Source of the DNA: Candidatus Omnitrophota bacterium
GTDB lineage: Bacteria > Omnitrophota > Gorgyraeia > Gorgyraeales > Gorgyraeaceae
Direction of reading: 5' to 3'
Length of the DNA stretch: 55,893 nt
Assembly (NCBI GenBank): GCA_042572045.1
Contig: JBHPFI010000005.1
Location: forward strand, 1-55,893
This document shows, one piece after another, positions 1-55,893 of this stretch (positions are counted from its first letter, which is position 1; every line of letters begins with the position of its first letter). The notes under the pieces were generated by a model. The model searched no databases and was not told the origin of the DNA. It worked only from the letters and a program-made list of their open reading frames with translations. The position numbers and the translations under genes were made by a program.

Positions 1-391
1 GCTCTGCTTCAGGGTTTGTGTGGAGGTCCTGGATGTGTACGATAAGCCGTGATGCTGACTTTTTGTCTTCTGGCTGTGATTGATAGACTTCTATGACTCG
101 GCCTAATTCTGAAGGAATATGTACCTGAGACAGATCTTTTAGGTGAGACGAAAGAACTCTCTGTGTATATTTTTTTCTCTTTTCTCCTGCTTTATCGTCT
201 TTGCCTTTTAATACAGCCTTTTTCTCAAGAAGCCTTTGTTCATTCTTGGTGCTGAGCTTTTTGTAATCCACTCTTTTATTCTTGAAGAATGAGCGTGAGC
301 TGGGGGCGCTGTATGCAGTATTGGTAAAGATAAAAGTTATAAGGGTTAGGATGGAAACAGCCTTGCCTATTCTTTTCTTAAAAAAATACAT
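1..391 (-). CDS. 5' part of a secreted protein that runs off the window start (not in the ORF track); possible giant protein
   Basis: Hand translation from ATG 391: MYFFKKRIGKAVSILTLITFIFTNTAYSAPSSRSFFKNKRVDYKKLSTKNEQRLLEKKAVLKGKDDKAGEKRKKYTQRVLSSHLKDLSQVHIPSELGRVIEVYQSQPEDKKSASRLIVHIQDLHTNPEAE, with no stop before base 1. AAGGAGG RBS upstream; Sec signal peptide with AYS-A cleavage site. Confidence 0.85.
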   Translation of the reverse strand, partial: MYFFKKRIGKAVSILTLITFIFTNTAYSAPSSRSFFKNKRVDYKKLSTKNEQRLLEKKAVLKGKDDKAGEKRKKYTQRVLSSHLKDLSQVHIPSELGRVIEVYQSQPEDKKSASRLIVHIQDLHTNPEAE

Positions 392-453
392 ACATTCCTC
401 CTTGTTCTTTGTCAATCACTTTTAAAATATTTTTATAAACTATCACTATAAGT

Positions 454-482
454 AGTATATCATGAAAGCGTTTTCTAGTCAA
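454..482 (-). promoter_or_regulatory. sigma70-type promoter for the 1..391 ORF
   Basis: TTGACT (477-482), 17-nt spacer, TATACT (454-459) on the minus strand. Confidence 0.7.
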
Positions 483-511
483 GGTAGTTTCAAAAAAATA
501 TTTTGCTATTT

Positions 512-2236
512 CTATTGATTAGGCGTTAATAAGGCAGGGATTCTCTGCTTCAGGTCTTGTTTTTTGACTTCTATTATCTTGCCATCTTCTCTTTTCTTTA
601 TTTCAAGGATTCCCTTCTTGAGTCCTTTTTCTCCTACCACTACTGAAAAAGGTATCCCTATTAATTCAGCGTCATTAAACTTAACCCCGGCGCTCTCATT
701 TCTATCATCTAATAAAACCTCTATCCCTTTACTCTTAAGGTCATTATATGCCTCATCCGCTGCCTTGCGGATATTGTCTTTTTCATAATTTATCGGCACT
801 ATTATTACCTGAAAAGGCGCGATAGATAATGGCCAGATTATGCCTTTTTTATCATTATGTAGCTCTATACAGGCTGCTATTATCCTATTTATGCCTATAC
901 CATAACAACCCATTACAACTGGCTTAAGTTTTCCATATTCATCTAGAAACTCGGCCTTCATTGCCTTTGAATATTTTAACCCTAATTTAAACACATGCCC
1001 CATTTCTATAGCATGCTCTATCTCTATCTTTTTGCCGCAGTTAGGGCAAGGATCCTCTCCTGTAATCATCCTCAGATCCGCCCATCCGTCCACCTTAAAA
1101 TCCCTGTCTAGCTTCACGTTTATAAAATGCCTGTCTTTTTTATTGGCTCCTGTAACAAAATTACTCATACCCTTAATGCTGTTATCAGCCAGAATCCTTA
1201 TACCCTTAAGCCCTACCGGCCCTGAAAAACCTAATGGCCCGCCAATTGCTTGTTTAATAATATCTTCGGACGCCATCTTCAACTGCTTACATTTTAGATA
1301 CCTTTTAATCTTTGCCTCATTCGCATCATGATTACCTTTTATAAGAATTGCCAAAGGCGCCCCATCTGCCACGTAAATAAGGGTCTTGACCATCTGTTCG
1401 GGTTTTACCTTTAATAACGCGCCTACTTTTTCAATGGTCGTTACGCCTGGCGTATCCACTTCCTTCAATACCCTGTTTCCTCCCCTGTCCTTCGTCCTCC
1501 GCTCCTCGTCCTTCGTTTTTACAGCTTCTGCCACTGCCATACTCGCAGCATATCCACACGAAGGGCAATGCGCTAAAAGATCCTCTCCGCTGTCAGAGAG
1601 CATCATAAACTCGTGTGATATATCGCCACCCATAACGCCAGAATCCGCCTCCACGGCCATGACCTTTAAGCCGCATCTCTCAAAAATAGCCTTATAGGCT
1701 TCATACATCTTTTCATAGCTTTTCTCAAGTTCGGACTTATCCTTATCAAAACTATAAGCATCCTTCATTATAAATTCACGGCTGCGTATTACCCCAAACC
1801 TCGGACGAACCTCATCTCTGAACTTAGTCTGGATTTGATAAAGTATTATGGGGAGCTGCCGATAAGAGCGTATGTGATTCTTAACTAGATCCGTAATAAC
1901 CTCTTCATGCGTTGGGCCAAAAACCATAATACGATTATGCCTATCTTTAAATTTAATAAGATCCTCTCCTAAATCCTTGTACCTATCAGAGGCATGCCAT
2001 AGTTCTACTGGCTGGAGAGATGGCAAAAAAAGCTCTATAGCTCCTTTTTTGTCCATTTCTTCACGGATAATGTTTTCAACTTTCTTTAAGACCCTTAAAC
2101 CGAGCGGAAGATAAGTATAAGCGCCTGAGACAAGCTTTCTAATTAACCCCGCGCGTATCATCAGGCGATGGCTTACTGCCTCAGCTTCAGCAGGAACTTC
2201 TTTTAAGGTTGGGATAAAATATTCTGACCAGCGCAT
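512..2236 (-). CDS. proS: Proline--tRNA ligase, bacterial type with INS editing domain
   Basis: GPTHEE, QIQTKFRDEVRPRFG, REFIMKDAYSF, MGCYGIG motifs; INS domain; C-terminal anticodon-binding domain. Confidence 0.98.
   Translation of the reverse strand: MRWSEYFIPTLKEVPAEAEAVSHRLMIRAGLIRKLVSGAYTYLPLGLRVLKKVENIIREEMDKKGAIELFLPSLQPVELWHASDRYKDLGEDLIKFKDRHNRIMVFGPTHEEVITDLVKNHIRSYRQLPIILYQIQTKFRDEVRPRFGVIRSREFIMKDAYSFDKDKSELEKSYEKMYEAYKAIFERCGLKVMAVEADSGVMGGDISHEFMMLSDSGEDLLAHCPSCGYAASMAVAEAVKTKDEERRTKDRGGNRVLKEVDTPGVTTIEKVGALLKVKPEQMVKTLIYVADGAPLAILIKGNHDANEAKIKRYLKCKQLKMASEDIIKQAIGGPLGFSGPVGLKGIRILADNSIKGMSNFVTGANKKDRHFINVKLDRDFKVDGWADLRMITGEDPCPNCGKKIEIEHAIEMGHVFKLGLKYSKAMKAEFLDEYGKLKPVVMGCYGIGINRIIAACIELHNDKKGIIWPLSIAPFQVIIVPINYEKDNIRKAADEAYNDLKSKGIEVLLDDRNESAGVKFNDAELIGIPFSVVVGEKGLKKGILEIKKREDGKIIEVKKQDLKQRIPALLTPNQ
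1479..1520 (-). repeat. Degenerate in-frame heptamer tandem (consensus RRGGACG) inside proS
   Basis: AAAAACG AAGGACG AGGAGCG GAGGACG AAGGACA GGGGAGG, encoding KTKDEERRTKDRGG. Confidence 0.65.
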
Positions 2237-2237
2237 A

Positions 2238-3302
2238 TTATCGTCGTTTCTGATTAGTAATTTGCAGTTCGTTTAAAACCGCTTTAACCGCTTCTTTCTC
2301 CTTTAGTCTCTTTACAACCTTCCCTTTTTTAAACAAAATCCCTGTGTCTTTTCCAAATGCAATGCCTATATCCGCTTCCCTTGCTTCGCCAGGACCATTG
2401 ACCTCGCAGCCCATAATAGCGACTATAGGATGGCATAGTTTCGTGAATCGTGAATCGTGAATCGTGAATCGTGAATCTATCTCCTTAACTATTTTCTGCA
2501 AATCCACCTGGCAACGTCCGCAAGTCGGACACGATATTATTTCTGGCCCGAATTGCCTCAAACCAAGAGCCTGCAGAATATTTTTACCTGCAATCACTTC
2601 TTCGCAAGGGTCGGCTGTCAAAGAAACCCTGATCGTATCTCCGATACCTTCTGAAAGCAATAACCCTATGCCTATGGAAGACTTAACAATACCTGTTGAA
2701 ATAGGACCTGCCGCAGTAATGCCTAAATGAAGCGGGTATTCTGATTTTTTTGAAAATTTTCTATATGCATCGACCGTTGTCAATACATCAGACGCCTTTA
2801 GTGAAACTATTATATCGTAAAATCTTGCCCTCTCCAAGATTTTTATATAACCCAGCGCTTTTTTTACCATGCAATCCGCTAAACTACTGCCCTTGACATT
2901 ATTTGTCGATCCTGAATTTATTCCTACTCTGACAGGTATATGCTTTTTTTTTGCGAGCCTTGCCACCTCTGTGACCTGTTCCTCTTTATATATATTGCCT
3001 GGATTCAATCTTATCTTATCGGCGCCATTCTCAATCGCCAAAATAGCCAGTCTGTAATCAAAGTGTATATCAGCAACGAGAGGGATTTTTATTCTCTTTT
3101 TGATATTTTTTATAGCGTCGGCCGCTACAAAATCCTTTACAGCGACCCTCACTAATTCACACCCTGCTTTTTCTAACTCATTAATCTGCTTTACGGTCCG
3201 CGCAACATCTCTTGTGTCAGTCTTTGTCATGGACTGGATAACGACCTTCGATCCCTTCCCAATCTTAATTCTCCCTACCTTTATTTGCCTTGTCATAATC
3301 AC
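2238..3302 (-). CDS. ispG: Flavodoxin-dependent HMBPP synthase
   Basis: QSMT, ADIHFD, RLNPGN, HLGITAAG, GDTIRVSLT, CPTCGRC and MGCEVNGPGE Fe-S motifs. Confidence 0.97.
   Translation of the reverse strand: MIMTRQIKVGRIKIGKGSKVVIQSMTKTDTRDVARTVKQINELEKAGCELVRVAVKDFVAADAIKNIKKRIKIPLVADIHFDYRLAILAIENGADKIRLNPGNIYKEEQVTEVARLAKKKHIPVRVGINSGSTNNVKGSSLADCMVKKALGYIKILERARFYDIIVSLKASDVLTTVDAYRKFSKKSEYPLHLGITAAGPISTGIVKSSIGIGLLLSEGIGDTIRVSLTADPCEEVIAGKNILQALGLRQFGPEIISCPTCGRCQVDLQKIVKEIDSRFTIHDSRFTKLCHPIVAIMGCEVNGPGEAREADIGIAFGKDTGILFKKGKVVKRLKEKEAVKAVLNELQITNQKRR
2441..2477. repeat. Perfect heptamer tandem (TCGTGAA)x5 plus TC inside ispG
   Basis: tcgtgaa five times from 2441; encodes DSRFTIHDSRFTK. 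Confidence 0.95.
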
Positions 3303-3315
3303 TTAAATTCTGAGT

Positions 3316-4401
3316 CTATTTTTTAAAAAAACTTCCGAATTTTTCAACAATCCCGAACCGCACAAAATCGTTATAAAAAACAAATACTATCAAGCAGATT
3401 AGCAAAATAAGACCTGCTTGAGTCACGTTCTCCTGCAGCTTATGCGGAAGAGGCTTTCTTCTAAGTTTTTCTATTGCGAGAAATAAAATATGTCCGCCAT
3501 CCAGAACCGGAACAGGAAGGAGGTTGAATATGGCAAGGGACGCGCTCAAAACACCCATGAGTTGCAATAAATACGCAAATCCCAATCTTGCTGCTTGTCC
3601 TGTTATATAAAATATACCGACTGGACCCGTGATTGACTCTTTAAAAGGAATGGCGCCTGTCAGCGTAGCCCACAATGCCCTGCAAGTAACATATGTAAGC
3701 GTAAACAGTTCTTTACCTGCCATGTAAAAGGATTTTATAATCCCGTATTTTACGTGCATTATCTCGTTGGTCGGCAGAATACCTATAAGCCCAATACTTT
3801 TTTTTGACCCAAAAAGCGTCTTAACCTCTTGCGGCCTTGGTTTAATCAGCAAATCTATGGCGGCGCCATTTCTCTCTATAAGCAATTTAATCTCTGGCTT
3901 TTTATTAGAGTGGACGATACGCGTAACATCCTCCCAATAATTAATCTCCCGGCCATCTATCTCTAAAATCTTATCTCCTTGCTTTAAGCCGGCCGTCTCA
4001 GCAGGATAATCCGGCACCACCTTTCCCACTGTGGAAGTCAATTTCGGACACCCAATAATAAATACAAATGAAAATATAAAAAATGCCAATATATAGTTCA
4101 ATAAAGGTCCTGCGAATATTATCCTTGCCCTCTCTCCAACGGTCCTGGATAAATACTCCCACTTTTCACCTTTTATCGGTTCTTCTTCTGTTTCGCCGGC
4201 AAGCTTTACGTACCCTCCCAATGGTATGAGAGATACTGAATAGCGCGTTCCGCCCTTCGTAATACCGAATAACTCTTGGCCGAATCCAATAGAAAACTTT
4301 TCCACGCGCACGCCTGTCCTCTTGGCAACAATAAAATGTCCAAATTCATGCACGATGACCAAAATACTTAATACAACTACAAAACTAAGCGTCGATAGCA
4401 C
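3316..4401 (-). CDS. rseP: RIP metalloprotease RseP with PDZ domain
   Basis: HEFGH, PLGGYV, NLLPVPVLDGG motifs; dxr-rseP synteny. Confidence 0.96.
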   Translation of the reverse strand: MLSTLSFVVVLSILVIVHEFGHFIVAKRTGVRVEKFSIGFGQELFGITKGGTRYSVSLIPLGGYVKLAGETEEEPIKGEKWEYLSRTVGERARIIFAGPLLNYILAFFIFSFVFIIGCPKLTSTVGKVVPDYPAETAGLKQGDKILEIDGREINYWEDVTRIVHSNKKPEIKLLIERNGAAIDLLIKPRPQEVKTLFGSKKSIGLIGILPTNEIMHVKYGIIKSFYMAGKELFTLTYVTCRALWATLTGAIPFKESITGPVGIFYITGQAARLGFAYLLQLMGVLSASLAIFNLLPVPVLDGGHILFLAIEKLRRKPLPHKLQENVTQAGLILLICLIVFVFYNDFVRFGIVEKFGSFFKK

Positions 4402-5545
4402 TTAATATCTCCTTTGTTTTTACCCTACTCCATTTGTCGAGGTCGAGTATGTCCTTTAATTCAGGATCTTTTATTGCCCTGTGTAACATCAGAACCTTCT
4501 CAACTATCCTTGGTATGAGCGTAAAGTTTATCCGACCCTTTAAAAACTCTCCGACAGCCACTTCATTCGACGCATTTAAGACGCATGGATATGTCCCGCC
4601 TTCTTGAGCCGCCTTATATGCAATCCTCAAACACGGAAATTTTTTAAAATTAGGCGAATAGAAATGCAACGTCTTTAATTTTGAAAACGAAAGTCCTTTT
4701 AGATGGGAATCCAATCTGCGAGGGTAAGTAAGGGCATATTGTATTGGGATCCTCATGTCACACATGCCCATATGCGCCAGTATTGAACCGTCAACAAATT
4801 CTACCATTGAATGAACTGCTGTCTCAGGATGGATCAACACTTCTATCTTCCCGACATCCACTCCAAACAGATGATGCGCCTCGATTACCTCAAGGCCTTT
4901 ATTCATCATGGTCGCCGAATCTACTGAAATCTTCCTCCCCATCTTCCATTTAGGGTGGTTGACTGCCTGCCGCGGCGTAATATGCTTAAAATCTTTTTTG
5001 GAAGTACATAGCAAAGGCCCGCCTGAGGATGTAAGGTAGATCTTTCTTACCTCCGAGGTATCTTCTGATTCTATGCATTGAAATACAGCGCTATGTTCGC
5101 TATCAACAGGCAATATCTTAACTTTCCTCTTCTTTGCTTTTTTCATAATAATATCGCCTGCCATAACAAGCGACTCTTTGTTCGCAAGGGCAAGTCTTTT
5201 TACGTTATCCAGGGCGCTTAAAATTGGTAAAAGCGCGGATGACCCTACTATGCCAACGACAAGGGTATCTATTCTTCCCTCTGCCACCATATCGCATAGG
5301 CCTTTTTCTCCTTCATAAATCCTTGTCCCGGATTTTCCAAATCTCTTTCTGAATTCCTTTGCTTTTTTTCTGTCCACCACACAGACCTTCTTAGGTTTGA
5401 ATCTCTTTGCCTGCCCTAGCAATAAATCTATGTTCGAATGCGCGGAAAGCGCGGATATATCAAATCTATCAGGAAAGCTGGAAACGACATCAAGTGTGCT
5501 GGCGCCTATTGAACCTGTTGAACCTAAAACAGCTATTTTATGCAT
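4385..5545 (-). CDS. dxr: 1-deoxy-D-xylulose-5-phosphate reductoisomerase
   Basis: GSTGSIG, LANKESLV, PVDSEHSA, HPKWKMGRKISVDSATMMNKGLE. Confidence 0.98.
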   Translation of the reverse strand: MHKIAVLGSTGSIGASTLDVVSSFPDRFDISALSAHSNIDLLLGQAKRFKPKKVCVVDRKKAKEFRKRFGKSGTRIYEGEKGLCDMVAEGRIDTLVVGIVGSSALLPILSALDNVKRLALANKESLVMAGDIIMKKAKKRKVKILPVDSEHSAVFQCIESEDTSEVRKIYLTSSGGPLLCTSKKDFKHITPRQAVNHPKWKMGRKISVDSATMMNKGLEVIEAHHLFGVDVGKIEVLIHPETAVHSMVEFVDGSILAHMGMCDMRIPIQYALTYPRRLDSHLKGLSFSKLKTLHFYSPNFKKFPCLRIAYKAAQEGGTYPCVLNASNEVAVGEFLKGRINFTLIPRIVEKVLMLHRAIKDPELKDILDLDKWSRVKTKEILSAIDA

Positions 5546-5576
5546 AATCTTGTTTAAGCTTAAACCTTTAAGATGG

Positions 5577-6395
5577 TCATTTTAGTTGCGTAACAATAAT
5601 CAAATATATGTAAAATATAGGTGCTGAAAAAAGGAGGCTGTCAATTACATCCAGCACCCCTCCAATGCCTGGGAAAAAAAGACTTGAGTCCTTTACCTTA
5701 CAATCACGCTTCACAAGGCTTTCGGCCAGATCCCCCAACTGCGCAAAAACACCAATCAAAACTCCCCCGATCAATACAACCTTGAATGACATCCACTCTA
5801 AAAATGGCCTGCTTGTTAGAGCAAATATTATGCTGAATAAAAATCCTCCTAAGGCGCCCTCGACTGATTTATTCGGGCTTATCCTGGGGATAAGCGGGTG
5901 TTTACCAAAGCGCGAACCAACAAGATACGCACCAATGTCTCCTGCCTTTGTTACCAATACTAGATAAGCTACTAACTTATACCCTTTATCCAAAAGGTGT
6001 ATCTTGACGAGAAACGTGAAAAACCACCCAATGTAAAAAATGCCAAATAAGGTCAATGCGATCAACGTCACCGCTTTCTGGTTTTCTTTTCTTGTAAACT
6101 GCATAATAAAAAGCGCGATAAGTACCGTAATAAAAAATAGCGCCTCCCATAAGCCTCCTGCAGGCCTGTAAAAATACGTGACATATGGAAGAAGCGCTCC
6201 TGAACATATGCCCAGACATACAAAACCGCTGGACATATCGTTCTTTGAGTTTAATCTGAAAAATTCGTAAAGGCCTAAACCTATAAACATTGAAACCACT
6301 ACACTGAACATCCAGGCAGGAAGCGCAAAGATAGTAATAGCGGTAATGGATATTAAGATTATAGATGTGCTTGTGCGCTTTAATATGTCTTGCAT
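5577..6395 (-). CDS. cdsA: Phosphatidate cytidylyltransferase
   Basis: ISPNKSVEG, GDLAESLVKR..KDS...PG.GG.LD; multi-TM; uppS-cdsA-dxr synteny. Confidence 0.95.
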   Translation of the reverse strand: MQDILKRTSTSIILISITAITIFALPAWMFSVVVSMFIGLGLYEFFRLNSKNDMSSGFVCLGICSGALLPYVTYFYRPAGGLWEALFFITVLIALFIMQFTRKENQKAVTLIALTLFGIFYIGWFFTFLVKIHLLDKGYKLVAYLVLVTKAGDIGAYLVGSRFGKHPLIPRISPNKSVEGALGGFLFSIIFALTSRPFLEWMSFKVVLIGGVLIGVFAQLGDLAESLVKRDCKVKDSSLFFPGIGGVLDVIDSLLFSAPIFYIYLIIVTQLK

Positions 6396-7094
6396 CTATT
6401 TCCCAAATCTTCTTTTTCTTTTTTGAAACTCTTCTATTGCGTTCTTTAATTCTTTCTCGCAGAAATCAGGCCAAAGTTTCTCAGTTACATGTATCTCAGA
6501 ATAAGAAATCTGCCACAATAGAAAGTTAGATATGCGCATCTCTCCGCTTGTACGTATCAACATATCAGGGTCGGGACAGTCTCTGGTATAAAGATATCTC
6601 GAAAACAATTTCTCATCTATCTGAGAGGGTTTTATTAAACCTTTTTTTACCTCTTCTGATAAAGCCCTTGCCGCGTCAATGATTTCCTGCCTGCCTCCGT
6701 AACTTAAGGCAATATTCAGAATCAAGCTATCGTTATGCAAGGTGTCTTTTTCAAAATATTCTATCTTTTCTCTCAATCTTGGCTCAAGCCTATTCCTATC
6801 CCCGATTACGCAAAACCTCACATTGTTTTCCTGAAAGAGCTGCATCTGTGTATCTAAAAAATTCCTTAATAAACCGAAAAGCGCTTTGATTTCACGTCTG
6901 TGGCGCTGCCAGTTCTCGGTAGAAAAGGCGTAAAGCGTAAGATACTTAACCTTAAATTTTATGCAAGCCCTGACTATCTTTTTTATAGATTCCACACCTC
7001 TTTTATGACCTACTATTTTAGGAAGGCCCCTTTTTTTAGCCCAGCGGCCGTTTCCGTCCATTATTATTGCGATATGTTCTGGTGTCCTTTTCAT
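6396..7094 (-). CDS. uppS: Undecaprenyl diphosphate synthase
   Basis: HIAIIMDGNGRWA, FSTENW, IRTSGEMRISNFLLWQ. Confidence 0.97.
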   Translation of the reverse strand: MKRTPEHIAIIMDGNGRWAKKRGLPKIVGHKRGVESIKKIVRACIKFKVKYLTLYAFSTENWQRHRREIKALFGLLRNFLDTQMQLFQENNVRFCVIGDRNRLEPRLREKIEYFEKDTLHNDSLILNIALSYGGRQEIIDAARALSEEVKKGLIKPSQIDEKLFSRYLYTRDCPDPDMLIRTSGEMRISNFLLWQISYSEIHVTEKLWPDFCEKELKNAIEEFQKRKRRFGK

Positions 7095-7102
7095 ATCCTA
7101 TT

Positions 7103-7148
7103 AAAATAAAAACGCGAATGTGACTCATGAAAAGCACAATCCGCGTTT
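7103..7148 (-). terminator. Intrinsic-terminator-like hairpin with U tract just upstream of uppS
   Basis: AAACGCGGAUUGUG...CACAUUCGCGUUU stem followed by UUAUUUU on the minus strand. Confidence 0.55.
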
Positions 7149-7236
7149 CTCCTTAAACTCATAGAATTCTATCTCTACTCCATTAAATTGTTGGAGGTAT
7201 TTCCGAAAAAATCTTGCCTTTCCCCCCAGAGAGGCC

Positions 7237-7968
7237 TTACTTCTTATACTTCTTCAATCGCCTTTGAATCTCCTCTTTTCTCTCTGCTATTCTATCCATA
7301 TCTGCCTGGATCTTTTCTATATTTTTTGGGAGTACAACTATCTCAACTCGCCTGTTTCGTTTCCTGCCTTCTGGCGTGTCGTTAGAGGTCTCTGGCCTAT
7401 ATTCACCATAACCCGTAGCAGATACCCTCTTTGGATCAATAGATCTCTCGTCTACCAGATAGTGAAGCACGCTCGTGGCCCTTGCGGTCGAAAGTTCCCA
7501 GTTAGATTTCCACGCAGAATATTTTATCGGCTCATTATCCGTATGTCCCTCTATACCTATAGCCCGGCCGCCTACGCTCTCCTTTAGCACTTTTGCAACC
7601 TTATCCAATATGTCAAAAACCTCTTCTTTTATATCTGCTTTACCAGAATCAAAAAGAACCTCTGCTAAGAATATGATGGCAAGACCTTTCTCGGCCATCT
7701 CCAGTCGAACTTTCTTGTCTCCTATCTCTTTCTTTAATCTTTTTTCCAAAAGACTTTTTGCCTCATCAAGTCCTGATATCTCATTGTCCTTTTCCTGCTG
7801 AAGCTGCTCTAATCTGGCATTCATTGCCTCGATCTCGTAATTAAGCGATTGTATCTTTTCTATATCGCTCCGCCGGCCTTTCTGGATAGTTATTGAGCAT
7901 CCTGAAATTACAAAAGTTAATAAAATCACGAACAATATTTGACAAAATATACCTTTTTTATATATCAT
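7237..7968 (-). CDS. OmpA/MotB-family peptidoglycan-binding lipoprotein with coiled coil
   Basis: Lipobox ISGC; coiled coil; LFDSG, IEGHTDN, SNWELSTARA, NRRVEI. Confidence 0.9.
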   Translation of the reverse strand: MIYKKGIFCQILFVILLTFVISGCSITIQKGRRSDIEKIQSLNYEIEAMNARLEQLQQEKDNEISGLDEAKSLLEKRLKKEIGDKKVRLEMAEKGLAIIFLAEVLFDSGKADIKEEVFDILDKVAKVLKESVGGRAIGIEGHTDNEPIKYSAWKSNWELSTARATSVLHYLVDERSIDPKRVSATGYGEYRPETSNDTPEGRKRNRRVEIVVLPKNIEKIQADMDRIAERKEEIQRRLKKYKK

Positions 7969-7990
7969 GCTTTCCTCCTATTTTTCCTTA

Positions 7991-8019
7991 ATTTTAATAC
8001 GCTGACTATATAAAGTCAA
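7991..8019 (-). promoter_or_regulatory. sigma70-type promoter for the OmpA/MotB gene
   Basis: TTGACT (8014-8019), 17 nt, TAAAAT (7991-7996); GGAGG RBS downstream. Confidence 0.7.
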
Positions 8020-8085
8020 GGTTTTTGTATAGGCATTCCGCTTTATGTATCAAGTTAGCGCACTTCGCAACACTATTAAAACAAA

Positions 8086-10179
8086 TTACTTAACTAAACT
8101 ATTAGCTATTATAAATGAGGCAAAAACAATAGACACCATTGACATCAATTTTATTAAGATATTAAGCGACGGGCCTGACGTATCTTTAAAAGGGTCCCCA
8201 ACGGTATCGCCTACTACTGCTGCCTTATGACTAGAAGACCCCTTGCCTCCTTCTCTGCCGCTTTCAATATATTTCTTTGCATTATCCCATGCCCCGCCTG
8301 AGTTAGCCATCATGATAGCCAAAACAAAACCACAAATCAAGGCTCCTATTAATAATCCCACTCCTGCTTCTATGCCCATCAAAAGACCTACGGCGATGGG
8401 GGCGAGTATTGCTAAAAGAGACGGCAATATCATTTCCTTTTGGGCGCTCTTTGTAACAATGGTAACGCAATTTGCATAATCCGGTTTTTCCCTTCCTTCC
8501 ATTAGACCCTTTATCTCTCTAAACTGCCTCCTTACTTCCATCACAATGGCTGAAGCAGCTCTGCCAACCGCACTCATGGTAAGCGAACAGAAAGCAAACG
8601 GAAGCATTCCTCCTATAAAAAGACCCGCTAAAAGTCGCGGATTCATTAAATCCGTGTTCAATGGTTTGCCTAACAAATGTATATGCTCCCTGTAGGCAGC
8701 TATTAATGCCAAGGCTGAAAGCGCAGCAGAGCCTATCGCAAATCCCTTACCAGTGGCAGCAGTTGTATTTCCCAATGCATCCAGCGCATCTGTGCGCCTA
8801 CGCACCTCGGGAGGTTGATGTGACATCTCTGCATTGCCTCCGGCATTATCTGCCACAGGTCCATAGGCATCTGTTGCGAGCGTAATACCTAATGTGCTGA
8901 GCATACCAACAGCGGCTATACCAACACCGTAAAGTCCAAGATTGAAATCCCTTGCCCCTCCTGAAAGGTAAAAACTAGCTAGTATTGCAAACGCAACGAT
9001 GCAGACCGGGATCACAGTGGAAAGCATGCCTACAGACAGGCCGCTTATAATAACAGTAGCCGGTCCTGTAAGGGCAGCCTTGGCTACTGTGCGCGTAGGA
9101 GAATATTTATCCGATGTAAAATATTCTGTAGAAAGACCAATCACAATACCAGCGACTAAACCTGCGATAACTGCCCAATAGACTCCTATAAACTCTACGC
9201 CCAGGACAAATTTTATTACGAAATAGGATGCTACCGCAATAATAGCTGCGCTCGCAAAAACACCTTTTCTCAATGCCATAAGAAGGACGTGCTGTTCAGC
9301 CTTTTCTCCAGAACGCACAAAAAGCGTACCAATTAAACTTGCAATAACTCCGACAGCCGCCATAACCATAGGAACAGTAATGCCCTTTAAGCTCTTTCCG
9401 TATTGCATAAATGCAGCAGAGCCGAGCGCCATTGTGGCGACAATGGACCCAACATACGATTCATATAAATCTGCCCCCATGCCCGCGACATCTCCAACAT
9501 TATCGCCTACATTATCAGCTATCACTGCTGGGTTTCGAGGGTCGTCTTCAGGTATGCCTGCTTCAATTTTACCGACAAGGTCTGCGCCAACATCTGCTGC
9601 CTTAGTAAAAATCCCTCCCCCTACCCTTGCAAAAAGAGCCATTGAGCTCGCGCCCATGCCAAAATTCAACATGGTGCTAGTAATATTCTGAATCCTCACA
9701 GCTTCTTCTAAACCGCGATAATACCAGTCTAAGAAATAATACCATATGCTTAAATCCAATAGTCCCAATCCGACCACCATAAGACCCATCACTGCACCGC
9801 TTGAAAATGCAACCTGAAGCGCCCTATTTAAACTGCTCTTTGCCGCACACGTTGTCCTTGCGCTCGCACGAGTCGCGACACTCATACCTATAAAACCACA
9901 AAGCCCTGAAAAAAATCCTCCTGTCAAAAAGGCAAACGGGACAAATATTATAAGATAACCCTTTAAATACAGAGAAAATAAAACGAAAAATACAACCGCA
10001 AAAAACAACGCCACAATCAAATACTGCCTCTTAATATACGCATACGCGCCTTCTCTTACCCATCCTGCGATCTCTTTCATTTCAGCCGTACCTTCATCGT
10101 AACGCAATATCTTCCAGATAAGAAAAATGGCAAAAAATATAGCCATTATAGAAGCCGTAGGTGCAAGAAATAACATCAA
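8086..10179 (-). CDS. hppA: Membrane-bound K+-dependent cation-translocating pyrophosphatase (Na+,H+-PPase signature)
   Basis: DVGADLVGKIE, DNVGDNVGD, GNTTAA (K+-dependent Ala), DLYESY, GDTVGDPFKDTSGP. Confidence 0.97.
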   Translation of the reverse strand: MMLFLAPTASIMAIFFAIFLIWKILRYDEGTAEMKEIAGWVREGAYAYIKRQYLIVALFFAVVFFVLFSLYLKGYLIIFVPFAFLTGGFFSGLCGFIGMSVATRASARTTCAAKSSLNRALQVAFSSGAVMGLMVVGLGLLDLSIWYYFLDWYYRGLEEAVRIQNITSTMLNFGMGASSMALFARVGGGIFTKAADVGADLVGKIEAGIPEDDPRNPAVIADNVGDNVGDVAGMGADLYESYVGSIVATMALGSAAFMQYGKSLKGITVPMVMAAVGVIASLIGTLFVRSGEKAEQHVLLMALRKGVFASAAIIAVASYFVIKFVLGVEFIGVYWAVIAGLVAGIVIGLSTEYFTSDKYSPTRTVAKAALTGPATVIISGLSVGMLSTVIPVCIVAFAILASFYLSGGARDFNLGLYGVGIAAVGMLSTLGITLATDAYGPVADNAGGNAEMSHQPPEVRRRTDALDALGNTTAATGKGFAIGSAALSALALIAAYREHIHLLGKPLNTDLMNPRLLAGLFIGGMLPFAFCSLTMSAVGRAASAIVMEVRRQFREIKGLMEGREKPDYANCVTIVTKSAQKEMILPSLLAILAPIAVGLLMGIEAGVGLLIGALICGFVLAIMMANSGGAWDNAKKYIESGREGGKGSSSHKAAVVGDTVGDPFKDTSGPSLNILIKLMSMVSIVFASFIIANSLVK

Positions 10180-10205
10180 ATATCCTCCTTTAATAACTCA
10201 GCCCA

Positions 10206-10227
10206 AGGCGGAAGAATTAAATCCGCC

Positions 10228-10228
<1 letters not shown>
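10206..10228. other. Hairpin AGGCGGA-N9-TCCGCCT abutting the purA stop
   Basis: 7-bp perfect inverted repeat; arms resemble the CCGCC/GGCGG repeat family in inverted arrangement; no U tract. Confidence 0.5.
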
Positions 10229-11496
<1,268 letters not shown>

Positions 11497-11513
11497 TTAA
11501 ACAGACGCACCTT

Positions 11514-12749
11514 TTACGGATTCATTGTGAAAATCTTTTTCGCTATATCTGGGTATTTAGCTATAAATCTAAGCTCGTCATGGATGAGGGGTTGCTGTGT
11601 ATGCACATTGGCGTATCTTACAAGATCAAGGATCTTGGTGGCCTCTTTGTCATTTTTAAATTTTATCTCGAGCTTTTCGTATACATTTCTAAAACCCTTT
11701 ATACCACTATACTCTCCTGCTGTAATCTGTCTTCCTGTTTCAATAAGCTCTGGTTCTCCTCTCCCAAGCTCCTCAAAATCGTAAAGTTCATAATTGCGCC
11801 TGTCTTTCAGAGCGCCATCTGCGTGAATGCCAGATTCATGCGCAAACGCATTTGCGCCAACCCCTGGCTGATTTACAGGCAGAGGCACTCCAAAGGCATA
11901 TGAAGCATACTTTGCAATCTTCCAAGTATGATCCAGCTTGATCTTTTCATCAAGATGGTATCTACCTTTAAATCCACTCGAGTGCCTAAGCGCAAGTATT
12001 ACAGAAACAAGGTCTGCGTTCCCAGCCCTTTCTCCCGTTCCATTTATAGTAGTATTTATGTATGCGTCACATCCAGCATCTACTGCTGCCTTTGCGCCGC
12101 TTATTGAACAGGCCACCACCATGCCAAGATCGTTATGACAATGGAGTTCTATTGGTAATTTTACTTCAGCAGCAAGAGTTCTCACCCTCTCATAAATCGT
12201 AAAAGGGTCATCATAACCAAGTGTATCGCAATATCTGATTCTATCAGCCCCATGATCTCTTGCCGCCTTAGCAAATTTTATAAGAAATGACATATCGGTC
12301 CTAGATGCATCCTCTGCATTTACCCCGATTATTTTTAACTTTTTATTTCTTGCATAATCCAAGGCCTGTGTCATCATCAACAGAATATCGTCTCTGGTTT
12401 TCTTCCCTAAAAACTTACCATGCGTCATCTGTTCAGAAGTAGATATAGAAAGGTTCAGATTCTCTACATCTGTCATCTCAAGCGCCTTCTTCACATCCTT
12501 CTTAAGCGCCCTTATCCATCCATTAAGAACAATTGGTTTTAAAACGCCTTTACGCACAAGCTCCATATTGGCATTTAAATAACTGGTCTCATGACGCGTG
12601 ACAGGAAAGCCAAACTCGCTGCCAAAAATACCCATCTCATTCAAGAAAACATTTATCATGGTTTTCTGCAGCTTGGCAAGTCCTAACCTAGAAGTCTGAA
12701 CGCCATCTCTATTGGTTACATCAATAATATAAATCTTGTTCTTTTTCAT
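11514..12749 (-). CDS. DRE-TIM metallolyase (homocitrate/isopropylmalate synthase superfamily), probably Re-citrate synthase
   Basis: DVTNRDGVQT, HCHNDLG, GERAGNA, HESGIH; no LeuA regulatory domain; resembles Dehalococcoides-type Re-citrate synthase as I recall it. Confidence 0.8.
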   Translation of the reverse strand: MKKNKIYIIDVTNRDGVQTSRLGLAKLQKTMINVFLNEMGIFGSEFGFPVTRHETSYLNANMELVRKGVLKPIVLNGWIRALKKDVKKALEMTDVENLNLSISTSEQMTHGKFLGKKTRDDILLMMTQALDYARNKKLKIIGVNAEDASRTDMSFLIKFAKAARDHGADRIRYCDTLGYDDPFTIYERVRTLAAEVKLPIELHCHNDLGMVVACSISGAKAAVDAGCDAYINTTINGTGERAGNADLVSVILALRHSSGFKGRYHLDEKIKLDHTWKIAKYASYAFGVPLPVNQPGVGANAFAHESGIHADGALKDRRNYELYDFEELGRGEPELIETGRQITAGEYSGIKGFRNVYEKLEIKFKNDKEATKILDLVRYANVHTQQPLIHDELRFIAKYPDIAKKIFTMNP

Positions 12750-12780
12750 AAACACATCCTCTTTGTTTTGAATTTTGGCA

Positions 12781-14364
12781 TTATAACTTTATTAATTTTG
12801 CGTCCAGAATATTCTCTGCCTTTCTTATTTCATCAAGCGCCTTTTCAGGTATAGGGCTGTCGACGTTTAAAACCGACAATGTCTTTCCGCCTGGCTTTTC
12901 TCGGCCAAACGTCATTGTAGCAATATTAACGCCATTATTCCCCAGGATAGTTCCTACCTTTCCGATGATACCAGGAACGTCTATATTGTGGGCAACCAGC
13001 ATGTATCCTTCAGGTATAGCATCCACATGAAACTGATCTATCTTTACAATCCTTGCGTCCTTTTTTGTAAATAAAGTACCAGTAACAGACCTGACGGTCT
13101 TATCAGTCTTAACCTCGACTACAATAAGATTTGCATACTCTTCCAATCCGGTGGACTTTGACTCTTTGACCTTTACCCCTCTTTCTTTTGCCACAATAAG
13201 CGCATTTACATAATTAACTGTCTCCTGGAGAATCGGGGTAAGCGCGCCTTTTACAATTGCCACAGTCAATGGCGATACAGTATATTTAGCAATATCCCCG
13301 GAATATTTTATATTTATCTGCGAAATCCTGCCTTTAGCGAGCTGAGCAACAAGCGAGCCCATCTTCTCACCAAGCTCTACATAAGGCTGCAAGATCTTGT
13401 AAAGCTCTGTATCGATACAAGGCACATTGACTGCATTTCTTATTCCGCAGCCAAGCAATGCATCCCTTGTGCTATTAGCAATATCAACAGCGACATTAAT
13501 CTGCGCTTCTTCAGTAGAAGCGCCAAGATGAGGCGTAAGGATAACCTGTCCACATTCAAGAAGAGGGCTTTCTTTAGGCGGCTCCTTTTCGTATACATCT
13601 AAAGCTGCACCTGCTATCTTTCCATCCTTTATGCCCTTAAGAAGCGCAACCTCATCTACTATGCCACCTCTTGCGCAATTTATAATACGCACGCCCTTCT
13701 TCATGTCTCTTATAGCCTTCTCATCAATAATATGTTTTGTTTCGTCCGTCATCGGAGTATGCACCGTAATATAATCTGATCTTTTGAATACATCCTTAAG
13801 TTCTACTGATTTAATCCCCAACTCTTCTGCTTTATCTAACGACAAGAACGGATCATACGCAATCGTCTTCATGCCAAATGAGGCTGCGCGTTTAGCAACC
13901 TCTGCGCCTATTCTTCCAAGGCCTATAATCCCCAAGGTCTTACCGTATAATTCAACGCCCATAAACTTCTTTCTCTCCCATTTTCCTGACTTTGTCGAAA
14001 CATCTGCCTGCGGTATGTTTCTTGAAAGAGAAAGAATAAGAGACATTGTATGTTCAGCAGTAGAAATAGTGTTGCCTCCAGGCGTATTCATAACAATAAT
14101 ACCTCTTTTGGAGGCAGCCTCCAAATCAACATTATCCAATCCTACGCCAGCCCTCCCTATTACCTTTAATTTATCAGCATTCTCTATCACGGCTTTGATA
14201 ACATTTGTGCCGCTGCGCACTAAAAGCGCGTCATAATCCTTGATAATCTTTTTCAGCTCCTCTGGAGGAAGTTTTAATTTTACATCCACCTCAAATTCCT
14301 TTACCTTTTTCAGTATCTCGACCCCTTCTTCTGACAGAGGATCACTGACTAATATTTTGAACAT
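12781..14364 (-). CDS. serA: D-3-phosphoglycerate dehydrogenase, type I with ASB and ACT domains
   Basis: GRAGVGLDN, GLGRIG, NCARGG, TPHLGASTEEAQ, C-terminal ACT. Confidence 0.97.
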   Translation of the reverse strand: MFKILVSDPLSEEGVEILKKVKEFEVDVKLKLPPEELKKIIKDYDALLVRSGTNVIKAVIENADKLKVIGRAGVGLDNVDLEAASKRGIIVMNTPGGNTISTAEHTMSLILSLSRNIPQADVSTKSGKWERKKFMGVELYGKTLGIIGLGRIGAEVAKRAASFGMKTIAYDPFLSLDKAEELGIKSVELKDVFKRSDYITVHTPMTDETKHIIDEKAIRDMKKGVRIINCARGGIVDEVALLKGIKDGKIAGAALDVYEKEPPKESPLLECGQVILTPHLGASTEEAQINVAVDIANSTRDALLGCGIRNAVNVPCIDTELYKILQPYVELGEKMGSLVAQLAKGRISQINIKYSGDIAKYTVSPLTVAIVKGALTPILQETVNYVNALIVAKERGVKVKESKSTGLEEYANLIVVEVKTDKTVRSVTGTLFTKKDARIVKIDQFHVDAIPEGYMLVAHNIDVPGIIGKVGTILGNNGVNIATMTFGREKPGGKTLSVLNVDSPIPEKALDEIRKAENILDAKLIKL

Positions 14365-14384
14365 GTTTGGCTCCTTCTTAAATT

Positions 14385-15521
14385 TTATTTAACTGCTTCT
14401 AGAAAGGCCTTTACGCCAATTCCCTTTTCGAATTTATATCCCATATCTAAAAGAACAGTCTCCAATGTCTCTATGCAGACTTTTAAATCACTAGCCTTTA
14501 TATAACCCATCGCGGCTATCCTAAAAATCTTTCCTTTTAACTGAGCCTGCCCCCCGGCAATAACCACTCCATATTTATCGCGCATCGTCTTTACTAATTT
14601 GGCCCCGTCAATACCTTCAGGGACCTTCGCAGCAGTAACTGCATCTGAATAAGCGTCTGGCGCTAAAAGCTCCAACCCAAGGGCATTAACAGCCTTTCTT
14701 ACTGCCAAGGCATGTTTCTTGTGGCGATTTAATACATTTTCAAGTCCGTCTTTCTTGATAATCTTCAGGGCCTCATTTAAGCCAATTACAAGATTTACCG
14801 CAGGCGTATAAGGGGTATCGTTTTTCTCTATAAATTTCTTGTATGCGCCAAAGTTAAAATAATATTTTGGAAGGGTTGATTTTTGAACTACTCTACACGC
14901 CTTTTCGCTCAAACTGACAAAAGCAAGTCCCGGGGGGATCATCAATCCTTTTTGCGAACCAGCCACGACAACATCGACACCCCACTCATCTGTCTTGAGA
15001 GGCACTGCTGCAAGCGCGCTTATCGCATCTACTACTAAAACCGCCTCAAAATCCTTTACAAGCTTTGCGATTCTTTCCACATCCGTTGATGCGCCAGTAG
15101 AGGTTTCACACAGCGTTGTGTATACGGCCTTTATTCCTGGCCCCTCTTTTTCCAAAATCTTCCTTATAGACTCCGGATCAACAGATTTACCCCATTCGAC
15201 ATCTATAGGTATAAATTCTATACCATAAGCAGCGCACAGCTCCGCCCATCTTTCTCCAAACTTCCCTCCTCTTACAATTATTGCCTTATCTCCTGAGGAA
15301 AGCAAGCTGCTAACAGCGCCTTCCATCGCGCCTGTCCCGCTCGAAGAAAATATAAGGACATTGTTTTTTGTCTGAAAAACATATTTTAATCCTTCTTCAA
15401 CCTCTCTTAATACTGCCTGAAACTGAGGCGTCCTATGATGTATTATAGGCCTTGCCATGGCGTCTAACGCCTCATGCGGTACTGGGGTTGGACCCGGTGT
15501 AAGCAAATAATTTTTTGTCAT
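14385..15521 (-). CDS. Class-V PLP aminotransferase (serine-glyoxylate/AGT family)
   Basis: LLTPGPTP, SSGTGAMEG, ETSTG, VDAIS, GSQKG (PLP Lys), FRIAAMG. Confidence 0.92.
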   Translation of the reverse strand: MTKNYLLTPGPTPVPHEALDAMARPIIHHRTPQFQAVLREVEEGLKYVFQTKNNVLIFSSSGTGAMEGAVSSLLSSGDKAIIVRGGKFGERWAELCAAYGIEFIPIDVEWGKSVDPESIRKILEKEGPGIKAVYTTLCETSTGASTDVERIAKLVKDFEAVLVVDAISALAAVPLKTDEWGVDVVVAGSQKGLMIPPGLAFVSLSEKACRVVQKSTLPKYYFNFGAYKKFIEKNDTPYTPAVNLVIGLNEALKIIKKDGLENVLNRHKKHALAVRKAVNALGLELLAPDAYSDAVTAAKVPEGIDGAKLVKTMRDKYGVVIAGGQAQLKGKIFRIAAMGYIKASDLKVCIETLETVLLDMGYKFEKGIGVKAFLEAVK

Positions 15522-15547
15522 ATTTTAAGCTCCATTTTTATTCTAAA

Positions 15548-16138
15548 TTATTTTCTCTTATCTGCTATTACTTCGTCTATAAGTCCATACTTCTTTGCCT
15601 CTTCAGCGCTCATGAAATAATCCCTGTCCGTGTCCTTCTGGATCTTTTCTAATTTCTGGCCAGCATGTTTTGCGAGTATCTCATTTATTCTGTCTCGCAT
15701 CTTTAATATCTCTTTGGCCTGTATATTTATATCTGATGCCTGCCCCTGTACGCCGCCCCATGGTTGATGTATCATTACGCGTGAGTTTGGAAGGGCAAAC
15801 CGTTTGCCTTTCGTACCTGCTGCAAGAAGCACCGCACCCATACTGGTCGCCTGACCCATGCAATACGTGCAAATATTAGGCTTAACAAATTGCATTGTGT
15901 CGTATATCGCAAGACCAGCCGTCACTATTCCTCCAGGGCTATTAATATAAATGCTTATATCCCTGTCAGGGTCTTCTGTCTGAAGAAAAAGCATCTGCGC
16001 AATCACGAGATTTGCGATTACATCGTCTATCATGGAGCCTATAAAAATTATCCTGTCCTTTAGAAGTCTGGAATAGATATCATACGCGCGTTCTCCTCTT
16101 TCTGACTGCTCAACAACAATAGGAACTAACATAGACAT
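15548..16138 (-). CDS. clpP: ATP-dependent Clp protease proteolytic subunit
   Basis: DIYSRLL, YINSPGG, ATSMG (catalytic Ser), MIHQP, DTDRD. Confidence 0.98.
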
Positions 16139-16153
16139 GTATACCTCCTTTAA

Positions 16154-16179
16154 TGAGTCTCCGTCTTGACGGAGACTCA
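16154..16179. other. Perfect 12-bp inverted repeat between tig and clpP
   Basis: TGAGTCTCCGTC-TT-GACGGAGACTCA; includes the tig stop codon; no U tract. Confidence 0.75.
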
Positions 16180-17268
16180 GCTGATTTTCGCCTCTTTTAA
16201 CAAAAACTCCATTACCTTGCTGTTTCTCATATTTATTGCCATCTCATCCAGCATATGGTTTTTTTCGAGATACCTTTTTATTTCATCCTTTGATTTTTTA
16301 TACTGCACTGCCATCTCTTCGATACGTTTATCAATCTCTTCTTGCTTTAGGTATACCTTTTCGGCCTGGGCAATTTTATCCAATATAAAAAATGCCTTTA
16401 CCTGGCGCAATGCCTGTTTCTGCGCATTCGTCTCTAATTCTTTCTTATCTTTATCCGACAATGTAAATTTTTTATCGGGGTTTTCTTTTTTTTGCAACGT
16501 CTCCATATAGTTAACGCGCTTATTGACATCCTCTAGCAATCTCTCCTTTTCAGAATTTACTAATGACTCAGGGATTTCAAAATTTAGCCCGTCAACAAGC
16601 TGACTGATAACCTGCATCTCTAAATCAGCCTTCATTTCATGTTCGAGCCGGTGTTTTAGGTTCTGTCTTATGACATCCTTTAATTTTCCTAGATTCTCAA
16701 ATCCTAAATCCTTTGCAAGCTCATCATCCAGCTTAGGTAGGACCTTTTCTTTCTCTTCGCTGTCCTTCCTTGGCACATTCTGCGCATTTGTCTCCCGCAA
16801 AGACTCTAGATTTTTCTGGACATCTTCTTCTTTTACTTCCGCAGGTTTTCTCTTTAACTTCAAGCCCTTATAGTTCTTTAGAGAAAAATCTGGCCTTGTT
16901 TCAATGCTCGCCTTATAAGAAAAGCCTTCTTTTAAATCAAGCTTCACGTCAGTTATGTCTGGATATCCTATAGGGCTTAATTTATGTTGCTCTAGAATCT
17001 TTTGATAAGTCTCAGGAATAAGTTTTTTTATAACCTCTTCCCTCGCGGTCTTAGAATAGTGAAGCTCCAATAAATCCCGAGGCACCTTTCCGACCCTGTA
17101 TCCCGGGACGCTCGCGACCCTTCTTATCCCTTCATAGGCCTTGTCAAATTCATCCTTTACCTTTTCAGAAGAAAGATTTACTTCCACGATTTTCTTGCAA
17201 TTTTTTAGTTTCTTAATCGATGACTTCACGCCCTTATGTCCTATTCTATCCGCCTCAGGCAGACTCAT
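16177..17268 (-). CDS. tig: Trigger factor lacking the FKBP-type PPIase domain
   Basis: [10 protein letters not shown] ribosome-binding signature, [11 protein letters not shown]-terminal helical domain; tig-clpP synteny; true start may be GTG 17229. Confidence 0.92.
17249..17263 (-). repeat. CCGCC-N3-GGCGG family mini-hairpin at the lptB/tig junction
   Basis: TCTGCC-TGA-GGCGGA on the minus strand (one G-U pair); nearly identical to 43022-43036. Confidence 0.6.
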
Positions 17269-18012
17269 TTACATCCGAAATTTCTTACCGAGATATATCT
17301 CCCGCGCCCTTGGGTCCTTGAGCAACTCATCTGCGGTTCCTGATATAAGCATCCTTCCTTCTGCCATTATATATGAACGGTCTGTTATTTCAAGCGTTTC
17401 TCTTACGTTGTGATCTGTAAGAAGTATGCCCAGACCTTTTTTCTTGAGTCCTGCAATAATCTCCTGGGCATCGGTCACTGCAATCGGGTCTATGCCGCTA
17501 AACGGCTCGTCCAGAAGAAGAAACAGGGGATTCGTAACGAGTGCCCTGGTTATTTCCAATCTGCGCCTTTCTCCTCCTGAGAGCATATAGGCCTTCTTCT
17601 TTGAAAGATGCCCAATATTCAATTCGCCAAGAAGCTCTTCTAGTCTCCTTTTTCGAACAACCCTTGGAATATCCAGGGTTTCTAATATTGCCATTATATT
17701 TTCCTCAACACTTAGCTTTCTAAATACAGATGGCTCCTGTGAAAGATAACCTATTCCATTGCGCGAACGTTTATACATCGCAAGTCTTGTAATATCCTTA
17801 CTGTCAAATATTACCCGACCTTTGTCAGGTCTCAGCATACCGACCACCATGTAAAAACTTGTGGTCTTTCCGGCGCCATTCGGACCCAATAGCCCTACAA
17901 TCTCGCCTCTTTTTATCTGCATATCTATACCATCCACTACCCTTTTACCGTCGTAGGCCTTTACAAGATTCTTTACTTCCAATAAATGTTCGCTATTGTT
18001 TAGGAGGCTCAT
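17269..18012 (-). CDS. lptB: LPS export ABC transporter ATP-binding protein
   Basis: GPNGAGKTT, GYLSQEPSVFRKL, LSGGERRRLEI, DEPFSGIDP, TDHNVRETL. Confidence 0.97.
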   Translation of the reverse strand: MSLLNNSEHLLEVKNLVKAYDGKRVVDGIDMQIKRGEIVGLLGPNGAGKTTSFYMVVGMLRPDKGRVIFDSKDITRLAMYKRSRNGIGYLSQEPSVFRKLSVEENIMAILETLDIPRVVRKRRLEELLGELNIGHLSKKKAYMLSGGERRRLEITRALVTNPLFLLLDEPFSGIDPIAVTDAQEIIAGLKKKGLGILLTDHNVRETLEITDRSYIMAEGRMLISGTADELLKDPRAREIYLGKKFRM

Positions 18013-18850
18013 TTTGAATAACCAGCTTTGGTCGTTTGGGCAATATCAGGCGGCCCTGATCAACCAGGTAGATCGCCTTCTCGCTATAAGTCACATTATT
18101 TCCGTTTATGATCCTTACATTGCCTCTGGCCGCTACACATCTTACCTCTTTTGTATCCTGTTTAAAATAAACATCTATACGATCGGCAAAGATATTGCCC
18201 TGAATATTTTCAACCTTTACATTATTCTTGAAGATAGCCTGATTTTTCTTATAATTTATCTCAAGAGGGCCATCACAAGTTATTGTTACATCCTGTGTTT
18301 TGTTATTCGCTGCCTCTATGGCATCACCTGTATGGCGCAGGGCATTTCTTTTTAAACTTCCTATATTCGCAACGACGTCTTTTTTTAATTCAGAGATCTC
18401 TTGTTCTAGATTATAAGTCGCACCCCTGCCATTGACCTCAAAATCAGTCCTTTTTATGCTTACAGGAGCGTCGGTAAACATATTTTCGGTCTTTGTGTCC
18501 CACTGCAAAAAATCTGTAGTAAATTTTATGCCGTCTGTGGTCTTAATTATCACATCGTCCTCAAGACAAACCAGATGCTGTTCTTTATCGAAATCTCCTT
18601 CTCTTGCCTTTAATTTAAATACTGTATTTTTCCCGAAGATTACCGCTGAAATCTCGCTTATCTTAATTCTCTCGCCTTCCACTTCCGCTGATTTACCGAG
18701 CAACTTCCATCTTTTTTCTCCAGCGTCTTTATACTGCATAAGAGAAAAGCCTTCTACTTCTTGCGCAACCCCTCCAAGTTCCTGCGCAAAAGAAAAACCG
18801 CATAAGCCCAAAATCAATAAAACGGTCGAAATAATTACTCTGCGCAACAT
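17993..18850 (-). CDS. LptC-like plus LptA/OstA-like fusion (two beta-jellyroll domains)
   Basis: N half LptC-like (KRWKL.G.SA, F.TD.L.WD, TDAPV.I); C half OstA-like (ITCDGPLE, GNIFADRI.V, A.GNV.I); directly upstream of lptB. Confidence 0.8.
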   Translation of the reverse strand: MLRRVIISTVLLILGLCGFSFAQELGGVAQEVEGFSLMQYKDAGEKRWKLLGKSAEVEGERIKISEISAVIFGKNTVFKLKAREGDFDKEQHLVCLEDDVIIKTTDGIKFTTDFLQWDTKTENMFTDAPVSIKRTDFEVNGRGATYNLEQEISELKKDVVANIGSLKRNALRHTGDAIEAANNKTQDVTITCDGPLEINYKKNQAIFKNNVKVENIQGNIFADRIDVYFKQDTKEVRCVAARGNVRIINGNNVTYSEKAIYLVDQGRLILPKRPKLVIQNEPPKQ

Positions 18851-18860
18851 CCATCACTCT

Positions 18861-18900
18861 CTAACTTGATAAATCCTCAATGACAAAAGTGTCAAGCTAA
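18861..18900. repeat. 41-bp palindromic dispersed element, copy A
   Basis: CTAACTTGATA-AATCCTCAATGACAAAAG-TGTCAAGCTAA; right arm contains the lpxL TAG stop. Confidence 0.8.
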
Positions 18901-19787
18901 GGCCGGGTTTTCCATCTCTCATGGAACCAAACCCATTGAGAAGGAAACCTTTTTATGTAATTTTCTATAACCTTTGTATACCTCTGAGTGTTTTCCAATA
19001 TATCTTTTTCTTTATCCTCGCCGATCCTCAACTCTATCGGCTCTTCAATCAAAATCTCATGCCCAAAAGACTTTCTTACAATAAAACATGGGATTATAGG
19101 GGCCTTTGTCAAACGATTCAGAGCAGCCGGCCCGTTAGGCGTGTAAGCTGGCTTGCCGAAAAAATCAACAAACACCCCTGATATGCTGTCCATATCTTGA
19201 TCGGGCATTATGCCCACAAACTCATTTTTCTTAAGGAGTGCTATTACGTCTTTCGCTGAGGCGTCCCTGTAGAGAACATTAACCTTGTTTCTCTTTCTGA
19301 CCCTCTTTAAAACTTTCTCAAATTGCTCCATCCTCACGCGCCTGGCAATAACATTTACTGAGTATCCCTTTATTGCAAAATAATGGGCCAGGAATTCCCA
19401 GTTCCCAAAATGCGCTGTAAGTACTATACCCCCTCCGCCCTTTTGAATAAAGCGCTCTATTATCTCAATGCCTTTACATTCTATATAATTATCTATATTG
19501 CCCTTATTAAATTTGGATAGGGCCACTATCTCTATGAAATTTTTTCCCAGATTTTCAAAGACCTTTCCTGCTATAATCCTTTTTTCTTGCGGTGATTTAG
19601 AGCTGCCAAAGGCAATATCCAGATTATCTAAGGTTATCTTTCTTGGATTTTTAAGGCTGTGGAAAGCTATCTTTCCTAACGCCTGCCCTATCCTGAGCGC
19701 TAACCTTATAGGTAGTAGATAGATAAAAAAGCTCAAGATTCTAAAGAGCACAAAAATAACAGCCCTCTTCGGCTTATTCTTAGCCAT
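18897..19787 (-). CDS. Lipid A secondary acyltransferase (LpxL/HtrB family)
   Basis: N-terminal TM, HFGNWE catalytic motif, PDQD, FFG, QWVWFHERWK. Confidence 0.9.
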   Translation of the reverse strand: MAKNKPKRAVIFVLFRILSFFIYLLPIRLALRIGQALGKIAFHSLKNPRKITLDNLDIAFGSSKSPQEKRIIAGKVFENLGKNFIEIVALSKFNKGNIDNYIECKGIEIIERFIQKGGGGIVLTAHFGNWEFLAHYFAIKGYSVNVIARRVRMEQFEKVLKRVRKRNKVNVLYRDASAKDVIALLKKNEFVGIMPDQDMDSISGVFVDFFGKPAYTPNGPAALNRLTKAPIIPCFIVRKSFGHEILIEEPIELRIGEDKEKDILENTQRYTKVIENYIKRFPSQWVWFHERWKTRP

Positions 19788-19867
19788 AGCCGAAATATAT
19801 TATCATAGATAGGATATATAAGTCAATGGAATTAACGGGTAGGCCGCGCGGAAATCATACTCACACC

Positions 19868-19920
19868 CCTCTAATAACTTGACACTTTTGTCCTTGACTG
19901 ATTTGTCAAGTTATTAGAGG
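19868..19920. repeat. 41-bp palindromic dispersed element, copy B (reverse orientation, 17-bp perfect arms) at the end of the pilus locus
   Basis: CCTCTAATAACTTGACA-19 nt-TGTCAAGTTATTAGAGG; reverse complement of the loop matches copy C at 17/19. Confidence 0.9.
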
Positions 19921-19926
19921 AGCGTC

Positions 19927-20373
19927 TTAAAAGGGTTTCAGTTCAAGGGTATATCTTTCGCCATCCTGCTCCAGAATCACGCTCTTTTCAGTAATCTCAA
20001 CAACTCTCATATCGCCAATTCTGTCTTCAACTTTTACAACATCATCATTTATAATAGCATATGGATATTCCTTGTCCCATACAATGCCATTCAATAATAT
20101 TCCATCTAAAGCAGGGCTAGCCATAGTAGAGCCAGCGAATGAAAAAGGGTCTCTCCTCCATTCTTCCTTTATATCAGCTCCCTTTAGTTCCGCCTCCTCA
20201 ATAGATATAGGAACTAACAACGAAGACACCGCTAACTTACTCATCTCCATTGTAGTCTTTTTTTCCTTTTGAATCTTTTGCATATTACTAATAACTAAGA
20301 ATATTAAAATTACAATACCAATAGCTGTTATTATAAGTTCAGTTTTCTGTTTTTTATCTAAGTTTTTAAACAT
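19927..20373 (-). CDS. MshK/PilP/GspB-like pilus assembly protein
   Basis: N-terminal TM, WRRDPF motif, C-terminal LNGIVWD..PYAIIN..V.V.D domain; follows the PilO-like gene. Confidence 0.7.
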   Translation of the reverse strand: MFKNLDKKQKTELIITAIGIVILIFLVISNMQKIQKEKKTTMEMSKLAVSSLLVPISIEEAELKGADIKEEWRRDPFSFAGSTMASPALDGILLNGIVWDKEYPYAIINDDVVKVEDRIGDMRVVEITEKSVILEQDGERYTLELKPF

Positions 20374-20374
20374 A

Positions 20375-20959
20375 TTACTTCCCAAGGAGGTAAGCGGTTA
20401 AATCTATCTCCGCGTTTAAGATAGGGGTCATGCTCTCATCTTTTTCTATGTTTACCTGTTCTATGGAGATCATTGGGGCCCTGCTTGTCTCAAGATTTAC
20501 AAGAAACTGCCCCAGGGCCTGATATCTAGCTTCAACATTTAAAGTCAAAGGCATGCATTTACAGAAAAAATCTGAAAGCTTAAGCTCTTTTCCCTCATGA
20601 TCTTTATATATCTCAAAATTTTCTGGCTTCAATGAAATTACATTTATTTTAAATAGCTTTGCCTTTTCGTTTAATCCCTTGATTATATCTGACACTGCCC
20701 TTTCATAAGGAAATGCCTCCTCAAGCAAAGCCAATTCCCCGCGCATCTTTATGATATTATTCTCCAATGCCTCCTGCCCCCCAATAAAATCATAAAGCCC
20801 CTCTATATCTGATCTTAATTCCCTATGTTCTCTGTTCAGCCTTTTGAACTCCCTATGCTTCGGGATATACGCAAACTGAAACAATAGTGCTAACAGGAGT
20901 ATAAAGACGCCTACCATCAAAATATCTTTTTTATTCTCTATTTTAAATCTTACACTCAA
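20375..20959 (-). CDS. pilO: PilO/MshJ-like alignment subcomplex protein
   Basis: TM, coiled coil, ferredoxin-like C-terminus (PLTLNVEARYQALGQFLVNLE). Confidence 0.8.
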   Translation of the reverse strand: MSVRFKIENKKDILMVGVFILLLALLFQFAYIPKHREFKRLNREHRELRSDIEGLYDFIGGQEALENNIIKMRGELALLEEAFPYERAVSDIIKGLNEKAKLFKINVISLKPENFEIYKDHEGKELKLSDFFCKCMPLTLNVEARYQALGQFLVNLETSRAPMISIEQVNIEKDESMTPILNAEIDLTAYLLGK

Positions 20960-20962
20960 AGC

Positions 20963-22495
20963 TTACCTCACAACGCTACAAACAATCTCAAAATCTAACG
21001 CCTCTTTTGAATAATCTTCATTCTTTTCAGAGAAGCTCAGTTTCACCTTTTCGAATACTGGAGAGGTCTCCAGATTAGACATAAATTCGCTTAAACTCTC
21101 CTCTTTCAACACAACGCCTGCAATCTTTACATTCGGCTCTGTATCTTTTATAATCAAATCGCTAAATATTACAAAAGAGGACGTTAGATTGCTCAGCTCT
21201 CTCATTACCCTTCCTGTGTATATATTTTCATGAGAGACAACATTTACAGCATAACCAAGCATTGTTATTTTATCCTTAATGGACCTCACGTCCTTCAATG
21301 TAGCCCAATGTGGCCTATAGATATCCAACTCATTTTTCAGATTAGCTACCTTCATAAATAACAATCCATAGAAAATAAAAAATAATGATAAAAGCACAAC
21401 GAAGAACATCCTTAAAGAGAATCTTTTAAACTCAGTTTTTTTCTCATCTTTAAATCTTGCTGGGATCATATTTAAATCAGATTCATTAAGCAAGGGTAGG
21501 CCTGCCGCACATGCTGTCTCAGGCAGGGCCTCCAATACTTGGAGTCCTGTCTCTTTCGATAAATACTCCTTAAGGCCTTTTAAGTTTGAACCGCCACCCG
21601 TTAAAATAATATTTTTAACTGCATCACATTTAAATCTATGGGCATAATACTCCAAAGATCTTTTTATCTCATTTGAGAACCTCTCCAAGACCGGCCTCAT
21701 CATTGATAAAATCCTTATATCCTCGGAGATACCCTGCTCGCGCTTTATCTTTTCTGCTCTGTCCTTAGAAAGTTCCACCTTGCCTTTATCTGTCATCAAA
21801 ACCCCTGTCATTGCCTCTGTAATATTATCTCCGCCGACTGCCACATCTCTTGCAAAAGACAATTTCCCGTTTTCGATAATACCTATAGTTGTCTTAACGC
21901 TACCTATATCTGCAATAGCCACCCTCTCCCTTGGAGAAACTATACCTAAATGGGTTACGTAGCTGGCAATGGCAAACTCACTTGGGAAAACGCCTTGTAT
22001 ATTTAATCCAAGATCTTTTAATCTCTTTACCTTTTCTTCGACATCCTCGTCTTTATAAACTACTGCAATCAGATCTATCTTTCTGGAACCATCATCAGAG
22101 TCTATTTCACCTAAAACATTGAATCTTATCTTTGTCTTGTCGATGTCAAACTTGACCTGATCTTTTAACTCCCATTTCAAGGCCCCCTCTATCTCTTCAT
22201 GAGGCATTACTGGCACGCTCGTTCTTCTTACTGCCATATTGTCTCCGCTAAAATTCACAAATATCGCTTCCTCACTATCTATAGACATATCCTTGTTTAA
22301 ATCTTTCACATACTCTGCTTCCTTTATCAAGCTATTTTTAATAGATAAGCCTTTACTTGTCTTCTGAATCCTAGCGGCCTTAAAATATTTTAGCCCTAAA
22401 TCCAGGCCGATTAGGTTCTCAGCTTTTGTCTTAAGGCCTAGACCTGAGAGAAGCGATTTAGTCTCCTTTTGGAGTTGCTTTATTATAGCTTTCAT
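20963..22495 (-). CDS. pilM: PilM-PilN fusion (MshI/GspL architecture)
   Basis: Actin-like PilM motifs IGLDLG, ADIGS, EIKRSLEYY, ILTGGGS, then LNMIP (PilN INLLP), TM, coiled coil, FMSNLETSPVF. Confidence 0.85.
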   Translation of the reverse strand: MKAIIKQLQKETKSLLSGLGLKTKAENLIGLDLGLKYFKAARIQKTSKGLSIKNSLIKEAEYVKDLNKDMSIDSEEAIFVNFSGDNMAVRRTSVPVMPHEEIEGALKWELKDQVKFDIDKTKIRFNVLGEIDSDDGSRKIDLIAVVYKDEDVEEKVKRLKDLGLNIQGVFPSEFAIASYVTHLGIVSPRERVAIADIGSVKTTIGIIENGKLSFARDVAVGGDNITEAMTGVLMTDKGKVELSKDRAEKIKREQGISEDIRILSMMRPVLERFSNEIKRSLEYYAHRFKCDAVKNIILTGGGSNLKGLKEYLSKETGLQVLEALPETACAAGLPLLNESDLNMIPARFKDEKKTEFKRFSLRMFFVVLLSLFFIFYGLLFMKVANLKNELDIYRPHWATLKDVRSIKDKITMLGYAVNVVSHENIYTGRVMRELSNLTSSFVIFSDLIIKDTEPNVKIAGVVLKEESLSEFMSNLETSPVFEKVKLSFSEKNEDYSKEALDFEIVCSVVR

Positions 22496-22516
22496 GACTT
22501 TTCAATTATACCACAA

Positions 22517-23575
22517 TCACAATGACTCCTGCCACAAAGAAGTTGTAATTGCACCAGTAGCATACCCCTCAAAATATGGAGGTGGATTTGTTGCTATATC
22601 AGAATCGTAATTAATAGTAAAACTTGCACCAGTCTTTATAGATATATTGCCTCCTGCTAGTATAGACGTATTCATGGTAACAGTATCAAGATTATCAAAA
22701 TCTATATTGCCATCAGCAGATATCAAGCCATTTATAGTGGAATCTGATAAACCATCTCCGCTGATATTGCCTCCTGCAATAAGCGCAGGATAGCCGGACG
22801 CAGCATCTATAGTTAGAGAGTCTACTGCCATGGAAATGCCTAGCCTAGCAATAACCGAACCATATATGGTAACATTTCTCTCTATAGTAGCGCTTCCATC
22901 TATATACCAAATTTCTTCACTGCCAGCTGACCCGTAGGTATTTCCCTCTGTAAATGTAAAACCGCCGCTTTCAACATTATCAGCTATAGCCTCATAACCA
23001 TCCGTATCAACAGGCGTGGGATCGTCTACACTTGAACTTTCAGTTACAGTACCGTTTATTGTCATACTGCCGTAATTTTTAACTGAGCTTGAAGATGCTA
23101 CATCACCATTCACTGTGCCTGTGGAATTCTTAAAATCTATCCAACTGCCAAAACCATGGAAGCCATAATCAAAGGCCTCTGGTGTCCCTCCAGAATATCC
23201 GCCAGCTGATCTTTCTACATGTTGCGTTATAACCCTCTGAACATCATTCCAATCCCAGCCCGTAACCTTGCCCGTTGCTGTTATGTCGATAGAATTAGTT
23301 GCCTCATTAGCATAAGTTACGCTAAATGTACCTACATCAAAAGATTGATCAGTTTTAACAGTCGGGGGACTCGACCAATCACTATCGTTCTCTAATTGCT
23401 CCATGTACCATTCCAAACCTGCGTGCGCCAGATAAAATGCCTGTTGCGCTTGCATATCTGCTACGGATGATATATTCCCACTGGACATTGTAGACGCCAC
23501 AACCAGCGCCAAAGTAGCTATTATCAACATTATAATAACAGTGGCTACCAGTGAAATACCTCTATTATTAATCAT
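22517..23575 (-). CDS. PilX/MshP-like minor pilin with extended beta-solenoid C-terminus
   Basis: RG|ISLVA without Glu+5, QAFYLAHAGLE PilX motif; repeated A.GNI turns; start ATG 23575. Confidence 0.75.
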   Translation of the reverse strand: MINNRGISLVATVIIMLIIATLALVVASTMSSGNISSVADMQAQQAFYLAHAGLEWYMEQLENDSDWSSPPTVKTDQSFDVGTFSVTYANEATNSIDITATGKVTGWDWNDVQRVITQHVERSAGGYSGGTPEAFDYGFHGFGSWIDFKNSTGTVNGDVASSSSVKNYGSMTINGTVTESSSVDDPTPVDTDGYEAIADNVESGGFTFTEGNTYGSAGSEEIWYIDGSATIERNVTIYGSVIARLGISMAVDSLTIDAASGYPALIAGGNISGDGLSDSTINGLISADGNIDFDNLDTVTMNTSILAGGNISIKTGASFTINYDSDIATNPPPYFEGYATGAITTSLWQESL

Positions 23576-23576
23576 T

Positions 23577-24083
23577 TTAAAAATTCCTCGGAACACTTTC
23601 CGACTGCAAATAGACATTTTCTCCGTTCTTTGTAAGGGTCAGATTTACCATCACCCTTCTTACATCAGTTTCACTTGGACTCACAGTTGGTGTAGAAATA
23701 GCAGAACCGCTGGAATCAAAATAAGTAAACGCTAAACTCGAAACATCTTCTGCAAGCGTATTGCTGACTCCATTCTCCGTCCTATTAAGATCCGTAATGC
23801 TTAAACTATATGTTATATCAATATCATCCGTATTTATAAACCTAAACTGTGAAGAACTCGCCGTAGTAACGCTAGTTAGATCCTTTACCTCTCTCATCTC
23901 CCGCAACATCCTGTTCATGGCAAGCCTTCCGTCCCACAAAATGTCATTGCGGTTAAATTTGAATGTCCATGCATCAACTGTTCCAAGTAAAACAAATCCA
24001 ACAACGCCAGTTATAATGCCAATTATCATTATAACTATCACCAGCTCTATAAGCGTAAAACCATTTACCTTATTCATGGACAT
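23577..24083 (-). CDS. Minor pilin (PilW/GspJ/MshO-like)
   Basis: NG|FTLIELVIVIMII class III signal; GRLAMNRMLREMRE; ends PRNF. Confidence 0.85.
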   Translation of the reverse strand: MSMNKVNGFTLIELVIVIMIIGIITGVVGFVLLGTVDAWTFKFNRNDILWDGRLAMNRMLREMREVKDLTSVTTASSSQFRFINTDDIDITYSLSITDLNRTENGVSNTLAEDVSSLAFTYFDSSGSAISTPTVSPSETDVRRVMVNLTLTKNGENVYLQSESVPRNF

Positions 24084-24085
24084 GC

Positions 24086-24457
24086 TCAGTTATTAGTGAC
24101 AATGGTTTTCAAACTAACATCTCCTATTATGACATTAGTTACTCGTACCTCTACTTGTTTATAATTGCTCTTGCTAGGATCAACTGCTATGTCCGTAGGC
24201 ACTGCGCTCATTATAACCCGAAAAGAATAATTGCTAAAATTTCCACTGAAATTTGCAGGAGGCTCATTGCTAACATCCGCAAAGCTCAAGCCTGAAACCC
24301 GCTCCATCTCTCCTTTTGCCAAGCCTACAGCAACAGCCATCACTTCATCTCGCGGCGCATTTATAAACACTCCTGTAACAACTGTTAACAGCCCCAAAAA
24401 AGCAATGCCTATAACCACTACTGCTATCATTGTCTCTATTAAGGTAAAGCCTTTCAC
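24086..24457 (-). CDS. Minor pilin (PilV/GspI/MshD-like)
   Basis: KG|FTLIETMIAVVVI; AVGLAKGEME; KQVEVRV. Confidence 0.85.
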   Translation of the reverse strand: MKGFTLIETMIAVVVIGIAFLGLLTVVTGVFINAPRDEVMAVAVGLAKGEMERVSGLSFADVSNEPPANFSGNFSNYSFRVIMSAVPTDIAVDPSKSNYKQVEVRVTNVIIGDVSLKTIVTNN

Positions 24458-24942
24458 TGTATGCTCACCTTCCCCGTCACTGGTTCAATCCTTACTGTCT
24501 TAGAATTTGAGTCATCTGTCAGAGTCACTATGCCCTCGCTCGACACCAAAACTCCGTTTCCGTCATAAGGCGCACCGATAGAATCAAACTCTACTGCATC
24601 GCTAAAATTAGTGCTTACTATTTGTATCTCATTGAATTCTCTCATCTCATCAAATTCAACCTCTAAATCACCCTGTGTTTGCGGGTCTTTTGCCTTGCTA
24701 GAAGTATTTATCCTATATCCAAAATACGCTTCATCGCTGGTATCAAATGAAATCCCGAATCTCACCTGTTCAGCCATTGCCATCTCTTGCATATACCTTA
24801 AATCCATTGCAAGTCTTTGACATGCTGCCTCGAGCCTGATAGGCCCCTTTGCTGTTCCGCTGACAAGCACCGTAACTGCCAGAATCCCTAATACAACTAT
24901 TATTATCGCCAGCTCTATCAATGTAAAACCCTGCCTGTGCAT
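24454..24942 (-). CDS. Minor pilin (FimT/GspH/MshC-like)
   Basis: QG|FTLIELAIII; LAMDLRYMQEMA; FDSIGAP; IEPVTG; start ATG 24942. Confidence 0.85.
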   Translation of the reverse strand: MHRQGFTLIELAIIIVVLGILAVTVLVSGTAKGPIRLEAACQRLAMDLRYMQEMAMAEQVRFGISFDTSDEAYFGYRINTSSKAKDPQTQGDLEVEFDEMREFNEIQIVSTNFSDAVEFDSIGAPYDGNGVLVSSEGIVTLTDDSNSKTVRIEPVTGKVSIQ

Positions 24943-25020
24943 ATTTAAATCTCCCGCTATGCTAAACAAAAAAACTATACCTCATAATATATCTAAACTA
25001 TACCTTACGCCAGTAAAAAA

Positions 25021-27378
25021 TCAACCCTTCGACTTTTTCTGACGCAATATACTAACGAACCAGAAGCCGAATAAAGCTGCAATTGTAACCAACGTCACCA
25101 GCATACCTATCTTAAGCGACAGCGGGTTATACCTGAACCTCACGATATGTTCTCCTGGCTCGATACGCACTGCGCGCAAAATGTAATCAGCTCTATAAAT
25201 CTTCTCGCGGCTACCATCTACATAAGCCTCCCACCCAGGATAATATGAATCGCTTAAAACTAAAAACTTTTCACTTTTAGCCTTGGCCTCAATAATGATT
25301 TCATTGGGTTCATATTTTACTATAGAAACCTTTTCAGATCTTATGTCTGAAACAAAATCAGTCCTCCTTAAGGACGCTTCCTCTTCCAGAATAATTTCCT
25401 CTGAAGGATCAAATTCCTTGCTTTTTAATGTTTCGAGTATTTCTTTCTCGTCTTTAAGGACCTTTACATTGTCCGCCAAAAACGCCCTGGCCATAACATT
25501 TCTATTCTCATAAATATTTACCTTGTCCGTCTTCTCGGCAACATGATACCCCTTTGCCTCAAAATCCTTTGGCGAAATCACATACTTCACATTTAATAGA
25601 TTTAATAGATTTGTATCGTCAGGAAGGTCCGAATGTATTATTATATCCATTACCTCTTCGTGCCTTCTATTGTAAAGTGAACCATATCCATATGCGTCAT
25701 AAATCTGAAAACTCACGCCCCTGTTAGAGACCAGCCTTTCTCTAAGAGACCTCATGCCCTCAAGATAGTCTCTCTCCGGAACAAAGGTATTCTGCCTCAA
25801 TGTTGCCGGAGAATCGAATATTCTGAATAGGGCCTTATCCTTTTTTAAAAATTCGATGCCCTTGCCTGGTTTTAGATGCTCGTCGATATCCATATTCTTG
25901 TATATATTTACATTTGCCGTAAAGACATCCCATAAGGCTACAGAGATTAATACAGGGATCAGTAAATTCAGGTTCATCTTCCTCCTCAGCCCAAAAAACA
26001 TAAACAATGCCAAAAACATGAAAATACCGATTGCCCTTTTTAAATTATGCACCCCCACAAGAATAAACTGCGCCAAAGCATCCTTTTTGTCCATAAAATA
26101 GGGCGCACTATTTAATATCCTGACATGTAAAAAACTACATATTTTTGTAAAATTCAAATTGACTGCGAGATAAAAAAATGACGCTACAAAAGCCAGGATT
26201 AAAATCGTTTTTAAGAATCTCTTGAGAAAATGGTTTGACTTGATAGCCTCTCTATAATAATCCAAACCCATCCCTGCCAGGATTGCCAAAGAGAACGAAA
26301 CCATAAAAAAGAATTTTATAGGGTATCTTGAAAGACTAAAACCCGGCATAAGCTTGTATAAAAAATAATAGACTGGGGTGTATCTGCCAAATGAAAGAAT
26401 CAGGCCCAATGCCAGGATATAAAAAAATACCTTTCTCCTTTTTGTAACGACGAATTTCAGGGCCAAGAAAGCGCATAAGAGGGTAAATATACCCATGTAA
26501 TACACTAATAGCCAGCTCTGTCTACCCCAATAATCTTTGTAGAGATAATCTGACTCGCTCAAATAAGGCACAAATAAATCCAGAAGCGCGTACGGAGGAA
26601 AGGACCACATGGAGGCCTCGCCAAAATCCATGCTCGCCCTGGAAGAATATCCTACAAATTCCAGAAAAGGCAAAATCTGAAAACATGAAAGCCCTGTCAT
26701 GACTAATAAGGAAAGCCCCAACGGCTTTATATTCGGTCGGCCCAGCAAGAGCAATATAAAGACCGTGGAATAGACTATTATCGGCTCTCCCCCTAAAAAC
26801 ATAAAGGCTAAAAATATCCCCGTAATCATGGAATTTTTGATCCATTCTTTCTTTAAGGATCTCTCGTAAAATAAAATCGCAAGCGGGAGCCATACAATAG
26901 AGGCGAGCGATGCCGGAAGATTTATCACAGAGATAATATATCCGCTGAACATAAAGGCTATACTTGAAAAAAATGACGCATATCTTGAATAAGCCCAGCT
27001 TCTCATTAAGATATAGGTGAATAGGCCTGCGAGGAAGATATGTAATATTATGAAATAGTTAAATGCGTGCGGGTAAGAAAAAAAGAGGTATATTACGCTT
27101 AGAGGATAAAATACACATGTCTGAAGTTCTGCGAGATGCGGGCTTCCGCAGTGGATATAAGGATTCCATAAAGGGACTTTATGGCAAAGAAACTGTGTTA
27201 CGCTGAATTCTCTTAAAGGATAGAAGAACCTGGAAAGGTCCCTGTGAACGAATATTTTGCCTTCAAATAAAACATCTGAAAAAAAGATAGCTACAAGAGC
27301 AATTAAAATAAAAAAAGGGACAGCTTCTTTTAGCCATCCCTTTTTTTCTATAATAATACGCTTCAAAATTCGCGTCAA
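25021..27378 (-). CDS. YfhO-family GT-C membrane glycosyltransferase
   Basis: RD...FYP, PLWNPY..GSP, FYP, many TMs, SRYP, LLNVKY, LVLSDSYYPGWEAYVDG, GEHIVRFRY.P; likely TTG start 27378 just after the pilin stop. Confidence 0.88.
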   Translation of the reverse strand: MTRILKRIIIEKKGWLKEAVPFFILIALVAIFFSDVLFEGKIFVHRDLSRFFYPLREFSVTQFLCHKVPLWNPYIHCGSPHLAELQTCVFYPLSVIYLFFSYPHAFNYFIILHIFLAGLFTYILMRSWAYSRYASFFSSIAFMFSGYIISVINLPASLASIVWLPLAILFYERSLKKEWIKNSMITGIFLAFMFLGGEPIIVYSTVFILLLLGRPNIKPLGLSLLVMTGLSCFQILPFLEFVGYSSRASMDFGEASMWSFPPYALLDLFVPYLSESDYLYKDYWGRQSWLLVYYMGIFTLLCAFLALKFVVTKRRKVFFYILALGLILSFGRYTPVYYFLYKLMPGFSLSRYPIKFFFMVSFSLAILAGMGLDYYREAIKSNHFLKRFLKTILILAFVASFFYLAVNLNFTKICSFLHVRILNSAPYFMDKKDALAQFILVGVHNLKRAIGIFMFLALFMFFGLRRKMNLNLLIPVLISVALWDVFTANVNIYKNMDIDEHLKPGKGIEFLKKDKALFRIFDSPATLRQNTFVPERDYLEGMRSLRERLVSNRGVSFQIYDAYGYGSLYNRRHEEVMDIIIHSDLPDDTNLLNLLNVKYVISPKDFEAKGYHVAEKTDKVNIYENRNVMARAFLADNVKVLKDEKEILETLKSKEFDPSEEIILEEEASLRRTDFVSDIRSEKVSIVKYEPNEIIIEAKAKSEKFLVLSDSYYPGWEAYVDGSREKIYRADYILRAVRIEPGEHIVRFRYNPLSLKIGMLVTLVTIAALFGFWFVSILRQKKSKG

Positions 27379-27388
27379 TCTATATTGT

Positions 27389-27793
27389 TTACCAGGTAGA
27401 AGTATCCTGCGTCCCGTCGGAATAGGCCCCTGCCTTGCCGGAAGCAGATATATACCACCATCCATTAGCGGATGTAGCTGTTCCGCTAGGCGCAGATCCT
27501 ACAGCTCCTACAGACGTAGAATTGTTAAATTTATTCTCCGGAACACGTTCGTCCGCGAATAGATCTGTTGTGATCGCAGAAGGAAACGCTACAGTACCGG
27601 ACGTAGCGCTCTTTGCATAATCAATCGCAATCACTGAACGAAGCGCGCCCAGACCGCTTTTAGTAGCAGATATTTCTGCTTCTGTAGTAAGGTCTACAAA
27701 TTTTGGAATAGCTATAGCTGAGAGTATCCCAAGTATGACAATCACCATTACTAGCTCAATAAGAGTAAAGCCGGCTTCCTTTTTTAACATCAT
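27389..27793 (-). CDS. Major type IV pilin, MshA-like
   Basis: AG|FTLIELVMVIVILGILSAIAIPKFVDL..EA; Ser/Thr/Gly-rich C-terminus; AGGAGG RBS. Confidence 0.88.
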   Translation of the reverse strand: MMLKKEAGFTLIELVMVIVILGILSAIAIPKFVDLTTEAEISATKSGLGALRSVIAIDYAKSATSGTVAFPSAITTDLFADERVPENKFNNSTSVGAVGSAPSGTATSANGWWYISASGKAGAYSDGTQDTSTW

Positions 27794-28170
27794 CGCATCC
27801 TCCTTTTTACCTCTCCTGTTTTATTATTATATATAAACCTATGGCCGTTAGGACATATAGGATAGCCTTCTTTATCCAATGTCTGAAATTCCAAATATTC
27901 CTTATCGTATAAGCTGTCTTCTTTTATTACCTTACATTCCTTGTTAAGCTCTCTTAAATCTTCTGGATAATGACCTTCCAATGCTTTATATAATTCTACT
28001 GAGGTCTTAATATTTGTCAATTGATTCTCTAATGCAACCTCCTGTGCCTCTTTAAGATTGATGATACCATATTTTATAAATATACCTGAAATACCAAGTA
28101 AAATCAATATAGAAAATATAGTTTCTATCAACCCCCTTCCTTTATTATCATTTTCAAATCTGTGATGCAT
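27790..28170 (-). CDS. Atypical pilin-like protein (MshF/GspG-like)
   Basis: KG|RGLIE (Arg at +1, Glu at +5), TM, EVALENQLTNIK...LY....HYPEDL; start ATG 28170. Confidence 0.65.
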   Translation of the reverse strand: MHHRFENDNKGRGLIETIFSILILLGISGIFIKYGIINLKEAQEVALENQLTNIKTSVELYKALEGHYPEDLRELNKECKVIKEDSLYDKEYLEFQTLDKEGYPICPNGHRFIYNNKTGEVKRRMR

Positions 28171-28174
28171 TAAT

Positions 28175-28393
28175 CTATGTCTTGTACAAATAATAAGCGA
28201 CAAAAAGTAATGTTAAGCCTGAAAGCAATAAACAAATCCCTATACCTTGTTTATACTTATAGGCAAGGCTATCCAAATCCTTTATTAGCTTATTTGCCTT
28301 AGTATTTATTTTGTCAAAGCTCTCCTTTGGTAGTATTAATAAAAGAAACCCAAAAAACAATGCTATGATCCCTGAAAATATCAAAAAACACAT
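28175..28393 (-). CDS. Small two-TM membrane protein of unknown function
   Basis: 72 aa, two hydrophobic helices, GAGG RBS, tightly packed in the operon. Confidence 0.7.
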   Translation of the reverse strand: MCFLIFSGIIALFFGFLLLILPKESFDKINTKANKLIKDLDSLAYKYKQGIGICLLLSGLTLLFVAYYLYKT

Positions 28394-28408
28394 CTCTGCC
28401 TCTCTTTC

Positions 28409-29626
28409 TCAGTGCCTAAAGGCTGACACCAGGCTCCACATAGGCATAAATACAGCCATGGCAAGAAGCAAAACCAGCATCCCCACCATTAATATTAAAA
28501 TCGGCTCTATTAGAACTGTCAGATTTTTTACAGTATAATCTGTTTGAGAATCATAATAATCTGAAACTCTCAGAAGCAAATCATCTACCTTGCCTGTTTC
28601 TTCGCCGATCTTCACCATCTGCATAACGATAGACGGGAATAAGCTACTTGCCTTCATGGGCTCTGCCAGGCCTTTGCCCTCTTCAACGCCTTTAATGATA
28701 TTATCGATAGAGTTCGCGATAATCCTGTTTCCAATAGATTTTTTAACAACAGCCAACGTTTCTATAATAGGCACTCCGCTGGCAGAAAGTACAGACGTCA
28801 TCCTACTAAACCTTGACATTGAAAACTTTAAAATAAGCGGGCCAAAAACCGGGATCTTTAACTTAACATTATCCCACAGAAGTCTTCCGATTTTAGTGTT
28901 GATAAAATATCTGAATGCAAATATTAAAACCAATACTCCAATAACCACAAGGAACCAGTAATGGACCAGTGCAAAATTCAAATTCAAAAGCATCCTTGTG
29001 GGAAGAGGGAGTTCAGCGCCAAGCCTTGCGAAAAGCGTACTGAACTTTGGTATAATAAACATTACTACTAAAGGAAACGCAAGAGCAATGCTCGCCATGA
29101 CCAATAATGGATAACGCGTCGCCTGTTTTATCTTCATCCTCATATCCTGCTCGTGTTCAAGAAGATTTGAAAGCCTCTCCAAGATAGTGTCAAGGATCCC
29201 AGCCACCTCTCCAGAACGTATCATATTTATATAAATCTCAGAGAATATGCCGGGAAACTTGGCTATGGAATCTGAAAAGGCTTTTCCCGCTTCTATATCA
29301 CGGGAAATCTCTTGAATGACATCCCTAAAATAACTGTTGCTACTCTGAGCGCATATAGACTCTAAACTGACAAGAATCGGCACGCCAGCGCGCTGAAGCG
29401 TCATAAGCTGACTAGTGAAAACTATCAATTCTTCTAAATTTACTCTACGGAAAAATCTTTGAAATGGTAGGGATTTTTTTAACCCTGGACTGGCCTTCTC
29501 TATCAGCGTAGGCGAATAGCCCATCTTTTTGAAATGGCTGGCAATGGATTCTGTGGATTCGCCCTCCATGGTGCCTGTAGACGCTCGCCCATATTTATCT
29601 CGGATTTTATATCGAAAAACTGGCAT
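28409..29626 (-). CDS. pilC: Type IV filament platform protein (PilC/GspF/MshG)
   Basis: FTSQL.TL..AGVPI, GE.AG.LD, YP, LP.PT, GEETG, IEP. Confidence 0.93.
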   Translation of the reverse strand: MPVFRYKIRDKYGRASTGTMEGESTESIASHFKKMGYSPTLIEKASPGLKKSLPFQRFFRRVNLEELIVFTSQLMTLQRAGVPILVSLESICAQSSNSYFRDVIQEISRDIEAGKAFSDSIAKFPGIFSEIYINMIRSGEVAGILDTILERLSNLLEHEQDMRMKIKQATRYPLLVMASIALAFPLVVMFIIPKFSTLFARLGAELPLPTRMLLNLNFALVHYWFLVVIGVLVLIFAFRYFINTKIGRLLWDNVKLKIPVFGPLILKFSMSRFSRMTSVLSASGVPIIETLAVVKKSIGNRIIANSIDNIIKGVEEGKGLAEPMKASSLFPSIVMQMVKIGEETGKVDDLLLRVSDYYDSQTDYTVKNLTVLIEPILILMVGMLVLLLAMAVFMPMWSLVSAFRH

Positions 29627-29680
29627 CGCTTTCCCCTCTGCATCATAACCTATTTGAGAAATGGACTATGAACGAGAACT

Positions 29681-31366
29681 TCATTCTTCCTGTGTTGCCT
29701 TTATTACCTCCTCTGCAGTTGTAACGCCTTTTAGCATCTTATCCAGACCGCTGTTTCTCAATGTCTTCATTCCATCTTCAACTGCCTTCCTCTGTATCGC
29801 GTCACTTGAGGCTCTGTTAACAACCAATTTTCTGATCTCTTCATTGAGCACTAAAAGTTCATATATACCGATTCTGCCCTTGTATCCTGTATTCTTACAA
29901 ATATTGCACCCCTTACCTCTGTATAATTCCTTAACATCTGCTGGAGTTACCCCAAAGCCCTTCAATAGATCCTCTGGGGGCTTATAAGCCTCTTTACATT
30001 TTGGACAAATCTTCCTTACAAGCCTCTGGCCTAAAATTCCTATAACAGAGCTGGAGATCAAAAACGGCTCCACTCCCATGTCCAAGAGTCTCGTTAAGGC
30101 GCCACTGGCGTCATTTGTATGCAATGTGCTGAAAACAAGGTGGCCTGTCAATGCTGCCTGCACGCTAATCTCAGCAGTCTCTTTATCCCTTACCTCTCCT
30201 ACCATAATTACATCCGGGTCTTGCCGTAATATTGACCTTAGACCTGATGCAAATGTCAATCCTGCTCTTGGATTTATCTGGGACTGCCTTACCCTGCCCA
30301 AGTGGCACTCAACAGGATCTTCTATGGTAATAATATTTTTTTCCTCCGAATCAATTACAGAAAGCGCTGAATAAAGAGTGGTGGTTTTACCGCTACCCGT
30401 AGGCCCTGTTGCCAGTATTATCCCGTAAGGCTGCCTTATCAACCTCTCAAACTTTTTCTGGACCGCCTTAGGAAAACCGAGCTTATCAAGATCCAGCAAT
30501 ATCGCTACCTTATCCAATATCCTTATTACAATATTCTCTCCGTATATAGTAGGAAAGGTAGAGACCCTCAGGTCAATGTCTCTATTTTCCGCCTTTATAT
30601 TAAACCTCCCGTCCTGAGGCTTTCGCTTCTCAGAAATGTCAAGATTGGCAAGCACTTTTATTCTCGACAAAAGAGCAAGTTCCAGATGTTTTGGCGGAGA
30701 GAACATCGCATACAGAATCCCATCGACCCTGAATCTTATCTTTAACGTATTTTCTTCTGGTTCAATATGTACGTCACTTGCCTTATCCTTTACCGCCTGC
30801 ATAATTATAAGATTTACAAGTTTTATTACAGGAGCATCTTCTGCTATCTCACTAAGCCTTTGCGAATCTATTTCAAGACGCGGCGCTTCCTTTTTTCTTT
30901 CTCTATTGATATCCTTTATTACATCGTCAACTGAACCCGTCACGCCGTAATACTGGTCTATTGCATTTAATATGCCCTTCTCGCTTGCCAATACCGGTTC
31001 TATCTCGCATGCGGATCTCTGCGCCAGGTCATCTATACTCATGATATCCTTGGGGTCTGTCATGGCTACTGTAAGGGTGTTGCCTATTTTAAAGACAGGT
31101 ATCACTCTAAACTTCCTCGCTATACTTTCCGGGATAAACTTCAATGTCTTAGAATCGACCAGATAATTTGTCAGATCGATATACGGCACTTCCAGGATCT
31201 CTGACATTGCCTGTACATAATCATCTTCGCTTACTGCCCCTGAGCGCACCAGCAACTTACCAAGGGGAATACCTTTTTTCTTGGACTCCTCCCTCATTTT
31301 ATTAATCTGCTCTTCTGTAATAAGAACGCGTTCCAGCAATATCTGTTCTATAGTTTTTTCTCTCAT
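29681..31366 (-). CDS. pilB: Extension ATPase (PilB/GspE/MshE family)
   Basis: GPTGSGKTT, EDPVE, RQDPDVIMVGEVRD, TGHLVFSTLHTN, CPKC/C..C zinc motif, degenerate MshEN N-terminus. Confidence 0.95.
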   Translation of the reverse strand: MREKTIEQILLERVLITEEQINKMREESKKKGIPLGKLLVRSGAVSEDDYVQAMSEILEVPYIDLTNYLVDSKTLKFIPESIARKFRVIPVFKIGNTLTVAMTDPKDIMSIDDLAQRSACEIEPVLASEKGILNAIDQYYGVTGSVDDVIKDINRERKKEAPRLEIDSQRLSEIAEDAPVIKLVNLIIMQAVKDKASDVHIEPEENTLKIRFRVDGILYAMFSPPKHLELALLSRIKVLANLDISEKRKPQDGRFNIKAENRDIDLRVSTFPTIYGENIVIRILDKVAILLDLDKLGFPKAVQKKFERLIRQPYGIILATGPTGSGKTTTLYSALSVIDSEEKNIITIEDPVECHLGRVRQSQINPRAGLTFASGLRSILRQDPDVIMVGEVRDKETAEISVQAALTGHLVFSTLHTNDASGALTRLLDMGVEPFLISSSVIGILGQRLVRKICPKCKEAYKPPEDLLKGFGVTPADVKELYRGKGCNICKNTGYKGRIGIYELLVLNEEIRKLVVNRASSDAIQRKAVEDGMKTLRNSGLDKMLKGVTTAEEVIKATQEE

Positions 31367-31731
31367 ATCTGTCTCTTTGTATAAAAATTTATCTTACTTA
31401 CAAGCTCTTCTATTTCAACAGGTTTAGAGATAAAATCAACTGCTCCGACATCTTTTACCTCTTTAGCAGTCTTACCGCCAGCAGAAAATAATATAACAGG
31501 TATATCCTTGAGCTCGTTATCCTCTTTCAGTTTCTTGCAGACCTCATAACCATGCATGACAGGCAGAAACAAATCTAATAGTATGATATCGGGCTTCATC
31601 TCTTTTGCTTTTTTAAAAGCGTCTAACCCATCATATGCGCACTTTATCTCAAACCCCCTGGATTCCAGGCGTATCTTCGTGATTTCTGTCAGATCTGTTT
31701 CGTCGTCTACCAATAGTATCTTTGTAGCCAT
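31363..31731 (-). CDS. Stand-alone response regulator receiver (type B); stop overlaps the ATPase ATG
   Basis: ILLVDDE, LLD, FSA, KPV. Confidence 0.93.
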   Translation of the reverse strand: MATKILLVDDETDLTEITKIRLESRGFEIKCAYDGLDAFKKAKEMKPDIILLDLFLPVMHGYEVCKKLKEDNELKDIPVILFSAGGKTAKEVKDVGAVDFISKPVEIEELVSKINFYTKRQI

Positions 31732-31771
31732 TACAGCCTACCTCATATAACGCTACCGATTACTTCGCTCT

Positions 31772-32146
31772 TTATATTTTCAATATATCTCTTATCTTAA
31801 AAATCAAATCGTCCAGCTCGAATGGCTTTTCAATATATCCATCGATCTTTTGAAAAGCAAACAGGTCTCTTACCTTTTCCTCTTCTTTGCCGCTCAGCAT
31901 CAAGATAGGCACATTTTTTACCTTCGGAAGATTTCTTATTTCCTTTAAACAGCTGTATCCATCCATCTTAGGCATCATAATATCTAAAATAATCAGATCG
32001 GGCGTCTCCTGTTCCGCAGTCTTTACTCCTATGTCACCATCGCCTGCAAGCACAACTTTAAAATTCTCCTGCTGAAGTCTTATCCTAAGTAATTTTTGTA
32101 TATCTTCTTCGTCATCTATAACCAAAATCTTTTTCTGCTCTTCCAT
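31772..32146 (-). CDS. Stand-alone response regulator receiver (type A)
   Basis: ILVIDDE, ILDIMMPKMDG, LSG, KPF; start ATG 32146 behind AAGGAGG. Confidence 0.93.
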   Translation of the reverse strand: MEEQKKILVIDDEEDIQKLLRIRLQQENFKVVLAGDGDIGVKTAEQETPDLIILDIMMPKMDGYSCLKEIRNLPKVKNVPILMLSGKEEEKVRDLFAFQKIDGYIEKPFELDDLIFKIRDILKI

Positions 32147-32217
32147 GTTTTCCTCCTTTAATAATAAATCTGTCCGAGACGCGAGCAAAGTTAAACACGC
32201 CGCGAATAATTATATCC

Positions 32218-32586
32218 CTATTTAATTAGCTTTTTTATATTCTCCAATAAAATCTGCGGTTCGAATGGCTTCGTGATGTAAGCGTCGGCGCCCATCTGTT
32301 TACCGAGCTCTTCATCTTGTTTTTGAGCGCGCGCGGTAAACATAATGATAGGAATGGTCTTATATCTCTCGTCAAACTTGAGCATCCTGCATACCTTAAA
32401 TCCATCTATCTTGGGAAGCATCAGATCGAGGATTATCAAATCCGGTTTGGCAGACCTGGCTTTTTCTAAACCCTCCTGTCCGTCTCCTGCTTCCAAGACA
32501 TCATAATCCATTGCTTCCAGGCGGAATTTCAGCATCTTCCTTAAATCTTCTTCGTCATCAACCAAAAGTATTCTTTTTTTATCCAT
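32218..32586 (-). CDS. Stand-alone response regulator receiver (type B)
   Basis: ILLVDDE, ILDLMLPKIDG, FTA, GADAYITKPF. Confidence 0.93.
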   Translation of the reverse strand: MDKKRILLVDDEEDLRKMLKFRLEAMDYDVLEAGDGQEGLEKARSAKPDLIILDLMLPKIDGFKVCRMLKFDERYKTIPIIMFTARAQKQDEELGKQMGADAYITKPFEPQILLENIKKLIK

Positions 32587-32950
32587 TTACTACTATCTTT
32601 ATTTTTTGTAATAAATCGCTTGGCTCAAATGGCTTTTCAATAAAAAATGCTATCTTTTCGAGAGCGAAAAGATCCCCAAGCTTTTTCTTTTGTTTAGCGC
32701 TTAGGACAATAACGGGTATCTCTTTAAGGTCCTCCTTATTTCTCATCTCCCGCAAGGCGCTGTATCCGTCCATGTTTGGGAGCATAATGTCAAGCAATAT
32801 CACGTCTGGCTTTTTAACCTCCACGACCTTAAGCATTTCATTGCCATCTTTCGCGCACATAAATTCATATCCCTCTGCCTCTAGTCTCATCTTCAACATC
32901 TTTAGTAAGTCTTCGTCGTCATCTACAACCAATATCCTTTTCGCATCCAT
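32579..32950 (-). CDS. Stand-alone response regulator receiver (type A)
   Basis: ILVVDDD, LLDIMLPNMDG, LSA, KPF; GGAGGTG RBS. Confidence 0.93.
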   Translation of the reverse strand: MDAKRILVVDDDEDLLKMLKMRLEAEGYEFMCAKDGNEMLKVVEVKKPDVILLDIMLPNMDGYSALREMRNKEDLKEIPVIVLSAKQKKKLGDLFALEKIAFFIEKPFEPSDLLQKIKIVVNG

Positions 32951-33066
32951 TCTTCACCTCCGGTATTCAATATATATGATGTTTTTCTAATAAATCTTTT
33001 TTATTTCCTGTTTTCTTACGACAAGCTATTTCATGGTCAAGCATGATATTTATATACATTATATAG

Positions 33067-33094
33067 AGTATATACCAAAATATTACCTAGTCAA
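33067..33094 (-). promoter_or_regulatory. Candidate promoter of the receiver/pilus operon
   Basis: TTGACT (33089-33094), 16 nt, TATACT (33067-33072). Confidence 0.5.
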
Positions 33095-33200
33095 CCTGTC
33101 TGTATCAAAAAACTGTGCTGTTTAAACAAACAGGTTGTATAATCACTGCCTATGTTTTCTGTTACCGGTTGTACTGTATAGCCAGTGCAATGTGTTACTT

Positions 33201-33710
33201 TTAAAAACGAGATGTCACCTTGTCCCAAAGCCCCTGCGATTTCAATATTATTTCAATGGCCTCTCTCACAGCGCCTTTGCCACCCTCTTTCTTAGTGATA
33301 TAGTGGGACACCTTTCTGACCTCTTCTACTGCATTCGGAGGTGCTACCGCAAAGCCAACCCTTTTTATTATAGCAAGGTCCAAAAGGTCATCCCCTATAA
33401 AACAAACCTCTTCATCTTTTAACCTGAACTTCTTGATGACCTTCTCATAGACCCTGAGCTTTCTGTGGTCTGAATAAACAGCCGCAACGTGCATATCGCG
33501 CGCCCTACGTCTGACTACCCTACTCTTTCTTGCAGTAATAATAACTGATTTTATGCCTCCTTTATAAAGAAGCATCATGCCAAAACCATCAAGCACGTTA
33601 AAACATTTAAGCATATCTCCAAGATTGTCGTAAATTATGCGGCCATCAGTAAGCACTCCGTCAACATCCAGTATTAACAGCTTTATCTTTCTTGCTTTTT
33701 CTTCTATCAT
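33201..33710 (-). CDS. kdsC: KDO 8-phosphate phosphatase
   Basis: LDVDGVLTDG HAD motif, GDDLLD, GGKGAVRE. Confidence 0.95.
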   Translation of the reverse strand: MIEEKARKIKLLILDVDGVLTDGRIIYDNLGDMLKCFNVLDGFGMMLLYKGGIKSVIITARKSRVVRRRARDMHVAAVYSDHRKLRVYEKVIKKFRLKDEEVCFIGDDLLDLAIIKRVGFAVAPPNAVEEVRKVSHYITKKEGGKGAVREAIEIILKSQGLWDKVTSRF

Positions 33711-33720
33711 TGAAATGGTA

Positions 33721-34680
33721 TTATACCAAACCTGCTTTTAAGAGATCCTGGACATCTACTAGACCTATAGCGCGATCTTTCTCATCGACTATTGGAATCT
33801 CATCAATCTTATGCTCACGCAAAATCCTCAACGCCTCAACCGCAAGACAGCCCTTTTTTAGCGTCTTGGGCATTTTTGTCATGACATCCTTGACATCTTT
33901 CTTCAAAAGATCAGAACTCTTCTTTAAATGTCTCCTTAAATCGCCATCCGTAAAAATGCCTTTGATCTTGCCATTTTTATTCACAACCGTAGCGCTGCCG
34001 GTCCTAGCAGAGGTAATTGCCAGAAGGACATTCTTTACTTTCGTATGCTCCTTTACAATAGGATTTGTTTTGCCTTTTCTCATGATATCTTCTACTTTTA
34101 AAAGAAGCTTTTTCCCGAGATTTCCTCCTGGATGAAGAAAGGCAAAATCCTTCATCTTAAAGCCTCTCTTGTCCATAAGAGCAGCACATAGGGCATCTCC
34201 CATGGCAAGCATAGTAGTCGTGCTGGCCATAGGCGCGAGGCCCAAAGGGCATGCCTCTTCTTTGATAGAAACATCAAGAGTGGCATCGCTATTTTTTGCC
34301 AAGGTTGAACGCGTATTACCTGTTATAGCAATCAATCTGGCCCCAATCTTTTTTATGTGAGGGATTAGCCTTATAGTCTCTTCTGTCTCTCCACTCTTTG
34401 AAACAGCAATTACTGTATCTTGCTTTCTCACGCGGCCAATATCGCCATGAACTGCCTCTGCTGAATGCAGCCATAGACTCGGTGTGCCTGTAGAGGAAAG
34501 CGTTGCAGAAATCTTTGAGCCAATAATACCCGCCTTTCCCATACCTGTAACAACAACCCTGCCTTTGGAGGCAAATATAAGGTTGATTGCCTTCTCAAAA
34601 TCCTTATTTATGCGAGAGGCGAGCTCTTTTATAGAATTGGCTTCGATTTTTAAAACTTGTTTTGCGCGTTTTTTCAACAT
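33721..34680 (-). CDS. kdsD: Arabinose-5-phosphate isomerase (KpsF/GutQ) with CBS pair
   Basis: TGMGKAG, STGTP, EAVHGD, HPGG, GIFTDGDLRR. Confidence 0.95.
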   Translation of the reverse strand: MLKKRAKQVLKIEANSIKELASRINKDFEKAINLIFASKGRVVVTGMGKAGIIGSKISATLSSTGTPSLWLHSAEAVHGDIGRVRKQDTVIAVSKSGETEETIRLIPHIKKIGARLIAITGNTRSTLAKNSDATLDVSIKEEACPLGLAPMASTTTMLAMGDALCAALMDKRGFKMKDFAFLHPGGNLGKKLLLKVEDIMRKGKTNPIVKEHTKVKNVLLAITSARTGSATVVNKNGKIKGIFTDGDLRRHLKKSSDLLKKDVKDVMTKMPKTLKKGCLAVEALRILREHKIDEIPIVDEKDRAIGLVDVQDLLKAGLV

Positions 34681-34691
34681 GACCTTTTATA

Positions 34692-35522
34692 TCACTTGTT
34701 GCATCTGGCGATATTATCCATTTCTTTTACATCCTTTAATAATTTTTCCAATGTCTTAAACGTAATCATGTTCGGGCCATCGCAAGGAGCCTTGTCAGGG
34801 TCCTTATGAACCTCTAAAAACAAACCTTCACAGCCCATTGCCACCGCTGCGCGCGAAAGACCTGGGACAAATTCCCTTTCTCCGCCAGAAGCAATGCCTT
34901 TGCCTCCGGGCAGTTGAACGCTATGCGTCGCGTCATAAACAACAGGGTATCCAAATCCACGCATTATCTGTAAAGACCGCATGTCGCTTATAAGATTATT
35001 GTAGCCGAACATGGTACCGCGTTCTGTAATAATAATATCCTTGTTGCCGGAAGAGGATACTATCTTCTCTATTACATTTCCCATGTCATGCGGCGCCATA
35101 AACTGGCCCTTCTTTATATTCACAGCTTTTCCTGTCTTTGCGACCTCTATGACAAAATCGGTCTGCCTGCACAGAAAAGCGGGTATCTGAATAATATCCA
35201 GGACCCTCTTTGCCTTATCAAGCTCGATTCTGCAGTGCACATCGCTCAATACAGGAACATCTAAGTCCTTCTTAATCTTTGCCAGTATTTCCAGGCCTTC
35301 ATCGATCCCAGGCCCTCTATACGAGCTCAGGTTAGAACGATTCGCCTTATCGTAGCTGGATTTAAATATAAAAGGGGCGCCTTGCTTGGCGCAGATATCT
35401 TTAATGGCTTTTGCATGGTCCAATGCATGTTTTTCGCTTTCAATCACGCATGGACCGGCAATCAGAACGACAGGGCCTTTTCCGCCTATCTTTATACCTC
35501 TTATTTTTATTTCCCTGATCAT
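34692..35522 (-). CDS. kdsA: KDO 8-phosphate synthase
   Basis: AGPCVIES, KSSYDKANRS, PAFLCRQTD, DATHSVQ, CDGP. Confidence 0.97.
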   Translation of the reverse strand: MIREIKIRGIKIGGKGPVVLIAGPCVIESEKHALDHAKAIKDICAKQGAPFIFKSSYDKANRSNLSSYRGPGIDEGLEILAKIKKDLDVPVLSDVHCRIELDKAKRVLDIIQIPAFLCRQTDFVIEVAKTGKAVNIKKGQFMAPHDMGNVIEKIVSSSGNKDIIITERGTMFGYNNLISDMRSLQIMRGFGYPVVYDATHSVQLPGGKGIASGGEREFVPGLSRAAVAMGCEGLFLEVHKDPDKAPCDGPNMITFKTLEKLLKDVKEMDNIARCNK

Positions 35523-35524
35523 AT

Positions 35525-37132
35525 CTAACCCTTTGAATATTCTAATGCCTCGCGCAGAAAATTCTTAAACAAGGGGTGGCAATCATCCGGCTTTGACTTG
35601 AACTCCGGATGAAACTGGCACGCAACAAACCACGGGTGATCCTTGATTTCTATTATCTCCACCAATCGTAAATCAGGAGATGAGCCTGAAACAACAAGGC
35701 CTTCCTTTTCCATGTTCCTCTTGTAATGTATATCAAACTCATATCTGTGCCTATGTCTCTCTGAAACCTTTTCTTTACTATAGGCCTCGTACGCATGACT
35801 TCCTTTTTTTAGCTTGCACGGATACGCGCCCAGACGCATGGTGCCCCCCATGTCCTTAACCCTCTTCTGTTCTTCAAGAAGACTTATAACAGGATACGGA
35901 GTTGATTTATCAAATTCTGTAGAATTCGCTTTTTTCAACTTGCATACATTTTTTGCAAATTCTATAACAGCGCATTGCATGCCTAGACATATTCCAAAAA
36001 ATGGTATTTTGTTTTCCCTTGCAAATTTTATAGCCTTGAGCTTGCCTTCTATGCCGCGCGTGCCAAAACCGCCCGGCACCAAAATACCATGTATGCCTTT
36101 TAAAAATTTATCAACGTCCTTCTCTTCAATATCCTCTGAGTCAATCTTTTTAATGTCTACCCTCGCGTCATTGGCAATACCTGCATGCCTGAGCGCCTCG
36201 TAGATGGACTTATATGCGTCATTAAGCTCTATATATTTTCCGACCACTGCTATAGTAACCTTTTTCGACGGATGGAGCGCCCTTTTGACAACCTTGTTCT
36301 GCCATTCGCTCAGGTCACCTTGTTTGTATTTCAAATCAAGAAGCCTTAATATGATCTTCCCCAAACCCTGCTTCTGAAATAAAAATGGGACTTCATAGAT
36401 ATCTTTTACGTCAGGCGCATCTATTACAGCATCTTCATCCACATTACAGAATAGGGCTATTTTTTCTTTTACCTTTTTTGAAAGTAGCTTTTCGGTTCTG
36501 CAGATTAATATCTCGGGCTGTATTCCTATCTCTCTCAATTTGCCAACGCTATGCTGAGTAGGTTTTGTCTTTACCTCCTGCGCCGCTTTTAAATATGGCA
36601 CCAGGGTTACGTGAACATTTATTACATTCCCTCTCCCAGTATGTTGCTTAAACTGTCTGATTGCTTCAAGGAAAGGAAGGCTTTCTATGTCTCCTACAGT
36701 CCCACCTACTTCACATATGACAATATCAACATCCTTGCCGCTCGAAACCTTTTTTATGTGGGATATTATCTCATTTGTTATGTGCGGGACCACCTGGACA
36801 GTCGCACCTAAATAATCGCCCTTGCGCTCCTTTGTGATAACGGAATGATATATCTTGCCAGTGGTTATATTGTTCTCTTTGCTCATAGAGGCGCTTGTAA
36901 AGCGTTCGTAATGACCAAGGTCAAGATCTGTCTCAGTGCCGTCCTCGATTACATAAACTTCGCCGTGCTGAAAAGGATTCATTGTGCCGGGATCTACGTT
37001 GATATACGGGTCGCATTTCTGGATGGTTATCTTAAACCCCTTGGATTCCAAGAGCCGTCCTATGGAAGCAGATGTAATGCCCTTGCCAAGACTTGAAACT
37101 ACACCGCCTGTTATAAATATATATTTCGGCAT
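35525..37132 (-). CDS. pyrG: CTP synthase
   Basis: [33 protein letters not shown]. Confidence 0.98.
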
Positions 37133-37145
37133 ATTGTTCGTTGTT

Positions 37146-37910
37146 TTATAAAAAACTGAGCTGTCTTGATCCCTTTATAAGCTCGGTTGCCTTTTGTAAA
37201 TCCTCTGGCGTATCTATCCCAACTGTATCAAATTTTGTTTCTATGACTTTTAGCCTATACCCATTCTCTATGATTCTGAGCTGCTCCAATCTTTCGATCT
37301 TTTCAAGTTTAGATTGAGGCAAACTCTTAAAGGTAAAAAGAAAATCCTTGCTATATGCATAAAGACCGATATGCTTATAGTAATTCGACCTGCGCCTGTT
37401 GCCCCAAGATCCACCCTGATCTACTTCGTATGGAATAGCGTTACGTGAAAAATACATGGCAAAGCCTTTTCTATCCATCACGACCTTTACTACGTTTGGA
37501 TCCAAAAAGTCCTGCTCGTTTTTAATCTTATGGCAAAGAGTCACCACGTGTATGGTGTCGTCTTTCAAAATAGGTACCACTACATCATCTATCATGCTAG
37601 GATGCACAAGCGGCTCATCTGCCTGAATATTAACTACAACCTTTGTATCGATTGAAATCACTGCCTCGGTAAGCCTGTCCGAGCCACTTTTGTGAGCCTT
37701 TGACGTGTATATCACCTTTGCGCCAAATCCTTTAGCGCAATTATAAATACGTCTATCGTCGGTCGCTATTATTAAATCATCTATGGACTTGCACTTTTTA
37801 GCATTTGTCCACGTGTGCTGGATTACTGGCTTACCGCAAAAATCTGCCAGAAGTTTTCCTTCGAATCTCGTTGAACCGTATCGTGCTGGAATTATTCCTA
37901 TGGCATCCAT
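37146..37910 (-). CDS. kdsB: CMP-KDO synthetase
   Basis: [32 protein letters not shown]; start ATG 37910. Confidence 0.96.
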
Positions 37911-37967
37911 GTCTAAAAAATTAATAGCTCTTTTTCTTTCCTCTGGCCAGAGCAAAGAAAAGTTAGA

Positions 37968-38945
37968 TTACTTTATTCTCGACAACATCTCTTCCTGTGT
38001 TACTACAGCGATCCCGACCTTGCCCACTACAATACCCGCTGCGAAATTTGATATATGGGCTGCGTCTATCATGCTTGCGCCTGCTGCAAGGGCTAATGTA
38101 AAAGCCCCTATCACTGTATCGCCTGCGCCTGAAACATCAAATACATCCTGCGCAACCGTAGGTATATGAGTAATACGACCTTTATTCTCAAAAAGCTGCA
38201 TGCCATTTTCGCCCAACGTCATGAGCACTGCATCGCACTTTAATTTTTTAAGCAGTATTTTTCCTATATCAATAAGACTTTTGTCGTCTTTGACCTTGAT
38301 GCCGGTCACCCTGGATGCCTCATGATGATTCGGAGTAATTGCCGTAACTCCTTTGTAATAATGAAGGTGCTCTTCTTTGGGGTCCACGGTTACTATTTTT
38401 TTATGTCTCCTGGCCAATCTTAAAATCTCCTGCAAAAGCCCGGGCGTTATAACGCCTTTACCATAATCCTCGATTATAATAGCGTCTATATCGTCTATTA
38501 TCAGTTTAACATAGTCTATCAACTGAGTAACCACGCCCACGCTTAAACCGTCCATCTTTTCCTTATCAATCCTCACGACCTGCTGATGGTGCGCAATGAC
38601 CCTTGTCTTCAATGTGGTCGGCCTTTCTCCATCAACAACAATCCCACCTATATCCATGCCCTTCTTTCTGAGTTCTTCTGTAAGGATCCTGCCTCTTCCA
38701 TCCGCGCCAACAACGCCTGCCAGATACGTTTTTCCTCCAAGCGTATGAATATTATTGGCTACATTTGCGGCGCCTCCTGGCATAAACGACTCTGATTTAA
38801 CCCAGACAACAGGAACAGGCGCTTCCGGAGAAATCCTTGAAACATCACCCCATAAAAATTCATCCAAGATCAAATCCCCTATTATAAGGACTCTGCCCTT
38901 AGAAAATCTTGATATAATCCTACTGGCCTTCTTCCTGTTCCTCAC
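37968..38945 (-). CDS. rfaE1: D-glycero-beta-D-manno-heptose-7-phosphate kinase (stand-alone RfaE domain I)
   Basis: RISPEAPVPV, GGAANVA, DYGKG, DVSGAGDT. Confidence 0.94.
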   Translation of the reverse strand: MRNRKKASRIISRFSKGRVLIIGDLILDEFLWGDVSRISPEAPVPVVWVKSESFMPGGAANVANNIHTLGGKTYLAGVVGADGRGRILTEELRKKGMDIGGIVVDGERPTTLKTRVIAHHQQVVRIDKEKMDGLSVGVVTQLIDYVKLIIDDIDAIIIEDYGKGVITPGLLQEILRLARRHKKIVTVDPKEEHLHYYKGVTAITPNHHEASRVTGIKVKDDKSLIDIGKILLKKLKCDAVLMTLGENGMQLFENKGRITHIPTVAQDVFDVSGAGDTVIGAFTLALAAGASMIDAAHISNFAAGIVVGKVGIAVVTQEEMLSRIK

Positions 38946-38997
38946 TTACGCTCTCCTCCTTGCTCAAGTCTCCAACATCTAAACGGTCACCATCTTG

Positions 38998-39948
38998 CTA
39001 AGATATTTTTTCAATGACAGCCTGAGCCAAAAGCGGTATCATTATTTCATGCTGACCAACAATGGTATATCCGGAGCCGCCTGACTTTATAGGCCTCTTT
39101 ACTACATTTTGATAAGGCCTATAGTGTTTTATCATATCAAAATTGCAGGCGGTAAAATTCTCTACCTTATAACCCAAATTCCTGGACACATTTATTGCCT
39201 TTAGAAAAACCTCTGGAAGGATAACGCTAGATCCTATATTCAACACTACTCCGCCATCCCCGAGCCCAGAAACTACCTTTATAAAATTATGAAAATCCCT
39301 GAGAGACGCCTCTCCTGTATTGGCGCCATCGCAACTAGGGTGCTGGTGAACAATATCGGTGCCAATAGCAATATGCACAGTAGCGACTATATCTTGTTTG
39401 ACACAATTGTACAAAAGGCTTAAATTTTTAAAGCGGAGCTTTTCCTCCTTGATCACCTGTCCGATTGCCTGACCTGCTCCAATATCTTTTTCTACCGCCT
39501 CTCCTATTGCACCATTCAGATATAAAGCAGTCTCTTTTGCCATACCAAAGCTTCCGTTCTCAAGCGCTTCATCAACAGCCTCTGAGGTCTTGCCAATAAG
39601 AGCTATCTCAAAATCGTGTATTGCGCCTGAACCATTTAGGGCAATTGCAGTAATCACTTTTTTCTTTAACAGTTCTATTATTACCGGATTAAGGCCGCAT
39701 TTAATAACATGCCCCCCCAACATTGCTACGACAGGCTTTTTCTTCTTTCGGGCTAAAACAATCGCATCTACGGCCTGCTTGAAATCCATGCCTGATAATA
39801 TGCCGGGAATGGAATCATAGAAACCAGAGAAACTAGCGCCTTTTGAAGGGGGTTTTGCAAAATCTTCACGATTGACCTTGCTCTTTCTTTTGGATATGGG
39901 GTATGTCCTCAATTTACCTAAGTCTATCATAAATTTATCGTTAGGCAT
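38998..39948 (-). CDS. Conserved protein with deoxyhypusine-synthase-like fold, function unknown
   Basis: GGHVIKCGL, NGSGAIHDFE, TSE, GTDIVH, NIGSSVILPEVFLKA, GQHEIMIPLL. Confidence 0.7.
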   Translation of the reverse strand: MPNDKFMIDLGKLRTYPISKRKSKVNREDFAKPPSKGASFSGFYDSIPGILSGMDFKQAVDAIVLARKKKKPVVAMLGGHVIKCGLNPVIIELLKKKVITAIALNGSGAIHDFEIALIGKTSEAVDEALENGSFGMAKETALYLNGAIGEAVEKDIGAGQAIGQVIKEEKLRFKNLSLLYNCVKQDIVATVHIAIGTDIVHQHPSCDGANTGEASLRDFHNFIKVVSGLGDGGVVLNIGSSVILPEVFLKAINVSRNLGYKVENFTACNFDMIKHYRPYQNVVKRPIKSGGSGYTIVGQHEIMIPLLAQAVIEKIS

Positions 39949-40029
39949 ATATTGCGTATCCTCCTGTCCCTATGCTTATTTAAGGGACTCTTGAGATTGA
40001 TATCAATTGATTACCAGAGTATTTTAACA

Positions 40030-40890
40030 TTATTGACTTTTTGTGTCAAGATTGTCTCTCTTTTCTATCTTCTGGAGCGTTATTGTGACAGAGCCAACAA
40101 ATGGTATTCCCTTTGTTACAATTAATAATGGTATTCGTTTCTTATCAGCCGAAAACCAGATAAGGGCCTTTGCCTTTCTTTTTATCTTGCCCTGAAACCA
40201 TGGCAGCGGCTCTACCATAAACGCCTCCCATTCCCCAACACCCTCAATCTTCACAAAACCTTTTTTATTTATCTTTGCCTGTAAAAGATAATTCTTTTCG
40301 TCAGCATTTACATTCGCAAAAATAGACCTTCCGAGGGCTATGTTCTGCAGCCTAAAATAATAAAGGCAGCTCAAGGGGTCTTGGACGTTCCTTGGTATAT
40401 TATATTCTTTCTTACTATGATTAAGGCGCGAAAAGTAAACGGCCTTGCCTTTGTCCTGATAAAAATCCGTATATTCATCCGACCTGTAACCACCCTCTCT
40501 TTGCTTCTTCTCAAATCTAACAGGATGAAGTTTTTCTACGTCTAAATAAGTAGATACCTCGTCTTCAACCTTGTATATCTTTGATAAAATAGGGGTTGTC
40601 CTGGCAGTAGTAAGGATGTGATAGACCTGACGGCCATTCCTTTCTGTAATCCCTTCCACGGACAAGGTCGCAATGCCAACGTCCATACCTAACCACTCTG
40701 CCTTGTAAGTAAACTTCTCCCCTATCTCTAATTTTTCTTGAGGGGATTTTATTTCTATCTTGACTTCCTGTTCCTCGCTTAGAATCCTATACTTAGACCT
40801 AATTATGCTGCAGCCGGATATTGAAAACATCAATAGGAATATCAGCAAATAGCTTTTGGGTTTTCTCAATTTTACATTCTTCTTAAACAT
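40030..40890 (-). CDS. DUF3108-like lipoprotein
   Basis: Lipobox ISGC; GEKFTY...W.G..VG.A, QDPLS..Y..R, IWFS.D..RIP. Confidence 0.7.
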   Translation of the reverse strand: MFKKNVKLRKPKSYLLIFLLMFSISGCSIIRSKYRILSEEQEVKIEIKSPQEKLEIGEKFTYKAEWLGMDVGIATLSVEGITERNGRQVYHILTTARTTPILSKIYKVEDEVSTYLDVEKLHPVRFEKKQREGGYRSDEYTDFYQDKGKAVYFSRLNHSKKEYNIPRNVQDPLSCLYYFRLQNIALGRSIFANVNADEKNYLLQAKINKKGFVKIEGVGEWEAFMVEPLPWFQGKIKRKAKALIWFSADKKRIPLLIVTKGIPFVGSVTITLQKIEKRDNLDTKSQ

Positions 40891-40901
40891 AAACTGTCTC
40901 T

Positions 40902-41948
40902 CTATTGCTTTAATAATGCTTCGGCCTTTTCTATAACTTCTTTTACTGTTACTGAATTAAGGCATAAAAAGCCTTTTTTGCAATTGTGCGCCAGGCATTC
41001 TGCGCAGCCAACCTCTTTATGCAATGTCGCGCTCTTAATGCCAAGAGGGCGCCATCTTGTAGGACTGAGCCCTTTTTCATTCCTTCCAAATATGGATATA
41101 ACAGGCGTCCCAACAGCGCACGCTATATGAACAGGGCCTGAATCATTTGAAATAAACAAAGATGCCCTCTTTAACAACGCGGCCAGCTCTCCGAGAGATG
41201 TCTCCCCGCACAAAAATAAAACCTTGCCTTTCTTCATAAGTCCCCTGGCTACTTCTCCTATCTTTATCTGGCCAGGACTCGAAACCAAAACAACGCGTAC
41301 GCCAAATCTCTCGATTAAGCAATCTGCGGTCTTTGCAAACTTTTCCTGAGGCCACATCTTTGAAACGCAACTTGCGCCAGGATGAACCACTGCAAATCTT
41401 TCTCCCTGTTTTAATCCATATTCTTTAAGTAAACCTTCTATCCTTTCTTCATCTGGCTTCTTGAGGGCTATGACTAACGGCGATAGCTTTGCGTCTATCC
41501 CAAGAAACCTCAATACATCCAGAGAATATTCTGCTTCATGTTTTTCCCCAATCCGCTTTTCATAAGGCAACCGGTCGGTTAAAAGAAAATCCATCTTGCC
41601 CCGCGCATACCCTACCCTTTTTGGTATCCCTGCTAAAAAGGAGATAAGGTTGACCCTGGTTGTAGAATGCAGAATAAGCGCTAAATCAAATCTCTTTGTT
41701 TTAAGGCGCATGGCAAAACCTAATGTCTGAAAAATACCCCTGTGCTTTAGCCTCTTATCATACAGTATTACTTCGTTAAGATGCGGATTGCCTGTTACAA
41801 TCTCCTTTGTTTCCGCAGAAACCATTACAGCAATATACGCATCTGGAAAGGCCGTTCTTGTTGCTGTTATCACAGGCGTGGAAAGCACGACATCCCCGAT
41901 CCTATCAGTCCTTATAATAAGTATCCTTTTTATTCCCGCAATATCCAT
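40902..41948 (-). CDS. GT9 LPS heptosyltransferase family
   Basis: RILIIR.DRIGD, HPGA, ISNDSGPVHIA, IFG; start ATG 41948. Confidence 0.9.
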   Translation of the reverse strand: MDIAGIKRILIIRTDRIGDVVLSTPVITATRTAFPDAYIAVMVSAETKEIVTGNPHLNEVILYDKRLKHRGIFQTLGFAMRLKTKRFDLALILHSTTRVNLISFLAGIPKRVGYARGKMDFLLTDRLPYEKRIGEKHEAEYSLDVLRFLGIDAKLSPLVIALKKPDEERIEGLLKEYGLKQGERFAVVHPGASCVSKMWPQEKFAKTADCLIERFGVRVVLVSSPGQIKIGEVARGLMKKGKVLFLCGETSLGELAALLKRASLFISNDSGPVHIACAVGTPVISIFGRNEKGLSPTRWRPLGIKSATLHKEVGCAECLAHNCKKGFLCLNSVTVKEVIEKAEALLKQ

Positions 41949-41956
41949 AACATCAT

Positions 41957-42067
41957 CTAACTTGAGAAACCTTAAATGACAAAAGTTATCCACCCTCGTC
42001 CTGGTTTCGGTGGATAATCCGCCGCAGGCGGATAGTCCAGTTCCGCGTATTCCCTATGTCAAGTTAG
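41957..42067. repeat. 41-bp palindromic element, copy D, interrupted by a ~71-bp hairpin insert
   Basis: CTAACTTGAGAAACCTTAAATGACAAAAGT [41987-42057] GTCAAGTTAG; the insert carries TTATCCACC/GGTGGATAA arms and ATCCGCC-GCA-GGCGGAT. Confidence 0.7.
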
Positions 42068-43069
42068 TATCTTTTTTATTGCCTCCAGCACTTCTTCGGA
42101 ACTAACTTGCTCCATGCACTCATGATTGAACTCGCACCGGGCCTTTTTGCATGGGGAACATTTAAGGTCTTTTCGTATAAGCGCATCATCTTCGCCTGTA
42201 GGGCCGTATTCTTCAGCATCTGTTGGCCCAAATACTGCCACCACTTTCACTCCAAGGTCACACGCAATATGCATACAAGCGCTGTCACAGGTCAAAAGCA
42301 GTTCAAGGCGTTCTATTAATGCAGAAAGTTCATTTAGATTTGTCTTTCCTACCAAGTCGACTAGACCTTCGTGCTTTAAATTGTTTTTTACCTCCCTCGC
42401 TATATTAACCTGGCCTATATCTCCTATCAGAATAATCTTATGCTTTCCCTGTTTTAAAAGGTTGTCTATGACTTCTATAAATCCCTCAGTGCGCCATTGT
42501 TTTAAAAGGCTGCGGCATGCGGGATTTACCCCTATTAGCACATCTTCCTTCCTCAAACCATTTTTCTCAAAGAGTTTATTTATTGCCTCTCTGTCTTTAT
42601 TGTCGATATAAATATTCCTTTGTTTCTTGTATTTTATATCCAGTGTCTTCAGCTTATCCAAATGCGTCAATCTCTTATGTTTAATCGTATTTTTGCCTAT
42701 CGAAATCAAACTTGTCCTATGTTTAGCGCCTATTAAAATAGGGATAAGACTCGTTCTCATATCTACTGCCATGTCATATTTTTCTCTCTTCAATCTTCCT
42801 ATAAAATCTATTTTTTCTTTTAACTTTGCATGTTTATCATATATGAAGATATTATTAATGCCCGGGTCCTTTGTAAAAATTTGTCTTGGTTTGGGCCCTA
42901 CTACAACATCTATCCTTGCATCAGGAAAGCTGTCTTTAAGCGCAGATAAAACCGGCAGGGTCAAAATCGCATCGCCGATATTGCTGAGAGTAATAAAAAG
43001 TATCTTTCGGATTTCGGATTTTCCGCCTGAGGCGGACCCGCCTCTGGCGGGCGCATTTCGGATTTTCAT
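42059..43069 (-). CDS. GT9 LPS heptosyltransferase family
   Basis: ILFITLSNIGD, TCDSACMHIA, VFGPT, CSPC; start ATG 43069 overlaps upstream TGA. Confidence 0.9.
   Translation of the reverse strand: MKIRNAPARGGSASGGKSEIRKILFITLSNIGDAILTLPVLSALKDSFPDARIDVVVGPKPRQIFTKDPGINNIFIYDKHAKLKEKIDFIGRLKREKYDMAVDMRTSLIPILIGAKHRTSLISIGKNTIKHKRLTHLDKLKTLDIKYKKQRNIYIDNKDREAINKLFEKNGLRKEDVLIGVNPACRSLLKQWRTEGFIEVIDNLLKQGKHKIILIGDIGQVNIAREVKNNLKHEGLVDLVGKTNLNELSALIERLELLLTCDSACMHIACDLGVKVVAVFGPTDAEEYGPTGEDDALIRKDLKCSPCKKARCEFNHECMEQVSSEEVLEAIKKILT
43005..43065. repeat. Double CCGCC-N3-GGCGG hairpin inside an ATTTCGG heptamer tandem, in frame in a GT9 N-terminus
   Basis: TCCGCC-TGA-GGCGGA (43022-43036) and CCCGCC-TCT-GGCGGG (43037-43051) flanked by TTTCGGA units; encodes KIRNAPARGGSASGGKSEIRK. 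Confidence 0.85.
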
Positions 43070-44064
43070 GACATGACTTCCAGTACATCTTTGACGCTTA
43101 TTGCCTTCATGCACCTATTGTCTTTGCATGAAAGATTGTAGCAAGGGATCTCGCAATCAACGTCCTTACACAAAATCTTGTATACACCTTCTCCATGCGG
43201 CCCTGTAATCTTCGGGGCGGTCGGGCCGAATAAGGCAACGAGGCTTGTCTTTAGTGCCGCCGCTATATGCATAGGCCCGGAATCACTGGAAATCACCCAT
43301 TTTGCCTTTTTAAAAATAGCCCCCAGAGTTTTCAGGTCTGTCTTGCCGCATAATAAGATTGGTTCGTGATCCATTAAATGTGAAACCCTTTTGCATAGAT
43401 CCATATCCTTTTCTGCGCCCGTTAAAACTACTGCCATATTAAATCTATCAAAAACAGCATCGCCAAGTTTTGCAAAATTTTCAGCGGGCCACCTTTTTAA
43501 TTCCCAATTGCCGCCTGGATTTATTACTACAAAATCTTTGCCGCCTTTAAAACCTTGGGCTTTTAAAATCTCATCCGCCTTATCTTTATCCTTTTGAGAA
43601 ACAAAAAACTCGCAACCGGTCTTCCTCGGCTGCATACCCATGGATCTGGCAAGGGTTAAAAAATATTCCACCCTGTGTATGTCCTTAGGAGGCGGAGATA
43701 CCTTCCTTGTTAATAAAAATCCTGACTTTTTATTATCGTGTCCTATTCGCTCTGGTATCTTAGAGAGAAAAATGAGCATTGTTCTCGTTAAAGACCTGCG
43801 TAATATAAAGGCGATATCGAACCTTTTTGATCTCAGCTGTGAAATAATTGAAATTTTCTTTAGAAGGCTCCTGTGGAGGACTTTTTCGTCATATATAATA
43901 ATTTCGTCTATGTGAGGATTGTCCTCCAGGACCTGACGACATCTTGGGTGGGTAACTACGGCAATATAAGAGTCTGGATAATTTTCTCTTATCGTCCTTA
44001 TAAATGGCGTTACAAAAAGCGTATCGCCTAACCAATTAACATTGACTATTAGTATACGTTTCAT
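43066..44064 (-). CDS. waaF: LPS heptosyltransferase II-like (GT9)
   Basis: RILIVNVNWLGD, INPGG...KRWP, SSDSGPMHIA, LFGPT; start ATG 44064. Confidence 0.85.
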   Translation of the reverse strand: MKRILIVNVNWLGDTLFVTPFIRTIRENYPDSYIAVVTHPRCRQVLEDNPHIDEIIIYDEKVLHRSLLKKISIISQLRSKRFDIAFILRRSLTRTMLIFLSKIPERIGHDNKKSGFLLTRKVSPPPKDIHRVEYFLTLARSMGMQPRKTGCEFFVSQKDKDKADEILKAQGFKGGKDFVVINPGGNWELKRWPAENFAKLGDAVFDRFNMAVVLTGAEKDMDLCKRVSHLMDHEPILLCGKTDLKTLGAIFKKAKWVISSDSGPMHIAAALKTSLVALFGPTAPKITGPHGEGVYKILCKDVDCEIPCYNLSCKDNRCMKAISVKDVLEVMS

Positions 44065-44103
44065 AAGAAAACTTACCTTAAGCGAAGTCAAAGGCCAAAG
44101 GCT

Positions 44104-44886
44104 TTAGTCTTCGTCTCTATGTTCCTTTATCCATGTATAAAAACCTGACGTCTCTATCCAGAATACAAATAAATTATCTGAGGTCCTGGATATACGCACT
44201 CGTTTCATCGCAAATATATCGTGTTTGGGATAATCCTTGCCCGGGTTGGTACCAACTGCGATCGCATACCCTGCCTTTATAACCTTATCTCTTACGTAAT
44301 CATTAAAACCGCCTAATGGGTAGCTTAAGGCTGAGACCTTTTCTCTGGTATGGCTTTCGATTGCGCGCTTAGAATCAAAAATCTCTATGTCTAATTTTTG
44401 CTCTGCCAAATCTGTCAGATACGCATGGGTCATTGAATGACTCCCAATAGAAACAACATCGCTTCCAGACATTTCAATAACCTGATCCCATGTCAAATAT
44501 TCATCCCTTCCTGTAAGAGCCGGGACTATAAAAATAGTGGCAGGAAGTCCTGTCTCTTTCAAAACAGGATATGCGTTTGTGTAATTATTCTCAAGGCCAT
44601 CGTCAAAGGTAATAGCTATAGTCTTGTAAGGGATATTACCTCTTCTGATCAAGCCCGGCAAATCTTCGAGCCTTACGACATTATAATTGTGTTTCTTTAA
44701 AAAGGACATCTGTCTTCTAAAACTTTCGGGAGAAACGCTTAGCTTGGAAGCATAAGCATTGTCGTCTATACTGTGATACATAATCACAGGAACAACATAT
44801 TGCGCCCTTGCGTAAAAAATTCCGCTTATTAAGAAAACTAAAGCGCCGAATAAAACTATAAATCTTTTCTTCGCGCGTAACTTCAT
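44104..44886 (-). CDS. Polysaccharide deacetylase (CE4/NodB, IcaB-like) with N-terminal anchor
   Basis: PVIMYH, ITFDDG, GSHSMTH, SYPLG. Confidence 0.9.
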   Translation of the reverse strand: MKLRAKKRFIVLFGALVFLISGIFYARAQYVVPVIMYHSIDDNAYASKLSVSPESFRRQMSFLKKHNYNVVRLEDLPGLIRRGNIPYKTIAITFDDGLENNYTNAYPVLKETGLPATIFIVPALTGRDEYLTWDQVIEMSGSDVVSIGSHSMTHAYLTDLAEQKLDIEIFDSKRAIESHTREKVSALSYPLGGFNDYVRDKVIKAGYAIAVGTNPGKDYPKHDIFAMKRVRISRTSDNLFVFWIETSGFYTWIKEHRDED

Positions 44887-45983
44887 GCAACCTCTCTATA
44901 CAATTTATCCACCCTTTCTGCCATCCCATTAATAGAAAATTTTTCTATAGCTATCTCCTTGCCAGCATGAGACATTCTTTCATAAAGCTCCTTGTCTTTT
45001 AACAGCCTTACAGTGGGCTTGATTAGAAGTTCCGGCTTAGAAGGCTCTATGAGAAATCCATTGACGTCATTTTCAATAACGCTTGATACGCCTCCTACAT
45101 TTGTAGCAACAACCGGTTTCCCTGAAGCAAGCGCCTCCAAGAGCGCAATACCCAGGCCTTCTTTTCTTCTTGGGGTAAACATGAAGACATCTATAATAGA
45201 CAAAATATGCGCTGTGTTTAATTGCGTTTTAATAAATACAACATTCTCGGACAGATTAAGGCGCTGTGTCAGATCTATTATCTTTGAACGCTCTTTGCCG
45301 TCTCCGACAAAAACAAGCTGTACGTTTGGTTTTTCTTTCAATATCTCACAAAATGCATACAAAAGAACATCGTGTCCTTTATCAGGAGTAAATCTAGCTA
45401 TAGTCCCAATAACACGATGGTCCTTTTTTATGCCAAACTTATCCTTCAATCCGTCTTTTTCCTCTTCTGTGAAATGCCTGAGAAACATTTTGACATCTAT
45501 GCCGTTATATATCAGAGAAATTTTATGCCCACCCACATGAAAATCTTTTAAGAGATGTTCCCGGACCGCTTCGCTTATCGCAATCACACGGCTCCCCCAC
45601 GCTGGAAACATAAGCCTTCCTAACTTTTTTCTAAAAAAACCGTGGCATGTTGTAATAAATGCTATCCTACACAATCTCGATACAAAAAAACCTATCACCT
45701 GAGTAACTCGCGTCTGCGCATGTATCACATCTATATCAAGGCTCCTAACTATCTTGCATATTTCAAAAATAGCTCTAAAAACCTTTGGGCTTAACTCAGA
45801 CTTTGTTAAGACATCGACCTTTATATGTGAAACTCCTCCTGAAGCCAATTCAGACACCAGAACGCCTCCAGAAGAAGCAACGAACACATCCTCTTCTTTT
45901 GCCTTCAATGCCTTTGCGAGAGAAACGGTATAGGTGCCTATTCCTCCGATATTAAGATGAGTGGTTAATAATAATATTTTCAT
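44883..45983 (-). CDS. GT4 glycosyltransferase
   Basis: GGIG, TTCHG, IYNGID, KGHD, EGLGIALLEA. Confidence 0.92.
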   Translation of the reverse strand: MKILLLTTHLNIGGIGTYTVSLAKALKAKEEDVFVASSGGVLVSELASGGVSHIKVDVLTKSELSPKVFRAIFEICKIVRSLDIDVIHAQTRVTQVIGFFVSRLCRIAFITTCHGFFRKKLGRLMFPAWGSRVIAISEAVREHLLKDFHVGGHKISLIYNGIDVKMFLRHFTEEEKDGLKDKFGIKKDHRVIGTIARFTPDKGHDVLLYAFCEILKEKPNVQLVFVGDGKERSKIIDLTQRLNLSENVVFIKTQLNTAHILSIIDVFMFTPRRKEGLGIALLEALASGKPVVATNVGGVSSVIENDVNGFLIEPSKPELLIKPTVRLLKDKELYERMSHAGKEIAIEKFSINGMAERVDKLYREVA

Positions 45984-45992
45984 AATAAGACT

Positions 45993-48083
45993 TTAGGACT
46001 TTATTTTTTCCATTACCAATTTATACACCTCATCCACGCTAATCTTATCCATGCATACAATATTCTTACAGGAGGATTTATAACACGGACTACAAGATAC
46101 TTCTTTTCTAATAACAACTCCCTTATCCGTAGGTTCAAAATGCCTTCTTGGATCAGTCGGACCGAATAAAGCGATAAAATTAGTGGCCATACTTGAAGCA
46201 AGATGCATTGGGGCGCTATCCCCTGTGACAAAAACCTTGCATCTTTTTATCAAGGCTGCCAACTGTGTAACCGTTGTTTTGCCTGCCGCATTTATAACCT
46301 TACTGCGCGCCCTATTTACAAAATCTGCGGCCTGCTCTTCTTCTTCTCTTGAAGCCGTGACAACAACCCTTATATGTTTTACAGCGAGTCTATCTGAAAG
46401 TTCTGCGAAGCACTTTAAAGGCCATCTCTTTGTTTTCCAACTGCTGCCTATATTAATCCCTACAAGAATCTGACCTTCTCCTACCCATTCATTTTTTAAA
46501 AAATTATCTACATACAAAAAGTCCTCTTTTCCGGGCCATATCTCCAAACGCTTAGATGCGCCTATTGTATTAATACCTGCTCTTTTAAGCACCCTAAACT
46601 GTTCCTCTAAGGGTCCTATTCCGATCTTTAAATGCTTCAACCTATTATTTATCAAAAACCCCATCTTGCTATTGCTGTAACCGAACCTTTTCGGAACAGC
46701 CCCTATCCACGCCAACATATGACTGGCTCTATTGTTCTGCAGGTCTATAGACATGTCAAAGGCTCTGCGCTTTATAATGGCTCCTATATTCACCAATCCC
46801 TTCAGGCCCTTGTCCTTTCCTTTCCTATCATAAAGTATAATGTCGTCTATGTATGGACATTTTTTTAACACCCTTCTAGATTCAGTTCCTACTAATACAC
46901 TGATAAAGGCTTTGGGGAAATTATTTTTTATTGTCCTCATGCTTGGCACCGCAAGAATCACATCTCCTACCGCGCCTATTTTAATTACTAGAATTCTTTT
47001 TCTATTGCATGAATGCTCATAAAGTTTTATAGTTTCCTCTGCCATGCGAGTAAGGCTGTATTCTTTCTCAACCTTTCTCCTCGCTTCAATAGCAAGATTT
47101 TTGGCCAGATCCCTATTCTTCAACAGTTTTATTATAGAATCTACCATTTCCATGATGTCGCCTGGCTTTACGAGTATGCCTGTATTTCCATCTTCTATGA
47201 TATCCACTACACCTCCTATGCGTGTAGCAATAACAGGCACGCCGCTTGCGCCTGCTTCAATAACTACCCGTCCAAATGCCTCCTGACCCATAGACGGCAG
47301 CATAAGAAGATCTAATTCTGACATTATCTTTGGTATATCATGCCGCGACCCTAAAAACTCCACAAATGGCTCTATACCAAGCTTGCGAATCAAGGCCTTT
47401 AGATTCTCTCTGTATTCAGGTTTATCCTTAGGGGCGTCACCCACTATCATCATCCTTACCTTTGGAAATATGCGCACCACCCTTGCAAACACCTGCAAAA
47501 AAAACGCATGCCCTTTTATGGGCGTAATCCTACCGACAACGCCTATTTTGTATTCCGCCTTATGGTGAGATGTGTCTATTGGATTAAATCTAAATTTATC
47601 GAGGTCGACTCCTCTGGGAATAAACCTTATCCTTTCACGCGGCACGCCAAAATTCTCTATCATATGACGTCCTATAACGCTAGAGGCTACAATTACAAAT
47701 TTGCCCCAGCCCATTATGCGGCTTAAAAAATGCGTTGAGTAGTAGCCGTGTGCTGTAGTAATAAAGCCTGCGTTTGTGTGCCTTGTCGCAAAAAACGCAA
47801 TAATGGCCGGCACACGAGAACGTGCATGCACGATATCTATATGCTCTTTTTTTATAACAAGTTCTAACTTTCTAATCATCTTGATAACTGTAAATAATGA
47901 CTTTTTATGTACAGGGAGACTTATATGTCTTGCGTTCATGCCCAAGAGGTCCTTTACCATCCTCCCGCCATTAGACACAACAATAACCTTATGGCCTCTT
48001 TTAACCAGTTCCCTGGATAAATCAACCGTCCCTGTCTCTACACCGCCTACATCCAATCTTGGAAGAATCTGTAATATATTCAT
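45993..48083 (-). CDS. GT4-GT9 fusion glycosyltransferase
   Basis: N half GGVETG, HARSR, EAFGRVVIEA (GT4); C half RILVIK.GAVGD, TGDSAPMHLA, LFGPT, CSPC (GT9). Confidence 0.9.
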   Translation of the reverse strand: MNILQILPRLDVGGVETGTVDLSRELVKRGHKVIVVSNGGRMVKDLLGMNARHISLPVHKKSLFTVIKMIRKLELVIKKEHIDIVHARSRVPAIIAFFATRHTNAGFITTAHGYYSTHFLSRIMGWGKFVIVASSVIGRHMIENFGVPRERIRFIPRGVDLDKFRFNPIDTSHHKAEYKIGVVGRITPIKGHAFFLQVFARVVRIFPKVRMMIVGDAPKDKPEYRENLKALIRKLGIEPFVEFLGSRHDIPKIMSELDLLMLPSMGQEAFGRVVIEAGASGVPVIATRIGGVVDIIEDGNTGILVKPGDIMEMVDSIIKLLKNRDLAKNLAIEARRKVEKEYSLTRMAEETIKLYEHSCNRKRILVIKIGAVGDVILAVPSMRTIKNNFPKAFISVLVGTESRRVLKKCPYIDDIILYDRKGKDKGLKGLVNIGAIIKRRAFDMSIDLQNNRASHMLAWIGAVPKRFGYSNSKMGFLINNRLKHLKIGIGPLEEQFRVLKRAGINTIGASKRLEIWPGKEDFLYVDNFLKNEWVGEGQILVGINIGSSWKTKRWPLKCFAELSDRLAVKHIRVVVTASREEEEQAADFVNRARSKVINAAGKTTVTQLAALIKRCKVFVTGDSAPMHLASSMATNFIALFGPTDPRRHFEPTDKGVVIRKEVSCSPCYKSSCKNIVCMDKISVDEVYKLVMEKIKS

Positions 48084-48091
48084 AATACTGA

Positions 48092-50107
48092 TCAAATAAA
48101 TCCCTGCAGCTTTTCTATTATCCTCTTCCTGTCCTCCAGTTTCTTTATTTCCGGCCTTTCTGTTAGGATCCTCTTTATCGTATTGTAAATTTCGTCTGGC
48201 GTTGCACTTTTTATATAATCCTGCGCCTCCAGGTTTAGAATTGCAAAATCGTGCTTCGTTATTTTCCGCTCTCCTATCCGTCGAGGCTTTTCTGTTCTAA
48301 AAACGACCGTATACCTCCCTGAGCTAGCCGCCTCTGAAATCATAGAGACGCTGTCAGGAGAAACTATTACAATCTCGCTTAAGCCGAATATCTCCGGCAC
48401 AATACCATCTATGTTTTTCTCATTTGCAATCACTAAAAGTTTACATCTACTATTGTTCTTTAAGCTCTGTTTCAAAAATATATCAATCTCCCTTGAAGTC
48501 CTTCTTGAGGTCGTGACAAATACATCGAGGTCTTTTTCCTCAGCTATCTTCATGACCCCATCTATTACCTTCTCAACTGTTTCTTTTTCCAATTTAAAGT
48601 TTTTTGCATCCCCTCCGATAAGAACGCCTAGTCCTTTTTTCTTTACGCCTACCCCAAGGCCCGTTAACGCCCTTTCTATTGCCGCTTCCGTAACCCTGTT
48701 AGGCGCTACTTCGGTAACCAATAGATTAGGGCTGCGAGGTTCATCCTTTCCTATTCTGTCAGAAAAAGAACAAGGCTTAAGGGATATGTCGTGTCTTGGT
48801 AAAACAACCAGGTCAAACTTCCTGCTTCGGCCTAAACCTGGCTTCATCATTACGATATTCTTAGCATTATTCTCGTATTTCAAAAAAATATTCGCGGCTA
48901 CCAAACTTCTGCCGCATGAAACAACAATGTCAGCGTAGTTATTCTTAATTTCATCGAATGTCTCTTTCTTTAAACAAAAACTTAGACATTTTAGAGATCC
49001 CTGGCATCGCTTTCCCGCAAAAAGACTACATAGATCCAAAAGAACCCTTGTGAATCTATTTTTAAATTCCAATTCTACGTTATGAATCTTGATAAGAGCT
49101 CTTTCTTTTATGCCACGGGCCTTTAGCCTTGCGCCCAAAGCCTCTTCCACCATATCAGCCACAGCCATTGCCTGGTTAAAATGCCCTGGTTTTTTGTCGC
49201 TCAAAACCAACACTGTGCGCTGGGGAGTAGTCTTCCACCTTTTATGCGACCACAACCATTGGTCTGGAAATCTTTTAATATAATCTTCTACTACGCCAGT
49301 AATGTTCTTCAGATTCGCCTTTACATCCTTTTCCTTGTCTCCAGTATTAATAATCTCTACAGTATCTCCTATCTCTAAAATATGCTTACTATAATCTGTG
49401 CGCCTTGTAAACGTAGGAAGTATCGATGCCTTTGTTTTTAAAGCAAAACTCGCGACACCCTGCGCCATAGAAGCCGGTCTATTTAAAAAATCAATGAATA
49501 CGCCGTTCGCACCAGCGTCCTGATCTCCAAGCATGGCTATTATGCCATTATTATTAAGGGTCCTGACTATCTCTCTTACTGAAAAACCTTTTGTAATAAC
49601 CTTGGAACCTGCCATCTCCCTGTACTTATTTAAGAGATTATTTAATCTGGTGTATTTTTGTTCCCGCACAAAAACAGACATCTTGTGACCTCTGACATTA
49701 ACAGCCAAGGAAGAAACCTCCCAATTGCCAAAATGCGCACTTAAAAGTATAACGCCTTTGCCTTTATCAAGCTCTTTTTTAATCTTCTCAAGCCCGCTAA
49801 CGGTCACGTGCCTGTCTAAATATCTCTTGCCCATAACCGGCAATCTCAACAATTCCACAATGCTCATGCCGAGGCTTTTAAAGTGAGATTTTAGAATCTT
49901 TTTAATCTCGCTGGTATTTTTCTCCGGAAATGCTGATTTTAAATTAGCATAGGCAATTGAGCGACGCTTGGAATTTACAAGCAAGGCAAGGCCTCCCCCT
50001 AGCCTTCCTATCCACAACGCCATACCCAAAGGAATACAGCAGAAGACCGCGTTCGCAATCTTAACTATTATAAATCCCAAAAAGTCTATTATAGAATGCT
50101 TGTTCAT
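48092..50107 (-). CDS. Fusion of lipid A secondary acyltransferase (LpxL family) and ELM1/GtrOC1-like putative glycosyltransferase
   Basis: HFGNWE, GDQD, QWLWSHKRWK, then LSDKKPGHFNQA, PRHD, LIGG, TTSRRT, SPDSVSMISEA. Confidence 0.85.
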   Translation of the reverse strand: MNKHSIIDFLGFIIVKIANAVFCCIPLGMALWIGRLGGGLALLVNSKRRSIAYANLKSAFPEKNTSEIKKILKSHFKSLGMSIVELLRLPVMGKRYLDRHVTVSGLEKIKKELDKGKGVILLSAHFGNWEVSSLAVNVRGHKMSVFVREQKYTRLNNLLNKYREMAGSKVITKGFSVREIVRTLNNNGIIAMLGDQDAGANGVFIDFLNRPASMAQGVASFALKTKASILPTFTRRTDYSKHILEIGDTVEIINTGDKEKDVKANLKNITGVVEDYIKRFPDQWLWSHKRWKTTPQRTVLVLSDKKPGHFNQAMAVADMVEEALGARLKARGIKERALIKIHNVELEFKNRFTRVLLDLCSLFAGKRCQGSLKCLSFCLKKETFDEIKNNYADIVVSCGRSLVAANIFLKYENNAKNIVMMKPGLGRSRKFDLVVLPRHDISLKPCSFSDRIGKDEPRSPNLLVTEVAPNRVTEAAIERALTGLGVGVKKKGLGVLIGGDAKNFKLEKETVEKVIDGVMKIAEEKDLDVFVTTSRRTSREIDIFLKQSLKNNSRCKLLVIANEKNIDGIVPEIFGLSEIVIVSPDSVSMISEAASSGRYTVVFRTEKPRRIGERKITKHDFAILNLEAQDYIKSATPDEIYNTIKRILTERPEIKKLEDRKRIIEKLQGFI

Positions 50108-51056
50108 TTTCGATTATATTGAGCTTGATAGCGAGGGCGAATATATTAGCATTCTGTGTTACGTAACCCGCGCCCCGCAATCTTACAACATCCTTTTCCG
50201 TAGTAATTGCCATGCTGATTCCATTTTTCTTACAATAGCTATCTATATTTTCTAACTCCTTTTTCTTATACCAGTGATGGTCCCGGAAAACAAAATGCCT
50301 ATTGACATTCAATCCAAGGTTCAAGGCTGTTTTTTCGAATGACATTGGATTTCCAATGGCTGAAATCAAAACAACACTTTTGTTCTTTAATCGACCAAGA
50401 TCGATTATTTCATTGTCAGAAAGTTTATAAAAATGCTGCGCCTTGTGAATAGCCTTTACAACCAATGCCTTAGGGTTCAGTCGCCTTAATTTGTTTTCTA
50501 AATTCTGCAAGGCCTTTTGATCTTTCGCTAAATCAACTTTGGTTATTAAAAAAATATCTGCCCTTTTAAGGCTTGATAAACCCTCGCGCATCGAGCCAGC
50601 GGGTATGACGCATCCATTGCCAAAACAGTCTATGGCGTCTATACACACAATATCCAGATCTCTTTTTAATCGCCTGTACTGAAACCCATCGTCCAATAGA
50701 AGCGTATCCACTGAATCTCTGGCTATTGCTGCCATTCCGTTCTTTACCCTGTCTTTACCGACCCAAACAGGAACTCCAGGAAATAACCTTGAAAACAAAT
50801 CCTCTTCATCGTTCCCATAGCCTCTTATAAGAACGGCGGGCCTTAGCCTTTTTTTCAAAATAGTTTCCAGTATAAACAAAACCACTGGCGTCTTTCCAGT
50901 GCCGCCCCACGTAATATTACCTACGCTTATAACCTTGACGTCAAGTGCATATTTTCTAAAAATACCGATCCTGTAAAAGATATTACGCAAAGAAATAAAA
51001 ATATAATAAATAAGCGAAAAAGGAATAAGGGTATATCTATAAATTTTTGGTTTCAT
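50061..51056 (-). CDS. lpxK: Tetraacyldisaccharide 4'-kinase
   Basis: VISVGNITWGGTGKTP, RGYG, LDDGFQ, PAG.MRE, F.DHH.Y, TTEKD. Confidence 0.96.
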   Translation of the reverse strand: MKPKIYRYTLIPFSLIYYIFISLRNIFYRIGIFRKYALDVKVISVGNITWGGTGKTPVVLFILETILKKRLRPAVLIRGYGNDEEDLFSRLFPGVPVWVGKDRVKNGMAAIARDSVDTLLLDDGFQYRRLKRDLDIVCIDAIDCFGNGCVIPAGSMREGLSSLKRADIFLITKVDLAKDQKALQNLENKLRRLNPKALVVKAIHKAQHFYKLSDNEIIDLGRLKNKSVVLISAIGNPMSFEKTALNLGLNVNRHFVFRDHHWYKKKELENIDSYCKKNGISMAITTEKDVVRLRGAGYVTQNANIFALAIKLNIIENEQAFYNRLFGIYNS

Positions 51057-51077
51057 AACTCTACTGATTAAAAATAC

Positions 51078-52355
51078 CTAAAAAATACCGATTGATATCA
51101 AGATGGTCACAAAAACGAGAGATATTACAGTCACTATTGTGGCTGAAGAAAACCATGCTTTGATATCAATAGGGCTCCTGGATTTTTTACTTATCGATAT
51201 GCCCAGAATACTTGCGGCATGACCAAGAGGTAAGCCATTTGCGCCAAAACCAACTCCGAGAGCAAGAATCCACCACAAAGAACTGCCATTGATCTCCAAC
51301 TCTAAGATGGTTTTCATTACAGGCAACATGATCATCGTAAACGGCACTGCACCTACCACGGATGAAAATATCCCTGTTGTCCATAAAAGCGCTATCTTAT
51401 ACAGTTTGATATCTACGCCTGCCAAAACAGCTGTCCTCTTCGCTAGATCAGCTAAGAGCCCTGTTCCATGCAACCCACCTACTATAACAAAAAAACATGC
51501 AAAAAACACTAACACTGACCACTCAATATCGTGAAATATCTCTTCTGGCTTTGGCCTTAAAAGCAAAAACGCCAGGCCTGCGCCAATCAAAGCTATAAAC
51601 GACGGATAAAGCCCAAGTCTATCATGCAGGAAAAATAACGTAAATGTAACCACAAGGGCGAATAAACACTTTACCATGCCGCGCGAATCCTTTATTGCCC
51701 TACGAGCGTCTATATTCAATACTGCCTGAAAATTTCTTGACTTGTCAAAAAGCTCTTTTCTATATATAAATTTAAGCACGAAAAGCGAGAAAAATATAAC
51801 GACAAGCGTTACTGGAAAAAGATTTATCAAAAAATCATTAAAACTAAGACCACTTGCAGAACCAATAAATATATTTGGGGGGTCCCCGACCAATGTTGCA
51901 ACCCCGCCTATAATCGAAAGCAATATCTCCGCCATCAAAATAGGCAACGGCCTGATGCCTAATATGTCACACACCAATATCGTAATAGGCGCGATGATTA
52001 CAATCGTCGTGACATTATCCACCAGCATGGAGAGAAATGCGGTAGATACGCCCAAAAGGACCATGAGCCTCCATGGCTTTCCTTTTGAAAGCTTTGCCAG
52101 GCTTATGGCTATGTATGTAAAAAACCCTGTTCTTTTGAGTATTGAAGCTATAATCATCATACCCAGAAGAAGCCCCAGTGTATTAAAATCTATAGCCAGC
52201 AAGGCCTTCTTTTGGGAATAAAAACCAAACATCCTGCCAAAGATAATCATTAAAAGAGCGCCGGAGGACGCAGCTATAACTTTATCCGCCTTCTCGGTTA
52301 CCATGAAATAAAGCGCTGTCAAAAGTATTATAGAAGCGACTACAGTGCCAATCAT
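51078..52355 (-). CDS. ArsB/NhaD (P-permease/CitMHS-like) ion transporter
   Basis: IDFNTLGLLLGMM, VDNVTT, GDPPNIFIG, IEWSVLVFF; many TMs. Confidence 0.85.
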   Translation of the reverse strand: MIGTVVASIILLTALYFMVTEKADKVIAASSGALLMIIFGRMFGFYSQKKALLAIDFNTLGLLLGMMIIASILKRTGFFTYIAISLAKLSKGKPWRLMVLLGVSTAFLSMLVDNVTTIVIIAPITILVCDILGIRPLPILMAEILLSIIGGVATLVGDPPNIFIGSASGLSFNDFLINLFPVTLVVIFFSLFVLKFIYRKELFDKSRNFQAVLNIDARRAIKDSRGMVKCLFALVVTFTLFFLHDRLGLYPSFIALIGAGLAFLLLRPKPEEIFHDIEWSVLVFFACFFVIVGGLHGTGLLADLAKRTAVLAGVDIKLYKIALLWTTGIFSSVVGAVPFTMIMLPVMKTILELEINGSSLWWILALGVGFGANGLPLGHAASILGISISKKSRSPIDIKAWFSSATIVTVISLVFVTILISIGIF

Positions 52356-52364
52356 CTCTCTCCC

Positions 52365-52405
52365 CTAACTTGACAAATCAGTCAATCACAAAAGTGTCAA
52401 GTTAG
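52365..52405. repeat. 41-bp palindromic dispersed element, copy C
   Basis: CTAACTTGACA-AATCAGTCAATCACAAAAG-TGTCAAGTTAG; right arm contains the CBS gene TAA stop. Confidence 0.9.
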
Positions 52406-52866
52406 CTTTCTCTGTTTCCATTTTCAAAAAATGCCCTGCAAATATCCCCTCTTGTTATTATTCCTTTAAGGATACCTTTCTTTTCTACAAGGACTCTCCT
52501 GACGCTATATTTCATCATCATGGCTACTACTTTTAAAATAGATGCGTTTGCTTCAACTGCTACGCTTCCTTTTCTCATGATATCCTCTGCTATAAAAAGT
52601 TCAAAGGAAGGCAATGATTCAAATTCCTCATCTAGAACGCCAAAATCATCTATAAAGGCTATATTTTCACCCAACATATCAAAATAATCAGGTAAAAGAA
52701 CGGACAAAATCTCAGCCTTTGTAATTATACCGAGGACCTTTCTGTTCTTATCTATTACAGGCATAGCTCCATAGCGCGTCTTCTTGAAGATGTCATAAAT
52801 CTCACGTATGCCTGCAGAAGGAATAACTGTAACTACATCTTTTGACATAATATTTTTGGCCTTCAT
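52402..52866 (-). CDS. CBS domain pair protein
   Basis: IMSKDVVTV, MPVID...LGIIT, AEDIM, GIITRGDI. Confidence 0.9.
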   Translation of the reverse strand: MKAKNIMSKDVVTVIPSAGIREIYDIFKKTRYGAMPVIDKNRKVLGIITKAEILSVLLPDYFDMLGENIAFIDDFGVLDEEFESLPSFELFIAEDIMRKGSVAVEANASILKVVAMMMKYSVRRVLVEKKGILKGIITRGDICRAFFENGNRES

Positions 52867-52901
52867 ATAGCTCCTATATATACGATATACGTTAGCTTTA
52901 T

Positions 52902-52930
52902 ATTTTATTATAAATGGGTGTTTTTGTCAA
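52902..52930 (-). promoter_or_regulatory. sigma70-type promoter upstream of the CBS gene
   Basis: TTGACA (52925-52930), 17 nt, TAAAAT (52902-52907). Confidence 0.7.
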
Positions 52931-52934
52931 AGCC

Positions 52935-54218
52935 TTACAATATTGACAAAATAAGGTCTATGATACGCTGGCTGGACCCTGAATTCTTAACTACAGCATT
53001 CTTTGCGTTTAGGCCCAGCTTCTTTCGCTCTTTGGAGCTGTCAACAAGCAATCGGATGGCGGAATAAAGTTCGTCTTTATTCTCTACTTGAATAGCAGCG
53101 CTATTCTCAAGGAAGAATTTTACTACATCTTGGAAATTGAATGTAAACTTTCCAAAGATCACTGGTTTTGCCAGGCTTGCTGGCTCAATAGGATTTTGAC
53201 CGCCTTTTCTAACAAGGCTTCCTCCCATGAACACAATATCCGAAGCAGAATATATGGTCTTAAGCTCACCGATTGTATCAAGGACATATGCGCTTTGACG
53301 ATTGGCGCTTGGGGGGTTAGCATTGGAACTACCTAGACAGGAAAACCTTATGGGTTCAAAGTTACGCTTAGTCAAAAGATGTTCTATCTCTGCCGTGCGT
53401 TCTATGTGCCGCGGCGCAATAAGAAGCCTCAAATTGGCATACTCTTTCTTTAATCTCGAAAAACATTCGATAACCTGCTCCTCTTCGCCTCTATGTGTAC
53501 TGCCCGCTATCAACAAAATATCATTATCGCTTATATCCAACCTCTCTCTAATGCGAGGCCTGCTGCCGCTAGGTTCCGACAATGACAAATCAAACTTTAA
53601 ATTGCCTGCCACAAAAAGCTTTTCTTTTGTAGCCCCTAAAGCGAGGGCCCTTGCCGCATCTTCTTCTGACTGCATTAATATAAGTGAAAATTTATCCAAA
53701 ATGCGCGAAACCACGGACCTGATTGCTTTATAGCCAAAATAAGACCTGTTTGAAATCCTTCCATTGATAAGGATAATCTTTGCCTTAAAGTTGTGGAGGG
53801 AAGAAATAAGATTGGGCCAGAGTTCTGTTTCAAGACACAAAAATAATTCCGGTCTAATAATAGCCACGACCTTATTCACTATAAAACTTATATCGAACGG
53901 AAGATAAAAAACCTCTTCGTTGCCCGTCGCTATTGTCCTGGCAACCTTATTGCCTGTATGCGTAACGCTCGAGAACACAAGGGTGTGTGACGGAAACGTC
54001 TTTCGTAAAAGAGGGGCTAAGATACTTGCCGTCTTCATCTCGCCTACGCTGACTGCATGTACCCATATAATCTTTCCTTTAGAGGAAATGGCTCTGAGGC
54101 GTTTGGATAAAATACCCATTCTATCAGCCATGCCATATTTATATCGCTTTGTCACTATAAGATAAGGCAGATAAACTATGCCAAAGATTATGAAGATAAG
54201 GTTATATAAGATAAACAT
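52935..54218 (-). CDS. waaA: Kdo transferase
   Basis: IWVHAVSVGE, LPFD, ETELWPN, GNLKFD, AGSTH, APRH.ER, GGQNPIEPA. Confidence 0.96.
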   Translation of the reverse strand: MFILYNLIFIIFGIVYLPYLIVTKRYKYGMADRMGILSKRLRAISSKGKIIWVHAVSVGEMKTASILAPLLRKTFPSHTLVFSSVTHTGNKVARTIATGNEEVFYLPFDISFIVNKVVAIIRPELFLCLETELWPNLISSLHNFKAKIILINGRISNRSYFGYKAIRSVVSRILDKFSLILMQSEEDAARALALGATKEKLFVAGNLKFDLSLSEPSGSRPRIRERLDISDNDILLIAGSTHRGEEEQVIECFSRLKKEYANLRLLIAPRHIERTAEIEHLLTKRNFEPIRFSCLGSSNANPPSANRQSAYVLDTIGELKTIYSASDIVFMGGSLVRKGGQNPIEPASLAKPVIFGKFTFNFQDVVKFFLENSAAIQVENKDELYSAIRLLVDSSKERKKLGLNAKNAVVKNSGSSQRIIDLILSIL

Positions 54219-54245
54219 TATATTTCTCAGGATAGGAGCGCGCCT

Positions 54246-54614
54246 TTAGTCATAATATGTCGCGCATGAAGCGTCGGATTCCCATACCGATACTGATTTA
54301 ACAAAAAAATCTTTGCTTTTTAGAGAAGACTTAAGTTCTTTAAAAATATATTTTGCAATATTTTCCGCAGAAGGATTTTTTCTTTTGAATGCGGATATTC
54401 TATTAAGATACGTGTGATCCAATCTTTTAAGTATGGATTTAAGCTTGGATTTTAAGACCTTAAAATCTACTGATATGCCTATATTGTTGAGCGCGGCTGT
54501 TTCAAATCTAGCATCCACCTTCCAGTTGTGGCCATGCAACCGTTCACACCTGCCTCTATAACCTCTCAGATTATGAGCGCTGCTAAAATCTGACTTTATT
54601 AGGATTTCATACAT
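54246..54614 (-). CDS. queD: 6-carboxytetrahydropterin synthase
   Basis: FSSAH, CERLHGHNW, LDHTYLN, PSAENIA, VWES. Confidence 0.94.
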   Translation of the reverse strand: MYEILIKSDFSSAHNLRGYRGRCERLHGHNWKVDARFETAALNNIGISVDFKVLKSKLKSILKRLDHTYLNRISAFKRKNPSAENIAKYIFKELKSSLKSKDFFVKSVSVWESDASCATYYD

Positions 54615-55419
54615 AATCCGCTTTCCTCGCTCTATTAATCCTTCTACCCAGAAACCTTTCTCCTACCTTTACAAACTGTTCTACCGCATCTGTTGTAAAA
54701 AATCTATGGTCCGGTTTTTTTGAGGCGCACGATAAAACATTGATCCTCTGCAAAATACGAGTCACTTCTTCTGCAACCGAACTAGCAGAATCCACTATCC
54801 TAACATTGCTGCCAATTGCTCTCGAAATGACATCCTTGAGAAGAGGGTAATGCGTGCAACCAAGAACAAGGGTGTCTATCTTTTTCCTGGCAAGCGGCGC
54901 TAAATATTTCTTTGCAATATCAAATGTTATCTCGCCATTTAACCACCCCTCTTCAGCAAGCGGCACAAACAAAGGGCAAGGTCGAGACATTACTTTGGCA
55001 GCCTTGGAAGCGCGCCTTATTTCTTTCTCATATGCCTTGCTTTTTATTGTAGTAGCTGTACCTATGATTCCTATTTTATTATTTCTGCTTATCTCTGTCG
55101 CCCTTTTAGCTCCAGGGTTAATAACGCCTACGATAGGTATCTTGAACCTCTTTCTTAAAACAGGCAGACTAATACTTGAAGCGGTATTACAGGCTACCAC
55201 AATAAGTTTCACATTAAATTGCATCAGAAACTCGACATTCTCTACTGAAAAGCGTTTTATGGTTTCTGAGGATTTTGTGCCATAGGGCACCCTGGCAGTA
55301 TCGCCTAAATAGACAATCTTCTCGTTCGGTAGGGCCTTAAATATTTCTTTAACTACGGTGAGTCCACCTACGCCAGAATCAAATATTCCTATGGGCTTGT
55401 TTTTATCTTTAGCTACCAT
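54607..55419 (-). CDS. murI: Glutamate racemase
   Basis: FDSGVGG, PYGTK, ACNTA, LGCTHYP. Confidence 0.97.
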   Translation of the reverse strand: MVAKDKNKPIGIFDSGVGGLTVVKEIFKALPNEKIVYLGDTARVPYGTKSSETIKRFSVENVEFLMQFNVKLIVVACNTASSISLPVLRKRFKIPIVGVINPGAKRATEISRNNKIGIIGTATTIKSKAYEKEIRRASKAAKVMSRPCPLFVPLAEEGWLNGEITFDIAKKYLAPLARKKIDTLVLGCTHYPLLKDVISRAIGSNVRIVDSASSVAEEVTRILQRINVLSCASKKPDHRFFTTDAVEQFVKVGERFLGRRINRARKADYV

Positions 55420-55444
55420 GCTTTTATGATATGCGGATTAAAGA

Positions 55445-55834
55445 TGGTGGAGGCGGCGGAAATCGAATCCGCGTCCTCTGGTCTCCCAAAAAGAGTATCT
55501 ACATGTTTAGTTAGCCTTTTAGTCTCGCTTGATGCTCTCCGGCGAACGGGATAACATCAAGCAAAGCTCTTTTTATGCTCCTCGCCCTTTCCAAAAGAAC
55601 GTAAAAGAAAAGGCCAGCCTGCTAATGTCGTCTATCAAGTCCCACAGGCAAGACCTGTAGACGGGTCGCTTAATTAAGCGACAGCGAGCGCCTCGCTAGA
55701 AGCCGCAATGGCCTCTGCTTCAGCTACTGCATCGTAGTTGGCGTTTTATTTGTGCCAGGTGTTTTTCGAGGCCTCCTGACAACCTCGACATGCTGCTCTT
55801 CCCAAGCTTACCAAAGTCGAAACCTTTCGCCCCC
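55445..55834 (-). ncRNA. ssrA: tmRNA (one-piece, ~390 nt); tag ANYDAVAEAEAIAASSEALAVA
   Basis: 5' GGGGGCG pairs with 3' CGCCUCC-ACCA including G3-U; T-arm GGAUUCGAUUUCC; resume codon GCC at 55740-55742; stop TAA at 55674-55676. Confidence 0.96.
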
Positions 55835-55856
55835 AATTTTTGCGAAGCAAAAATTG
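55834..55856. other. Perfect hairpin with GCGAAGC core at the tmRNA 5' boundary
   Basis: CAATTTTTGC-GAA-GCAAAAATTG. Confidence 0.7.
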
Positions 55857-55893
55857 ATCCTGAAGCAGCGTTAAATAATCCTACGGATAGAAG

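Follow-up and report, generated by a model that had tools for sequence, protein, structure and literature searches.

A probable type IV pilus locus of an Omnitrophota lineage with stand-alone receivers and a YfhO-family membrane protein

The mannose-sensitive haemagglutinin (MSH) pilus is, according to PMC6668835, nearly always encoded by a single locus in which I-J-K-L-M-N stand before E. The Xcp and Gsp operons of type II secretion systems (T2SS) run in the order E-F-G-H-I-J-K-L-M. YfhO is described as a predicted GT-C enzyme active outside the membrane (PMC5836110), and streptococcal YfhO-family enzymes are reported to use Und-P-sugar for the O-glycosylation of Ser/Thr-rich extracytoplasmic regions of proteins (bioRxiv 10.1101/2024.05.05.592596). 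In the window, the 55,893 nucleotides of contig JBHPFI010000005.1 from a Candidatus Omnitrophota bacterium that were analyzed here, a locus was found that has the gene order of these T2SS operons, and that probably encodes a familiar machine in a form specific to its lineage rather than a true MSHA pilus.

Gene content and conservation of the locus

The 17 open reading frames, all on the minus strand, were confirmed, and their family matches agreed with the genes and order of the original prediction (Table 1). Judged from the genes alone, this set probably represents the cytoplasmic, inner-membrane, and periplasmic genes of a type IV pilus. As also predicted, the locus was located between two LPS blocks: kdsC, kdsD, and kdsA upstream, and an lpxL-like acyltransferase, an LptC/LptA fusion, and lptB downstream. 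Neither a secretin, an AAA_22 (MshM-type) ATPase, a TPR protein, PilT, nor a prepilin peptidase was found within the locus, in agreement with the expected absence of the secretin, PilD, PilT, MshM, and MshN, and each of them was located elsewhere in the same genome (1.64 Mb, 81% complete): three full or 5'-cut secretins and one fragment, one prepilin peptidase, two PilT/PilU ATPases above the cut-off, and four MshM/GspA-like AAA_22 genes, two of which adjoined secretins.

Table 1. Features of the locus in order of transcription
Feature	Coordinates	Strand	Length (aa)	Family match	Remarks
REC1, stand-alone receiver	32579..32950	-	123	PF00072 90 bits	
REC2, stand-alone receiver	32218..32586	-	122	PF00072 100.9 bits	
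REC3, stand-alone receiver	31772..32146	-		PF00072 93 bits	phospho-acceptor pocket intact; start most likely the ATG at 32146
REC4, stand-alone receiver	31363..31731	-		PF00072 93 bits	
PilB/GspE/MshE-type assembly ATPase	29681..31366	-	561	PF00437 486 bits; MshEN PF05157 69 bits	MshEN N-terminal
PilC/GspF/MshG-type platform protein	28409..29626	-	405	PF00482 174.5 bits	
72-aa protein	28175..28393	-	72	no Pfam or NCBIfam match	two hydrophobic stretches
Atypical GspG-like pilin	27790..28203	-	137	T2SSG 20.3 bits, just below cut-off 21	real start probably near 28170
Major pilin	27389..27793	-	134	N_methyl 33 bits	
YfhO-family membrane protein	25021..27366	-	781 (most likely)	PF09586 84.6 bits, cut-off 28.5	predicted GT-C glycosyltransferase; start most likely 27366, as in the protein database
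Minor pilin, GspH/FimT/MshC type	24454..24969	-		N_methyl 26.8, GspH 17.7, TIGR01708 41 bits	
Minor pilin, GspI/PilV/MshD position	24086..24457	-		N_methyl 24.5 bits	
Minor pilin, GspJ/PilW/MshO position	23577..24083	-		N_methyl 30.5 bits	
Fourth minor pilin, GspK/PilX/MshP position	22517..23617	-		weak N-terminal GspK/PilX_N matches	large, without Glu5; start ~23575 (about 352 aa)
PilM-PilN fusion	20963..22495	-	510	PilM_2 103.9, PilN 42.3 bits	GspL-like architecture
PilO/GspM-like protein	20375..20959	-	194	PilO 23.9 bits, cut-off 22	
PilP/GspB-like protein	19927..20385	-		T2SSB 21.6, CdsD_C 25 bits, both below cut-offs	

A synteny survey of related genomes found the entire gene order again in 11 other genera of the family (15 loci), and the arrangement is therefore not due to chance. 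An orthologue of the PilM-PilN fusion (at least 46% identity) occurred in 21 of the 37 other family genomes, together with YfhO in 20, and neither was found in 13; a YfhO match was obtained in 11 of 16 other genera. The PilP/GspB-like protein, with an N-terminal membrane helix and a small C-terminal beta domain, had eleven family orthologues, and paralogues stood after PilO on C60 and after an AAA_22 gene on C3. Seven family orthologues were found for the 72-aa protein, which was absent in genus g17. In one distant relative (L074), a secretin was part of the locus; it shared only 27-31% identity with the three secretins encoded here.

The leader of the major pilin was MMLKKEAG, followed by FTLIE, and the mature form (126 aa) contained no Cys and 29% Ser/Thr in its globular part. 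Orthologues of the atypical pilin shared NKG-RGLIE, ENQLTN, and EGYPxDPYGRRFIY. The N_methyl motif was present in three of the four minor pilins; the fourth matched NF037980 (GspK) with 21.9 bits at the N-terminus only and PilX_N with 15.5 bits, and PilX_N-type clusters in the Atlas scored 0.98. The C-terminal part of this protein looked beta-solenoid-like, which we note as a lead only.

Receivers and YfhO in their envelope-gene setting

All four receivers retained the Asp-Asp, Asp, Ser/Thr, Lys pocket (D10, D11, D54, and K106 in REC1). REC1 formed an orthogroup at the level of the family (72-74% identity), and REC4, whose stop overlapped the ATPase start by 4 bases, had orthologues (69% identity) in two loci only, L065 and L303. 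By sequence comparison, REC2 is the receiver conserved phylum-wide next to this ATPase clade: receivers of 15 related loci were 54-79% identical to it, compared with only 53-77% for the ATPases there, and most of these receivers stood directly before the ATPase. In 22 of the 24 clade loci with upstream DNA, a receiver and/or sensor kinase lay immediately upstream of the ATPase, so that the predicted association of receivers with this machine proved to be conserved; the larger upstream proteins in related loci were histidine kinases with dCache, PAS, GAF, CHASE, PilZ, or GGDEF-like modules. No receiver was found upstream in L075, L078, L220, and L221, and a search of this 81%-complete genome for orthologues of the sensor kinases in the loci of relatives found none.

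YfhO, in which Asp43 was invariant among 45 homologues, was the gene after pilA in each of the 15 loci fetched from the family and also in L220, L221, L225, L227, L275, L285, and L293. The direct succession of pilA and YfhO was seen in Omnitrophota, Saganbacteria, and Deltaproteobacteria/Binatia, i.e., in at least three phyla as the records name them, and the second association originally proposed therefore held as well. The Ser/Thr content of the pilin did not separate YfhO-bearing (24-34%) from YfhO-less loci (19-32%). A GtrB/CsbB-type donor synthase was identified neither in the locus nor in the rest of the genome, which gave generic GT2 matches only. YfhO may O-glycosylate the major pilin.

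The accessory genes may alternatively not serve the pilus: YfhO would act on a different envelope glycoconjugate, for example LPS, and the receivers would regulate envelope genes, an explanation compatible with a type IV pilus encoded by the structural genes. It is consistent with the insertion of the locus into the kdsA-D-C/lpxL-lptC/A-lptB block, with the modification of teichoic acids by known YfhO enzymes (PMC5836110), and with 67 of 80 YfhO-family loci that had no pilus gene within 7 kb. Furthermore, three genomes without pilus genes (G014, G022, and G036) still had receivers and a kinase between kdsC and lpxL, and REC3 was kept there. On the other hand, REC2 was lost in two of these three genomes, YfhO was present only with the pilus cassette and was gone from the pilus-less sites, and in records of other phyla it stood between pilA and the minor pilins, with no kds/lpt flank seen there. 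REC2 and a kinase likewise preceded the ATPase in distant loci, in which no kds gene was detected upstream. We therefore regard this alternative as unlikely. Since the receivers stay at the same site in the three pilus-less genomes, they may have other targets, and for this reason we infer, rather than conclude, that they control the pilus.

Relationship to T2SS, MSH, and type IVa pili

In the ATPase tree, the locus belonged to a 16-row clade (support 99) within a 20-row clade (98), and in the concatenated ATPase and platform tree to a clade of 13 rows (99) nested in one of 19 rows (98), which stood apart from MSH (14 rows, 100), the type IVa pilus (T4aP) reference group, and the T2SS references. 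Besides Omnitrophota, the clade of the locus included WOR-3 and a small number of other records. With trees from a quick LG+G4 search and AU-test groups named after the tree was seen, constraining the clade with MSH gave an lnL 3.8 above the free quick tree (p-AU 0.63), the constraint with the canonical T4aP group gave a p of 0.44, and that with three proteobacterial T2SS references cost 26.3 lnL and was marginally rejected (p-AU 0.028). The ATPase scored 652 bits for PilB (TIGR02538; cut-off 675.65) and 630.8 bits for GspE (TIGR02533; cut-off 630.25), and its best solved relatives were full-length PilB of Geobacter and Myxococcus. The phylogeny thus placed the ATPase and platform in a clade of their own outside the reference classes, with joining to MSH or T4aP not rejected. 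These results suggested, with moderate confidence, that the locus represents a deep, lineage-specific clade that is related to T4aP and MSH and lies inside no reference class tested.

A T2SS-like machine, in which a short periplasmic pseudopilus pushes proteins or other cargo through a secretin encoded elsewhere, is quite improbable. It would account for the E-F-G-H-I-J-K-L-M order, the GspL architecture of the PilM-PilN fusion, an ATPase that barely passed the GspE cut-off, the weak T2SSB and T2SSC matches of the last gene, and the GspG-like atypical pilin, the profile of which scored 28-35 bits in T2SS loci in contrast to 14-20 bits in MSH loci; giant secreted proteins flanked by Omnitrophota secretion/pilus genes have also been described (bioRxiv 10.64898/2026.06.07.730766). 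However, besides the cost of joining the clade with the T2SS references, the major pilin had no T2SSG domain, and the minor pilins missed the Pfam models T2SSI, T2SSJ, and T2SSK, whereas the C9 locus of the same genome matched T2SS models (T2SSG 110 and T2SSK_1st 58 bits). GspC, GspD, and a cargo gene were all absent from the locus, and an enzyme that modifies pilin would be more expected with a fibre exposed at the surface than with a pseudopilus.

Membership in the MSH class, with the locus rearranged and split over several loci, had several matches in its favor. Profiles were constructed from 15 genuine MSH loci (MshA, B, C, D, E, F, G, O, and P), and for A, C, D, O, P, E, and G the locus was the best match of the genome and colinear: 617 bits for MshE, 415 bits for MshG, 80.6 bits for MshA (the major pilin, best in the genome), 74.4 bits for MshC across the full profile length, 30.1 bits for MshD (best in the genome), 47.5 bits for MshO (mostly the N-terminal part), and 35.3 bits for MshP (residues 14-75 only). 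The "MSHA order" of the original prediction is not diagnostic because it is equally that of the Xcp and Gsp operons. The family platform profile gave 318-383 bits for MSH loci and 225-248 bits for three T2SS loci, and in the platform tree the locus grouped with MshG (SH-aLRT 94), apart from T4aP and T2SS references. The gain of 3.8 lnL with MSH, the absence from the locus of a prepilin peptidase, a feature shared with MSH (PMC6668835), the four AAA_22 genes, and a secretin and MshM-like gene adjoining the ATPase in two related loci (L078 and L129) point in the same direction.

In spite of these similarities, the locus was outside the MSH clade with its 100% support, and the single-locus layout of MSH with I-J-K-L-M-N before E differed from that found here. 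Both mshL and mshM were absent from all 15 loci of the family, and the secretins of the genome gave 150-191 bits for MshL (TIGR02519; cut-off 250.2) and scored higher as PilQ or GspD. The MshF profile did not match the 72-aa protein, so that its assignment as MshF was not upheld, and the MshB profile did not match the atypical pilin; apart from MshC, the minor-pilin matches were largely in the shared N-terminal helix. With the family ATPase profile, MshE reached 490-540 bits, less than most PilB-like ATPases from other phyla (516-720 bits), and the N-terminal domain resembled Geobacter PilB (89-90 bits) more than MshE (63.5 bits). The term "MSHA-like" thus had partial support, in the colinear matches and the likelihood gain, and membership in the MSH class is very unlikely.

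Proposed assembly and regulation

In a type IV pilus of this lineage-specific clade, the six prepilin-type proteins, which carry leader motifs, would be cleaved by the single prepilin peptidase of the genome. On the periplasmic face, YfhO would transfer a sugar from a polyprenyl-phosphate carrier to Ser/Thr residues of the major pilin encoded right before it, which is small, Cys-free, and rich in Ser/Thr. The four minor pilins would prime the fibre, with the large fourth one possibly at the tip, and polymerization would depend on the PilB-like ATPase, PilC platform, PilM-PilN fusion, PilO, and PilP-like protein, as assigned by family membership. The fibre would leave through a secretin encoded elsewhere and may be retracted by PilT-type ATPases, also encoded elsewhere. 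A phosphorelay may set the activity: sensor kinases, inside the locus in relatives and putatively elsewhere in this genome, would phosphorylate REC2, and REC1, REC3, and REC4 would be additional relays or sinks. The target of REC2 would then be the motor, in which the c-di-GMP site itself was half degenerate: the first half-site was degenerate, NF053729 gave 38.6 bits (cut-off 38) compared with 73.6 bits for a true MshE, and the first of the two 24-residue c-di-GMP motifs failed even the relaxed published pattern.

Gene content and conservation of the locus

Seventeen close-set ORFs, several overlapping by a few bases, made up the locus on the minus strand throughout, and the identity of each part was backed by Pfam and NCBIfam matches (see the table). 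The 5' flank consisted of kdsC, kdsD, kdsA, pyrG, and kdsB, and the 3' flank of genes for an lpxL-like acyltransferase and an LptC/LptA fusion, followed by lptB, tig, and clpP. Among 37 other genomes of the family, orthologues of YfhO (55-70% identity) and of the PilM-PilN fusion (at least 46% identity) were detected in 23 and 21, respectively: both in 20 and neither in 13. A YfhO orthologue is also on record under the source name Candidatus Gorgyraea atricola. The complete gene order, including its placement between kdsC and lpxL, was repeated in 15 family loci that were fetched, one genus among them having neither the 72-aa gene nor the atypical pilin. The gene content and order of the original prediction were correct by ORF calling and by Pfam and NCBIfam, and its synteny survey returned the whole order in these 15 loci. 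The locus is a real, conserved, and lineage-specific type IV filament locus.

Features of the window locus, its surroundings, and related loci
Feature	Coordinates	Strand	Matches and remarks
Locus	19927-32950	minus	17 ORFs
Stand-alone receivers (four)		minus	PF00072
REC2, one of the four receivers	32218-32586	minus
ATPase, 561 aa		minus	T2SSE with MshEN N-domain
Platform protein		minus	T2SSF
Membrane protein, 72 aa		minus	no family
Atypical pilin		minus	T2SSG match, 20.3 bits (cut-off 21)
Major pilin (pilA), 134 aa	27389-27793	minus	leader MMLKKEAG/FTLIE
Hairpin, 16 pairs, with T run	27310-27347	minus	about 40 bases past pilA stop, inside first YfhO codons
YfhO-family protein, 781 aa	25021-27366	minus	PF09586
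Minor pilins (four)		minus	last one without Glu5
PilM-PilN fusion		minus	PilM_2 103.9 bits, PilN 42.3 bits, both above cut-offs
PilO		minus	23.9 bits, above cut-off
Small PilP/GspB-like protein		minus	sub-threshold matches only
Window site corresponding to the regulatory site of pilus-less genomes	32950-33201 and 19787-19927
LptC fused with LptA/LptD_N domain, 285 aa	17993-18850
GT4 fused with GT9 heptosyltransferase, 700 aa	45993-48095
Lipid A acyltransferase fused with ELM1-like domain, 671 aa	48092-50107
C9, same genome	L033:3787-18597		T2SS-like locus
C23, same genome	L028:5463-13835		orphan secretin module
C19, same genome	L029:3493-9896		secretin locus
C21, same genome	L034:5026-12690		platform gene, then four tandem pilins with ComP_DUS-like domains
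C1, same genome	L039:3027-4475		482-aa REC-GGDEF-MshEN protein
C3, same genome	L300:4001-6153		stand-alone AAA_22, then PilP/GspB-like gene; adjoins two PilZ genes
Retrieved locus L074	L074:17998-21626		secretin inside locus, then DUF2344 gene, as on C33
Tap-type ATPase gene of NZ_AP026896.1	L040, 473807-476723		split in two by 380-aa ORF

Secretin, pilT, and pilD, described from the start as missing from the locus, were located on other contigs of the same genome (1.64 Mb, 66 contigs, 81% complete), in which the window is contig C5: secretins on C23, C19, and C33 (and a fragment on C36), a single prepilin peptidase on C7, and two PilT/PilU ATPases on C20 and C1 (445 and 408 bits; cut-off 319), both unlinked to the locus. 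At least four further filament loci were found in this genome. The C9 locus began after the F-type ATPase subunit genes. First came a stand-alone MshEN protein and a 713-aa ATPase whose PilZ domain is C-terminal; a platform protein, a Peptidase_MA_2 protein, and a strong GspG came next, and then GspJ/K-like pilins, a PilM-N fusion, and PilO. F-type ATPase genes followed by a T2SS-like locus are an arrangement described for Omnitrophota in the available text of Seymour et al. (PMC10066038). C23 and C19 were alike in carrying MerR, an AAA_22 (GspA/MshM-type) ATPase, a small protein, and a secretin. The C23 module opened with a PAS histidine kinase and a receiver; MerR and AAA_22 came next, and then an unknown protein of 232 aa, a secretin of 613 aa, and a pair of TPR proteins. 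This module is a possible in-trans partner of the window locus. On C19, MerR and AAA_22 stood between a GspK-like protein, a PilM-N fusion, and PilO on one side and, on the other, a T2SSB-like protein and a secretin of 692 aa with a TonB_C domain at its end. A search for the partner secretin by way of the in-locus secretin of L074 failed, with 27-31% identity to all three genome secretins.

Placement among type IV filament classes

The MSH reference was Aeromonas caviae NZ_AP026896.1 (a 4.9-Mb chromosome filed in PLSDB as a plasmid), with a bona fide MSH locus plus Exe and Tap loci; its split Tap-type ATPase was excluded from use. Further references were a Legionella MSH-type locus, Xcp, Gsp, and Acinetobacter PilBC; the Legionella record had no platform gene, and therefore provided no second MshG reference. 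Another 80 MSH loci were gathered, 15 diverse ones of which were used for gene order and profiles, and all 15 had the order I-J-K-L-M-N-E-G-(F)-B-A-C-D-O-P-Q. In the concatenated tree of ATPase and platform (62 rows, 966 columns), the backbone was not resolved; the 14 MSH rows formed a single clade (support 100), and the window fell in a 13-row Omnitrophota clade (support 99) nested in a 19-row clade (support 98) that also took in WOR-3 and two other records. T4aP and T2SS references fell outside the latter. In this free tree, the window lay outside the T2SS and T4aP references, as originally expected for the ATPase, and outside the MSH clade. The MSH references were not placeable in the ATPase-only tree, in which joining them with the window clade cost 0.60 lnL (p-AU 0.481). 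Because the groups were named after the tree was known and the searches were quick (LG+G4), the AU tests on the concatenated data are indications and not proofs: joining the window clade with MSH gave an lnL 3.8 above that of the free quick tree (p 0.63), joining with a 7-row canonical T4aP group cost 2.79 lnL (p-AU 0.444), and joining with T2SS (Exe, Xcp, and Gsp) cost 26.28 lnL (p-AU 0.028).

The MSH of Vibrio and Aeromonas shares with the window locus an MshEN-domain motor, a platform protein nearest to MshG, a colinear series of major and four minor pilins (A-C-D-O-P), and the absence of a prepilin peptidase gene. MSH-locus profiles found their best match in the genome at the window locus, in colinear order, and family-built profiles scored MSH loci above T2SS loci; the minor-pilin matches to MSH profiles, MshC excepted, were mostly on the common N-terminal helix. 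On the other hand, the window order (E-G-x-x-A-YfhO-C-D-O-P-like, then PilMN fusion, PilO, and PilP) differed from that of MSH: the fused PilM/PilN was located 3' of the pilins, whereas MSH has I-J-K ahead of L. In addition, MshL, MshM, MshN, and MshQ were absent from the locus, receivers and YfhO were added, and the c-di-GMP motif was half degenerate. In the TFF-SF models of Denise et al. 2019 (PMC6668835, available text), MSH has five mandatory genes, mshA, E, G, L, and M, which nearly always share one locus. No MshL-grade secretin was found by TIGR02519 in the genome or in the locus: the genome's secretins scored 189.6, 191.2, and 150 bits against a cut-off of 250.2, and Aeromonas MshL, as a control, 279 bits. 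MshM was absent from the window locus and the 15 family loci; four AAA_22 genes elsewhere in the genome matched the MSH-built MshM profile (172-295 bits), the top match being that on C3. The AAA_22/MshM family also serves T2SS as GspA/ExeA. The MSHA order and class originally assigned were not retained, given the position outside the MSH clade, the lack of an MshL-grade secretin, and an order equally that of Xcp/Gsp. Readings of the 72-aa protein as MshF and of the atypical pilin as MshB were rejected: neither was matched by the respective MSH-built profile, and the latter was GspG-like. Elsewhere, an MshM-like gene and a secretin adjoined the ATPase gene in L078, L129, and L265 (retrieved loci); in L265 (Thermodesulfobacteriota), an MshL-like secretin (363 bits on the MshL profile) was convergent with a YfhO gene.

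T4aP with an MshEN-type PilB (Geobacter 5zfr/5tsg, Myxococcus 3jc8, and Thermus PilF) gave the closest full-length ATPase matches: the best among solved structures was the full-length PilB of Geobacter and Myxococcus (535-555 bits, residues 5-558), that to the MshE N-domain being 60-64 bits. PilM, PilN, PilO, and PilP-type alignment proteins in the locus, and PilT and PilD in the genome, are further likenesses. Differences were the platform, which was apart from PilC references, the fusion of PilM and PilN, a small pilin without disulfide, and pilT and pilQ, which did not adjoin the locus; the ATPase scored below the PilB equivalog (TIGR02538, 652.1 bits; cut-off 675.65), and the best PilQ score among the genome's secretins, none of which was linked to the locus, was 276.6 (cut-off 284.35). 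T2SS (Pseudomonas Xcp and Comamonas Gsp) shares an identical order (E-F-G-H-I-J-K-L-M), a GspL-like fusion, a GspG-like extra pilin, and an ATPase that barely passed the GspE equivalog (TIGR02533, 630.8 bits; cut-off 630.25), but the sister relation was marginally rejected in the AU test, solved GspE aligned from residue 164 onward only, GspC and GspD/secretin were absent from the locus, no T2SSG domain was found in the major pilin, and the minor pilins did not match T2SS Pfam models.

From the tree, AU tests, profile results, gene order, and secretin scores, we read the system as a probable separate clade near T4aP and MSH, and not as a member of MSH in the sense of Denise et al.; "MSHA-like" holds at most as a possible sister kinship. 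The locus offers a pilus clade not absorbed by the reference classes. It may appear as T4aP or generic in the TXSScan tables of PMC10066038. In the available text of the same paper, Omnitrophota are tiny, uncultured, and probably host- or prey-dependent, with pili as foremost candidates for contact between cells.

Receivers and the motor ATPase

All four receivers matched PF00072 with 90-101 bits, were 43-46% identical to REC1 (the first), and had invariant D10, D11, D54, and K106 and a Ser/Thr at position 82-84; the phospho-acceptor pocket is kept. Upstream DNA was available for 24 loci of the ATPase clade, and in 22 of them a receiver and/or a larger protein was directly 5' of the ATPase gene, as predicted for a conserved association; the larger proteins were histidine kinases with varied sensor modules. 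Nothing of the receiver or kinase kind was found upstream in L075 and L078, nor in YfhO-bearing L220 and L221. REC2 was the conserved receiver, and REC1, REC3, and REC4 were family-level orthogroups; in most of the distant loci, the receiver directly before the ATPase was 59-74% identical to REC2, and the ATPases were 53-58% identical. No kinase gene was found within the window locus, and a search for a cognate kinase in the genome gave only generic matches (approximately 200 bits), the module dCache-HK/REC/REC/PAS-HK/REC on C2 being a candidate only.

In three other family genomes of 92-97% completeness (G014, L302; G036, L304; G022, L305), every pilus gene was absent, and a kinase and two receivers were still located between kdsC and lpxL-lptC/A-lptB; the retained receivers were REC1 and REC3 in two genomes, and REC2 and REC3 in the third. 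Their retention counts against a pilus-only role. At the same site, G002 (L303) had orthologous receivers (REC2, 76% identity) and, behind them, a divergent pilus cassette without YfhO, the ATPase of which was only 55% identical to that of the window. These three pilus-less genomes and the divergent cassette in G002 suggest that the structural genes form a cassette that is exchanged or lost while the regulatory module in front of it stays in place.

CheY-like stand-alone receivers, PilG/PilH in Pseudomonas and PixG/PatA-type in cyanobacteria, tune pilus extension and retraction. The receivers here are likewise stand-alone and are linked in gene order to pilus genes; they differ in their number (one to four) and position directly before the motor gene, in the classical HisKA kinases (no CheA-type kinase was seen), and in the co-occurrence of one receiver orthogroup with one ATPase clade. 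At the level of gene association, phospho-regulation of the pilus is well founded; the regulation itself is putative. In the literature searched, supplements aside, no description of an Omnitrophota receiver-pilus locus was found.

The published c-di-GMP site of MshEN consists of two 24-residue motifs with a five-residue joint (available text of PMC5013675). The window ATPase scored 38.6 on NF053729 (cut-off 38); motif 1 failed even the relaxed published pattern and motif 2 failed at its last position only, and the same failures were observed across the Omnitrophota ATPase clade. The RLG motif was kept in KSB1-labelled relatives and MSH references. We infer that phosphorylation may have replaced c-di-GMP as the motor input; the conserved receiver-motor pair could show phosphorylation, not c-di-GMP, gating an MshEN-type ATPase.

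YfhO and the major pilin

YfhO passed PF09586 (84.6 bits; cut-off 28.5). It had 423 homologues at E <= 1e-5, and among the 120 listed, 117 carried PF09586, the other three being cut sequences. Members of the family are expected to keep an acidic residue in their first loop outside the membrane; Asp43, a candidate for this residue, was invariant in 45 YfhO sequences. No solved relative was found by a sequence-profile search. Filament genes were present within 7 kb in 13 of 80 YfhO-family loci retrieved by profile, and YfhO directly followed pilA in three Omnitrophota-type loci, in four loci of Deltaproteobacteria/Binatia, and in one of Saganbacteria that had two YfhO genes. The predicted association of YfhO with the pilus was conserved in the 15 family loci of the same order and, as pilA-YfhO, also beyond Omnitrophota.

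For YfhO, an extracytoplasmic GT-C activity is predicted (available text of PMC5836110), and the YfhO-family PgtC2, PgfM1, and PgfM2 of streptococci O-glycosylate Ser/Thr-rich protein regions, extracytoplasmic targets for which the donor is Und-P-sugar, according to the available part of bioRxiv 10.1101/2024.05.05.592596. These enzymes belong to the same Pfam family as the window YfhO, but are Gram-positive and paired with the donor synthase GtrB or PgfS, whereas the window locus has no such partner; a search for a GtrB-like synthase in the genome gave only generic GT2 matches. On NCBIfam PgfM2, the window YfhO scored only 22 bits (cut-off 1500). In the pilA-tfpW and pilA-tfpO of P. aeruginosa, a pilin glycosyltransferase gene directly follows the pilin gene (bioRxiv 10.1101/2020.04.19.049825 and 10.1101/150227, in the text available), and TfpW is also GT-C, to judge from the title of Kus et al. 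2008, cited in PMC5836110. With a membrane glycosyltransferase gene immediately 3' of the major pilin gene, pilA-tfpW is a positional analogue, as far as that text describes it; the window enzyme differs in being of the YfhO family (PF09586), not of the TfpW or O-antigen-ligase type, and in lying inside one long operon between major and minor pilins. The mature pilin had 126 residues without Cys, and its globular part was 29% Ser/Thr; the Ser/Thr content of pilins gave no clean contrast as a marker of YfhO linkage, the range being overlapped by YfhO-less loci. YfhO is a candidate pilin glycosyltransferase, well founded as a gene association, with glycosylation being putative. A pilin-YfhO link was not found described in the literature searched, supplements aside.

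Such a candidate recurs beside pilins in several phyla, and, if glycosylation is true, the known routes of pilin modification would be widened; in the Pseudomonas precedent, as far as the available sources describe it, the modification of pilins bears on resistance to phages and on surface recognition. It appears unlikely that the following all holds jointly: a distinct, phylum-wide type IV filament class sister to MSH, in which a dedicated CheY-like REC2 would supplant c-di-GMP as the input of the MshEN motor, the pilin would be O-glycosylated by a YfhO-family GT-C enzyme common to pilus loci of other phyla, and the structural genes would be an exchangeable cassette that is replaced or dropped 3' of a regulatory module fixed in the kdsDC-lptCAB envelope operon.

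On C21, genes for a PMT_2+TPR GT-C protein, a GT2, and a methyltransferase were located further 3' of the tandem pilins, and this set may be a second pilin-modification module. A promoter scan was no better than shuffles (42 found; 38.6 expected). Terminator-like sites in the region of the hairpin past the pilA stop numbered 16, against 9.1 +/- 3.3 in shuffles, and this hairpin could be an attenuator holding pilin transcripts in excess.
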